A DNA stretch of 63,996 bases, the filler included. It is 5 parts of 5 records of this genome, joined end to end, with 100 filler letters (N's around TTAATTAATTAA, not from the genome) between each part and the next. Parts side by side here need not be neighbours in the genome. Positions count along the whole stretch, not along the records: positions 6,830 to 38,797 come from DRR378314_1447; 4 more parts are not named here. One strand, given 5' to 3'. The notes beneath the pieces were generated by a model. The model had not been told where the DNA came from. It saw only the letters and a program-made list of their open reading frames with translations, and ran no database searches. Positions within the stretch are counted from its first letter, which is position 1. Each line of letters opens with the position of its first letter. A program made the position numbers and the translations under genes. Shown piece by piece: positions 1-63,996 of the stretch.

Positions 1-3000
1 ACCGCTGGGACGACACTGCTGACGTCGGTGGTCGAGCGTCCGATTGTGTGCCTGGAGCTCGGGTCGACGCTGGTGTGGGACGTTTCGGCGAGCTCGAATG
101 CGAGTGAGCTGCACTACCCGGTGTACGACAAGGACTCGCTGTTCAACACGGTCCCGTCGTTTGACTATTCTGACTTTATTGCACTGCGGCAGCTTATGGA
201 GGGGCCGTCGGCGTCGCGGCCACTGGTGTTTGCGCACAACTTTGCGACGGCGGGCACGTATGCGTTCCGCGACGCCGCGGACGCGACGAAGATTATGCTC
301 GTGTCGGTGCAGACGGCGGGGACGTCTTGCCCTGACGACATTCCGATCCAGCCGATGACGCAGCAGAGTCTCGTCGCTGCAGGCGTGTCGCGGACGTCGG
401 ACATTATCCAGACGCCGGACTGGGTGGTGATTGGGTCGCTGATTGCGGCGGTTGTGTGTCTGATTGCGTTCTCGACGGGCGGCAACTACTACTTCAACAA
501 GCAAAAGTGGAAGCCGCGGCGCGCGCGCCCGCCCGTGTTCCGCAAAGAGGGCCGCGTGGACGAGTTTGACGCGTACGCCACCAAAGGCGACACGGTCATG
601 CGGTACGCGAAGCAACCCGAGCCAGACGCGATCGAGGCGGAGCACTTTGGTGCCGACGCCGACGACGTCGAGGCGGCGAAGCGCGCGGCGGCTGCGACCG
701 CGCTGGCGGCGTCGCCGCGCAGCGGCGGCAATGCTGGTGCGGATCTGCTGACGGCGGACGGCCTCGTGCGCGACGACCTGTTTGAGCTGGAGAACTGGTA
801 CGACCTGGACGGGTTCAACGTGCGTACGCTGTACGAGAAGCTCGAGGGGCAGCAGTACCGCGTGTCGCAGGAGCTTGCGCGTCAAGGCGCGGAACTCAAG
901 GTGTTTTACGACAAGGTCAGCAACGACACCCGGCAGCTCAAGGACATGCTGGCGACGAAGCTTGGCATCCGCGAGGGCACTGCCGTGCGGTCGGTGGACG
1001 CGCGGCACTTTGCGCTGTCGTGCCAGAACGAGGCCGGGCGCGAAATTGCGCGGCGCCGCGAGCTCGCCGGGCGCTGCCTGTTTTTGCTGCGCAAGCAGCG
1101 CGATCTGTACGGCGAAGACGACCGCCTTGTCGACAAGTACGAGGGCGCGCAGCGCGACGTGAAGCGCGACATTGTCGCCGTGCTGGACGAAGTGACGAAC
1201 CTCGTCGCGGCGCAGACGATGTGGAGCGACGACGTGAACAAGCAGCTCAAGGCGCTGGTGACGCGGCTCGATTTCAAGGGCACCGAGGCGGCGAACCTGC
1301 GCGAGCGCGAGTGCGAGCGGCGCGGCGTGTGGGCGTCCCTCGGCGGGTCCGTCGAGTTTGGCGCCGAGCTTGCGGACGCGAGCGGGCGCCGCATTGACCG
1401 CCGCACGCTGCTCGAGTCGGCGGGCCGCGTGCGCGAGATCGAAGGCATTGTCGAGCGCGACGAGCTCAGCGGCCTTTTCCTCCCTGTGGCGGGCACGAAG
1501 CTGATCCTGCCCGACGGGCGCCGCGTCGACGCACCTGCGCACGCGTGCATCCACCCGGTGACCGGACGCGTGGTGCCGATCTGGGGCAACGTTGGCGTCG
1601 AGCCGCTTACCGGCCGCGTGCGCTTTGCCGTCCCCAGTGCAAACGAAGATCTTCCCGAGGACCTCGTGCAGTTTGTGCCGATGCCGCTCGCGGAAACGCC
1701 GCCAGCGGCAACGTTCCTCGAGAACCTGTTTTCGCAGCTCGGCGGCGATTCGTTTGCGACGGCGGGTGAGACGATGGTCGACCCGCACACCGGAATGGAC
1801 GTGCCCGTGCTTGGCGCGACGCTCGACCCGATTACGAAGCGTGTGCGCCCGGTTGGCGGCACGATGCGCGATCCGTTTACGCGCCAGCTTGTGCCGATCC
1901 GTCTCGGCGGCTTCATGGAGGACGCCGAGAGTGGCGAGATTGTGCCCATTACCGGCGTGTCGTTTGATCTGGGAAGCGGGCGCGTTGTGCCGGTCGGCGG
2001 TCTGATGAAAGACGCGCGCAGCGGCGGACGCGTGCCGGTGCTCTGCGGCGACACGATGCTGGACGCGTACGCGGGGCGGCCGTCGCGCGTGAGTGGCACG
2101 GTGATCGACGAGGACTCGGGGCGCATCGTGCCGATTGCCGGCGGGCGGTGCGCGCTTGCGGATGCGCTGCAGCTCGAGGCTGACGAGCGCATGGTGCGTG
2201 TCGTGCAAGACGTGCTGCGTATGACGGACACTGCGCGGCGCTCGATGAAGAACGAGCCCGAGAGCGCGGGCGAGGCGCTGGAAGGGCTTGCGCGCACGCT
2301 GCGCGGGAAGCGCGACCAGCTGAGCCGCGCGATGCGCAACTGCGATCGCTACCGCGACATTGCGCGTCTTGCGCGTTCGAAGCAGACGGATCGCGTGCAG
2401 GCGCTCGAGGCGTCTATGCGCGAGGTTGCCGCCAACGGCGGCGTGCGCGGGTCGTACGCGGACCCGCTGCTCGACGAAGACGTGCCGGTGCTGCTGGGCG
2501 CGCCGATGTACGACGCCGTGTCGCGCACCAAGGTGCCGATTGTCAACGTGGCGCCTGAGCCCGAGCCCGGACACGTCCGCCCGCTCGGCGGCGCCGTCGA
2601 GGACCCGCTCAGCGGGAAGACGGTGGCGATCGAGGTCGGCGGGCGCATGAAGGACGGCGTCACCGGGCATATTGTGCCGATCACTGGCGTCGCTGTCGAT
2701 CCGATTACGGGCGCGGTTCTGCCGGTGTCTACGTACGTTGAGCGGACTTCGGCGCAGCTTGCGCGCCTGTATCCCGAGTTGCAGGGCGTGATCGCGTCCC
2801 TGCTCGGGCTCCCTGGGGCCGCGCGACTGACGCCGGGGCTGCTTGCGAAGCTCTCCGGCGCGGCGGGTGGCGCTGGCGGCGGCGGCGGCGCAGGGGTGCT
2901 CCCGGGAATGCTTGGCGCCGTCGTGCGCGCGGGCGACAGCGCTGCGGCCGCATCGTCGCAAAAAGCGGGAGGAGCGCGCCCTGGCGACGACGACCGTCCG

Positions 3001-6000
3001 CCAGAGTCGCGCGTAGAAATCGAGACGCGGCACCAGTCGGAGCGCGAGGAGCTGGATTCCAAGGTCGAGGAAAAGATTGCGCACGACCTCGAGTCGCTGC
3101 GCTTGCACTACTCGATGAACAAGGAAAAGGTGCTGCAAGAAGAGCGCGACCGGCGCGATGCCGAGGTGCCCGAGGAGGGCGCCGACGAGGACCGCGAGCG
3201 GATTTTGCGCGACTTTGAGCGCAATGCGGAGCGGATCGAGCGCGTGATGGACAGCGAGCGCGAGCGCCAAGAGCGCGCGCTGGAGGAGAAACTGCGCGCG
3301 ATGAAGGCGAAGAAGCTCGCGTCACTCTCGAAGCGGCAGGAGATTGAGCGGCGCGCAAACGACTTGCGCTCCGAGCGCGACAGAACGGTGACGGACATGC
3401 GGCGCAAGTTTGAGAGCGAGAAGAAGCAGCTCGAGAAGGAGATTGAACGCGACAACCAGCGCGAGGTGCAGGGCAAGCTCGGAACGTGGCGCGAGGAGAA
3501 CGCGCGCAAGCTGCAGGAGGAGCAGCGGCGCATGATGCAGGAAATCGAGTCGCACAAGATGGCGGCGTCGAGCAAGAAGCTGATGCTGCAGGAGAACAAG
3601 CACAAGGTCGAGCAGCTGGAGAAGGAGCTGCGCGAGCAGGTCGCGCAGCGCGAGCAGGAGCTGCGCGCCCAGCTCGACGCGTCGAAGCACGCGCGCCTCC
3701 AGCAGGCGGAGCGCAAGTTCCAGGGCGACGTGCGGCGGACCGTGGCAAATCAAGACCGCGAGCTCAAGCGCCTGCGCAAGTCTCTCAAGGAGGGCGATGG
3801 CATTGCGGACGCGATCGATGATCTCCAGCTGATGGCTGGCGCGGGCGACGCGGCCGCTGGCGACGATGAGCTTGGCGCGGTCGTTGCGGAGCGCGAGAAC
3901 GAGGTCAAGCACGTGCATGAGCTGAACCGGCAAGATCTCGCGCAGCGTCACGAGCGCGAACAGGAGTCGCTTGTAGAGCAGACGGAGGGCGAGCTTCGCG
4001 ACGAGCTCCTGGCGCTGGCGGACCAGATTTCCGCCAAGGGTGTGCAGGAGAAGGAGCGCCTCAAGGAGCAGATGCGCGAAGAGCTTGGCGAAGACACGAC
4101 TGCGCGCACCGAGAAGGAAAAGGCGGAGATCATGAGCCGGCACACGGCGGAAATGGAGCAGCTGGAGCGCAAGATGGACGTCGAGCGCCAGCGCCAAGAG
4201 GAAGCGATCAAGGCGCGCATTGCCGCGAAGCGAAAACAGCACATTGAGCAGCAGCGCAAGATCCACGAGAACGAGAACCGCCGCCTGGCGCTCGAGCAGA
4301 AAGAGGAGGTGTCCGCGCTGCGCCGGAGCGTGCAGAAAGAGGCCGAGCAGAAGCAGCTCCTCGCCACTGTGCAGCTTGCCGGCACGCTGCGTGCGGCGCC
4401 CGAGGATCTCGCCGACGCTGTCAAGAAGATTCTGAAGCGTCGTCATGACGAGGAGCTGCGCGAGCTCGCGAGCGCGCACGCGGCCGAAAAGGCGCGCAAG
4501 ATTGCCGAGGCCGTGTCGACCTTGGACCGCGAGCGCGAGGCGGCGGAGCGTGTGCGCAACGAGCGGCACGCGCAGGAGATCGCAGACGCCGGAAACGATC
4601 GCAAAAAGGTGCAGGCGCTGGAGCGGCGCCACGCGCAGGAGATCGAGGCCGACGACCGCAAGTGGTCCGGGCGCGTGGCAACTGCGGAGAAGGACGCCGC
4701 CGCAGCAGCGGATCGCGCGCACGCCAACGCGCGCGCAGAGCTTCGCGAGGCGCATATGAAGGAAATCGCCGAGACGTCGGCGCAGCTGGCGCCGCAGCAC
4801 GAGCTCCTGCGCGAGCAGGGCGAGGCTGCTGCGGATGCGGCGCGCGAGCTCGAGGACTTCCGCAAGCAGCTCGTTGAGGAGAACCGCAAACGCGTGCAGG
4901 CAATCAAGGACGAGAAGCTGCGGTTCGAGGCGGAGCAGCGGCGCCAGCTCGAGGCTGCGCTGCTCGAAGTGGACCAGGAGCTCGACGCCGAGCGCGACCG
5001 CGATCTGGCGGCGTCTGGCGCGAAGATCGACCAGCGTATGGAACAGATGAAGCGCCTGCAGCAGCAGGACCTTGAACGCCGGCAGCAAGAGGAGCTCGAG
5101 GATGCGCCCGAGCACCAGCGCGACGAGGTTCTCGAGGAGCATCGTCGCGAGCTGAAGAACCTCGAGGCGGTTACTGCGTCGGAGCGCGAGCGCCAGCGCC
5201 TGCTGCTGGAAGAGCGGCTGAACAAGCGCCGCGAGCGCCGCCGCCAGAAGCGTCTCGCGGAGATGGAGCGCTCGATGATGGATGAGCTCCATAAGCAGGA
5301 GGAGGAGCAGCAAAAGCTCATCGAGAAGGAGAATCGCCGCATGGCCGAGGAGCTCGACTCGAAGAGCAAGCAGATGTCGGACGCCGTGTCGCGCATGCTG
5401 ACGCTAAAGCGCGTCGCGGCAAAGTGGAAGAGCAAGGCCAACATTGTGTCGGAGCCCACCGACCCCGCCGCGCCGCTCGACTCGGCCGCGGCTGGCATGT
5501 CGGGCGCGTCGCCTGCGGTGGGCGGCGGCGCTGGCGGCACTCCGGGGCTGTCGTCGTCTGCGGTCAGCGGCTACCTGAGCAGTATCCACCAGATGCTCCG
5601 TAAACTCGTTGCGGGCGTGCCTGCCAAGACTGTGTTCTCCTTCATTGACGAGCGCGACGCGCGCTGGCAGACCGAGGGCGAGCTGCAGGTCCTGAATCTC
5701 GAGAACATGAGCGGGAAGAAGCTCGAGGTGTACAAAAAGGCGCAGCATCTCGTCGACGGCGTGTGCCGCAAAGTCCGCGCCGCCACTGTCCAGCTGCTGA
5801 TCGCCTCTGAGCTTCCGCACAATGACTACGCGCGCAACGCGTTCCGGAACTCGTACTTTTACGACGACTCGTCGCGCACGCTGTTTGTCCGCAAGGAGCG
5901 CCTTGCGTCCGTCGAGGAGCTTGTTCTAGTGTGCGTGCACGCCATTGGGCACATCAAGTCCGGCTACATGGCCGACGACACCGATCCTGGCTTCTTGCGC

Positions 6001-6519
6001 GCGTTCTTCGCGGGGATTCGCGCCGTTCTCGGCATGCTACTCGAAGGAGGTTCGCTCGATGCGAGCGGGGTCACCGTCCCGGGCGTAAGCTCGTCGTCGT
6101 CGCGCCGCCCACGCCGGCAGCGCTCCGATGGCTCTGGGAGTGATGGCTCGGGCAGTGAGGGCGACGACGGAGTTGTCATCCACCGCCCTGGTGCCCGCCC
6201 GCGGCGCGCGAGCGAGAACAAGCGCGGCAAGGGCGTATCAAGCCTGCTGCGTGGGCGCGGGAGCAAGACGGTAAGCACGAGCGCCGACGCGTCGGGAGGC
6301 GATAGCATTGCCGATGCCGCCGCGGCACCAGCGGGCAGCTCTCTCTCGGTACCTGATCGCCCGAGCGCGCGCCGCTCGCTGCTGGACTCGGACGATTCGG
6401 ACAGTGACGAGAAGGAGAAAGGCGGGCTCTTTGGCCGCCGACGCCGCAGAAAGGCGGCAAAGAAGACGGTCCGCCAGAGCGAGCTGTGGAAGCAGAGACG
6501 CATTGACGAGACTGCGTAA
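1..6519 (+). CDS. Giant single-pass membrane protein, 5'-truncated. Resembles the C-terminal half of the uncharacterised GCC2/GCC3 (ephrin-receptor-like repeat) giant proteins such as zebrafish si:ch211-286b4.4
   Basis: Frame 1 is open from base 1 to TAA at 6517-6519 with no intron. It contains HYPVYDKDSLFNT..FDY..F, then FAHNF..AGTYAF, a TM helix (~421-495), DLDGFNVRTLYEKLEGQ, about 17 DPxTGxxVP(I/V)xG repeats, a long E/K/R/Q coiled coil (~3000-5430) and a C-terminal NAFRNSYFYD...VHAIGHI block. Family assignment is from recalled motifs. Confidence 0.75.
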   Translation, partial: TAGTTLLTSVVERPIVCLELGSTLVWDVSASSNASELHYPVYDKDSLFNTVPSFDYSDFIALRQLMEGPSASRPLVFAHNFATAGTYAFRDAADATKIMLVSVQTAGTSCPDDIPIQPMTQQSLVAAGVSRTSDIIQTPDWVVIGSLIAAVVCLIAFSTGGNYYFNKQKWKPRRARPPVFRKEGRVDEFDAYATKGDTVMRYAKQPEPDAIEAEHFGADADDVEAAKRAAAATALAASPRSGGNAGADLLTADGLVRDDLFELENWYDLDGFNVRTLYEKLEGQQYRVSQELARQGAELKVFYDKVSNDTRQLKDMLATKLGIREGTAVRSVDARHFALSCQNEAGREIARRRELAGRCLFLLRKQRDLYGEDDRLVDKYEGAQRDVKRDIVAVLDEVTNLVAAQTMWSDDVNKQLKALVTRLDFKGTEAANLRERECERRGVWASLGGSVEFGAELADASGRRIDRRTLLESAGRVREIEGIVERDELSGLFLPVAGTKLILPDGRRVDAPAHACIHPVTGRVVPIWGNVGVEPLTGRVRFAVPSANEDLPEDLVQFVPMPLAETPPAATFLENLFSQLGGDSFATAGETMVDPHTGMDVPVLGATLDPITKRVRPVGGTMRDPFTRQLVPIRLGGFMEDAESGEIVPITGVSFDLGSGRVVPVGGLMKDARSGGRVPVLCGDTMLDAYAGRPSRVSGTVIDEDSGRIVPIAGGRCALADALQLEADERMVRVVQDVLRMTDTARRSMKNEPESAGEALEGLARTLRGKRDQLSRAMRNCDRYRDIARLARSKQTDRVQALEASMREVAANGGVRGSYADPLLDEDVPVLLGAPMYDAVSRTKVPIVNVAPEPEPGHVRPLGGAVEDPLSGKTVAIEVGGRMKDGVTGHIVPITGVAVDPITGAVLPVSTYVERTSAQLARLYPELQGVIASLLGLPGAARLTPGLLAKLSGAAGGAGGGGGAGVLPGMLGAVVRAGDSAAAASSQKAGGARPGDDDRPPESRVEIETRHQSEREELDSKVEEKIAHDLESLRLHYSMNKEKVLQEERDRRDAEVPEEGADEDRERILRDFERNAERIERVMDSERERQERALEEKLRAMKAKKLASLSKRQEIERRANDLRSERDRTVTDMRRKFESEKKQLEKEIERDNQREVQGKLGTWREENARKLQEEQRRMMQEIESHKMAASSKKLMLQENKHKVEQLEKELREQVAQREQELRAQLDASKHARLQQAERKFQGDVRRTVANQDRELKRLRKSLKEGDGIADAIDDLQLMAGAGDAAAGDDELGAVVAERENEVKHVHELNRQDLAQRHEREQESLVEQTEGELRDELLALADQISAKGVQEKERLKEQMREELGEDTTARTEKEKAEIMSRHTAEMEQLERKMDVERQRQEEAIKARIAAKRKQHIEQQRKIHENENRRLALEQKEEVSALRRSVQKEAEQKQLLATVQLAGTLRAAPEDLADAVKKILKRRHDEELRELASAHAAEKARKIAEAVSTLDREREAAERVRNERHAQEIADAGNDRKKVQALERRHAQEIEADDRKWSGRVATAEKDAAAAADRAHANARAELREAHMKEIAETSAQLAPQHELLREQGEAAADAARELEDFRKQLVEENRKRVQAIKDEKLRFEAEQRRQLEAALLEVDQELDAERDRDLAASGAKIDQRMEQMKRLQQQDLERRQQEELEDAPEHQRDEVLEEHRRELKNLEAVTASERERQRLLLEERLNKRRERRRQKRLAEMERSMMDELHKQEEEQQKLIEKENRRMAEELDSKSKQMSDAVSRMLTLKRVAAKWKSKANIVSEPTDPAAPLDSAAAGMSGASPAVGGGAGGTPGLSSSAVSGYLSSIHQMLRKLVAGVPAKTVFSFIDERDARWQTEGELQVLNLENMSGKKLEVYKKAQHLVDGVCRKVRAATVQLLIASELPHNDYARNAFRNSYFYDDSSRTLFVRKERLASVEELVLVCVHAIGHIKSGYMADDTDPGFLRAFFAGIRAVLGMLLEGGSLDASGVTVPGVSSSSSRRPRRQRSDGSGSDGSGSEGDDGVVIHRPGARPRRASENKRGKGVSSLLRGRGSKTVSTSADASGGDSIADAAAAPAGSSLSVPDRPSARRSLLDSDDSDSDEKEKGGLFGRRRRRKAAKKTVRQSELWKQRRIDETA

Positions 6520-6729
6520 ATGCCTTGAGGGGGCGGCGAAACTTTTGTGATGCGCATTCGCTGCTGGCAGAGGAGCTGCTGGGGAGGAAGAAGAATGCGT
6601 GGGTATTGTCGACCGCTTTTCGTTCTCGGCAATCAAGGCAGCAATCGGCTGTGCAAGCTTGCCGCGGGATAATCGCGCGTCGCGAGCTTCCTCTCGCATT
6701 ATGGCGTTTGATTTGATAGTGTGCCTTTT

Positions 6730-6829
6730 NNNNNNNNNNNNNNNNNNNNNNNNNNNNNNNNNNNNNNNNNNNNTTAATTAATTAANNNNNNNNNNNNNNN
6801 NNNNNNNNNNNNNNNNNNNNNNNNNNNNN
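6730..6829. other. Artificial contig spacer (N44-TTAATTAATTAA-N44)
   Basis: Exactly 100 bp. The palindromic core gives stops in all six frames. Four identical copies occur in the window. Confidence 0.98.
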
Positions 6830-6990
6830 CCCCCCCCAAGCCCCCCGGCGGCGGAACTAGGCCACCGCGCTCGCCGTGCTTCGCTCAGAGATGCGAGGCA
6901 GCGCGTGGTACAACCCGCGGCACGCTGTCCGGACGAGCGAGCTCGCCATACAGAAGCAAACATCCAATGCAGATGGCCTATTGTCGTCGC

Positions 6991-9900
6991 CTAATACGTT
7001 GTTCCCTGATACAGTACTTCTTGCTTTGGAGGCATGCGATCAATATCGTAACCGGATAATGCACACATCACATGCGCCTTGCATCGCGTCCGCTCAACCA
7101 GCGGTTCCAGCTCCGCGTTCGGCACGGAACACCGCCGCTGCATCCCACGAGCCGGCCGCAACGCGGCGACACGCAACGGGCCGCCTCGCCCCCGCGCACG
7201 AAAGACAGCTTACGTGTGCTACACACCTTCTAACGCACGCAACGAACAAGCGGACAAACGGTTCATGCGCGACATCACATATACGAAAACCCGGAGGGAG
7301 ATGCGCACGCGTCTCACGCTGGCGTACCTGATAGTGCTGCGGCACGTGATGAAGGCCGTGAACACCTTCGAGGAGGAGCTGGCCCGTCGCGCCTTTCTCA
7401 AACTGCCGTGCCTCATGGCAGCGCACCATCTCCTCGATGTCAAACGCAGCGCGCATGGGAGCGGGCATGTCACGCCGACAGGATCCGCCGTGGTCCGTTG
7501 TGCAAATCACCGTCCACACCTCGCCGTGCTGGTTCTCGCGCTCGTGCACCGCCGCCATGATCTTTCCTACGTGCGCATCGACGCGATCTATGGCCTCGAT
7601 GTACTCCTTTGTGCTTGGTGAGAATCCAAAATTGTGCCCTGCAATATCCACCTCTTCGAAATATGCAACAATCGCCTCGGGGCAATCATCATCCTCCAGC
7701 AGATCCCGGAGACGGCGAGACACTTCCTTGTCGTCGCTCGGTTCGTGCGCCAAAACGTCCGCATCCATGTTCAGCAGCTTCCCGATCCCGTCCCACGCGT
7801 ACACAGCAGCGGTACGGATACTCGGATCAGCATTCTTGAGAACGCGCAGAAACGTAGGAAGCTGCAGCAACGAGCACGAGATTCACAAGGAATGAAGAGC
7901 GAGGCCTCGCGCGATTCGAGCCGGAGCAAGGTACAAAGTAGGACACCAAGACGACGAAACGAGGAACCGGAAAGGCGGCGGAACTGCGACAACGGAAACG
8001 TTGCGCTGGTGAGGGAAGCCGAAACCAACGAGTGCCACAAAGCATCTTCCATCCCTCAGGCCTCGATTGCAACTACTGATCCAACACGCGCCACTGTGTG
8101 TGCCATAGAAACGTCTTGCACAACCAAACAAAACGAATTCGTGCTGTTTTGTGCGCACTTGGCGCTACCAGAGACCGCCGAGCGCAGCACTGGAACTCTC
8201 CTCCCCACGAACCACGCAGGGCAGCGACCGGACACGTACAAGCGCCGCACGATAACAACCCGTAGCGCAGTGCACCATGCGCAGGTTTTCCACAATCGCT
8301 TCAACCACTATCCATGCAGCATGACACAAGCCGCACCTGCTCCAGCGCATTGTTTCTGAAGTTGAACGTATTATCAAAGACACCGTGCGTGCTGCACTTG
8401 ACGCCAGTGAAAATCGATGTCCACGACGGTGCTGAGACGGGGATGTAATCGCATGTCGCATGAAAACTGGCAGATGAAAGAAAAAAAAACAGTAAAGCGG
8501 AAAAGAAGCAGCCAAGAGGACGATACAAAGGTATGAGAACAGTGTAGGAGAACAGAAAATGAATCACGATTTATCAGGCCAGTATTGGCGCGATGCGGTC
8601 CACGGCAGGGAACCCATCGAAAGCGAAAACGATGAAATTGCAGGAACAGCTTTCGCAGTGCAATGTTGCGCGGCAACGACTCCTCACAGAAACACGCTTC
8701 TGCTACTGCTGATCACGGGCAATTCGTACGCAACTCCCTTTTTGTTGTCGCACAGAGCAAACAATGCGCAGAAAAACTGAGTCAACTATCGATATGGGAC
8801 AGATCGAGCACTAGGGCGCTGGTGCGTCGACAAAGAGAAGCGTCGCCGGCCGAACGGCTTCGGACATGTTCTCTCGTAGACGATTCAAATGCTCTTCGAT
8901 TCCGACAATACTTCCCCAAAGTACTACTGGCGCAGAACAAACGCAGACGCAATTCCTGAAAAGCGCCCCATCGTGCTACGAGGAAGCGCACACCGAGTGA
9001 TGCAGCCCCAGATGCTTCCCGAAAAGCTCGGCCATTGCATACGATACCGAAACGTGCCGCCTTGGCGAGAATGGATGCACATAACGAGAAGCATCATGTT
9101 TTGTACCTGTAAGCACCTTCTGTCACAAATTTCTTCAGGTTCGGAGAGCTGGCGAGAAGGAGTGCGTCTGGCCGCATCCCGTCCAGCGCAAGCAGCAACA
9201 CTCTCCGATTTCCGACTTTCCGCTGCCTAGCTGGCGCTATCGTTTCCGATCGGATGGTATCAGCCGGTCCAAATCCTTCCACAGAACCACTTCCAAGCAA
9301 ACTTTCGCCTCTGCATTAAAGTGCGACGTAGAAAAGTCACAGCGGCGGTAGGATCAAGGGGGAGGGAAAGATGTTTTGCCCAACAGCGACAACGCGCGCC
9401 TCCATCGGGGTCGCTTCACGACGTACACGTGAAAAATCAAACCCCGTTACCGAGGGAGGTGCGGCATCTACCGCCTGCAATAATAAAATATCGCAGTATT
9501 CGCTTCCAAGAACCACAGGCACAAAAGGAAAAAAGCACGTCTCGCCACGACGAATGCAGTGCAGTGCAACGCAAACGAACACGGAAGAGCACAACTGTAG
9601 TGGGAAAAATGCCCGCTCTCCCAATACATACGCATAATTCCACGGGCAGGCCTCCGGAACGAAACACAAACCCAGTTGTGAGGCACCATTAGGCTAGAAG
9701 CACAAGACATACTCGATGCATGGGCCCAAAGTTGCCGATCCGCTTCCGCAACGAGCGATGCGAGAACCAAGTCACCAACCCGCGGCGCGTGGGCAGCCAA
9801 TCGCCTTCGCAATGGAACAAAAACCGCACCGGAGCGACATGCGCGAGGGTGTGGCAACATACCCTTCGCCCTGTACAGCAGGCCTCAACATATTCCCAAA

Positions 9901-11317
9901 CATGTGCGCAAGATTCACGGAGTCCTCTTGCCCGCTGTTTTCAATGTGCCCCTGCAGCTCGCGCGAGAGGCGCTGCAGCTGTGGCGTCTCCCGCACAAAG
10001 GGAGCATCAGAGACGAAATCGAGAGGCGAGAGCTCCTTGAAACCGGCTGTCAAACGCGCACCGCAGAACACCCGGATTGTAAAGAAAGTTAGTAATGAGG
10101 AACGACTCGGTGCGAAGAGGGAGAAAACAAGAAAAACGCGGACAGAAGACGGCGCATGCGCAGTTGGGCAACCGCCGCCGCAGGGTCCGCCGACGGCCGC
10201 CTGCGCGGCGAGAAGCGCCTCCGGAGGGCCCGCGAGCACCGCGCAGCCGACGAGGAGTACCGCAAGCGGCGCCGAGGGGCACTGGGCGAGCGCCCTCTCC
10301 ACTTCAAGGTGTGGTAAGCACAACTATGCATCTGGTAGACATCGCAGAAAAGCGTATCTTCCGGCGCCACTTTCCCTCCTCGGCGTTTGATAGGAGCCCA
10401 GGCAGCCGCCGCGCGGCGCTTCGTTGACCGCCACGCCTATCCTCGCGCACACGCGCGCACAGTGCACCTGCCAGGCGCGTGCGCCGATGGATGGAGCGAA
10501 AAGAACTTCCGCGCAGAGCAATGCTATGCGAGAAAATGATCAGAGCCTGCCATATAGAAAAAAGCGATATGCTGCATGCTCCACTCGTACAGCACGAGCG
10601 AAGTCCAGCAAAGCACGGACACGGGAGTAGCAGCACGCACTTCGCTACGACAGCGCTGCAGCTGCACTGCACACCACGTGTCGCTCGCTCGCAGCCGCTT
10701 CTGAGTGCCCGCCCCCGCCGCAAGAGCGCGTAGCTCCCGAAGACGCGTGACCTCTCACTTCCTCCACCGCAGTCGCCGTCTCAATCGCATAAGGAACAAG
10801 CTTCATACATCTATTCCAATGTCTTTGTCGTGTACTGATCGTAACATGCACGCCCAGCGGCAGCAAAGACGCTTGCGGCGCCCAACCACGCTGGAGCACC
10901 CGCGGTGCGCCCTCGTGCTGCAGCAAAGAGCGTGCGGAACGTACGCAGACCCGCAACTTTCTTGTTGAACTTCTTGACGATTTTCCTGACCGCCGTGAAA
11001 TTCAGCACCACAAACCACCGCAAGTTGCTAACGAGGTGGCCTGCTTTTTGCCAAGCGATCCTGTCGCCGTGCTGCTCGGGCCCTCCGACTGCCTGCACCT
11101 CGTCGACAAACTGGACGCACGCTGCAAGCTCCTCGTGAAAGAAGCTGCCCGCCCGATCCACTTCTGCGCGCAGCGCGTCGGCAAACGCGGCGACGTGCTG
11201 CTCGCCGCCGCCAGCTTCGACAGCAGCCTTGATAAGCTTCTTCAATTGCTTATAGGAGACATACTTCGTTGCCCATTCGGGAATACGATCACGTGTTAGG
11301 CGCTTGGCAAACTTCAT
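6991..11317 (-). CDS. SPX domain fused to an alkaline-phosphatase-superfamily (type I phosphodiesterase/nucleotide pyrophosphatase) domain
   Basis: Exons 11317-10945, 10046-9863, 9310-9107, 8466-8337 and 7861-7328 are all GT-AG with phases 1,2,2,0 and give 475 aa. A tentative last exon is 7077-6991. SPX motifs: MKFAKRL..IPEW..KYVSYKQLKKLIK and LNFTAVRKIVKKFNKK. Phosphatase motifs: LLALDGMRPD, SAPSWTSIFTG, EVDIAGH, TTDHGG, GVHG. Confidence 0.85.
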
Positions 11318-11909
11318 TGCAGCGGTGGAAACGCAACGCGCAGGAAGGCTGGCGCCTGAGGGCTGGCGGGAAGCGGAGAGCCGGCGGTCTCCAGCGGCGA
11401 AATCGTGCCTGCCGCGCGCGCGCGTGGCGGCGCGGCGGCCCGCGTGGTGGCAGACCCCCCCTCTCTGTGCGGGCCTCTGCGCGCGCCTGAGGGCGCCGGG
11501 CCCGCTGTGCGCCCCGAGGCTGGTCAGGCTTGCCGACTCCTCCTTCGGCGCGCCCACTGTGTCATTGCATCGCGTCTCGAATTGCCTGGTATGAATAAAC
11601 TGAACACTGTCTTGAGCCATAGTGCGAAAGCGAGTGCAAGCGCGTCACCCCGCCGTGGCAAGCTCTTGCGGCGGGCGGAGGGAACGCCGGAGGCCGCGCG
11701 AACCGGCAGTGCCGAGGCCTACGGCACGCGAAGAAGCACAGGACGCAGGCCCCGAGTTAAAAGTGCGAGCGTGATACAGTGCCTCGCCCATTACGACTCC
11801 CCTATAGTACATATATTGCCTTGCCTTTACAATACGTGCATAAGAGCATAGATCGTTGACGTCCGCGGCTGCACAGGATTGCGATTTCTACCAATTCCGC
11901 GCGTCTGCT

Positions 11910-14900
11910 TCACTGCGAGGCGGCGGGCCTTCCGTTGGGAGGAGGGCTGGTCGCCGCGCCCGACGTAGCACTGCGCGAACCGCTACGCATCTCGTGCACG
12001 CGCTTCTCTGCAACTTCCCGGAACCTCTCACGATAATCCGGAAAATCATGCAGCACTTTGTCGAAATCGTTCTTTGACAGTATGAACAGGTCGCAGTACG
12101 TCAGCGATCGCACGGTCGCTGTCCGCGGTGTTTGCATGATCAGCGCAACCTCGCCAAAAAAGGAGCCTTCGCGGAGAACTGTGTGAACCTCCTCCCGCCC
12201 GGACGGCCGTTCGCGAACAACCTCCACCGATCCTGTCGGGCACGCAAGTGAGAAACTGGTAAGATAGTGATTCATTCCTCTGGTTGAGCAGATCGTGCGA
12301 CCGTTGCAAAGTGCAGCAATCTGCGGCCAGCGGTTGTGCGAAGTGCTTCAGCACCCCTTAGGTTAAGCAGCGCAGACAATGGCAAAGCAAGATTGATGTG
12401 CGACACAACAGAAACCGACCTCGATTGATAAAATACACGCGAGTTCCAGGCTCACCGCGACGAAAGATGATTTCTCCAGGTGAAATAACAAAAGGACGTA
12501 GAGCAAGTACAATGCGGTTCAACACGTTTGCGCCGCAGTCGCTGCAATTGGCAAAGCGCAGAGAGGAACGTGAGTACGATTGCTCAGTGCTGCGCAGTAG
12601 CTGCTGCGCACATCACCATCTCGCGCTCGCGTGAGGTATTGCTTTCCCAGAAATGAACAGCAGCTTTGGTTTTTCAAATAGTACGACAAGTTGGATATAA
12701 CAGTCAGCTGGGCACTTTGTCCGCTGTACAAATACGCACCGGAAGATGGGCACCTTGGACAGGATTTCGCGATTTGTCAGCAGAGCAACTTCGAGTCGCA
12801 AGTATGTTGGTAGATCATCCAGGATGTGGCGTTCATCCATCCCACGGTGGCGAGTCCAAAGATAGTCGTAGTAATTGCGCACCCGTTGTTGGAGAGCAGT
12901 CGGTACCTCACGGTATCGCATGTACTGATTTACTATATCAAGTTTTTGCCTGCAATTTGCAGGCGCAGAGAAAAGTGCGATCCAGACGCGTCGGCATCGT
13001 GATCTTTGCGCGCGAACGCGCGAGCCCCGCCAGCCCGACGCGGACCATTCCCCCGAATAGTATCTTGGTTCAATATCACATCCGTTGTAATGTTACTGAA
13101 GTACTAAAACCGCACAGGGCGTCGCGCAGCCATGATGAGGTACCTGCGTGCGATTTCTCGTGTTTGTTGTGCGCGCATGTGTGCACGGGCGCCCCTTCCG
13201 CTCCCGTTCCCCGCACGAGCGCCTGCTGCAACACTGCACGTACCTGTACGCCGAGGAGGCGATTTCGAGCTGACTGACCAGCGTGGCCATATTACCGATA
13301 ATCAACGCATAAATGAAGTGCCCAGTCAGCATGACGCCAATAGCAAAGACTGTTTCCACAGTCGTGCTCGCTTGAATATCACCGTATCCCACTGTCAGCA
13401 TCGTTCCGAGTGACCTGGAGACCGCGCGCGTTGCCCGCAGAAGAACGAGAGGCACGACGATGCACCGTCAGAATAATGACATTCTTTTATCAAAAAAAAA
13501 GGTGAATCAAGTGAGACAGAAAGCAAGGAAAGAGTTTACAGTTAGGCACTCTCGTATTGCGTTTGCTTCTAATTTTGAGGTAAGCAGTGCATTGCAAGTC
13601 CCCGCAACGATCACCTTGGAGAATGGCGCGCCATTTTTGGCGCATCTGGGGAGTGCGGAGCTGGCCTATGTGAACGAACCAGTACAGCGCTCGAGCGTAG
13701 AACCGCCCGATGTCATCATCCAGCAGGCGACACACTCCTTGGTCGTTGCAAAACGCTGGTATCGCTTCATTACGAGACCCAGTCCACCTTGAAGTAGGAA
13801 GCAATGTACAAGAACGAAGATCGAATTCATCAACGACAAAAGAAAAACGAAAAGAAAATACACAGATCTGGCAACGGATATATTAGCGGCGAGCCCGTTG
13901 CCGCGCAATCTGCGTGTCCGCGTGTCCGGTCGCGGCGCTACCCAAGCCCCAAGCAGCGGACGTCGCCAGCACACTGGAGCTGAATCTACAAGATACATGC
14001 ACGTCTTGCTTCATACATGCATGTCCGCAACGGAGAAATTCAGTGCTTTCCGCGTATGCGCTAAAAGGCGCTGTGGTCCAGAATCCACCTGCGCGAAACG
14101 CAAGCACGCTACTCGTACCCATCTTCTGGAAACCGCTCCAGGTATGCGATATAGAACCAGCCACACGCCACCCAGTGACCAAAGAGTATTATGTACACAA
14201 GAAGTCGACCAAGGCGAATCACGTTCGAGTTCACATTTCGGATAGATTTCTCCCACTGAGCAAACAAGGCGAGTGCAGCCTTGATCCGTAGAACCCGAAA
14301 GAGCTGCATCGGGTAAGCGCGGCAGCGAGCGTACAGAAGGGAGAGAGGAAAACATGCGCGCCCATACGGCTTGAGAAAGTTGAGCACGGTTCGTTCTCCG
14401 CTATGCACCATAGTGGTAAGAAGAAGTGGTGGCATAGATTTCAGACGTCATTCACACCAAAGTCACAATGCGGCGAGCAGCAATGCGCGGATACAAACTG
14501 CGTATGCGGAGCTACTGAAAGGGAAACACTGCTGCAGACAGACGACTTCAACGTTTACGCTGTCATGGTACATCGCCATCAAATAGAATGGAAAATAATT
14601 GTGTTTCTAGCTCTATCCAAAGGTAGACATGCGAAATGTACGCCACCCCAATATTTTGGTGCACACTTTCAGCAGGACAATACAACCAAAAATCCGCGCG
14701 CTTCCACGCGCTGCATCCATTTTCTCAACACCATCAGGTAGTACGTTGCGCTTTCTGAGCAGCGCGAAATCTTATGTTCAGGGCCAACGCTGTTGCAACA
14801 CCCCTTCCTCCTCTGCCGCCCTCATACTTAACGCGCGATTTCGTCACGGAAGAGATGTCCAGCATCATGTAGCCTGATGACTATCCACGACAGCTAGTCA

Positions 14901-16975
14901 ACACAGCAGTTACTCCTACGAAGTCGAGATATATCGTGTACCGAGGGGACTTGTCGTCGCTCCCACACAGCGGTACCTGCAGATATGACGCGCTCCTGTC
15001 CTCGCCAAGGAATCCGAAGACGAGGTCGAGTGGGAGCGTGCTCACGAGATCGAGAAAAAATCCATTCTTCAGATAGTGTGCTGCAACTACACGTGGTCGT
15101 AAAATCACTGCTCCTTGAATTATGAAACCGGTGATAAACTGAAGCCCTGGATATTTTTTATCCGACACGGTTTTGGCATTCCGGACAACGCGAAACGCCC
15201 GCACTGTAAGGAGCAGGGGTAGAGACAGGTATGGAACCCAGCACACACAGGGTCGCTGCCCACAAGCATAAGAGACGCAAAATGAATCATTTTGGTATCC
15301 GGAAGCACATCATCAAGTCATCGTACGCGCTTCATCGTTACTTGCTGCAATAGTCTCCAGCAGAACCCAAAGCTTCCGGCAGCGAAAGTAGTCCGGGCCA
15401 GATCGCACGTTGCTCTTTGAGCTATTGAAGGCCGCAACACGTCGAATAGCCCACGCACAGCGAGACCACAGGCCTACTGTCGATTCCTCAAGAACAAAAG
15501 ATCTCTTGTCTTCGTTCCTGATCACGCGCAACTGCCTCATGCAGAAGCCGTTTGCTTTATCGCGCTTCCCAGATTAGCTGCCGTCGTCCCGTTGCGCAGC
15601 GTTTGCTTCACAACTTTCCGTGCGTACCCATATCAAAGATATACGAGAAAGCAGTAATCACATCGAAAATTTTGATTCCAGCCGGAATATTCTTTGTCAA
15701 AAAGGCAAATGAACGAAACCATTCATCGCTGCGGTTAGGTGATCGAATTGCCGAGTAGTTCCCTCCCTCGCTTTCTCCTCAGTTTCCTTTCTCGCGCCTT
15801 TCCTAACAAGAAACGCCCGTGCGTGGGCACCATTCACACAAGCGTCGGATACGGCATCCCTTGCTTGTTCCCTCGCGCATCATGCGTTCGAAGCGCCCGT
15901 CCTTGAGATGAAAACGGTATTCCAAATAGAAGGACTGCATCCTTTGGCTCTTGTAACCTTCGGTTCTTACCTCGAGGAGAAACGCGATTCGAAACGGCAC
16001 AATGACTGTTACGGCCAGAGAGAGCAGGGCGACCCATGTTCGCCACAGTTGTATCGCGCGCGACGCCGGGTGGCACATGTACCATTGCGGTTGCTCAACG
16101 TCGTCATCTCTTTCCCATGATTTTGTACCAAACACGACCTGTATTCGTGCACAAGCAACCGAAAATGTGTGGTTTGAAACGAACTGCCTCCACATGCAGG
16201 GCGGGCTTAACCCGTCGCCAGATCTGGAGTTGGCCACATCTGTCCATTTGCAGCCGGCGCCAAAGCGAATGAACGCTATGGAGAAAAGCACGTGCAAGCC
16301 AGTCCGCCACATGCCCGAATACTGCATGAGCACTGCGCAAGCTCTTGTACACGCTAGCGATGATAGGATGATGATTATACGGATAGAGAGTTTGAAGTGC
16401 AGATTGCTTTCATGAATGCATTCTTTTGTGGAGTGCAAAGTCAACTTCCAAGCACGTCTCGCCACAATCACGCTAGCATGTTTCCGTGCGGCTTCCACGG
16501 GCGCCGTCCCTGTCAGTGCATTGCGCAACGCCGGGGCTGTACGTATTCTTGTTGCTTGTCTGTACATAATATGTCCTCGATTTTGGAGTTTTAGAGCAGT
16601 ACAAGGAACGGAGTTGTTCCCACTTCCTTGCACTACCATTGTGCCGCAAGTACAGCTACGGTGGGCGGCCGGGAGCCTGCAGCGCTGTACGTCGCTCATC
16701 GGCAGCTTTGGTGTGTGGCTTGGGCATACAAGGTACGTGCTGTGAGAATCTCGCATCCCCATTGGCGGCGCGTTTGTTTGCGCACGAACCTTGTCAAGAC
16801 GATGTCGCTCAAATGATCGCAGCGTCTGAACACGAGAAACAACGGTCTTCCATTTTGCCCGCGGTATGACGCTGGGACTGGCAGCTGCGGAAGGAGTTTC
16901 GGCCACTTCCGCGTTGCTTCCGCCGAAGAGAGAGCGCGATCGCCGCTTCAGTCTGAAGGAACCGAAAACAACCAT
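11910..16975 (-). CDS. Cyclic-nucleotide-gated potassium channel (6TM + C-linker + CNBD)
   Basis: Phase-consistent exons 16975-16790, 16138-15971, 15691-15628, 15146-14977, 14303-14119, 13787-13680, 13414-13244, 12949-12740, 12541-12420, 12232-11910. Motifs: HYLKNGFFLDLVSTLPLD (S3), HWVACGWF (S5), TVGYGD filter, LQQRVRNYYDYLW C-linker, FFGEVAL..PRTATV CNBD. The true start is uncertain and extra 5' exons are possible at ~17100-18400. Confidence 0.92.
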
Positions 16976-18953
16976 TTCTCTGTGAGCGTTGTTGTGTGCG
17001 CACCGAGACCTCGTTTGCCACACTGATCTACAGGTACACCCACAAATTATTAACGCTTTAGAGCTGAGAGAATTAGCCACACTCGTGCGTACCTCAAGAC
17101 GGTACGGAAGTGCAAGGAGCGCTCTGTTGGAGGCCGCCAGAGGTTCCCGTAGCAGGGGTGCGCAGAAAAAGAGAGACAAGCTATGCTCTGCTGACGAGGA
17201 AGGGAAAGGTTAAAAGCACTTGCCTTTCAGCGCTACTTTGGCGGCTCAATCCTGCCATTTTGTTCGCGGAAGGAATATCAGTGCATTGCAAAAAGAACAC
17301 TCACACTCTTCGTTCTACTTCGCATTGCACCGTGTGCGCGGTGCTTTAGCCACCACGTTCTTTTTTCGCTAGTGAGGGCTCATACTGCAGTTTCAAAGAG
17401 GAGACTACCTGCTGCCCACCGAGTGTAGCCAGCCGTGCTCTGGGGCTCTTCCATGAAAACCGGAATCCGCTGTGCGATACACATTGTGTTTGAACGTTCA
17501 TGAAGTCGCAGCTCTGCTGTGCAATCCCATTACAACTCCCACAAGTGTGCCTGCTCTCTCATACTAGCACAATGCCTGCTGGTAGAACATGAGCCACCCT
17601 GGCAAGCACAAAGTCAAAGCTGCTCGGCAGGCGCGAGGTCTGCCAGTCCATTCTGGCGCGGAGCCTTGCAGGTACATCTGCGAGGGATGCGGAAATGTAC
17701 CACGCTTCGCCAAAGCAGTGCACGCGAAAGAATGCTTTGAGACACCCCCCCCTACACGCATCTACTTTTTTCATTCAAATCGCCTTCTGAATCGCTCGAA
17801 ACGGTACCTTTCCGTCCAGGAACTTCGCAGCGTCGGCGAGGAATGCCGATGGACTGGTGGCGGGCGGTCGCGCTGCTCGGCGGAAGGAGTGCCGGGGAGC
17901 TGCCTTTCCTCTGGTGGAGTCATTGTCAACACTCGCTGCCGATGAAGCCGCTCCGTACGTCCCCAGCTGATGTAAGGAACAAACCGACCGTGTGACGATA
18001 GTTAGATACGAGCACATCACCACAGAGGCGCATACCCTTCCGCACACTCTGCTGCGACGGACTCAGTTTCCCTTCACGGCTTTTGAAACTTGCGGCCATG
18101 GGCAGTGTGCAGCGATCATATGGCGAGGATTTTTCTTTCTGGAATACACACTTGCAACAGCATAGAGAAGTATATGAATGGCAAAAATGTCAGGCTGGTG
18201 AGTAGATCATGCGTGCGAGGGGTCTGCGGTCCCGCGCAAGTGGTGCTCGCTCAGTAGCGCCCTGCTGCGCGCGGCCTACCTTTTGACGTGCTACAACGTC
18301 GCGCGCTCCCGCAATGCAAAGCGCCCTTGGACGCTCTCCCCTGCGATCTTTTTGCCTCCTCGATCTCGTTTTCGCGTCAACTTTCAGCGTCGAAATTCAA
18401 TTATTGGAGTGTGTACTTGAGGATGTCTCACCCCACCAGCTCGCACACAGAGCTCCGTAGTGGCAAATCTTCGGCCCTGGCTCGTCAGTGGAACAGTGCG
18501 CCTGGCCCTGCACATGGTCCGCATTGTGAGGCACGCGTGCGGGGAGAACGGAGTACCCCTATAATGTGAGCCTACAACAGAGAATTGCCTCGCGTATTCG
18601 TTCCGCCATGCACGGCACCAGCTTTGTCGTCGAGTAAAGAAACAGTCTGCAGAACGTTTCTAAGGCTCCGGCACCCTCTTTACTTACCGTAGGGGGTCGG
18701 TACACTACAGTGTGTGGTAGAATATCCCGTGACATAGAGCAAACTGGTGTAGCACTGAGAAGGATTTGCTTGCGAGAAAAGTGGATGCTTGGCGCCGCCG
18801 ACAGCAGCACACGCAGGAGCACAAGGCCACGACTGCCTGGCTGCGTGGTATCCACCGTCGCAACTCGCACGGAACGCTACGGTGGACAAGCTAAAGCGAG
18901 CGGAAAGGAAGCGGAAAGTTCATCAATAACCACAAAATCCTCCTATCTATTGA

Positions 18954-21315
18954 ATGACAAGCATTCAAGCAAATGATCTTGAAGTTCCGCTGGTCGGAGG
19001 TGGTGTTTGGGATGCGGCAGTGGACGTGCAGCAACTGTACATAACCGCGAAAGGAGGACCTGAAGCGCGCGCCGGGTGCGTACGGTGTCTATTCCCTGTC
19101 CCCACTTCCCGTCGGCACACTATCATTATTGTTACTACGCGCGACCTGCTTCATACGCGGCAGTTTTCATGAAATCTCTGTGTTCCGTAGTTGTCAGCGA
19201 ACGCCATGAGGACTGCAGCGCGCTTGCAGGGGTGCTTTCTTGCGAGCAGTCCTCGCTCGAAGCTAGCGTGAGGTGAGAGCATTCCCTGTCGAGCCGCGAG
19301 TGTCCTCTTTCTTCTTTTGCTACTTTGCGCACCAGCGCGAGTTTGCATACGCCTGCCGAAAAAAGTAAGAGCTGGTCGCCGCGCATGGTCAATACCAATC
19401 TCCGGGTTTTATTTTTCATCACTCGCGTACCTATTCGTGCTTCATTGCGTCCAGTCCTTTTCTGAAACGATGTGCCTGTGCCGGGTCCTGGCCAGGCACC
19501 GATGGTTCACGAAAGTCTGAGCACGCAGGCAGCACCACACCAAAACTCGTAGTAGACGCTCCGGCCTCGGAAGCATCGACGCTTTACTCCTGCGCTAATT
19601 AATATCGGTGTTTGCATGCCGTTCAATCGTTTACAAACTTGGAATCAGGGCTACGTTTATCGAAGCAGCGCTGAGTCTGGCGAAAATTGCCGTTGGGACA
19701 GGCGTGCTGGCGCTTCCGTACGCATTTGCGAACGGAGGGTTCATCGGCGGTACCGTGTGTGTGTTTGCAGTTGGTCTACTAAATCTCGCGGCGTGCGTCA
19801 TACTCCTGCATACTGCGGTTCGCAACCCTCCGGAGCTTGCTGGCACATCAGGAAGTCTGTACACTGCCATGGCGTACCTCTGTTTCGGAAAAATCGGCGG
19901 TCGTGCTGTGGACGCCGTTTTGCACGTCACGCTCATGGGCGCCGGCTGCGTCTTCCTCATCGTACGTTTCGCGCATTCTTCCCGCTATCTTTCCACCCCA
20001 CATATGGTAATCTTGACGACAAGCGACCGAACGGCGTTGATTTCGCATCAATGTATTGTTCCTTTTCATTTTTCTTTTGATTCGCAATGGGCGGGGCACT
20101 GACAGCAGTGATGAAACGGCGGCTCTTTGTGCATTTGTTCCCTTGGTACTTGCAGTTTGTTGTCGGACAGCTGGGCGAACTCAAGCACGGCGTTCCGCGC
20201 GTTGCATGGCTAGCGCTCAGTGCTCTCGTCGTCGTTCCGCTCCTGGCGACAAGAAGCCTCCGACGGCTCGCTTTTACATCAGCCGCTGGATTGGTTGCTG
20301 TATTTGCTGGATTTATCGCGGCGTACGCTGAAGGCCCCCCGACAAGCGATGCAGTCACCGGGATGCAGGCGTTTGGCTCTGGTTTTTCCGAATGCTACGG
20401 CGTTGTTGCATACTCGTTCGGCATTCCCATGTTCATCTTTAGCATACGCGATGGAATGGCTAAACCAGAACGAGCTAGCCTTGCTGCTTCCGTTTCAATA
20501 ACACTGATCTGTATAATATACACTGTCATTGGTATTTGTGGATACTACATCTTCGGTCCCAAAGTAAAGGATGACGTCATCTCGGAACTCCGCGGCGGCG
20601 CGGTCGGGCAAACCATCCGCGCTTGTATGGTACGATGCCACTCAGACCCATCGAGTGTCCTCTCTCTGAGCTTACTTCCTGATTTGCATCCAATGCTTGT
20701 GTTGTATTAAAAAAACGGTGATTCATAAACTTTGCAGCTTGAGGCGAGTCTGCGCGAGTTGTATCAGCGCCGCTGGGCCGCATTCCCTCTAGGGCGCACG
20801 CTGTGCGATGATGCTTGCATACCAAGTGCCTAGCCATCGCCTCTGTGATGCCACGTTAGAGAAGCGAACAAAGCCTGTCATACTTCAAGTACGCTGTGAT
20901 CAGTCTAACGGTGGGGGGCGCGTATACTGCGGTCCTCGTTTTCGTGTAGGTTGTTGTGCAGCTCTTCGGATACCCGCTTGTGCTGAAGCCCACGGGAGAC
21001 TCTCTGGCTTCGCTGATGGCAAAGTCTCGCGAAAGAGCGCTCGCCTCTGGACGCGCACGTCTGTCTGCCGCTCTACTTGTCGTCGCCGTCAACGCGATTG
21101 TCGCGCTTGTGTATCCGAATTTCGGAATCGTGGTGGCGCTGATCGGATCGTTCTCGCTGTCGCTGCTCACCTTTGTGCTACCTGCCCTGTACGGCCTGTT
21201 TCCCCCGAATCCCGAGAGATCCGCTCGCCGTCGATTTTTCTTGTGGGCATTCGTGGTGTTTGGAGTAGGGACTATGATTTTTACAACGTATCGCACAATT
21301 GCCTCTGTTGCATAG
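18954..21315 (+). CDS. Amino acid transporter, AAAP/Aa_trans family (SLC36/SLC38/AVT-like)
   Basis: Exons 18954-19075, 19649-19961, 20156-20629, 20950-21315, phases 2,0,0. Motifs: KIAVGTGVLALPYAFANGG, RSLRRLAFTS, GICGYYIFG, PNFGIVVALIGS..LTFVLPAL, plus many hydrophobic helices. Confidence 0.92.
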
Positions 21316-21558
21316 CGCGCTTACAGCAGAGCATTTCAAAGGCTTATCTTATTCATATGCAAACCGAGGAATGTATATTACATGATGTTCTCCTTACCGC
21401 CTGTAGGCACGCGCGCCGTCTCGTCTATCGTTGCGCATGCATGCTTGCACGCATATACGCGTGCGCCCTCCATGAATAGGAAAAAAACGCTGCACAATCG
21501 CACACTCGTTCGCGCAATGCAAAGCGCTGCGTCCAGCGCCACACCCGTCTGCGGCGCA

Positions 21559-22633
21559 TCACATGCTCATAAAGCCGAACTCGTCGTTGTTCTCGAGGTA
21601 GCGATACGCAACAAAAGAAAGCGCCAGCACCACACTCCCTCCAATATTCAGAGCCGCCATTCCGGTCGATATCGTCCCCAAGCGCGCAAGCTCGACAGGA
21701 ATTCCTGCGCAAAGCGGGCCATCGTGAAGACAAAGGAGAGCGGTGACGGAGTGCTACAACACAGTGCACAGAAGAATACAACCTCAAGCGAGCCCGCCAA
21801 CGAGGGTAGTGAGCACTAGAACCCGTCCTCCTCTTCTGCTGCCGTACCTACAACAGCCGTAGCCGAAGCGCCGCTCACAAAGAGTCCCCAATACGGAGCG
21901 GGGCGTTGCGTCAACTCGTCGTCGGTCGGAGGACAGAAGCAGGGCGGGAACGCGAGCACAGCCAGTGCAAGGAAGACAAAGGCTGGCTCGCCGGTCCCCT
22001 CGAGAGCGCACGACAGGGACTGCGCACAAGAACGCACAAGCGCACGAAACACACCACACAAACACGCAGCGATGTTCCCATTTTTGAGCCTCGTTTCGGC
22101 CGCACACATGCGCACATAGCTTGTATATGCAGAAATAAAGCCTTGACATTCGCTCGTAGAATAATTTTTTCGTGCGTGTCAGTTCAGGATTCGCGCGTAC
22201 TCGCCCAGGCAATGCAAGCGAAAGACGGAGGCGCTCCGAGGGGAGAAGGAGCGGCAACGACAGAGCGCGCGTCGCGCTGTCTGCAACAGCGACGACGCCG
22301 CACGCGCGAAAACCGACCACCGTACGAGCGCCCTAGGAACTGAAGCACGACAAATACACGTCTAATGCATGATTCCAATCTATTTTAATAGACAATATGC
22401 ACCTTTGTGCGCCTCGTCCCGCGATGCGAACGAGAACTACCGCGTTCCATAAACGTGTGCGTGAACAAACAGCCAGATCGGAACTCTCGCAGCTTGGGCA
22501 GCGCACGCACACAGCTGCCGCAGCGGGACCACTCCAGCCCAGTAATCGCTCGGAAAAAAGATGCAGCGCGTACAATCATCGCCAGTCCTGCGCAGGAGAG
22601 AAATGCCATGGCAATCAGCGTGACGCCTTTCAT
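21559..22633 (-). CDS. VPS55: Vacuolar protein sorting 55 / LEPROT (OB-RGRP) family, ~125 aa, 4 TM
   Basis: Not visible as one ORF in the track. Exons 22633-22574, 22019-21848, 21704-21559 give MKGVTLIAMAFLSCAGLAMI-SLSCALE...YWGLFVSGASATAVV-GIPVELARLGTI...NIGGSVVL...DEFGFMSM*, matching Vps55 length and pattern. Confidence 0.85.
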
Positions 22634-22836
22634 CCTTCTGCACCCCGCTCTTGAAGACGGAGCAGCGGGCGGGCATGCGCGCATAGACGCGCAGGAGCCT
22701 GCAGGCGCACAGGTTCGCGACCTTGAAGGAGTAGACCATTTATTGTCACTTTCAGCATCACCCGCAGGAAAGCGAGCAGGCGCACCGTGCGCGCACTCCT
22801 TCCGCCAAGCAGAAGGCGCGCGTGCCGTGACGCTCT

Positions 22837-25800
22837 CTAATCGCCCAGCAAGAACTTCATTTCGTCTTCGGAGGGCTCGTCCGAAACAGCATGCGCTGCG
22901 CTCCGGGCCCCCACGGCAGCAGCGACACTTCCAACGCGAGCCAACCGCGCCCGATTCGATATCAGAATCTGCATCAAGCAACCGGCGTACAAAACAAAAA
23001 AACAAAAACAAAACGTGAACAACCTGCGATGTGCAAGCTTGGTTCGCCACACGCAGAAAAAGAAGATGCCCTAAGGTGGGTACAAAAGCACGATGATAGC
23101 CCGTGCACCAATGAAAGAAGACCAGCACACCACGTGGGTGCGCGAGCGTAGATCAGATGCAACACGCGGGTGTCGCCAGCGTGCGCGTTGCGACACGGAA
23201 AAGGCAGCAGCGCGCTAGAGCGAGTGTCTGCGCCCGCATATGCGCGACGAGACTCTACATGAACGATCACTCACACCGAGAGCGAGTACGTACTGCAAAT
23301 ACAGACCACTTGGAGGAGCAGTTGACAGCTACACTGAACGTGAGTTCATCATGGACGGTCCTCTCACATCCTTCGTGATCCAAGAGAGCGCTGTCGAGAA
23401 TACCAGCGGAAACGCAACAATCACAAAGTGAACCACGCGGGTGAAACGCACCCGCTCCTCCACCGTGTCTTCCACAATCGCACGTATGAGTTGCGTTCTG
23501 CAGACTTGCCCTAGCCGTCGCACACGACCACCAGCTTGCTCTTCCACGCCAGGATCGAGGGACGGCTCCAACAAAATTACAGTCGCAGCTTCAGTCAGGT
23601 TCAAGCCGTTCCCGCCGCGCTGCAGCGGCATTAATAGCGCCGTGCACGACTCCGCCCTCCGAAAGGCCGTGACTCGCTCTGCGAAACGTCGCCCCGCTCC
23701 GTCGGCAAGGATATACGAGACACCCACGTCGTCCAGCGCCCGTGCCGCAGCGGTGAGCAACCCCGCCCACTGTGAAAGAATGACAGCGCGCCGCGCTGCT
23801 GCGCCGCGCCCAAGCTCCGGTTCGAACGAACCAGACGCAATGCGTAGCACCAACGCGGCCAAAGAGGCAAGCTTGCTGCTCTGTCTTGCCGTATCACCAG
23901 GTAGGTGCAGCACCTCTCCCTCTGAGGAGCTGAACGCATCGAAGCTGGGGTGCTTCGGGAGAGCTGGTGCCGGCCCTTGCGACTCCACATGTTCGCCTGC
24001 CGGCTGCTCGTGGCCAGCAGCGGCCAGTGCAGCCGCGCCACGGCCGGCGTGCGCGTCACTGGGGCGATGCCGGTTCGATCGAATCCCGTTGCTTCCGTCG
24101 CCATCGCACAGCAGAGCAGCACGCTCCACAACAGACTCGCCGCTTATGCCTACAAGTGCCACCTCGCGACGATCGGAAACCCGCCGGCATGTAGGGCAGC
24201 GCAAAAACCGCTTACGGGAGCCGGCCGCACTGGCGAGCGCAGCAGCGCACTCGGCGCACAGCATATGACCGCAGGGGAAGACTGCGCGCGCAGCAGAGAG
24301 CTCCTCCGTGCACACTGGGCATTCCCCGAGACACGCCGATGCGCCCGAGGCGTGCAGTCTGCCCCCAAGCGACTGAATATATGCAAGTTGACCACGCGCA
24401 GCCACGCATCGTCGTCGAGCGTCCTGAGCCTCACGCTGAAGCCGTATGCGGTGCTGCCACACCTCGCTCGCGTGGATGAACGCGTGCTCCGTCCCGGGTA
24501 GTGGGACTTCGCCTTCACGCAGCAGCGCAACGCGCTGCACGCTCATGCGGACCTCGTCTCGCACCCCAACATCCGCATGCTGCGCTACAAACGCACGTCT
24601 TCCATACATAACAATATCACGCAGAAGATTAATTACACGTGATGCCTGCACAGCTGCGACAGCACGGTCGAAGGCCGCGCAGTCCGACGAGTCACGAGTA
24701 GCAGCACCATCGGCTGTCGCCGGAATCGAATCTGCACGGTCTTCACCACTTCTCATTCCAACGACTGGCGCGGACGTATCACTGCGATACACCTCGCCCT
24801 CCGCAGCACGATCCAAGGTTGCTGTTTCGTCCGCCGTAGTGCCACCCGCATCATTGTCACCGCAGTCTTGCTCTTCAAGAGCACACCATCCAGTCGAACG
24901 GACAAACGCTGCGGCGGCCGCTCCTGCCGCACCGCCAAGCTCCGCCAATACGCGAGCAGCTCCGCTCTCGAGCCGGCTTCCAGCAACCCGCAGGGCATGA
25001 TCAAGCGCAGTGAGGCGCTGGTCCGCACCGCAAAGCAGACAATGCTGTGCAGATCTACCGGGCCCATCGCCTCGGCAACGTGCACACACGATTGCCGCAG
25101 CAACGTCCGTGTCGCTCCATTGCGAGCGCTCGAGCACAGACCGAGACGCGCGCAGAGCGCCTTGCGCTGCATCTGCGACTGTCGCAGCATCGCGAAGAGC
25201 TCCAAGCCTCGCTGCGGTAGCAACCCTTTCGCCTGCTGACCACGGCATACGCGAAAGCATTCTTTCCGTTGCTTCATTTTCGTGATGACTGTCAGCCAGA
25301 TGGAAATCAGCTGTGTTTTCACCTGCTACGCGACAGTTGCGCGCCTCACCTCGCATTCCGTCGTCGACGATAGGGGTGCGCGAGCCGACCACCCAGGCGC
25401 ACAGAATACCTTCTGGCGACGAATTACGCAATGCGCGAAACGCCGCTCGCGTTCGCTTGCGTAGCGCAGCGCGTGCGGCAGCTGCACTCTCTCGCGCGCG
25501 CGATTCGAGTTGCGCCGTGAGAGCAGCAGCTTCGTTGCGGTACGATGCTGCGGTTGCGTCCTCCGCGCATTCAGACTCAGTGCCAGCACTACGGCCACGT
25601 TCGCCACCAGAGACACCTTGCCCACCACCACTCGAATTGCCCGGATCGCTCTGCTCATAATCACTCCCTATATGCGGATCTACGTCATAGCCAGGGACAG
25701 GTAGTGCCGTGTCAGACTCTGGTGCTCGCAACAAATCAAGCGCGTCAGCTAGCCCGGTGAGAGCGTGCAGCCGCTGGAAATCATCGAGCCTGACAGATTG

Positions 25801-28386
25801 GTCTTCAGCAGCGGCGGTAAGAACACGTCGATAGCGGCCTGCGGCGTCGCGTGGGTCACCGGCCAGAAGCGCTGCACCAGCTGCACCATTTTCAGCCAAC
25901 ACATACACACGCAGCGCCTCTTCGGCCTCAATCCGTGCTCGCGTGCTCAGCGTGGCGACGAGCGTTTCGAGGGACCCGCCGCCCGTACTCGCCGGCGGCG
26001 CTTGCTGTTCGCGCAGGAGTGCCTCGCGGCAGGATGGACAGCCAAGTGGCCCATCCAGGCTTCCCAATACATCTCCGCGCCCGGTTTCCACAGCGATACT
26101 CATTTCAACGCGATCGCGACCGCACATATTGCACCGCGCCTGTAGCACACCGGCCCGCGAGCGCCGTTGGGCCAGATTGGCGCGTCGACGACTGCCACGC
26201 GCGCTCTGCCTGCACGCATCCCAGCAACATGCTTGCCGTAGGCGGACGAGAGCAGCCGCGCGCCCAACGGCCGTCTGCGCCATACAGGCCGCTTCACGCT
26301 CGCGAGTGTACCAATGCGCCTCAACCGGAGTAAGCGATACGCCAAGAATTCGGGTCCTCTGTGCAGGAATCGCAGCCGCAGCCTCGCGGGCGCCCAGCCT
26401 CCACGCCAGCGCGCGCACAGTGCGGCCAAGTCGTTCGGCAGCGTTGACATCGCCCACCGACAGCGGGTCGCCAAACGCTTCTTCCCACACCCTCGGTCGA
26501 TCAAGGGGATCCGCATGAAGAAAAGTGCACAGCCCTGCAATATCCTCCCACCCGCGACTCAGTGGCGTACCAGTGACACTCCACCGGTGCCTGCAGTTCA
26601 GCATCGCCGCCATGCGCGCCGCTGCGGACGCGCCTCCTGCCACACGCTGCGCCTCATCGCATACAACACGCATCCAACGAATCGCAGGAAGTGGCGACTG
26701 TGCAGACTTTGCGGCGCCACGATTATCTTCTCGAAGTCGTGATGAACGCCGCGCGGGAGCGCAGTGGTACACTTCGGCGCGAAGGGTTTCGTACGTAGTG
26801 ATGACCAGGTCAAACTCAGCGACGTCGAGCGCACGTTGGTTCCCTGCGAGGACCTCTACCGTTCCAGGAAACGACAAAGATGAGCGCATTACGCGCGAAT
26901 GCGATGCGCCCTGGTACAGGCATACACGCAAAGTGTGCGCTTTGACATGACGATGGATTTCGCTGCACCATTGCGGTGCTATTGCATCTGGACATACCAG
27001 AAGTGTGCCGCCGTCGGGCGTGCTACAGAGCAGGTCGCGCTGCTCCCATGAAGGTGTATCTGTGTAAGCAGCCGTCTGCTCTTTCCTCGACAATTCTGCA
27101 CATTCGGCTTCCAAGCTCGCTCCTTTGGTATACCCGGTATCTTCTACGATACATTGGATCCTATGCGCATCCTGATCGACATCCGTATGAATGCGACGCC
27201 GCGCGAGCACAAGCGCAAGTACATCCACCGTTTTCCCTAGACCCATCTCGTCGGCAAGCAATCCGCCGCGAAGCCCAGCTAGCCCTGCCCACAATGGCGG
27301 GGACGATGCCACGCGCCCACTTTCAATATGCACATAGAAACTTCCTTGATCGCAAGGAACGGGGATCCACGAGGGGTCTGCCGGAGCGCAAGCGCACCCG
27401 CACCCGCTGCTTTGCGAAGCGCTTGCGTGCATGTGCGATGCCCGCCCACACTCGCCGCAGCGTCCCTCTTCACGCGCCACCATCCACGCCACAGCTCGCC
27501 GCTGGAATGGGAGAAGGTCAGTTTGAAGCTCGTCCACTGAGAGTCGTGCATCACAAAATCTGTCCCCAGGGGCGATTGCGCGATACAAAAGCGACCATTC
27601 AATCTTTTCAGCACGCCGCTGCCGCGACGCTGCGCGGCAGCAAAGAAGCAGGATTCGTCGTTGCGCCTCGGCAAGTCGCTCGCGCTCGCGTGCGGGAAGA
27701 TTGCAGACACGAAATGCGTTGCACCGGGAGCAAGGTCCTCGCTCGTTCAAGTGATTTGCATCATCATCGCTCTCGCTGTCAGTGAGAACTGGAGTGACGA
27801 AACGAACAACGGCGACCACCCATTGGCCGTGGGAGGAAGCACTCCGTAGCTTCAACACGCCAGCGGAGCATAGGACGAACAGATCCTCGATGTTCTGCCT
27901 CTGAAGTGCAATGTACCCATTCCTCCTCATCCGTACTTCTCCGTCTTCGTCACATGTCCTCGGATTTTCTGAAAATGCGGCCAAAAACGCCGGTCCATTC
28001 GGCGCCGAGCAAAGCTGCTGCGGAGGCCCGCGCGAGCTGGATGCTTCCAGCGCAAACGCACCGCCGCGCACCTCCCCAGGGACGGCCGAGCCACCGCCTC
28101 CGGGCTGCACATACTGAACTTCCAGCGGGCTCCCATCACAAACTACAGCGTCGCCCGCACAGCGCCATTTTATCATACATATGATTGTATCGCGACGATT
28201 GGAGCACGTACAAATTGGGGTAACCTCGGGCGGCTGATAGGCACGCGCGGCTACCTGCCGCCGCCGCCTCTTTGCCGGCGGTGCGCGATCTTGCGCAAAG
28301 CAGCCCGAGCGAGTGGCTGCAGCATCGTCCGCGGGATCTGCGAGCGAGGCTGCCTCCCGCTGCAACGGCTTCGCCTTGGCGCGCAT
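22837..28386 (-). CDS. SHPRH: SHPRH-like SNF2 helicase / RING E3 ubiquitin ligase
   Basis: LLPFQRRAVAWM, GGLLADEMGLGKT, QWCSEIHRH, DEAQ, TGTP, SHPRH helical region (EAEEALR..NGAAG..LDDFQRLHAL), C3HC4 RING (CPVC..CGH..CAEC..CPTC), GNGLNLTEA, QAGGRVRRLGQ. First ATG is at 28386. An intron at 23451-22969 joins TVEER to a last exon 22968-22837. Confidence 0.88.
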
Positions 28387-29095
28387 ATGGGTCGACAATG
28401 ATCGATAAGATAGTCACAGCTCCAAGGAAACACACACACCTTTCCAAGTCAGCGCCCCACCCCGCCCAAACAAAAGGGCACAGGAAAAGGAACAGTGTGG
28501 CGGGAGGAACACGGGCAAAGTCACTCTCGTGCCACTCCTTCAGCAACGCGCCGCACTACCAGAAAAGCACCACCCATAACAGCAGGATACTACAAGTGAA
28601 CAACGTCAGTGCACAGCAAGTATATCCTTAGCTTATACTTCTGTCTTCTGAGAGCAGTAAACTTCACAGCGACAGCCGCAACAGCAAAAGGGCAGTGCGC
28701 AGTACGGCAGGGCGAGAAGTCCTGTTCGCAGTGCGCCGCTGCAGTTGCGCCCACGGCTCTCAAGTAAAATGTGTTGCAGCTTAAGGGGGGGGTAAAAACA
28801 TAGACCCTATATTGTAAACTACCCGCTCTCCCGCGCTCGTGCGCTCCTGCTCGGCGAGCAGCTCCTCGCGCGCTCCGGCAGAGCGGCGCAACACCTGCGC
28901 GCTCCCGCTGCTTCTTGCGTGACCCTTGCCACGCAGCTTGCGCGTTTGCCTCTCCACAGGATCGCCATAGCATTGGACTGGAGTTGGGCACTCCTCATTT
29001 ACCATACACCACAAAGTTCGATTTCTTTTCTCATTTCCTCCATCTACGCACCGCATTCAAATCTACAATCAAACAGAAAGCAGCAATTCAGAACC

Positions 29096-32000
29096 ATGGC
29101 GCAAACTGCGGTGCCTGAGACACGCGAAAGTTCCCGGCCCAGGGTTCCGGCGAACGCGGCGCTTGCGCACGCGCGCGAGCAGCTCGCCGCTGCCGCCCAG
29201 CTTGCTGAGCAAGCTCTCCTTGCAGTGGAAGAAAATCGTGCCTCTGAAATACGATCGTTACGTGAAGCACGCGATGAACATGCATCTTTAGTAAAGAAGC
29301 AAGGGGAAGACCTTGCCCGCGGTGCGTTGGTACCGCCTGTGAAGGCAAACCCCGCAAGAAACGTGTGCGAGTGCACTATTTTGACAGAGTGCTCGTTGAG
29401 CGCATGTATGCGAGCCAAGATTTCACAGTTGTCTGTCACATGGAGCGCAGCTGCAGTAAATAAGGCGGTAAACTGGCGCGCTAATATTATTATTGTGATA
29501 AAAAACTGGGCTATTCTAACTCTACATTCATTCATTCTGCATGTTTGCCCCCTTGAAGTTGTGCAAGCCTGCCGCCTGGCAAACCAGGAAAACAACGAGC
29601 TGCGCGCGGAGATGAGGCAGCTTGTGCTTCGATTTCAGCGCGCCGAAAACGAGCTCCAGAGCCTTCGGGACTTCAAAGCCAAAATCCTACAATCCGTTCA
29701 GTCTCCGAAGAAGAGGACAAGCGACGGAAGGGTGCGTTGAACAAGAGTGTGTACGAAGACGCGAGTGCGCAGCTAGCCCATTATGCTGCTGCGGATGGCG
29801 TGGCAACTATCAGACCGTGCGCCCGAGCTCCTCTGTACAAGTACATAGCCCGCTATCGCAGGATGACAGCGAGCACCACTGTCTCAAATTCCAATAGATA
29901 GTCTACATAATTCTTCCATTCTATGACAGCAAGAACAAAGGTCTCGTAATTGTGTTGTCAAGCAGAATGGCCATCTCGTGGGAAATCCTTCGAAGGCTCC
30001 GCTTGCGCCGTTCGATATCGTATCGCGATAACGTGTGCGATATCTGTCACGCCTTGCACTGTACCGTATTATTGCACGTACATTCTTGCGTATATAGTAT
30101 GTTGTAGTACAGCTTCGTTTATTGCTTCCTTTCTTTTCTGTTCTGTGGACGCGCAAAACCCGTGCTAGGACGAGGACGACAGGCGCATTGCCTCGCCAGA
30201 CAGGCAGCCGGGTTGGACAGGCTCCTCTGTCGATGGTAACCCCGGGAGCACCATCGCAGGTGAAGTTAAGCATCCGAGACGTGAACAGAACGAGGAATCC
30301 TACACAGGCATGAACAGTAGGGATGGTCACTTTGAGACACTTCAGAACAGATATCAGGACGCCAGCGTTCGCTCCGAACAAGGTGCTCGTGCCCAGAGCA
30401 CTCAGCAACGATCTCCACGAGCTGCCTCGTCGCGCCTTGCCCACTACGAAGATGGGACCCGTGACGCCCACGCCAGATCTGCCAACGATCTCCAGCATAC
30501 CCATATGCGCAGAGGAAAGACATTGTCACCAACAAATATTGTCGCAGCTGATATTTCCAGTATCACAGAGTATGAGAACGCGCTAGCCAGCGAGTTCACG
30601 CCCGCACAGCCGCCAACCCCCGCGCAGCCAAACGAGTCCCCTGAACGCTGGTCGCGACATGGAAGCAGTAGGACAATTTCCACCCGGATGCAAGCCGCGT
30701 CTCCACCTCTGTCCACTCGTCCCACGCCACAGACACATGATACAACACAGACAACTTCCACAGATGATCTCTTGGCGCTGATCGATCAGAGCATACAGCG
30801 CAACGGATCGACAGAAGAGTTTCGACGCGTAGAAGACGCCCAAGAGCGAAAACTGGTAGCTGTGCCATTCCATGAGCAACACGACAGGCTCGATGCAACA
30901 CCCAGCTCACGAGGACGAGAACCTGACCACCATCGCCAGGCGTATGTGCAAACATATGGGCATAATTCCATGATTAAGGTACAATCGTAGTACAACGTGT
31001 TCTGATGGGGGTCAATGGGGAAGGTTGACATGCTCGGCTCGGCGGCGCGGGAGCAGGAATGCAGTGAGCAAGAAGGCTCTCAATGCTAACTATGCACAGG
31101 AGCGATAAACTGTCAAGGCTCTCACGTTTCTATGGACGTAAATGTAGTACTAACGTGTATATTTCCCTTTGTACGTATAATATCGAACTTGAGCGCTTGC
31201 AGGACGGATATTCATCATCCAGGGTCAAGCCTCGTCAGTACGAGTCCCCAGGTACGCCACGGAGCCTTCGCCATCCAAGTGGGACAACTCGTAGGGCGTC
31301 CGCTGGTAAAAGCCCTTCAAACTCCCTTGACGAGATATTGTCATCTTCTTCAAAAATTAGCACTCTTGAAGGATAGAAACATGTACTTCTTTCTGTATGC
31401 TGGGGTATCTTTCTCAATGGAATCCTGTGGTGGTGCCTCGCAGTATCGCGGAGAACCTGTTCCCCCTTTTGCAAGAAAAAGAAAACACTCCTGCTGAAAC
31501 TGTGAGCTGCATGAGAAAATCGGACAAGTCTACTGCGACTCGCATCACGTACCTTGCGAAATTGCTCAGTCCCCATCTTGTGTCGATACAACATATGCTA
31601 CTATACCTTCCATCTATCCATCAAAACAGGGACTCAACCACTCGTATCGCGTCGCGGCAGTACTCAACCTGAAGCAAGCCGCGAGCTCTTCCTTCTTGCT
31701 CGCTCCCGGCTGGCAGAGAGCGACTACGCTCGCTTTCTCACGATCATAAAAAGCCTCAACGCCGGTAACATGTCGCGCGACTCTGCACTTCGTGAAATCC
31801 AGGTGAGAAAGGATATTCCTTGGCTTGCGGAAGAAATACCAAGCGGAATCATCGCCAGAGGCGAACGCATCGTCAGCAAAGTTCATCCACGCTCTTGTGG
31901 ATGCTGCAGCGCTCAGAGTATGCTCGTGCCCTTGAGGATTTCCCGTATACTTCACCACAATGAAAAGTCGACTCAACAGCGAGCAGAGCAAGGGTGGGAA

Positions 32001-32157
32001 TATAATCGTGTAACATTGCTCTTGTTGGTTCTCGCTTTTGCTCGCAAAACGCTTTCTTTTTGCCCTCTAATCCTTGCAGCACGTACTGGGAAACGAAAAC
32101 CTCGATATACTTGATCACTTTGCCGTGCTCGTCGGCGCGTCCACTGCGAATGCGTAA
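29096..32157 (+). CDS. At4g15545-like coiled-coil protein with conserved C-terminal helical domain
   Basis: Phase-consistent exons 29096-29321, 29568-29731, 30169-30978, 31203-31251, 31630-31802, 32080-32157. The coiled coil ends in LRDFKAKILQSV. The C-terminus RELFLLARSRLAESDYARFLTIIKSLNAGNMSRDSALREIQ-HVLGNENLDILDHF parallels the recalled plant motif KEFFRQARSRLSYEQFSAFLANIKELN...EIFG..NKDL. Confidence 0.75.
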
Positions 32158-33331
32158 ATGAAGAGGTGGGGATTGTATCTCCATGACTTCTGCTGCCCAC
32201 GCATCCGTGACACCAAAGGATCGAATAGTAATACATGCACGTGCGACCTCATCAATAACGAAGAACGAAGTACTGTACTGTCAGATCGAATGTGAAGAAC
32301 GCTGTTCCCGGCCGTGTGTCCCGTTTCCGCAAACTTCTGCACCGTCGGATAGGCAGAGCTTTACACGTAGGGCAGCGTATGTGTCTACTTGTTGGCACAT
32401 GTGCCGTCAACGCAGAAAGGTTGGCTGTACACCGTGTTTGCGCGCAGATCAAGCACATATCAGGCGCATATGTGTCGATTGATCTTTCCATAACCATTCG
32501 CGCACATACCCCACCGCTTGTCGCAATGCCTCTCCCTCAAGTCGATCGACCGATTTTCGAGCACCGTCGCTTACTTTATTTTCGTATTGCGCTTACGAGT
32601 GCAACTTGGGAAAGGAAAGCTCAGTTCCGTATGTGATGCTGCCTCGAACGTCCCCGCCACGAATCGCAACAACGTGCTCGTTTACATCGTCAGACTGTTT
32701 TTGCTGGCGTCAAGCATCAACCTTTTCGTTGAAAAATGAAATACGTCGAGGAGTATGGAAGTGGAATTCGCATATTTGGCACAGAGGGAAAACGAGTCAA
32801 AGCTGCTTGCTGTACATCCTGGGAGGGCACGCGCCCCGACACAGACAGGCGCTACTGCTCCGCCGAGATCCCAGCCATTTGCGAGGAGAAAAAGTCCGTT
32901 TCTTTTCACAAAGCTAGCCAACTTGACCGTGTGCAAACAGCATTACGGTCCACCACTGGTACATTGGCTATTATCAGTGAGAGAAAAGCGCCCAGTCCTC
33001 TCTGAGCGCGAAACATCAGCAGCAATGCGCCGGTTTTACGTCGTATGGACCAAACGCGCAGCGCGGCATTTTGGGCGAACGAAGGCCAAATGCCTCGAAC
33101 ATTTTGTTCCTCTTGGATTCCACCGGGCCTACTTCGCACTTGCACATACACGACATTGCCAGGAGGATGTACTATTGAATGCTTCAGACTACCCAGCGCT
33201 ACCAAGCTGCCTGGACGTAGAGTTGCGGATGCATAGGGGTGTATCGAGGAGTTCCCTTCGGCGAGCGTCGCGCCGCTTGGAGTGGCAACAGCGCTGTGCA
33301 GCGCCGGCCAGCGCATGCGCCGTACCTTGCG

Positions 33332-36300
33332 ATGCCGCCGACGGCAGAACACGTCGAGGCGTCTAGTTGGGCCGAATACGTAAAACACTATGATTCAGCG
33401 CGCAAATCCCTACCTTTTGTCCCAGAGCCGGTAAAGCGGGTCACGCTACGCGAAGTCAAGGCGCGAGAGCGCGAGTATGATCCCATCCTTCACCGCCTTC
33501 GAGACCCTCAAAAGGTGGGACGCGCACAATTCTCCATTGCATGTAAAAGACGTGTGCGCGATCGCCCCCTCTCAGAATGAACCCCACATATATTCAGTTC
33601 TGTAGATATGCGGAGTAAATGGAGTAAGTGCACTGACATGCCGGGCATTGACAGGCGACAGTCCCGAGCGAATATTGGCGAATAAGATAGGCAGGGGCAA
33701 ACGGACTGCTTACCGCTGCAGCGAGAATCACTTTGTGCTTGATCCCAACACCCTTTTTTACGTTCTTCCAAACAATACTGAACTCTAGGAGAAAGAAAGA
33801 CGAAGTCAGGAAGATATTGCACGTATTCGAGAACTCAATCGAGCCATGGATCGTGCGGTTTCCCATGAAAACGAGTATGATATCGTTCGGCACATCGCGA
33901 AAACGAGGGGACAAGATTCCCAAAAACTCGGGCAGGAGAGCAACACCAGAGAACATGCCGTACACCGCTCGCTCCGCAGGAAAGGAGAGACTGAGTACAA
34001 CATCATTTCGAACCAACCGTACTCAAAGCATTACCCGTCGCTTGTGGATAATATGCACCATAACAGTCACGATGCACGGGTGCGTACATTCATGGGCGGT
34101 CGAATGACTTGGCCGCCCAGAACGCTCTGGTTCTTGGCCAGGAGTGCAGCCAGTCGGGTTCTGTGGCCAGATTGTCATGGCGAAGGATCGAACACCCGCT
34201 CGCAAGTGCCTGCAATAATGAAGCCCAAGCATCCATTCGGTTCTGCAGCATGAATTTTTGAACGAGAGAGCTTTATTGTAGTGATAACTGTGTACGGGGT
34301 TACGCTCCCAAACGTCCAGAATGAAATGAGGCTTCTCGTTGCTTGTCGCGCACTTTCCATTCTGCTTCATTGCAGGGACAGGCCGGTCGGCTCGAAGATG
34401 CTCTCCGCCGGCAAAAAGAGGCAATTCGCAAGAAGATAGAAAGAGGACATCCAGATTATAATATAATAAGCAATCGGTTCGTCGCGTAACGTTTGCTACT
34501 CTGAAGCGTTACATATTTTGTCCCTGCAGGGTAGCGTGCAGGCGGAAACAAAGGGGCACAGTCGCTGCCACGCAGAGCCTTCCGAAGAATTGGGATGGAC
34601 TCGTAGACTTGCACACACCTTGAATGGGGGGAATGGGACGAAGATCTCGATGCAGCAGGATCGTCCTCCACATTTTATTTCTCCACATTTTTGAGATGAC
34701 TGATTTCCTCGGGATCAGCTTCCCCGCCATGAGATTCGGTACATCACTTTCTCATGCGTATGGAGTACTGCGCTTTTCGCAGATATCTGTTGCGCCACGA
34801 CGAACGCGCGGCCGAAGAACGACAGCGCGCGCTGGAACGCGCAGCTACGAAGTTTTGGGAAACACACTCCATCGATATTGTTCGTGGTCAAGACTATGAT
34901 GATGAGCGCGAAAAGCAGTATCAAGCACACGTTGCAAAACTGAAAGAGGAAGCCGGTGTAGAAAAGACGGACCATCTCCCGCCAACGATTCGCAGTGCGG
35001 AAGGGCTCAGGTACGGTCGCGTGCAGGTGAACACCTTTCTTTCGTTTCCACCTTTCCTCCATTCCCTTTGCTACAGTTTTCTCCTACTGATGTAAGCAAC
35101 ACGGAGTTTGACGTTTACGTACTCTGTACGTTGGGATATAGCAAGTCGCACGAATGGCCGAGGGTGTCCACTCTGCCGAGGTCCTTCCTGTTACAGCGTG
35201 TCCACAGCTTGCGTGCACGTGAGCTCCCTTCTCGAACGGCTCCTTACGCCAATAATTTTTATCTTCATGTACATTACTGCTAAATGTTACTAGATATGAC
35301 ATTGCGACAGGACGTGTGAAGAACGAAAAGCTTTTTCAGCTGTACGAAAAGAAAGAAGAGCAGCGCTTGGCTCGCCTACATGACGTACGTTCCTGGAGCA
35401 GTTCCGCAAGGCTGCCACGACAGGAGAGAAAAATTCGGCCCGGCGGTAAACCTTCTCCTCTTTTGCTGGACGCGCGCATCTCTGATCGGGCAGCATAGGT
35501 ACAGACATAAATGCGTGGAAAGAATGATCGTATGGTTAGTGTGGGCGCGCGGACACTCTGATGCATTTCGTTCGAGGGGCGGAGCAACTGTGTACTAAAT
35601 GCTACACGTCCACCGCGTGAACGGGACGGACTACTTCAGGACACTGAGATACTAACAAAACGCGAAGCGGAAGCCAAGGAACAAGAGGAGCGCCGACTGC
35701 GCCGCATAGCTTACCAACGAAAAGTAGAGGACTTCGGCCGATCGCACCACGTTGTCACCAATGCCGACAGGTGATGCGATTGCACATCTGCGAGCCAGCG
35801 TGCAGCCCTTACACTCACTGTGTACTTCCACCCTCCCTCAATGGATGCGCCCGCGCATACGGGCCCATTGTTCTTCACCGGTCCTTCCCTGTGTTGCAAC
35901 GGCAAGGATACCCGCGTGCGAGCGAAGAATTAGAGGGGAAGATGGAGTGGGTGAACGGGTCACCACATGTTCGTGTCGCTGCACAATAGCCTGGCGCAAG
36001 CATAGGATCTGGGTGCTCCTGCTGATCTAACAATGGAGGCGCACGCTGACCGTGCAGTCACCGCGCACCTCATGGACGAGGACCGATTGCTGAGACGCGT
36101 ATCGCGGCAGAGAAAGGGTTCTCTTTTGATTATCGAGGAGAACGCACGCAAGAAGATTCGTGCTACAGCAAAAGAGGACACGACATACGCTCATTTTCTG
36201 ATCACTTGCGGTTTTGTTGTTGTTGTTGTTTTGCAGGCGCCGCGAACTGATGAGACTGAAGCAGCTTGATAATCGACGATCTACTGTGACGCTCTGGGAC

Positions 36301-36428
36301 AGACTCTGTGGCGAAGAAAGGTTACAGAGAACACACCGAGACCATTCTGAACACAGCAGGTGCGTATAAACTGCGAGGTTTCTTGTCAGTATCGACACCG
36401 ATCATATCATCGGCCTCGAAACAGGTGA
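33332..36428 (+). CDS. Uncharacterised charged helical protein with repeated Y(N/D)I(I/V) motifs, possibly flagellum-associated
   Basis: Phase-consistent exons 33332-33514, 33789-34079, 34376-34476, 34783-35010, 35294-35384, 35640-35770 and one starting at 36237. Motifs: YDPILH, YDIVRH, YNIISN (x2), KFWETHSIDIVRG, LPPTIRSAEG-RYDI. The 3' end is uncertain and further candidate exons run to ~38020. Confidence 0.65.
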
Positions 36429-38632
36429 TCCCGCCAGCTATCGTGCCTTGCAAAGAATCTACCCTCTATGTCACCCGGTCCCAAGCGTATTTGTGCCTCA
36501 TCCTGCACTACGCAATCCAATCCACTGTACGTTCCCACGAATGAGACCATGCTGCATATCTTTGTACTCTAACCGCATGTCTTCATATTTGACATCCGGT
36601 GTAACGCGAACTTGTTTACAACGGTGCCTCACTGTGGCCACCAGGTCGCTCGAAAACCTGGGCAGCCCGGCGCAGACGAGTCGGACGGCTCCTGTTGCGG
36701 TGACTCTGCAGACACGGAGCGGTAGAACAGGCAAGTCTGCACCTTGCGTTAGCACAATGGTACATCCCGGATCAACATATACAGCACAAAGCATGCGAAG
36801 GGTTACTTTATCTTATTCTGGAACTCTCCTCAGGCTCACGCGAGAGTTGAGATCGAGTGGAGCGATACGGCCGATGTACCGCGGCTCCTATTGGAGTAGG
36901 GCCGTGTATGCTCTCCGGCCAGTCATGACTCATGTGCGGCCAAGTCTGTAAAAGTTTCTAACCGACACTGTAACACTCTCCTGAAGAGCATGGATGAATA
37001 ATTTCCTACACATTACTCGAGCAGGTGCGGAAGATTCGGGTAAGACGACGGCAAAGACGGCCGCAAATACTCCGTACGCCGGGCTGCGGAGAGCCTCCCA
37101 GGTGCGCAACTCGGGTTTTGCGGTCGCCACTGTCGCTGGATCGCGAGAACTCTTTCCTTCCTAGCCTTGCGCATGCACGTTCCTGTAACTCTTTTGCAAG
37201 GCTTTCTCCATTCCCAAACCCATACACAGAAACGAATTTTGTCTATCGTTACTTTTATTCATTGCGCGGATGTGTTTTCGTGGTAGAGTTGCAGCATGGG
37301 GCAAAAATTGGCGTGATCTCTCCTAACCCGAGGAGGCAGCGCTGCTTCCAATTTCTCACCAGAAAAGGGACCATGGCTTTTCCATGTTTTACACTACCCG
37401 GCCCCTCCGCCCGACCGTTTTGCGAACTTGCTCTGATCTGTGGTCTTAACCTTTCTGCTTATCCGGTCCAACCCCCTCCACTCTGTAGATCTCAGTAGAA
37501 TCTGAGGCGCCGTCGACGGTCTCGCTGGCAACTTGTAACGCGGGCCGCGGAGGAGAGACCAAATCGATGGCGACTGAACGGTCGTCACAGGCAAGTGCGA
37601 TTGCCTCAAGGCCAACCCATCAGAAGGTGCCCAAACTAGATGGTACGTGACTGCCTATGTATACGACTAACGATCTGCAGTAAATAGAATGCATACTTCC
37701 TTTCTATCTGTACATATTTTCGTAAGCATTTCATGTTAACTTTGCACCAGAGGCAATCGGCAGCCTCGCATTGTCTGCGCGCACGGCTCTCCCCTGATGC
37801 AGCGGCCAATTCAGTGGCGCAAGGGACACGGTTCTCGCCCACTCCAAGGCGAGCATGGCGCGCTGGTATTCTGTTAAAAGCTATTATTTCCTATGTCTTT
37901 AATGCAGTTACATCCATTTCAAACATCAAGCATCTTGACACTGACCCCGGAAAGGGAAAGGGCCATCAAATCGAATTCACCGAGCAGAACAGCGGCGGCA
38001 TTTCGGGGATCAGCAAGGTGCGCCGCCCAGTACGAGACATGAGCTCCCTTGCCACCGGCCTGCTCGTTGTTCGACCTTGGATAAACATTGGAGAATATAC
38101 ACCCATTTTCTCTAATTTCATCAATTTTGATTTATGATAACCCCGTCTTTGCTGCTGGGGGAATACGTGCACCCGTCGCAGGCTGCGTCCGCAGCAAGTC
38201 GGGCGGGATCTGTGCAGGCGGCAACCCAGGTGCGGACGAGTGGGTTTGCGTGACTTGCTCTGTGGCAATACAGCGGAAGGATCTTTGTCTGTCCGCACCG
38301 GTGCACAAGAACAGTACGCTACAATACGAGTCTGTATTAAGATCCGAGCGATGCCCCGAGCAGGAACGGCGGAGCAGGTACATCCGCGCCATTGGGATGT
38401 GGCTTCACACCAATGGGGTGTTGTACATTGGGCTCGAAGGCCACCGCGAGCCGCATAGCCAGTGCGAATAAACGGTAGCGTTGGCTCTCTCGCGCGTAAC
38501 TCCAACCTCTGGAAGTACCTTGCAGACAACAGTTTGCTTGTATTATCGGAACATGTAAAACAGGCATCCTGTGATCGTTGAGCACGGGGCAGAGGCGAGT
38601 CACCGCAGCTCACGCTTGGCATCGCGCATCGC

Positions 38633-38704
38633 CTACAGACGCGCCTTCGGCAGCTGCTGCATCACCTTTTCAAATTTCATGGCCAGGCCCATGTCACCCT
38701 CGAC
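38633..38704 (-). CDS. Terminal exon of an SCP2 (sterol carrier protein 2) domain protein with peroxisomal PTS1; rest lost at the contig end
   Basis: Acceptor ttctatgcag is followed by VEGDMGLAMKFEKVMQQLPKARL*. GDMGLAMK is the SCP2 C-terminal signature and -ARL is a canonical PTS1. Confidence 0.85.
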   Translation of the reverse strand, partial: VEGDMGLAMKFEKVMQQLPKARL

Positions 38705-38797
38705 CTGCATAGAAATCAGAAGCGCACGCAAAACCAAATCCGACTCAGAGGAAACGTCATCGAATCGACAAGTCCTATTCCTCTCCGCCCCCCCCCC

Positions 38798-38897
38798 NNN
38801 NNNNNNNNNNNNNNNNNNNNNNNNNNNNNNNNNNNNNNNNNTTAATTAATTAANNNNNNNNNNNNNNNNNNNNNNNNNNNNNNNNNNNNNNNNNNNN
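38798..38897. other. Artificial contig spacer
   Basis: N44-TTAATTAATTAA-N44. Confidence 0.98.
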
Positions 38898-39722
38898 CAG
38901 GTAAACTGGAGAATAAGTGTCGAAAAGTGGTTCTTGGATCGAATCCTTCGCGAATTGCGTTTGGGAGTAAAGAATTCGTCTTCTTTCGAGTAGATCTTCT
39001 CCATCGTGTTCGCGCAAACTGTGTGAAACCGCCTAATATGGACGAAACTACTGTCTTGAGCGAAACGCTGGCAAAAACGATTGTGGAGCAAGTACGTTTT
39101 GCTAATCACGATGCTGAAGGAGAAATGAAGTCACTGTACTGGAAGCGAAAGTGACAGAGTGGTAGTAGTTGTTCTCGAACGAATCGTTGTCTCTGGCGAT
39201 CTGGATTGTGTAGAAGCAACATCACCGCTGTTTGACTATTCGTAGGTTGACGCAATTGCTTTCTGTGTGATTGCAAGAACTACTTGATCGGCAAGACTGC
39301 GCTTGCGCAATTTTGTGGCTTTCTCTCCCATTTTCTCTGATGCCGCATCGGAAAGTGCTGTTCGTTTGTTCGTTTCCTCTATCATTGTGAATCTGCGGAT
39401 AGAGACGACTCTTTTCCTGTTCCCTTTTCGCGCCCTTACCCCACACCACTCCTTCTCTCGTTCTCCCTGTGCCCGAATCGCTTTGTGATAGGGTCATTTG
39501 TGTCCTCTGCCGCTGTCCGCTGCGCCAGTCGCGTGGAATCGCGATCACGCGCTCCGTCTCGCGCCACTTCCCACACTGCTCTGTATTCCCGACAAATGCG
39601 AGCCGTACTCGTGGTCGCAGCACGAATGCACCGTCGTAAACCCGGGACTGTTCGGACCGGACGGATCGTTTATCAGCTTCTACGCCAAGGCGCCTGATGT
39701 GCAATTCGCTCAAATCGACTAA
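38898..39722 (+). CDS. POLE2: DNA polymerase epsilon subunit B, 3' part
   Basis: Exons <38898-39091 and 39492-39722 give SNPSRIAFGSKEFVFFRVDLL..RANCV..LAKTIVEQ-GHLCPLPL..PVAW..DHALRLAPLP..DK..CTVVNPGLF, colinear with the POLE2/Dpb2 C-terminus. Confidence 0.92.
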
Positions 39723-40299
39723 TTCTCGCTTCCGTGATCCTCATTGCTGTATCGGGAACGTCAGAGCGCGAGAGCGGAGAACCAGTCTTCTTCTCTTCCG
39801 CTCCCCGTCCCGTGCTCGTCTACGCGGCATCGATGTTGGAGATGCAGCTGTGTGCCTCCTTGTTTCCCTCGTATGTGCTTTACAGTGCGGGTTTTCGGTT
39901 GTGTGGATGGGATGCGCGCATCGGTGATGGTGCCGGGCGCGAGGTGGGTGCTTTTGTGAACGAATGAATGGACGAAGCTGTCTCTTAGTAGTACCTTGCT
40001 GTGAGTGATATACAAGCGAAATCTTTGCGCGTGCGTACGCGTGAGATCTCTACGAAAAAGCGCGCTACTTCGCGTACGCGAGGCGCAGCGCGGTGTCGCA
40101 TCGCTTTTTGTTGCGTGCAGCTGTGCCTTTTGCGACGCCTTGTGCCGCAATCTGCCGCTCCTGGCGCGCGCACCGGCGGCGTACACATGGAGCGACACAC
40201 TGCTACGAACCACATCATGCACCCTCATGTATATCGCTCGACACACGCGACGCGCTCCGGCGAAAACGGTGACGGAGCAATAACGCCAGCAGGCAGCGC

Positions 40300-42800
40300 T
40301 CAACGCCCCATTTGCCGCGAGACTTTCTTCATCGTTCGGTACCGCTTCCGCATATCCTTCTTGCCTCCCTTCTCGCGCTCCGACTGCGATGGAGCGGTGC
40401 GAAAATGCAGGAATACAAGTACTCGCGTCAGATGTACTACGTAGCACTCTCATACTCGCATCGCATTACACCGTAAAAGAAAAAAGGAACGAGCGAGAAA
40501 GCGAACCCCCCTGCAGGCACTGGAATAGCGAGTACGGTCAGGACTGGCGTGCTGACGTGCAAGGGCAAAGCCGTGCTGGAGCGCCAATGCGCCGCAGAGG
40601 AGAAAAACAAAGATACAAAGGCAAACTCACAGCACATGTCTTCTCGATGCGCAACACACCTGGATCTCGCGGAACTTGCGCTTAGCGTACGACTTGAAGT
40701 ACGAGTCGTCCATGAGCGAATCGATGTAGTGCTGCTTCCTCTCCCTGCGCGCCAGTCTGCCGCCGTAGAAATCCGCAGCGGACTCCACCACTCTCCCCAC
40801 CTGCTCAACACCACGCATAGCACGCCGTCAACAAGCAAGGTACAAACCGGAAGCGTAAGGGCGAGGAGGAATTCCAGAGCGAGCGCCGCGTATTCGCTTG
40901 CGCAATAGGAGCGCGCATGCAGCACGCGAGCGCACATCCTCACCGTCGACACTTCCTTCTCCGTTCCATCGGTGTCGTGTACGGTGTATGATATGCTGAA
41001 ACCTCGCTCATCGTTTGTGTCACACGGGGTTTCCGGTCTGCTAGTGCATTCGATACCACGCGACGCGGTTTTGCCGTGCCTCTGCAGTGAAGCGCAACGT
41101 GGCAGTTTGACGGCAGTTTGTCTCTATCCGCGACAATACTGTACGTACTTGGAATACTTTGGGGATTCCTTCTTCGTCGTTGGCGCGGTAGAACCGCTTC
41201 GGATCTAGGTGCTTCCGCATGCGCAGAATCCGGATATCCCGCTCCACTTCGGGCGTAAGTGCGGCGCTCTCCATGTTAAACCACCCTTTTCCTGCGCGCT
41301 GCGGTGACACAGGACGTATAACGCGTACATCGCGAAAGCAGATTCGTTAGGATAGTATCGCACGTCAACGTCGATGAGCGTTGCGGCAGTGGAGAGCAAA
41401 GGACAAGATTCGCGCGCACAAGTCCCCTTTCCTTCTTCGTGCAGCTGTATATGAAACGCCGTGTCGTGCGGTGTGCGCCACCGCTCCAGCAATACGGTGC
41501 CTCAAAGCATTTCTATCGCTGTCAAACACACACGTGTATACGCGCACACACGTAACCGCTGCGCTGCGCGTGTGCAACACGAGAGGAGCGAATCCAATTC
41601 GTCGTCTTGGTGTCACTTCGGGTCGCTGTCGCCCTGAGAGCAGCGCGCCGGACAACACACGTTTGTGCGACTGGTCTCCTGTCGTTCCGCTTCTGCGTTC
41701 GCGGGCACTCGGTGCTTCGCCATGAAATCACCACTCAGGATCGATCTGCACCGCAGCGAACGGAACCGCGCGCGAGCAGTCAGGCGTTTGACAGCATCGC
41801 CGCCGCTGCAACGCGCTCTCCGGCGCACCTCCGCGCCGACGGAGCGCTCGTTCCCCAGCCGCCGCGTTACGTACTTTTGCAGCGCCTGTCGAACAGAACT
41901 CGTCTGTGCCGCTGCAGCAGCCTTTGCAGCTGACCGCGTAATCTGCCTTCCAATCTGCAGCGAAGGCCTGCGCGCGCGCGGGAACGCAGCGCCAGCACCG
42001 ACACGCGCCGCACGGATGAGAGGAAGCGCGTACAGGAGGAAGCGGGGAGCTGGTGTTGCGCTCCGGTACGGCGACCGGGATGCGGAGTGGAGCGCAGTGC
42101 GGCTGTGCAAAAGAAAATACGTACGATTTGTCCGCGGCCACGAGGCGTTTTACTTCATCGTCGGACACGGTGCGCTTCGCTGCGGACGGCAGGGACGGCG
42201 CGGTGCGGCGGAGCTCGGCGAGCAGCACCGCTTCGAGGTCGTCCTCGGAGCTCTCGTCGCCGCGGTCAGACGAGGGCTCGGCGCGCTCCGACGGAGCCCG
42301 TCCGCGCGAGGACGGCGATGACGTGCCTTCTTCCGATGCGCCTGATTCAGCTTCATCGCGAACGGCAGTGGGTGGCTCTTCGCGCTCTGCGATCGGCAAA
42401 GGCAGCGCGAGGAAATGCCGCGCGTAAGGCTCGTGCGAGCGACAGCGCGGCACGAGCAGCGCACGCGCGGCAGCAGCGTGCAAGCTGCATACGGGCGCGC
42501 AGCACGATACGAGACTGCTCCACACACCACACACGTTCTCCATACAACGAATATTTATATCGAATAGCCACCAACGCAGCGGAGCTGGGACACTGCTGTC
42601 GCGCAAGGGATCGACCGCGGTGCGCTAGCTAGTGCACTTCGCCCGCAGCGGACTTCCACAGGCGCAACACCAGGCGAACGCGCCGCCCACGCGCACAAAC
42701 CTTCGCTGTGCTCCGTGTTGCGGCGCGACCGCGACGCCTTCTCCTTCCCAGTCTCTCCACCCGCAGTCGAGCGACGCGTGCGTCTCCGCGTCTGCACCAT
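40300..42800 (-). CDS. FCF2: Pre-rRNA processing protein Fcf2 / DNTTIP2
   Basis: About 7 exons. The last three (41298-41149, 40800-40660, 40383-40300) encode AGKGWFNM..LTPEVERDIRILRMRKHLDPKRFYR..PKVFQ-VGRVVES.ADFYGGRLARRERKQ..YAKRKFREIQ. The N-terminus begins MVQTRRR at 42800. Confidence 0.92.
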
Positions 42801-43205
42801 GTCGACCTCGGGGCTGCGAGCGCGCAGGAAGAACGGACGTGCGAGCGCGCTGCGTCAGGGGAGGGACGTGCAAGGGAAGCGCCGCACACGGCTCCTCACA
42901 CAATGATAGCTAGTCGTGCAAAGAAAACACGTCATTTCACAATACGCTGTGTTATTGATTATTCTTTTCGAAGCACATGGACCACCCCGTCAGATATGAT
43001 CAGTACAATAATATTCATATTGGTAATTTCTTTTCTTTTTATCTGTACTGATCATTTAGGTTGGGGACGAGGTTGACCTTGGTTTCCACGAGCCACGCAG
43101 CGCGGCGCGCTCGCGCCGTGTCGGCAGCGCAGTTTCCTCGCCGTGCGCACGCGCCGAGTAGCACCAGGGAGCGGCGAAGACGCACGGCTGGAAGTACAGT
43201 ACCCG
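42801..43205. promoter_or_regulatory. Probable bidirectional promoter between FCF2 and FAM32A
   Basis: Divergent ATGs are ~405 bp apart, with a markedly AT-rich core (~42920-43060) in otherwise GC-rich DNA. Confidence 0.55.
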
Positions 43206-43940
43206 ATGGGAGGAAGAGAAGACTATGATAATGTGATTGGTGGGTCGTTGCGCCTGAAGGGGGGAATCAAGTACGTTCTGCGTCCTCTCTTGTCAAGCCA
43301 AATCCGGAACTTGCGTCGCAACGACCGAGGACAACAACAAAATTGTGCAGTCCATCCACGAGCGGTACCTCGTCGCTATCGCCGCATACTGTGTGTTGAA
43401 TGTGCATAGCATGGTGATATATGTACATGCATGCGAAATTTTGCAGATGTTTGACGCAGAGCGCGCCGGTGCTCGCAGAGGTGCTGACACGTAGCGTCGG
43501 CGCACTCTCGCTCGCGTTCCTGTGGTTTCGCTCGCTCGCTTGTTGCCTGCCAACTCCACTCGCTCTTGCCAGGAAATCCAACAAAAAGAAGAAGAAGAAG
43601 AGCTCGCAGAAGACGAAGTACATGGATGTGTCCGTGCAAAAGAAGCAGGAGAGAGCGGAGGATAGCGAGCGGGCTGTCCGCGAGGAAGGCGATACCGCAG
43701 CTCAAGGTGCGGCGGCGGCGGCGGCGGCGCGCAGCACCTCCGCGGAACGACGCGGCCGCGGTGCGGTGCGAGCGAGTGAGGGAGCGAAAGGAGTGGGAAC
43801 CCGCCCGCCGACGCTCTCCGACCCCGCTCTCGGTCTCTCATCGCTGCTATCTGTGCGCGTATGTTTGTGTAGATGATGGCGCGGACGACATTGAACTCAC
43901 GCCAGCTGAGAGGGCGTTTGAGGAGCGCAGGCGGAGAATC
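43206..43940 (+). CDS. FAM32A: FAM32A / DUF1754 family protein, 3'-truncated by the contig end
   Basis: Exons 43206-43270, 43573-43706, 43873-43940, phases 2,1. They encode DYDNVIGGSLRLKGG, a poly-K tract and LTPAERAFEERRRRI. Confidence 0.85.
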
Positions 43941-44127
43941 GTACGTCACGTTGCGCGCCGAATGCACTGGACACCGCGCTGCGCCGTCCCTTTCCAACCC
44001 GTCCCTGCGGCGCCCGCGCTGCATTCCATCGATTCGTCTCGTGTGGTCCTGTTGCTCGGCAGTACACCACAGTGATTGTACCGTGCATCCCATCATCCTC
44101 GTCCTCGTCCTCGTTCTCGTCCTCGTT

Positions 44128-44227
44128 NNNNNNNNNNNNNNNNNNNNNNNNNNNNNNNNNNNNNNNNNNNNTTAATTAATTAANNNNNNNNNNNNNNNNN
44201 NNNNNNNNNNNNNNNNNNNNNNNNNNN
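44128..44227. other. Artificial contig spacer
   Basis: N44-TTAATTAATTAA-N44. Confidence 0.98.
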
Positions 44228-44460
44228 GCTGCTGCTGCTGCTGCGGCGGCGGCGGCGCTCTTGTCTTGCGGGGACCGCGCGATACGCGCAAATCTGAGAG
44301 TCGGTTGTAGGAATTGCAAGAAGAAGGGCGCGAAAGCGGCAATCCACAGACGTCGCGGACATGCCTAACGATTCAGTTGGCGACGTGGGGCTACGTGTTG
44401 ATGGTCTCTTGCGTGTACTATATACTTGCATCCTCTCTCGGCTGTGTTTGCGCCCTGCAG

Positions 44461-45788
44461 CCACCAACTCCGTCGCGCGGGCTCGTCAGCTCGATGATAT
44501 CTCGCTTTGAGAACGCGCGCTCGCCCGCTCCAATGACTCCCGGGCGCGCGCGGCGCGTTCTTTCGCGCACACCGCTTGCGTCGCCCCTTTCTGCCAAGTT
44601 TGGCGGTGCAAAGAGGGTGCGGTGTACCGGTGCGCGCGCGACCCCGCTGGGAAGCGGCAAGCCTAGCGCCAAGAAAGTTCGCATCGCGTCCCCAGAAAAG
44701 GCTGCTTCGCCCGCGTCCCACAATCGTGATATGCCAGCAACCGATGCTGTGTCGTGCGAGCCGTCGTTGGATGCGTATCTATTTGCAACCACCGACGCGG
44801 ACAGTTCTCCGCAAGTACAGCCCTCCCCGGCGCCGGAACCATCTCCGGCTGCGGTCGCGCCAACCGCTATGTTGGTACGTTTCCCGCTGTACTCTCACGT
44901 ACGCGCTCTGGACCCAGAGCCCTTGTTTTGAAGCTACGAGAGAGGTCATGTGCATCACATTGTTTGTGTATGAAAAATATGGTATGTAGATTAGCCGGCA
45001 GTGCAGTGAATAGAGGGGAAATTGCGAGGAGTTCTTGTGGAAAAAAGAAAAGTGCAGCGTTTGAACTGGCGGAATCAATGACTGCTTGTTTTTTTGTGTG
45101 CGGCGACTGCAGGACGATGGAATCACGTGGCAGCCGCCAAACGACCTCGTCGGCGCTGTTTTCGCGGATGATGACGATCTTGCACCGCGCAAACTGTCTT
45201 TTGGCGTAGGCGAGTCCAGGTGCGCTTGCCTTCGGATACTATTGCGCACGTGTAGCCCAGTAGATATCCTCGCGCTGGCATACTCCTGGTTGCTGCACGG
45301 CTCGCCTTGCGCGCTCTTTTCAAGCTTGTCGTGTTGGCAGCTGCGCCACAAACCAATGTGCTTTACACAGAGGGTTTCACGCTGCGCGCGCGAATGTTGC
45401 AGGCAAAACTCCACGTCTGTACGGTGTGGCTTTCCCTGTGCCTGCTGTTTGGGGAAGGGTTGTCTACGTGAAGTTGCACGCTACAAACATCGCAATGCTT
45501 GATGCGTGTTCGTTGTGCCTGCTCTCGGCGCGAGTGCGTATTGTATCCGATTCGGCGGTGTTCAGTATTTGTATTTCTCAGAATTCCCATCCCCCTTTGC
45601 ACAGGTCGCTGACACTGTATGTTGCGTGTTGCACATGTGCTCGATTGCCAAATGGACGCAGTGTGCTCTCCCCCGCAGCCATCACGCCGCGGCGTCGTCG
45701 TCGCCAGTCTGAGGCGGAGTCGCTCCTTGCCGCCGGCCTCACGATCGGAACTCCCGCGAGCGCCAAGCGAATGCGCCGCATCGCGTAG
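44461..45788 (+). CDS. 3' exons of an unknown disordered S/T-P-rich basic protein
   Basis: Candidate exons ~44461-44874, ~45114-45205, ~45679-45788, with clear acceptors (second donor uncertain). They encode PPTPSRGLVSSMISRFE..TPGR..SPLS..SPEK, PRKLSFG and TPRRRRRQ..TPASAKRMRRIA*. Confidence 0.5.
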
Positions 45789-46413
45789 CGCGTCTGCAGC
45801 GAATCTTTGTACCAATCGAAGCGCGAGGAGCGTTGGCTTTCAGGAGGAGGGCCGTTTTCTATCCCTCTTTGTTAGTGTAGCCGTGCAAGTTGATGTAGCT
45901 AGCCTGGGATTGCTTCCTCACAGTGTCTAGCAAGTGCAAGCGGCGAGCGCCATTCGCCTCGGTGCGAGCTGCGGCTCCCGAATAAAATGGCACAGCGTGA
46001 AGTTCCCTGCGCTGTAGTACGGCAGTGCTGTGCGCTGCGTCGCGAAGCACTGGCATCAGCGCCCCCCTCCTCGCGCACGGCGGATCCCCGCAAGCACAGC
46101 CGGAATACTTTATTACACGCACACACAAAAGAACAGAACCAGCCATGTAAATTCCGAGAGCGCGTCGTGTCGCTCAAATCTCACGAGGGCAGAAACTCGA
46201 TCGATCAATTACACAACCAAAATCTTAACTACAAAGAGCCAGGATGCACGAGAGAGGAGGGAACAAATAATATTCAAGGACCACAAACCGAGAAGAGCCA
46301 ACGCGTTGTTGGCGGCGCGGCATGCACGCTGCGCTGACGCACGGCGACGCTCAGGCGCCAGGCCGATCGCAGTGCCGCCGCAGGCCGGCGGTGATACGGG
46401 GTTGGAAGCCGAT

Positions 46414-49400
46414 CTAAGCTTGCGGCCCGACTCCCTTGTTCGGCGAAAAGATGCGCTTCACAATGCGCCCAAGCTTCTTTACCGCCTTTTGCTTCTTGTG
46501 CGAGCCCGCCGCGAGCTCCATTGCTCGCGCGCGCTCAGCATCATTGGAGCTGCGCTCCGGCGCACTTGCGCCGCGCGCTCTCGACCCCGCTGGGCTCTGC
46601 GCCGAGAAGAAGCGCGGGCGCGCACTCCGATCATCTGCCGGCGAGTTTGCAAGGCGTGTTCCGCCTATGATCGAGTCCGACTCGCTGGAGCTGGGGTCGT
46701 CCTGCGCGCCATCCGGGCCGCGGACGGCGTACGTGCCCTTGTGCGACTCTCCGGTGTCTCCCATCGCGGCTGCCGTCGCAGCAGCAGCGGCGGCAGCTGC
46801 CGCTCCAGCAGTGTCGTGCGGATTACGCTGCAACGCTTTCAGGTAGGCCTCGTTCGCGACGACGAGATGCCAGGGAAGATCCGGCCCGACGAGGCCATTG
46901 GGTCCGAGCTGAGGCTCCCGCACAGGCTCGACACTGGCGGGCCGGTGGTACGCGGCGCTGTGGAACCGCGCGCCGCTTCGGTCGCCCGCGCCTTGCTGGT
47001 TGTACTCGTGGGCGCCTGGACCGCTACGCTCCACAGTGCCCTCGCTGTCGGTATCGCTAAGAATGCTGCTACTTCCGCTACTGCGGCGCGGATGCGCCGC
47101 GCGGCCGTGATTGCCATTGAGGATTTGCTTCAGGTACGCGTTACCGGCGGCAATGGCAGCAGCGACGCGCGGGTTCGACCCCGCGGCCCCCGACTGCGAG
47201 CTGGCGCAGGACGAGGAAGCCGTGGACGACTCCCATTCGACGTCGCTATCCGCGAGCTGCTGCACGAACGACGACATGGTGGAGAGCTCTTCCGCACTGG
47301 GCCCGTCCGAGTCCTCGTCGGATGTAAAACTCCCCGCGGCTGCTGCCACAGCGGCTGCGACATTGCTGGCGGCAGCCGTAGCCGCGGCATCCTCGGGGCG
47401 CGACGCACCGGCTTCATGGGACGATGCGCCGCCTGCGCTCGAGGGGGAGCCATCGGCATCGTGCTCGTCGGCCTGCTGCTTGCGGCGGAAGATGTTCATG
47501 ATTTCCTGCATCGACTGCGAGCGCCGCGACGTGTCTCCCTCTTCTTCTGAGCTTGCCCCGGTTCGATCGTCGCTGCGCACGCCAGCAGACCCGCTCTGCA
47601 AGTCCTCGAAATCACTCCCACGCACGGAGCGCGAGCGGGCGTCCGGCTCGCTCGAGGGCGTGGCAGTACCCGTCTCGTCCTCGTCCAGCTCGCTGTCGAC
47701 AGGCTCCATCTCCTCGGCGAGCTCGCGACTGTCCGCGTCGTCGTCGTCGGCGTCTTCCGCGGAGCCTGCTTCCTTTGCATGATCGGTGTGCGCGTCGCTG
47801 CTTTCGCTGCCTTTGGAACCGGCGGCGCCGCTGTGCGATGCCGCTCGGCGAGCGGCGAGAATACTCTGCACATGCTCGAGCAGCGTTTCGATCTGATCGT
47901 CGGGCAGATTGCTCGCGTCCGCGTTCCCAAAGAGCGACGCCATCAGAGCAACAACCTCGGGGCTGTTGACGGAGTCCCCGGCCGCGCTCGAGTTCGGAAT
48001 GCGCCGGCTGCGCGAATCGCTGCGCGTTCCAGGACCCGTCGAGCTGCTTGTCGTCACCGTCAGGGGCGAGGAGCGGTTTGTGCACGGCTCGCGCATGTCG
48101 ATGCGACCGCCGCGACCCACCCGGAACCCTGCGGGGAATGGCGCTGACACCCCCACTGGCACGGCCGGATGCGAAGGTTGCGGCGCGCTCGCATTCTGGC
48201 TATTGGTGAACGACGCGTACTGGTACAGTGCGTGCATGTACACGACCGGATCCACGCCAGGAGGGACTGGGGGCGGACCGCCTGCGTTCGAGACGGCGGT
48301 TGCCGCCGCTACCGCAGCGGCCGCCGCAGCCGATATAGCAGCATCCTGGTGCACATCGGGGCCTTGCGCGTCCGTGATCACGGAGAAGACGTCCTCGTCA
48401 ACGAGAATGCGCTCGGAATCCCGGCGGAGGACGCGGGCAGCAATCTCGTTTTTCTTCGCGCGCAGCTTGCTTGCCAGCCGAGCAACGCGCTCGCGCGCCT
48501 TTGCCACAAGAGCGTCCATGTCGTCGCGCTCACCCGGACTCATCGCCGGCAAATCAGTGCGCGCGTCCTTTTCCAATTTGCGCAGCTTGTGCTGGGCGTA
48601 TTCCAGATCCTCCTCCAGGCCCTTGAGTTCGAGCATCGAGGCACGCCGCATGACAGCAGGATCAGGGGTTTCGCGTATAATCTGCGGGGTCAGTGGGTCC
48701 GCGCTCGCAAATGTCTCGTCCACGGACACTGATGTCCGGTTGCCGCGCTCCTCGTCCAGGCCGTCCAAGTCGAGCGAAGGAAGCTCGCGCAGCTTGGCCT
48801 GCGCGTGCAAGCGTTCGCGCTCGGCTCCCAGCGAGTGCTGCAGCTCGCGGCGTCGCTCGGGCGTCTTCGAGCGGTGCTCCGGCGTTCGCGCTCGCGACCT
48901 ACTCGGCGGCCTATCGCGCTGCTCCGGCGTCCGCACGCGCTGCTTTGGCGTGCGAGAGCGTCGCCGCGGGCTAGGCGAACGCGACGGATGCGGCGGATGC
49001 GATGGCGAAGTACGGCCGCTTGCTGCTGCGGCAGCCGCAACTGCCACGAGCTCCTCGTCTTCATCGATTGAGTCGGAAAACCGCGGCTCCGCACAATGCC
49101 CGCTTGTCGGAGTCGCAAGTGGTGGCTGGCCGCCGCTCGGTTCGCGCGCCTTCCCGGAAGTCCCGCCAATCGGGGAGACTGGCCTCCCAGACGCTGCACC
49201 TCCATTGCGCAAGGGACTGCGCGGAGGTTTACCGTCGCCGGAGCTTGCGCGGCTTCGAACGCTGTCATCCATGCGGCTGCTCGCGTGGCTTCCGGTCGTC
49301 GACACGTGCGACTTCTCGCTGCGCGCGCTTGGTGTGGGACTAGCGCGTATCCGAGCGCCGCCGCGGACAGTGGCAGCCGTCGGCTGCGGGGAGCTTCGCG

Positions 49401-50610
49401 TGCTCGAGGTTTTCATACTCTCGACACCTGGCGATTCCGCATGATTTCGGATACTCGCTGTAGACTCAGCTGTAACTGGAGGGGAAAGAAGCGCCGCCGC
49501 CGCCGACCCTTGCGAAGCATCCGTACTCGACGGTGGAGTTTGGGGCGCGCGATTTTGAATGGAGAGGCGGCGAAGACGGGCCGCCGCGTCTTTCACTGCT
49601 GGCGCACTGTGCGGCCGCGTGTCATCGTCTGCAACGTCAACATCGATCTCCGGGACGCGTTGAATCGGGCGGTCGCGAGACGACTGGCTCCGTTCCGGGC
49701 GTGGTGCAGCATCGTGCTGCCCGCTGTCGCTGCTGTCTCCGCGCTGTGCAACGTACCGGTCGAACGAGCTGAACGAGCTCTTGACACTCGCAGCCGAGTT
49801 CTCCGGGAGCCGTTTCACACCTCTGTCGTCGGCACCGTTCCTCGCAGTTGTGCGCGGCGGTGCTGTAGGTGGCGACACGATTGATGGTTTCCGTTTGCCG
49901 CCGGTGGCGGCAGCCGTACCGGCAGCATCGCTGCGCCCGTCTGCGCCCCCGTTTTCCGCTGCCGGTGCGCGTGCCGGCTTGGGCACGGTGCGCTTTGGAC
50001 GAGGAGCCACCGCATGGGCTGGCGGCGGAGCAGGCGACATATCGTCGCGATAGAATCGCTTTAGTGGTGCAAGATCGCTAGCGTCGATTGTGTCGTCCAA
50101 CACCGCACTGTGCGCAGGGATTGCGGACTCGTCGAGCTCGTCGAGCGTGTCAAACTCACTGCTGCGCACACTTCCGGGCGGCGAGACCACAGAGAGCGCA
50201 GCTCCAGGGCTCGCAGCGCTCTCGCGCGAGCCTGTTTCCTTTCGCACCGAAGGAGAGCGAGATCCCGAAGGACGCGAAGAGCCCGGCGCTGCACTACTGC
50301 CTGAGCTGCTGGCGCGGTCACGACCAGAGTCTGAGCCTGCCGAGGAGCGGGCGGACGAACGCGACGAGCGCCCGGACGAGCGGGAGAGAGCCCGCCGCCG
50401 ATCCCGCTCGCGCCTCAGCTTCTCAATCTTTTTCCTCCGTTCCTCAATGGCTCGCTCGCGGTCTGAAGCATCGCTCTTCGATCGACGCACGGCCTGAGGA
50501 GCTGGCGGGCGCGCAGAGGAACCGCGGCCGGTGCTTTGGGGCGACGTAACGCCCTGTTCGGCGTCGGCTGGCTCTGCGACCTCAGAGTGTTCGGTGTCGG
50601 CTCCAGCCAT
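46414..50610 (-). CDS. Unknown intronless ~1400-aa low-complexity protein (Ser/Ala/Arg/Asp-rich) with two short coiled coils
   Basis: 4.2-kb uninterrupted ORF with first ATG at 50610. Coiled coils: ERAIEERRKKIEKLRRERDRRR and LKGLEEDLEYAQHKLRKLE..LRAKKNEI. No recognisable folded domain. Confidence 0.75.
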   Translation of the reverse strand: MAGADTEHSEVAEPADAEQGVTSPQSTGRGSSARPPAPQAVRRSKSDASDRERAIEERRKKIEKLRRERDRRRALSRSSGRSSRSSARSSAGSDSGRDRASSSGSSAAPGSSRPSGSRSPSVRKETGSRESAASPGAALSVVSPPGSVRSSEFDTLDELDESAIPAHSAVLDDTIDASDLAPLKRFYRDDMSPAPPPAHAVAPRPKRTVPKPARAPAAENGGADGRSDAAGTAAATGGKRKPSIVSPPTAPPRTTARNGADDRGVKRLPENSAASVKSSFSSFDRYVAQRGDSSDSGQHDAAPRPERSQSSRDRPIQRVPEIDVDVADDDTRPHSAPAVKDAAARLRRLSIQNRAPQTPPSSTDASQGSAAAALLSPPVTAESTASIRNHAESPGVESMKTSSTRSSPQPTAATVRGGARIRASPTPSARSEKSHVSTTGSHASSRMDDSVRSRASSGDGKPPRSPLRNGGAASGRPVSPIGGTSGKAREPSGGQPPLATPTSGHCAEPRFSDSIDEDEELVAVAAAAAASGRTSPSHPPHPSRSPSPRRRSRTPKQRVRTPEQRDRPPSRSRARTPEHRSKTPERRRELQHSLGAERERLHAQAKLRELPSLDLDGLDEERGNRTSVSVDETFASADPLTPQIIRETPDPAVMRRASMLELKGLEEDLEYAQHKLRKLEKDARTDLPAMSPGERDDMDALVAKARERVARLASKLRAKKNEIAARVLRRDSERILVDEDVFSVITDAQGPDVHQDAAISAAAAAAVAAATAVSNAGGPPPVPPGVDPVVYMHALYQYASFTNSQNASAPQPSHPAVPVGVSAPFPAGFRVGRGGRIDMREPCTNRSSPLTVTTSSSTGPGTRSDSRSRRIPNSSAAGDSVNSPEVVALMASLFGNADASNLPDDQIETLLEHVQSILAARRAASHSGAAGSKGSESSDAHTDHAKEAGSAEDADDDDADSRELAEEMEPVDSELDEDETGTATPSSEPDARSRSVRGSDFEDLQSGSAGVRSDDRTGASSEEEGDTSRRSQSMQEIMNIFRRKQQADEHDADGSPSSAGGASSHEAGASRPEDAAATAAASNVAAAVAAAAGSFTSDEDSDGPSAEELSTMSSFVQQLADSDVEWESSTASSSCASSQSGAAGSNPRVAAAIAAGNAYLKQILNGNHGRAAHPRRSSGSSSILSDTDSEGTVERSGPGAHEYNQQGAGDRSGARFHSAAYHRPASVEPVREPQLGPNGLVGPDLPWHLVVANEAYLKALQRNPHDTAGAAAAAAAAATAAAMGDTGESHKGTYAVRGPDGAQDDPSSSESDSIIGGTRLANSPADDRSARPRFFSAQSPAGSRARGASAPERSSNDAERARAMELAAGSHKKQKAVKKLGRIVKRIFSPNKGVGPQA

Positions 50611-52525
50611 AGCGGCGTCGCAGAACGCGCGTTGCGTGGGTTGTTCACGCAGTTGCTCAAAGCCCACGCAGGCAGCGTGCCAACGGCTCTTGAAAGACCG
50701 GAATTGCAGCGGGCGGGAGACTGGATACAGCGTGCGAATGCAGAACGCAACAGGAGCAGTCGAGCCACGGGAAAAAAAAAGAAAAGAAGGGGGCTCAGAG
50801 TTAGCAATTGCTCACAGACGCGGCGGCGGCGTTGCGGCACGGACCACGGCTGACGCAGCACACGAAGAGCGACGCAGAGTGTGTGGGAGTGCTCACAGCC
50901 TGTCGCAGGTGCAGGGATATCAGCAAAAGCCACACACAGCCATAACGTCTTCTAGGGTTCTCGGGCCTATGAATGTCATACTACAGAAAATGACTTTCGC
51001 ACATCACTTCACGCAATGGTTTATCCTAGCACCCCTGCAGGTACAGAATGCGACCAGTGGCGCAAATCATATCCGCACGCATCGCAGAAGATCTGGGCAC
51101 AGCGATACCCATGCAAGCCTCAACGGGCGCCCGGCGCCTGTCCTTCGCCGCGCACGGCCAGGCCAGGCAGCGAGATCCCTTTGCATGCAAGGGGCACACA
51201 CGAAGCGCGGCTTCTTTCCCCGTTTTGCACACAGATTTCACAATTCCGGCAAGACAGTATTGCAGGGCGGTATCATACCTTTTTATCTCGCTTCCGTGCG
51301 GTAAGAATACAACGGAGGGCAGCGTCGTGCGACAAGGGACTGCGGAACGCGGCACGAGCTGCTGCTGAACGTCGTTAGCGTGGCACGAGCAGACTGCTCC
51401 GCGCGCACAGCCTCGTGCAAAGCAGCAGAGCTCAGCGCACACGTTCACGACCGCAGCACACACGCGAGCGTCCCACAGTTTTGCGCTCGCAGCAAAAATA
51501 AATTATCCGCGCAATTTGTGCAGCGGAAAACAGAATAAAAAGAAGAGTTACTTCCTGGAAATCACTTCTTCTGTAATACTTTCGCCGAGCAGGCAGGACT
51601 GAGTTAGCAGAGCGAGGCGCGCCGGATCGGTCGCACCGTGCACAGCCAGTTTCTTCGTCGTTCTATCCGCTGCCCGCCCGCCGCTCGGTCGACGTTGCGG
51701 GGGCGGGTCCGGACCCTAGGGTTACCTGAACAACCCCAGAGAGCTCCATGTTGTGGACGATGTTTCTGACTACCATGGAAGCTGTGACTGGTCGCAGCCT
51801 GCTGGTGCACCAGCGGCACGGGGTCTCTGGCGCCCGTTCAACGGCGGCTGCAACTGCTGTTCGAATGTGGGAGCGCCTTGCGCGCCCTCTCCACGCGGCC
51901 GGTGGCTGACTTCGGGAGGAACGCGGCGGCTGCAGCGCGGCGCGCACTGCGCTGCCAGGAATGCCACGCCATCGCCACGTCCGCTGCTTCCTTTATTACG
52001 TCAGGTGCTATGCTACTTTTGTAAGGCCTCGCTGTGCACTCCAAATCGCCCGAAAACAGCTGCAGAAAGCCAGGCTCGCGATGCGAGCAAAGGAAAGTCT
52101 GCTCCCGTGCCGTACCCCGGCTGTGCAGCCCGCGCCGTTCGCTCGACGCGCGCATGCGGTACGGCGGGGCGCACGCCTCCACAACACTTGGAGGGCTTGC
52201 GTTGAGGTGGGGCTGCGTTCTTCGCTTGCGCTGCCTACTCCCTTGTACTTGCCACCAAACGGAACACCAGCGCCGCGCCCTGCGCACACGCAACAAGGAA
52301 GGCCGCCGTAGGGTTGGCGAACCGCTATGGCAGCGCGCCAGGTGCGGCGCCCTGCTGCACGAAGAGGGGTAAAGCTCTCCTTGCACGTAGCTGCCGCTTC
52401 CCTACCTCGATTTCGGCGCTGACACTGTAGGACAGTGCTACGCGTCCCCCAGTTCCGGCTTCCACAGTTTGTGCCACATCTTGATAGCGCATGCAACTTG
52501 CAGGAAAGCAAGTGGGAAGAAAAGA

Positions 52526-52555
52526 ACACACACACGCTCTCTCTCTCTCTCTCTC
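52526..52555. repeat. (AC)n then (CT)n microsatellite at contig end
   Basis: acacacacacg followed by ctctctctctctctctctc, directly before the spacer. Confidence 0.9.
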
Positions 52556-52655
52556 NNNNNNNNNNNNNNNNNNNNNNNNNNNNNNNNNNNNNNNNNNNNT
52601 TAATTAATTAANNNNNNNNNNNNNNNNNNNNNNNNNNNNNNNNNNNNNNNNNNNN
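52556..52655. other. Artificial contig spacer
   Basis: N44-TTAATTAATTAA-N44. Confidence 0.98.
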
Positions 52656-52804
52656 GAAACATGGGTACAGGAGTGAGAAAAGAGCGATCAACGGCCAGGG
52701 GAAGGGTGGCAGGGCTTGCGCTGATTGTCGCTCGCGACACGTTTCCGCCAATCCTGACTGTTACGCTCTCCTTCGCCCCGCTTTCTGTGGGACAATGTAT
52801 GCAG

Positions 52805-54418
52805 GGGATCTATACGTTTGCAAGCGGTAGTCGATTCGAAGGAAACTGGGAGAACGACATGAAAAATGGGTAAGAAAAGCCTACCACGAAATTGCGCTGA
52901 AGTAGGGCGAGAAAAGCACAGAGCCATACCTGTAGTGCCTAGTCTTCACTTTTCCCAGCTACAAATTTTGGAACTCTTGCTTGAACTCCCAAGCCCGCAA
53001 TACTGACGTTCTATGTTTGCTTTGTTCAGATACGGTGTCCTGGTGTACGAAGACGGTGAGCGGTACGAGGGTGAATGGAAGGACGACAAGGCGCACGGCA
53101 AGGTATGCGGAATGCGGGCATTCTCATCTCTGTCCGAACAAGAGAAGCTCTCGTTTGCTCGATGCTACGCGAGACGAATACAGAAAACGACGAACATTGT
53201 CGACCTTTTCTGTGTCCTACAAGGACAAGATATTTTCGCAAAGGATGCTTCTTGTAAATATAGCGCGCACTGCGAATATACGGTGGGCGCGCATGGGGAG
53301 GATGTGGAAGCACGCTACGTGCAACACCGGCTCCGCGAGTCAGAGGCGTTCTGCCGACAATTGCAGAGAAGTGGAAACCTTTATACTGATTTCGGTCACT
53401 TTGTGCTCTCTTGGCCATGCATCGACAGGGAGTCTTACGCTATGTTGGTGGAGATGCATATACTGGAGAGTGGGTAGAGGGTGTGAAGCACGGGCGCGGT
53501 GAGCTTGTGTACGCGAATGGAGATCGCTACGCGGGCAGCTGGGAGAACGATTGCGCGTGCGGGCACGGCGTCCTCGAGTATGCGGCAGGCCATCGGTACG
53601 ATATCGGCTTCCACCCTATCATGTGAAGTGTCTACAGAAGTCACAAGACTGGGAACTATTTAGAACGTATGCGTACCGATACGAAGCTGCCATGATGTTG
53701 CGCACATACGAAGCAAATGCAAGCAAAGGATCTGTGCCGCTACGTGCCGCTATTGTGCGTGCGTACCTCGTTTTGATCTTCTATTCGCATTCGCGACGCT
53801 TGACTGACGCAGTTGCTCATCAAATAGGGATTCTAAACACATTTTTATGCACCAAATACATTTCTGTCTTTGGTTTTTCACATGTTCCTGTAGATATGAA
53901 GGCTTATGGGCTAACGATGAACGACACGGAGAAGGAAGGCTGAGGCTCGCGGACGGATCTCAGTTTACCGGGCTCTTCGCGCACGGGCAGCTCCACGGGA
54001 AAGGAACCCTGGTGCTGGCATCCGGTGACACCTTGCACGGATCTTGGGAGGTACGTATGCGGCCGGACGGATACGGTGATGTCAATGCACTTGTGATCGC
54101 TGACGTGTAGTGAATGGTGCGCCTCTCAGAACTGCAAGGTGGAATCTGGGGATTGTCAATAGAGCGCGAGGTGCCGCCCGCATCGTTTTTCAGCGAGTGC
54201 TCGCTGCGCAACGCGCGAACCATATCATCGACATTTCCTCTTCCGCAGGGACAACTTTCTGTATTTCCCTTCTCTGACATGTCGGATGTGCTTGACAATG
54301 ATGTTCCTCATCGAATATGTATATGTTTTTCCTGCAGAATGGAACGTTGGTAGGTCCGGTGCAGTTCGATTTCGCACAGGGGTCGCCTTGGCTCTCGCTT
54401 GCGGACGCTGGCGTGTAG
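52805..54418 (+). CDS. MORN-repeat protein (apicomplexan MORN1-like), 5'-truncated
   Basis: Phase-consistent exons 52805-52869, 53030-53102, 53429-53595, 53894-54050, 54338-54418. They encode tandem 23-aa YEGEWxxDxxHGxG repeats ending FDFAQGSPWLSL. Confidence 0.88.
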
Positions 54419-55169
54419 CGCGCGCCACAGGTCATGTGCGGCCCGCTCGGCTGAGAATGGTGCAGCGTCCCCGACTGCGCGGTGAGCAACCCGTACACGT
54501 ATGCCGTTTTGTACCAGCAGTTGTGCGTATTCTCATGTTGGTATGGGACTGTGCAGGTTGTCTGCGCAGTGCTACATGGTGAAGCTGTGTGCGAGACACG
54601 CCTGGGGCTGCAAATGCCTATACCTTTCGTCGCGTGGTCGTGACTATCGCGATAAAGTGCACTACGCATGGGGAGATCCGCAATGAGAAAGAACAGGCGG
54701 CACGACCATAGAATTTTGTAATGTATGCGCAGCGCAGCCTTTTCAGAGGTGGTCGTTTTTGCAAGAGTGAGGAGGGTACGCTTCCCAAGCACGCGTGGCA
54801 AATCGAAATCACAATCTGCGGCACGAACTCGCAAGGATGAGGTATCTCCCAGGCACAGTAGCCTGGCGTCGCGTGTATGGAATTTGCAAGGTTTACAGCA
54901 CAATGAAGAGCAGAGAAGCAACGCTTTCGCATTTATTCCACCTGACATCATACTCGAGGTGGATTCTGCATACAAATATATATATGTACATGTAGGCTGT
55001 TCGCCTTTCATCGAGGCAAGTACGCATTTCGGCATACCGGCATCCAGTGCAACTCGAGGTATTGGGCCGAGGTGCTTTCCGAAACGCACCTCCACCTGCC
55101 ACACGCTTATACGGCGAGCACCAAACGGCCCACCGGGCACTCCGCTCAAGCGCTTAGTCCTACAAATTG

Positions 55170-58100
55170 CTACAGCAACAGTGCACTCGAGTCAAACGTT
55201 TGCAGTGGGTCGCGTACTCCATACTCGACCAGAGCGCTCGCGGGCGGTGCGGCGACCTCGCCGGTGCCGGGACCGGCCGGGCGTTTCTCGATGGAAATCC
55301 GTCGCGCCAGATCATCGACGTAGGGTGCGCCGGCAGGACCCAAAGCGCGTGCCAGCGTCTGGAACTCCTTGCGCAGCACACCGCTCATATTACACACGAG
55401 CGGAGCAACCGCGCGCCCTATGTCAGGCAAAACACGTAACACAGCTGCTGTCCCCGTTGATCCAGCGTACATGGCGCACGAGAGGAATTCCAGTGACACA
55501 TACACCGCCTCACGGATGACTGGCTCGTGGGACGGCGATCCGGTGACAGCTGCAGGCACGTGGCCTCGCTGCGGAAGCGAGCCTCGCGCTGCGCTGCGCG
55601 ATCCGCGCGCGTACACGGGCGCGAGCACCGGGGCCGGTGTACCGTTTGGACGCCTGGCCGCTGTAGGTGCCGCTGCCAGTAGCGTAACGGCCCGCGGAGC
55701 CGCAGCGGCCGCGTGCAAATCGGATGGCAGCCGATCACCGACAGCAGCCAGCAGAGCGCGCGCCGATCCCCCGCGTGTGCGTTCTCTTTGGCGCTGGAAA
55801 TGCGTGGGTCCGCCGAGGGTTTCAGCAATTGTCGCAGCTGCGTCAAGGACAGCAGCTTCAATAACAGCATGAACATGCAGCCGAACCGCCGAACGCCCTC
55901 CGTCGCAGCGCATTGCAGCTGCTACAAACGCCGTCACCAGACGGATCGCAGCCGGGCGCAGCGCCAGCCACGGCGCACCGGCGTGCGTACTCGTGCTGCC
56001 AGCGGACGCTGCTGCGGCCAGCACAGGGGGCAGCAGCGACTCGAGCTCGGAAACAATGAGCGAGGGGGGAAGAGGGAGTGCAAGCGGTTCTGCGTAGGTG
56101 TACAGGCATGTGACAAGTGCAGCAAGCGCCGACGAGCCTGCATGTCGGGGCTCTGGGGCGCCGGCCGACGAGCGCGGGCCTCGCATCGCGCCAGACTGAG
56201 ATGCTCCTGCCGCGCGCGACGTAAAGAAATTTCCGTTTGCAGCCTCGGTCACACGATTCCACAGCGATCCAAGGATCACGTGGCGCCGAACGGCGTCCAG
56301 CCGAGAATTCCTCACATAACAGAGAGCATGTGCAAGATACTGCGCCGAGAGCGCATCGTCGCGCGCGGTACCGCTCGCCCACTGCGCATTGTCGACGAAT
56401 TCGCGCACCATTTCCTCAAGGTGTCCGTGGAGCACCGCATTCGATTCCCACGGCAGAGCGCTAATACTCCGCGGAAGGGAGTACAGCGTGCGCAGCCGTG
56501 CCATGAAAATGGGTGCGCGCCGCGCAGCGTTCGGGTCTCCAGGCAAGACGCGCGTGTAGCAGTGCGCAACAAGCGCAGAAAATACACATACATCGGCATC
56601 GCCGTTTCGGAAGGTCATACGCGCGCACAAGCGCAGCACGCGCCCTGCTACAGTGTAGAGGCGCGGGACAGCGTTCAGATAGCTTTCTGAAGACTCGGAC
56701 GATGGCAACGTGCCACCTTGACGGAGCCTTTGCAAATTACCAGCCACGCTCCCGCGCGAACCGCGGCTGGCATCACCCTGTCTGCCCGGCGCGGATGGCG
56801 CAGCCTGCGCGTGCGAAGCAGCAGCTGCTGCTTGCGCTTCTTCCTGCAGCCGGCGATGCATGATGGGCGGGAGTATACGCAGCGAAAGCTCGATTGTGCT
56901 CCGCGTTTGAGGATCTCCCGCGTTGTATGCGTTGGAAAACTCCTGTAGCAGCCTCTCCAGGTAGGGCAGCGGAAGCGCTGTGCTGGGCGCTGGGCCTACG
57001 CCAGCGGCGTCCGCTGCCGACGAAGGTGTCGCCCCGGAGCGGCGCGCCGCGAGACCCACGGCACCGCCAACCGACCGCGACAAAACACTCTGTCCGGGAG
57101 GAAGCGGTGCATGAAGCGATCGCGCACGCTGTGCAGCGAGCGCAGCGGTATCGGCGACTGTTTGGCCTGCGCGGCCCCTGCTGACCATGGCCGCAGCATT
57201 GCCGAGGCCTGTCGGCAGCGAGGGCAGCGCTGCCGACTCCGCGGCCAAAAAGCACTTTCCCAGCACCGGGAGCGCTGCGCAGGCGCGAGCAAGTTCAGTG
57301 GCACCCGCCGGACTCGTTTCAAGCGCGCTAGCGAGCACAATCTGCACAATGTATGGCTCCGCAGTTGCGGTAAAGTCTTCGCAGCCCAGCGCAAGCCACT
57401 GCGCTAGCAGCGACCGCGGAACGCGCCGCTGCACCGCGCCGCTTCGGTCTCCCAGCCACGACGACTGGGGGCCGTATTTGTGGAGTATATTGCGCCACGA
57501 CGTGCGGCCGCACTGAACGCACAGCGCCAACGAGAGCCCCACGACTTCGACTGCCAGAGCACCTGAAACGCTGTCTTTCGATAGCCGATGCCACAGCATG
57601 ACCCGCTGCGAGCAAAATCCTCCAAATAGCACCTGCACGATTTCCTCCGCTGCAGGTAGCACATTCTGTTCGACTCCCGAGCACAAGGCGCGGCGCAGCG
57701 TGTGCCCACTCACGAGGTCATCGATCAAAGAGGACGACCCGCCGAGAAGCAAATCGAGCTCTTCTTGTGAATCTCTATGCACTGCGGTGGCCGACGTGCG
57801 TGCTGGAACACTTGCTCCACTGGTAGCCGCCCTAGCGCTCTCCTGTGCTCGCACACCGTTCGCTTGGGATGGTGCGTCGCTGCCGGCGACGCTGTGTAGC
57901 TGCTGACCGGCACCGGCCTGCGCAATCCCCTCCGAGAGCAGCTCCGCTGCAGGCCTTTCGTGATCCTCACTTACTGCGGCAGCCGCTAAAGGAGCTGCAG
58001 CAGTCTCCGGTACTCTTCCAATCTCCCCTGTTGGACCATTGTCCGAGAGCCCGCACGGCAGTTCGGAAGTCGAAGGTTTCACGGCACTTGCTAGGATGTC

Positions 58101-61100
58101 GCGCACCGTCTCCAGCGCCGCGCGGCGCAGCGCATTGGGAATGGCGCCGCTCTCGGGCGTCAAAATCTTCCCAATCCACGGGCCGACAATTGCTCCACCG
58201 ATTGTGGGTCCGCACGGACTGCCTGAGCGTACACCAACGGCGGACAAGGCTCGAATGGCAAGAGCAGAGAGCGCAGTGACGGCTTGGGCTGTTATGTTCT
58301 GCCTGGCTGCGTGCTGCCCTTCTGCCGCAAGCGATGCGGCGTTGCTTGGTGCGCCGAACATGCCCGACAGCGACGAACGCGCGGGCGCGGAAGAGAAGTC
58401 GCTGATCAGCGCTCCCACGTACTCGACAACGTCGCTCACGAACTGCCCCGCATGTGCTTCGGCGTTACGCTGCACAGCAGCAAGTGCACCGGCTACACGC
58501 GCAGAAAGTGCCAGTGCAACCGCCTCAAGTGCGACAGAATGTCCAGTGGAGGACATCGTGCTAGTGCCGGTGCTGTCGGCCCGGGAAACCGCACCGCTGC
58601 TACGCAGCGGAGCAGCCGCGTCGAGCATGCGGCGAACCACCGGTAGATCACGACTCGTCCCAGTCGCACAGAGAGACACCGCTACAGTGGCAGCGACAGT
58701 GCGCTCGCGACATGTGTTTGCACGCGCTGCCAGCGGAAACAGCCGCGACACAAGAGCGCGCTGTTTGGCGCCTTCGCCCGCCGCAGCGGCCGCGCAATGC
58801 ACAAGCCTGGCGGCAAGAACAACCACGGCCTCCACAACGTCACCGCGCGCAAGTGCGGCTTCAGCGTCATCCTCTGCCTTGCGATAGACGGAATACTGAT
58901 TTTCAATGTCGCTGCTTGTCGCCTGTTCCTGCTCTGTGGCAGTGCACGGTACGCCGCCGCGCTGTGGATCACATAGAGCCGCGAGGGCCGACTGCGGATC
59001 CTGCAGAGCTGAAAGCATCGCCGATACTGCTGTAGAAGGCGCCATCCAGCCCCGCGTTCCGTACGCGGCGCGAGAGGCGTCGGCACCTTGTGTGTCTTGT
59101 GCGCGTAGCGACAGCAAAGCGACGCGTAGCACCCGCTCAACTACATCTGCGCGCGGGGCCCACGCATTGCATAAATGCGTGCAGCGCCGCAGCAGTGACA
59201 CCGCAATGCGCGCTCGATATCGATCGCGCGCCGAGTCACTCGGCAGTAAAGCTGCCAACAGACCCAGGTTCTCCGGCGAATACGCCTCGTCCAAGGCAGT
59301 TGCGACTTCACTCCAGCTCCCAGCAAGCCGCTGCGGACCGCAGGATTCCAGGAGCGTCGGTTGGTGCGGCTCTGTACTCCGCTGTGAACCCGCCCAGCTA
59401 CCCAGTACGACTGCCAGCAGGTCGAAAAAGCGCTCGGCGCCACAGAGAAGGGCGAGTGCCCGCTGCACATCGGGCGCATGCGTGTGCGCAATGTTGTCGC
59501 TGGCGCCAGGCAGGAGGCTTCGCTTCTCTTGGCGAAACGCCTCGGTCGCTTTCGCCTCGCCATATGCTGCAGCAGCACTACGCAGGCACCGAAACACTTC
59601 ACCCGCTTGCAATGCAGCGGCCAACTCAGCGCACATGTCCAACACGGCGCGGGTACATCTGCGACGATGCCGAATGCTTGGATCGAGGTGGGCAAGCGCG
59701 GCAGAGGCGGCGCGGGCCGCCTCCAGCCTCTCGTGCTCACCAGCGAATGCGGTAGCACGCAGGATGCGCTGCCACACTGTAGCAACAGCGCACACCCACG
59801 CCGTGCGACCGCAGGCGCGCCCACTCGACGTGGGAGCAAGCGGTGGCATTTCGCGTATGATCGCCACGATATACTCCGACGGATCTCGAGCACTACGGGC
59901 TGCCGTGGCAATAACAAGGGCGGCAGCGTGGGCCCGCTCCTGCAGGATGGCAGCGCGGGTCGCGTTCCTCGTGCGTCGCAGCTCAGCCAAGGCGGCAACA
60001 AGTACCGGCACGAGAACTCCAAGGGTTTCTTCCGCCTCGATTTCAGGATCCATAGTTCCTAAGAGAGGCCGCAGTGCCACGCATGCCTCTGTGGCCTCCA
60101 AGCGCTCTTGATTAGTGTCTCGGCTGCTTTCGACGCCTGCGTGCCCTCCTGGCCGGAAGACAGCACGGGCAAGTGCAGTGTCCTCCCGGTAGACAGCACC
60201 TTCGACAGCATCCGCCAGCGACAACTTCCGGCCCAGCGGCATTGCATCGGTCACCTCAAAGTTTTCGTACTCACTGTCAGAAGATGAATAGCTTTCGTGC
60301 GCTTGCATTCCTTGTTCCAGGTCGGAAACTTGTCCCCTGGTTTGCGCAGCGTCGCCGGTTGCTCGTAGCATGTCGTCAACGCGCCTACGCCTTTGTCGGC
60401 GCCGTTTCGGCTGGGGGAACTCGCCGTCGACGAATTCCTCGTCGCTTACAGATGGCGCCCCGTGCCTATCGTCGATGCTGGTAGTGCGTCGCGATGCGCT
60501 ATCACGCGTCCGGAGAAGTGCCCTTGGCCTCCGTCGTACCGTACGCCGCCGCCTCTTGGCCGCCCCTTGCACAATTCGCCGCGGGCTTCGCCGCTTCCGG
60601 GATAGTATGCGAGCGGAAGGTGGCACAGAGAGATCCAGACCGCTCTCGTTAGCTGGCGGCTCCGCTTCGTATTCACAGTTGATGTCAGAAGCTCGATCGC
60701 GGAGCAGTCGGTCAGCAACTTCTTTCGCAGACAATGCGCTGCGAACAAGAGGCCCCGGATGTCTGGATCGGCCAGGAGTCTGCACGCGGCGGGCGAGAGC
60801 GGCAATGTCGGCCAAGTGCACAGCTTCAGGAACCTGCTCCTCGTCCGTTTCGTCCCCTGATTCGCTAACGGAGCACTCAGTGGTCTCTTTGTTTGCCACT
60901 GCAAAAGAAATCCCCCTTCCATCCCCTCGTGATCTCGAAGACGAGGTCGTTTCTGATGCTGTTTCCGAAATCGCTCGATGCACATACGAGCGCCCGGGCG
61001 CAACAGGAGCCGCTGCTGCGTCTCTCTCCTTCACTCGCTGGCGAGCTCGCTTCAGGCTGCGATACAGTGCCGCAGCACGCGGTGGCATGCGGGGTATGTC

Positions 61101-63964
61101 ACTTTCGCTGTCCTCGTGCGCACCACTGCGGCTTTCCGTCGGCGAGCGACTGGACGCAGGCAGTGAGAAAGCCATGCTGCCGTCAGCGGCAGCCGTCGCA
61201 TTTGCCGCTCCATCGGCGTGTTCGTCCCTGCGCGCTGGCTCGGAAGGGTCCGTTCCCCTTCCCGTGTCAGTTCCATCGCACCGCGCTGCTAGGGCCTCGT
61301 TATCTCCATGGTGCTTTCCCAGTGGCGAAGGTGACGCTGAACGCTGCGACCGCTGCTTGCTTTGCTCCGCTCCTTGCCGACGTTGCGCACTCGCCGGCAG
61401 TGCGGAAGCTCCCGAAAAGCGTGCTGAATGGTACATAGACTGCGCAGCGTTGATTGGCTCTGGCAGATTCGGCACGTGCGCACGCTTCTCTTTCTGCGGC
61501 GTATGCAATCTTACATAGTGCGCAACTGCAAAGTCTTCATCGCTGTCGCTGCTACTTTTCGCAGCACCACGATAGCTATCACGATCCTTACGATGTTTGC
61601 GGCCAAGATCATCGCCGGTATTTTTCCTGCGGCGATTCGCTCGTTGCCGCCGCGCATGGCGGTTCGCGCGCGGCGGTTCGCGGCGCGGAAGCGCTGGCAC
61701 CGCGGACACCCATGCGGGGTGATGCTCAGCGATCCATCCTTCGATACGCGCTTCTTCCTCGCGAATGGCACTATCGTGCCAGATCGCTAGGTCCTCCGGT
61801 GAGAGCTCAGGGGCAGTTCCCGTTGGTGCAAGCTCTGGTCGAGTTTGCTTCAGCGCGTCGTTTTCCCCTATTTCGTAGGAGGGGTCCACGACGCGGCCAG
61901 CGAGGATCAATTTACGATACAGGTTGGCGCACTGGTAGCCGACGCGCGACGGGATGCGCATACTGAACACACCCCACTGCTCACCAATGGCCCACCCCCG
62001 CCGGCGAAACTCGTGATACCGATCCCACCATAGCGCTTCTTCCTCTGGCGACCATTCGCCGTTGGCCTGCTTCTGGTCAAGGTCGGTAAACCTGTAGTAA
62101 AACGCCTCCGGGCGAACGTGTCGCTCGCGCCACGCCTTGAGACGCGCAGTGGACCACCGCTTCACCTGGTCCTCTGAAAACGGGGTATCAATGCGGCGCA
62201 TCCGAATGGAGCGATGGCGCTCCCGTGTTGTAGCGCCATCGTCAAACGCATCTTCCGAATCGGAAGAAAGAACGGTAGCCCTGGCAGGAGCGCGATAGTG
62301 TCCATGGCCGCCTTCCGATGTGGAGCCCGCGCTGCTCGAGGACGAATCGTCAATGGCATGGCGCTCCCCGGCAGCAGATTCTCGCTCAGGAGGATCAAGA
62401 AGGCGTTGGCGTACATCAAGTCCGAGCTGACGACGCTCTCCTCCTGTTGTGCCGAGGACGTCTACGCGAGAAGGCGACGCGGAATCCACAGCGGCAGGCG
62501 CGAGAGCTCCCACGTCTTCGCCTGCACGTCCGACGCTTGCGCGACTTTCCCGCTCGTGTCCCTGCGGCGGGTCGCGAGCGCTGGGACGCTGAAAAGAAGC
62601 AGAAGTGGATGGCCTGCCAGCTTCAACGTCTCTGTCCAAGTTTTTCTCATTTGGTGTATCGATTTCGTTCGCCGTCCGGCAACTTTGCGAAAGAAAGTGA
62701 CGCAGCGAGCGGTTGTGGCTCCGGAGTGATGCACGCACCCCTGCGGAAGTGGTTGCCGGCAGGGCTCCCACGTACGAGGCGTCACTGTCGTGAAAAATAA
62801 AATCAGTGCGCCGCTTCAAGCGCCGACTTCGCCCAGCTTCGTGCCCATGCAATGCAATGTTTCGCAGGACGGCGCGGCGATGAACCCGGAGAAAGTCGGG
62901 AAGTGCCAGGCCTTGGGTGCGCTGCAGCCAGCGCGCACGTGTGTGTTCCATGGATCGCAGAAACGCCGAGGAGTGAAGTGCTTCGTACACCTCGACAGCA
63001 CCTCTGCCATTCCTTCCTTCGATTTCTCGATCCATATTTCTACCGGATACCTCTCCTGGAGGCATGGTCGATGAGCAGGGAAGTGGAGGCGAAGGTACGT
63101 GGGCGTGCGACACTTGCCAGTCGGCAAAGCTCTGCACAGCGGTTCGGCCGCCGAGATCCTGTCCTTCCGCACCGTGTGCGGCAGAGCTTGTCGCTGACGT
63201 CGAGCGATCGCGTCCAACGCCGGCCAGCGGTTTCTCGGCATTATCCTCGCGTGCACTAGCTGGCAGCTCGATATCGCTGCACTTGACGTGCTCCGGAAAA
63301 TGATCTCGCGCGGCGTCGGAAAGCGCACGCCCAGCACCGGACTCGGGAAGCTGGTGCGGAGGAGAGCAGCTGGCGGGAAACGCAACCTGCCCTCCGTCGG
63401 GGGAAGCATCGCCGGCGCCGCCCTCTGCATCTTCCGGCTCCGCGGCCTCGGCCTCACTTGATGGTCTGCCTTTGTTCTCTCGCGCGTGCACAAGTACATC
63501 ATCATCCTGCGAGTCTGCAACACTTCCAGAAAGCGCCTCGAGATCGTCACTGGCTTGCCCAAGCGATGCGGACCGCGCGTGCGCGAGTAAGGCCCTGTCG
63601 GCGGCTGGCGAATCGCCGCGCCCGGCTGCAGGCGGAGGCGTGCGATCGCAAACGGGCAAGTCTTCCTCTCCGTACCAGGGAGGTGAACTGCCACCCTGCA
63701 GCGCTGATCCTTCTCGACAAAGACTTTCATTATTCGAGGAGGCTCGCGTGGGCGAGCTCGCGCTCCCCGCGCGTGCTACGTCGCCAACAAGGTCGGCACG
63801 TCCAACCGGCGACGTGGTGGCTCGGTTCTCGCGCACCGCACCGGCAAACCTAAGCGGCTTGTCAGAAAGCGGCCGCGCCAGGAATAAGCTGCGTGAGCGG
63901 CTCATTTGCGTCCCAGCTGGCGCGTATTCTCCCAGACTGTTCCAAGATAAAGCCCGTATTTTCA
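55170..63964 (-). CDS. Large protein with a Myb/SANT-like domain and a Mus7/MMS22-like helical region; 5' exon(s) lie outside the window
   Basis: 8.8-kb open exon preceded by acceptor ttttaccag (63973-63965). Myb-like block at ~61870-62210: WSTARLKAW..AFYYRF..GEWSPEEEAL..WGVFSMRIPSRVGYQCANLYRKL. Mus7/Mms22-like motifs: ERFFDLLA, YRARI..RRCTHLCNAW, CGRTSWRNILHKYGPQSSW. The CDS is well supported but the family call is moderate. Confidence 0.65.
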
Positions 63965-63996
63965 CTGGTAAAATTTATATCATTGCAGCTTATCGC

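What the first reader, a model, noticed from the sequence alone, without database searches (positions are those of the whole stretch)
6991..11317. SPX sensor fused to an alkaline-phosphatase/nucleotide-pyrophosphatase domain: candidate new phosphate-regulated hydrolase
Seen: five exons join through canonical GT-AG introns (10944-10047, 9862-9311, 9106-8467, 8336-7862) with matching phases into a 475-aa frame. The first phosphatase exon has an in-frame TAA just upstream and no ATG before its DGMRPD motif, so it needs an upstream exon, and the second SPX exon supplies the exact phase. The SPX keeps the InsP-binding residues (YxxYKxLKK and RKIxKKFxK). Known: SPX domains sense inositol pyrophosphates, and the familiar fusions are EXS, MFS, RING, VTC, Pho87/90/91 transporters and ANK/GDPD (Pho81, Gde1). 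I do not know of a characterised SPX fusion to an AlkP-superfamily domain. Inference: a cytosolic phosphoester hydrolase with no signal peptide, switched by phosphate status, that either scavenges Pi or feeds back on PP-InsP, polyP or nucleotides.
Basis: partly seen in the sequence, partly recalled or inferred. Interest (0 to 1): 0.88.

Follow-up and report, generated by a model that had tools for sequence, protein, structure and literature searches.

The report
Spliced SPX–phosphodiesterase fusion gene, 3' end missing
A protist gene really does splice a phosphate-sensing SPX domain directly onto an intact NPP-type phosphodiesterase domain, but the gene is cut off by an assembly break, and uncharacterised relatives with an extra RING finger exist in other protists.

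Summary
On the minus strand, five exons (11317-10945, 10046-9863, 9310-9107, 8466-8337, 7861-7328) join in phase into 475 codons. Intron-free contigs of run X1 carry all four junctions exactly. One 973-nt contig runs from the 5' UTR through the SPX exons into the phosphatase exons. Pfam finds SPX in exon 1 and PF01663 in exons 4 and 5. The PP-InsP-binding residues, the nucleophile Ser265 and all metal ligands are present.

Two corrections:
- The 475 aa are not the whole protein. The transcript splices on at 7328 into sequence absent from the window. The contig ends at a 100-base linker at 6730-6829, and 6991-7327 is not in the mRNA.
- The architecture is not unique. Uncharacterised protist proteins combine SPX, RING and NPP, some with an added GDPD or EEP domain. 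The window's NPP domain groups with them. The window gene has no RING.

Six literature searches found no description of an SPX-NPP fusion. The most likely function is a cytosolic, PP-InsP-regulated phosphodiesterase/pyrophosphatase; this is inferred, not shown. I rate it a new variant of a known kind, of moderate to high interest.

The parts
11318..11399 (-). 5' UTR as far as the transcript-like contig reaches; it holds no ATG before 11317
   Evidence: X1 record 3 starts at 11399; sequence read
10945..11317 (-). Exon 1: start codon and SPX helices 1-4 (aa 1-124). Holds Y22/K26 and the lysine cluster VRKIVKKFNKK at 110-120
   Evidence: Pfam SPX 2e-16; residues; covered by X1 record 3
10047..10944 (-). 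Intron 1, 898 nt, GT..AG
   Evidence: joint 10046>10945, skips 898
9863..10046 (-). Exon 2 (aa 125-185): C-terminal part of SPX and linker, no Cys, no RING
9311..9862 (-). Intron 2, 552 nt, GT..AG. This is the SPX-to-phosphatase junction. No RING-like frame lies inside it
   Evidence: (joint 9310>9863, side 184 nt)
9107..9310 (-). Exon 3 (aa 186-253): linker and start of the NPP domain, LDGMRPD with metal ligand D229
8467..9106 (-). Intron 3, 640 nt, GT..AG
8337..8466 (-). Exon 4 (aa 254-297): nucleophile stretch SAPSW (S265), H281 and N286
   Evidence: Pfam PF01663 1.1e-6; alignment to the PafA nucleophile stretch
7862..8336 (-). Intron 4, 475 nt, GT..AG. A second X1 contig (7894-8366, depth 8.2 against 17.8) retains it
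7328..7861 (-). Exon 5 (aa 298-475): DxxGH (D369, H373), DHGG (D420, H421) and the last His (H465). Ends in phase 0 at HYQ
   Evidence: Pfam PF01663 5.1e-12; 2gsn alignment
6830..7327 (-). Start of intron 5 (GT at 7327-7326), cut off by the contig end. Not in the mature transcript
   Evidence: No X1 cover; X1 record 1 has a 3907-nt loose end before 7328; its next 30 nt are absent from the window
6730..6829 (.). Artificial contig join (44 N + TTAATTAATTAA + 44 N), one of four in the window. The rest of the gene lies beyond it and is not in the window
   Evidence: tblastn of five relatives finds nothing below 7253

Best explanation
This is a real, expressed protist gene under purifying selection. 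Its product begins with a complete SPX inositol-pyrophosphate sensor. After a linker of about 40 residues with no RING finger, it continues directly into a catalytically intact NPP-type two-metal phosphodiesterase/pyrophosphatase domain of the alkaline-phosphatase superfamily, with Ser265 as nucleophile. The window holds only the first 475 codons, and the gene continues beyond an assembly join.

It is a RING-less member of an uncharacterised protist family of SPX-RING-NPP proteins.

Most likely mechanism (inferred): a soluble cytosolic hydrolase of phosphodiester or pyrophosphate bonds in nucleotides or glycerophospho-/choline-type diesters. PP-InsP binding to the basic SPX surface sets its activity, so that organic-phosphate breakdown follows the cell's phosphate status.

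Shown here: the gene structure, the splicing, the domain identities, the conserved residues and the existence of relatives. Inferred: localisation, substrate, and the direction and existence of SPX control.
For: - Splicing: all four junctions appear in intron-free contigs at 100% identity. One contig bridges SPX to NPP. Phases and GT-AG sites fit.
- Domains: SPX 2e-16; PF01663 1.1e-6 and 5.1e-12, all above Pfam's cut-offs. Exon 5 aligns to Xac NPP 2gsn across DxxGH..DHG (E 1.4e-5).
- Catalytic residues: every position that is nearly invariant in 60 relatives is present in the window protein (D229, S265, W269, H281, D369, H373, D420, H421, H465). These correspond to D236, S273, W277, H289, D399, H403, D450, H451 and H486 of P0010.
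- Fold of the closest full-length relative: the P0010 model has pLDDT above 90 for most of the NPP domain. Its best Foldseek matches are Xac NPP (3.6e-13) and ENPP5, ENPP7, ENPP6 and ENPP4.
- Selection: against a DNA contig of a relative about 97.5% identical (X2), the listed differences between 7433 and 8914 are 5 in 559 exon bases and 35 in 923 intron bases. All 6 indels lie in introns. Of the 5 exon changes, 4 are synonymous and 1 is N374S.
- Family: P0129 is SPX+RING+PF01663. P0165 is SPX+RING+PF01663+Exo_endo_phos. P0084/P0152 are SPX+RING+PF01663+GDPD. P0010 and P0168 are SPX-like+RING+PF01663.
- Tree: the window's NPP domain falls in an 18-row clade (SH-aLRT 93) that holds all of these.
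- Next exon: the 30 nt after 7328 read on in frame as TFVLARGSLV. This matches the position of VFVIGACASH after HRQ in P0010.
Against: - No biochemical or binding data exist.
- The C-terminal part of the protein is unknown. It could hold further domains that change the picture.
- The library type of X1 is not on record. That it is RNA is deduced only from the missing introns.
- The clades holding the window protein have moderate support only: SH-aLRT 93 and 86, none at 95 or more, from a quick search without bootstraps.
- In 3 of the 5 related fused types (P0129, P0165/P0006, P0084) the NPP site is degenerate, so the domain does not always act as an enzyme in this family.
- The nucleophile is Ser, not the Thr of canonical NPPs.
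- No named subfamily matched in NCBIfam, so substrate class cannot be read from homology.
Confidence: 0.6

Rival explanations
1. The window holds only the N-terminal third to half of a much larger multi-domain enzyme. Its main catalytic output lies in a missing C-terminal domain, for instance GDPD or an endonuclease/exonuclease/phosphatase domain as in relatives. The NPP domain would then be accessory.
For: - The X1 contig runs 3907 nt beyond exon 5.
- Relatives P0084/P0152 (1248-1249 aa) add GDPD, and P0165 (1190 aa) adds Exo_endo_phos.
- The bacterial-type P0001 is NPP+GDPD.
- The best Atlas look-alike of P0010 is a RING+GDPD cluster of 81 members, at score 0.81, which is a lead only.
Against: - In the relatives with an extra catalytic domain the NPP site is degenerate. 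In the window gene it is intact, as in P0010/P0168, which end about 80-100 residues after the NPP domain.
- By path length on the tree the window protein is nearest to P0009, P0005, P0170/P0171 and P0010, not to P0084 or P0165.
- An unstranded contig may also run into a long 3' UTR or an overlapping convergent transcript.
Confidence: 0.2
2. The NPP domain is a ligand-binding or scaffold module rather than an enzyme. The gene would be a decayed derivative of an SPX-RING-NPP ubiquitin ligase that has lost its RING.
For: - All other fused relatives found carry a RING between SPX and NPP.
- Three of the five types have lost metal ligands.
- The RING block is missing in the window protein around the exon 2/3 junction.
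Against: - All seven catalytic positions and N286 are kept.
- Exon changes against the X2 relative are 4 of 5 synonymous.
- No RING remnant lies in any intron frame: 0 regex hits in 15 frames.
Confidence: 0.12
3. Artefact: two neighbouring genes (a small SPX gene and a phosphatase gene) are joined by a chimeric assembly of reads or by read-through.
For: X1 is kept as assembled contigs, not reads. Its library type is a guess.
Against: - The junction 9863|9310 is an exact GT-AG splice with 184 nt on the shorter side, in a contig of even depth: 17.7, against 17.8 for the downstream contig.
- Exon 3 has an upstream in-frame stop and no start codon of its own.
- The phases fit.
- The same domain order occurs in independent relatives.
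Confidence: 0.03

Closest known systems
Uncharacterised protist SPX-RING-NPP proteins: P0010 (611 aa), P0168 (624 aa), P0129 (531 aa), the Euglena mutabilis transcript fragment P0006, and the longer P0165 (+EEP) and P0084/P0152 (+GDPD, named 'glycerophosphodiester phosphodiesterase' by one source)
   Same: - N-terminal SPX followed by the same NPP clade, with Ser nucleophile and Trp four residues later.
- They share an insertion between DHGG and the last His.
- P0010 and P0168 also keep all catalytic residues.
   Different: - The window protein has no RING finger between SPX and NPP.
- Identity is only 34.7% to P0010 over exon 5.
- Its C-terminus is unknown.
- None of these relatives has a tested function.
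Bacterial and animal NPPs: Xanthomonas NPP (2gsn, 7n1s) and ENPP1-7
   Same: Pfam PF01663, two-metal site motifs D / DxxGH / DHG / H, and Asn after HG. A relative's model matches these folds best.
   Different: - These are secreted or ecto-enzymes with a Thr nucleophile.
- The window protein has Ser265, no signal peptide and an N-terminal SPX.
- Sequence identity is low (13-21% for the P0010 model).
PafA-type alkaline phosphatase (5tj3)
   Same: The nucleophile stretch of exon 4 aligns with PafA's VPTVTAIGHTSIFTG..HGI. Our Ser lies at the place of the Thr that is Ser in entry 5too.
   Different: The match is weak (E 0.45) and local. Nothing shows monoesterase specificity.
Yeast Gde1 and Pho81 (SPX-ankyrin-GDPD), recalled from knowledge, not tested here
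   Same: An SPX sensor at the N-terminus of a phosphodiester-hydrolase-type domain. Some relatives of the window gene also carry GDPD.
   Different: No ankyrin and no GDPD in the part of the gene that is in the window. The hydrolase fold is different: AlkP superfamily against a TIM-barrel GDPD.
Plant NLA / SPX-RING ubiquitin ligases (class named in PMC8717665 and PMC8233357, passages read)
   Same: SPX at the N-terminus. The window gene's relatives have SPX followed by a C3HC4 RING, as NLA does.
   Different: The window gene has no RING, and NLA has no NPP domain.

Membership tests
SPX domain (PF03105) | Profile match above the curated threshold, starting at residue 1 | tested here: met
   61.4 bits against a cut-off of 27.8, E 2e-16, residues 1-33 matched to profile 1-33 plus a second stretch
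SPX domain (PF03105) | Basic PP-InsP-binding surface: Tyr and Lys on helix 2, lysine cluster on helix 4. The residue roles are recalled from the Vtc4 SPX literature | tested here: met
   Y22, K26 and VRKIVKKFNKK at 110-120 are present and aligned with the same positions in P0129, P0165, P0010 and P0168. Binding itself was not tested
NPP / type I phosphodiesterase (PF01663), AlkP superfamily | Profile match above the curated threshold | tested here: met
   Exon 4: 29.0 bits; exon 5: 46.5 bits; cut-off 23. PDB 2gsn 1.4e-5
NPP / type I phosphodiesterase (PF01663), AlkP superfamily | Six metal ligands (D; D..H; D-H; H) and the Asn after HG | tested here: met
   D229, D369, H373, D420, H421, H465 and N286
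NPP / type I phosphodiesterase (PF01663), AlkP superfamily | Thr nucleophile, as in canonical NPPs | tested here: not met
   Ser265 stands at that position. Ser is nearly invariant in the 60-sequence clade alignment (S273 of P0010). This makes it an AP-like nucleophile in an NPP-like scaffold
NPP / type I phosphodiesterase (PF01663), AlkP superfamily | Complete alpha/beta core fold | tested here: inconclusive
   The last strand and helix lie in the missing exon(s). Only a relative (P0010) could be modelled, and it matches Xac NPP at 3.6e-13
SPX-RING (NLA-type) and the SPX-RING-NPP relatives | C3HC4 RING finger after SPX | tested here: not met
   No Pfam RING on any exon. A gap lies at the RING block in the alignment. 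0 RING-pattern hits in 15 intron and downstream frames. The missing C-terminus could not be tested
SPX-RING-NPP relatives | NPP domain of the same clade | tested here: met
   An 18-row clade with SH-aLRT 93 holds the window protein and all fused relatives; the sub-clade with P0010/P0168 has SH-aLRT 86. Support is moderate
Gde1/Pho81-type SPX-ANK-GDPD | Ankyrin repeats and a GDPD domain | tested here: inconclusive
   Neither was found in exons 1-5, and tblastn with the GDPD-bearing P0084 and P0001 found neither anywhere in the window. The missing 3' part is unknown

The most novel reading that the evidence does not exclude
This is the first example of the eukaryotic phosphate sensor wired directly to an alkaline-phosphatase-superfamily enzyme. 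In this reading, a cytosolic NPP-type hydrolase has its Ser265-dependent cleavage of nucleotide, glycerophosphodiester or even PP-InsP/polyP substrates switched by InsP7/InsP8 binding to its own SPX domain. It would represent a wider protist family, SPX-(RING)-NPP with or without GDPD/EEP, that couples phosphate status to organic-phosphate or phospholipid head-group turnover.
Probability: 0.35. Interest if true: 0.75.

Novelty: new variant of a known kind. Interest (0 to 1): 0.6.

Why it matters
SPX domains are the common eukaryotic receptor for inositol pyrophosphates. Their known outputs are transporters, polyphosphate synthesis, transcription-factor sequestration, a RING ligase, a CDK inhibitor and GDPD enzymes.

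A direct fusion to an intact AlkP-superfamily hydrolase would add a new enzymatic output. It would also give a simple one-polypeptide system in which to test how SPX gates catalysis.

The family pattern seen here suggests modular evolution of phosphate-scavenging enzymes in protists. The NPP site is intact where NPP is the only hydrolase domain. It is degenerate where GDPD or EEP is appended. No paper found here describes this.

It also shows that the assembly cuts this gene, so any annotation made from this scaffold will be truncated.

Tried and rejected
- Missing 3' exons. The 30-nt loose end of X1 and its two halves have 0 matches in the window. tblastn of P0010, P0084, P0129, P0006 and P0001 hits only 7253-11317. 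A metagenome scan with exon 5 matched 40 patterns, none confirmed. The rest of the gene could not be recovered.
- RNA runs. No RNA holder is listed on record. X1 is 'RNA?' by guess only.
- Close orthologues. The word-index search with exon 5, longer proteins only, gave 1 hit among 761 candidates. The exhaustive search gave 1395 hits at E<=1e-3, 303 at <=1e-10 and none at <=1e-30, with the best at 1.5e-22.
- Profile search with A1. It returned only 11 proteins among 8000 scored candidates and did not return three of its own four input rows, so it is no census.
- Taxon. No whole genome is held. The SHPRH-like helicase in the window has its best hits at 29-39% identity to scattered eukaryotes (Mesostigma, a barnacle, fungi, with Eimeria and Neospora lower down).
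- Named subfamilies. NCBIfam gave only far sub-threshold superfamily hits.
There is no verdict.
- Atlas. The best look-alike of P0010 scores 0.81 and is a lead only.
- A RING remnant in the introns was considered and rejected.
- Supplements were closed. Supplemental Table S1 of PMC8717665 and Supplementary Data 2 of PMC8233357 list SPX genes of algae and MMETSP and could contain SPX-NPP proteins that I could not see.
Full report
**1. What is in the sequence**

The feature lies on the minus strand.
- They join with matching phases. Counted to 7328 they give 1425 nt, which is 475 codons.
- All four introns (898, 552, 640 and 475 nt) begin with GT and end with AG, with good donor and acceptor contexts.
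- The genomic frame of the first phosphatase exon has a TAA two codons before the acceptor.
- There is no Met before the DGM of LDGMRPD, so that exon cannot start a protein on its own.

**2. Independent evidence for splicing**

One public run (X1) holds contigs that are 100% identical to the window and lack the introns.
- The joints are exactly 10046>10945, 9310>9863, 8466>9107 and 7861>8337.
- A single 973-nt contig runs from 11399 (82 nt upstream of the ATG, with no other ATG in between) through exons 1-4. It therefore bridges the SPX/phosphatase junction with 184 nt on the shorter side.
- A second contig of the same depth (17.8 against 17.7) covers exon 5 and the last 30 nt of exon 4.
- The library type of X1 is not on record. 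I take it to be derived from RNA only because exact GT-AG introns are missing from it.
- A third contig at about half the depth (8.2) retains intron 4.

A DNA contig from a relative about 97.5% identical (X2) is colinear from 7433 to beyond 11700.
- In the part of the difference list that was printed (7433-8914) there are 5 differences in 559 exon bases and 35 in 923 intron bases. The list is cut at 40 of 105 rows.
- All 6 indels lie in introns.
- Of the 5 exon differences, 4 are synonymous and one is N374S.
- The gene is therefore under purifying selection.

**3. The 3' end is not what the finding's coordinates say**

- No X1 contig covers 6850-7327.
- The exon-5 contig leaves the window at 7328 (HYQ, phase 0, GT at 7327-7326) and goes on for 3907 nt.
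- Its first 30 nt continue the frame as TFVLARGSLV. They are absent from the window, whole or in halves, with mismatches allowed.
- tblastn with five relatives finds nothing below 7253.
- The window is built from contigs joined by 100-base linkers of 44 N, TTAATTAATTAA and 44 N. There are four, and one lies at 6730-6829.
- So the gene is cut by a contig end. The 475 aa are an N-terminal part, and 6830-7327 is the start of intron 5.
- In the closest full-length relative (P0010), the residues that follow the equivalent HRQ are VFVIGACASH plus about 40 more residues of the NPP fold. At least the last strand and helix of the domain are therefore missing.
- Whether all 3.9 kb belong to this mRNA cannot be told from an unstranded contig.

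**4. Domain identities**

Pfam results:
- SPX on exon 1: E 2e-16, 61.4 bits, cut-off 27.8.
- PF01663 on exon 4: 1.1e-6.
- PF01663 on exon 5: 5.1e-12.
- Exons 2 and 3 match no family.

SPX residues (roles recalled from the Vtc4 SPX literature):
- The helix-2 pair Y22/K26 is present.
- The helix-4 lysine cluster VRKIVKKFNKK lies at 110-120.

NPP catalytic positions:
- Exon 5 aligns with Xanthomonas NPP (2gsn, E 1.4e-5) across DxxGH and DHG.
- Exon 3 aligns weakly with the IDGLRAD start of the same enzyme.
- Exon 4 aligns weakly with the nucleophile stretch of PafA. Our Ser265 lies at the nucleophile position.
- In a 60-sequence alignment of relatives the nearly invariant positions are the first Asp, Ser, Trp, His, DxxGH, DHGG and the last His.
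- The window protein has all of them: D229, S265, W269, H281, D369, H373, D420, H421 and H465, plus N286.

Solubility: there is no hydrophobic segment (highest Kyte-Doolittle 19-mer mean 1.21). SPX occupies the N-terminus, so a signal peptide is excluded and a soluble, probably cytosolic protein is inferred.

**5. Relatives**

No close orthologue exists in the protein collections.
- The exhaustive search with exon 5 gave 1395 hits at E<=1e-3 but none at <=1e-30. The best was 1.5e-22, with identities of 28-48%.
- Most hits are stand-alone or otherwise fused bacterial-type NPP proteins.

Fused forms among the 150 best hits:
- 3 carry an SPX N-terminus: P0010, P0084 and P0129.
- 4 carry a RING pattern: those three plus P0006.

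Pfam and cluster look-ups define these types:
- SPX-RING-NPP: P0129 (531 aa); P0010 (611 aa) and P0168 (624 aa), which have a short, divergent SPX.
- SPX-RING-NPP-Exo_endo_phos: P0165 (1190 aa). Its cluster includes the Euglena mutabilis transcript fragment P0006.
- SPX-RING-NPP-GDPD: P0084/P0152 (1248-1249 aa). The cluster has 14 members, and one source names it glycerophosphodiester phosphodiesterase.

In a quick maximum-likelihood tree of 69 NPP domains:
- All fused forms and the window protein fall in one 18-row clade (SH-aLRT 93).
- The window protein sits in an 8-row sub-clade (SH-aLRT 86) with P0010/P0168.
- No branch holding it reaches 95, so this is moderate support for a common origin of the fusion.

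Catalytic sites across the family:
- The window protein, P0010 and P0168 keep the full catalytic set.
- P0129, P0165 and P0006 have lost the first Asp and DxxGH, and have DY in place of DH.
- P0084 has lost the first Asp, DH and the last His.
- So where a second hydrolase domain is appended, or in P0129, the NPP domain looks inactive.

The window protein is the only one without the RING.
- The RING block falls in a gap around the exon 2/3 junction.
- No RING-like frame is left in any intron.

**6. Fold**

The spliced window protein could not be handed to the structure tools, so the closest full-length relative, P0010, was modelled.
- Mean pLDDT is 75. The NPP part (228-530) is mostly above 90, and the SPX helices are at 67-90.
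- Foldseek puts Xac NPP first (3.6e-13). Next come ENPP5, ENPP7 (alkaline sphingomyelinase), ENPP6 (choline glycerophosphodiesterase) and ENPP4, then PhnA, SPAP and sulfatases.
- This fixes the fold class but not the substrate.
- NCBIfam has no matching named subfamily.

**7. How it most likely works**

Shown: one mRNA encodes SPX, a linker, and an intact NPP-type site.

Inferred from established knowledge of the AlkP superfamily:
- Ser265 would be activated by a two-metal centre.
- I assign D229, D420 and H421 to one metal and D369, H373 and H465 to the other, by analogy with Xac NPP.
- Ser265 attacks a phosphodiester or pyrophosphate, and the covalent intermediate is then hydrolysed.

Inferred from SPX biology:
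- InsP7/InsP8 bind the basic surface and change how SPX contacts the catalytic domain.
- For a scavenging enzyme the expected sign is inhibition at high PP-InsP and activity at low phosphate. This sign is a guess.

On substrates, structural neighbours include nucleotide and choline-diester enzymes, and relatives carry GDPD or EEP. These point to nucleotide or phospholipid head-group diesters. PP-InsP or polyP as substrates are not excluded.

I put 0.6 on the overall statement: about 0.95 on the gene structure and about 0.4-0.5 on regulated hydrolase function. The rivals are:
- a larger enzyme whose main domain is missing (0.2);
- a non-catalytic remnant of an SPX-RING-NPP ligase (0.12);
- an artefact (0.03).

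**8. Comparison with what is in print**

- The search for 'SPX' with 'PF01663' gave 0 papers.
- 'SPX domain' with 'type I phosphodiesterase' gave 0 papers.
- 'SPX domain' with 'ENPP' gave 3 reviews on mammalian mineralisation, seen as listing only.
- The broader searches listed nothing on such a fusion.
- PMC8717665 (passages read) lists the SPX fusions found in algae and basal plants: VTC, EIN3, CitMHS, Na_sulph_symp, RING-BET, S6PP_C, Kelch, EXS-rve and Sugar_tr. NPP is not among them.
- PMC8233357 (passages read) names the four plant classes. It notes that some MMETSP SPX genes may carry further domains, without listing them in the text.
- PMC10468533 (passages) and PMC8092007 (one passage) add nothing on this.
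- The supplements of these papers were closed and may list such proteins.

**9. Verdict**

- The fusion is real and undescribed in the literature searched.
- It belongs to an existing but uncharacterised protist family, of which it is the RING-less form with an intact active site.
- The gene model is incomplete.

I rate it a new variant of a known kind (SPX-controlled effector proteins), with interest 0.6.

The taxon could not be fixed.

Noticed in passing
window 6730-6829, 38798-38897, 44128-44227, 52556-52655: There are four identical 100-base joins (44 N + TTAATTAATTAA + 44 N). The window is a chain of contigs, so gene order across these points need not be real, and genes at contig ends are truncated.
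   Followed up: partly
window 7894-8366 (-): An X1 contig at about half the depth of the spliced form (8.2 against 17.8) retains intron 4. This is either unspliced precursor or a retained-intron isoform that would truncate the protein after the nucleophile exon.
   Followed up: no
window 11913-12347 (-) and further exons up to about 12612: The upstream neighbour on the same strand encodes a cyclic-nucleotide-binding domain (PF00027, 1.1e-15). Its last exon ends about 500 nt before the 5' end of the SPX-NPP transcript contig.
   Followed up: partly
window 23332-28413 (-): A single 1694-codon open frame encodes an SHPRH-type SNF2 helicase with a RING finger (PF00176 6.9e-55, SHPRH helical domain, RING, Helicase_C). 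Its best database hits reach only 29-39% identity, so the organism has no close annotated kin.
   Followed up: partly
window 1-6516 (+): A 2172-codon open frame runs off the window start. It is rich in coiled-coil-like E/R/K/Q stretches and in repeated 'VP(I/V)xG' units, and it has no Pfam family at E<=1e-4. It converges on the contig join next to the SPX-NPP gene.
   Followed up: no
window 20081-20707 (+): An exon-sized frame matches the transmembrane amino-acid transporter family (PF01490, 1.9e-20).
   Followed up: no
proteins P0129, P0165/P0006, P0084 (relatives, not in the window): In SPX-RING-NPP relatives that carry an extra GDPD or EEP domain, and in P0129, the NPP metal ligands are replaced. 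In this family the NPP domain seems to have become a pseudoenzyme more than once.
   Followed up: partly
window 55170-63974 (-): A 2934-codon open frame, rich in Ala, Ser and Arg, was not examined further.
   Followed up: no
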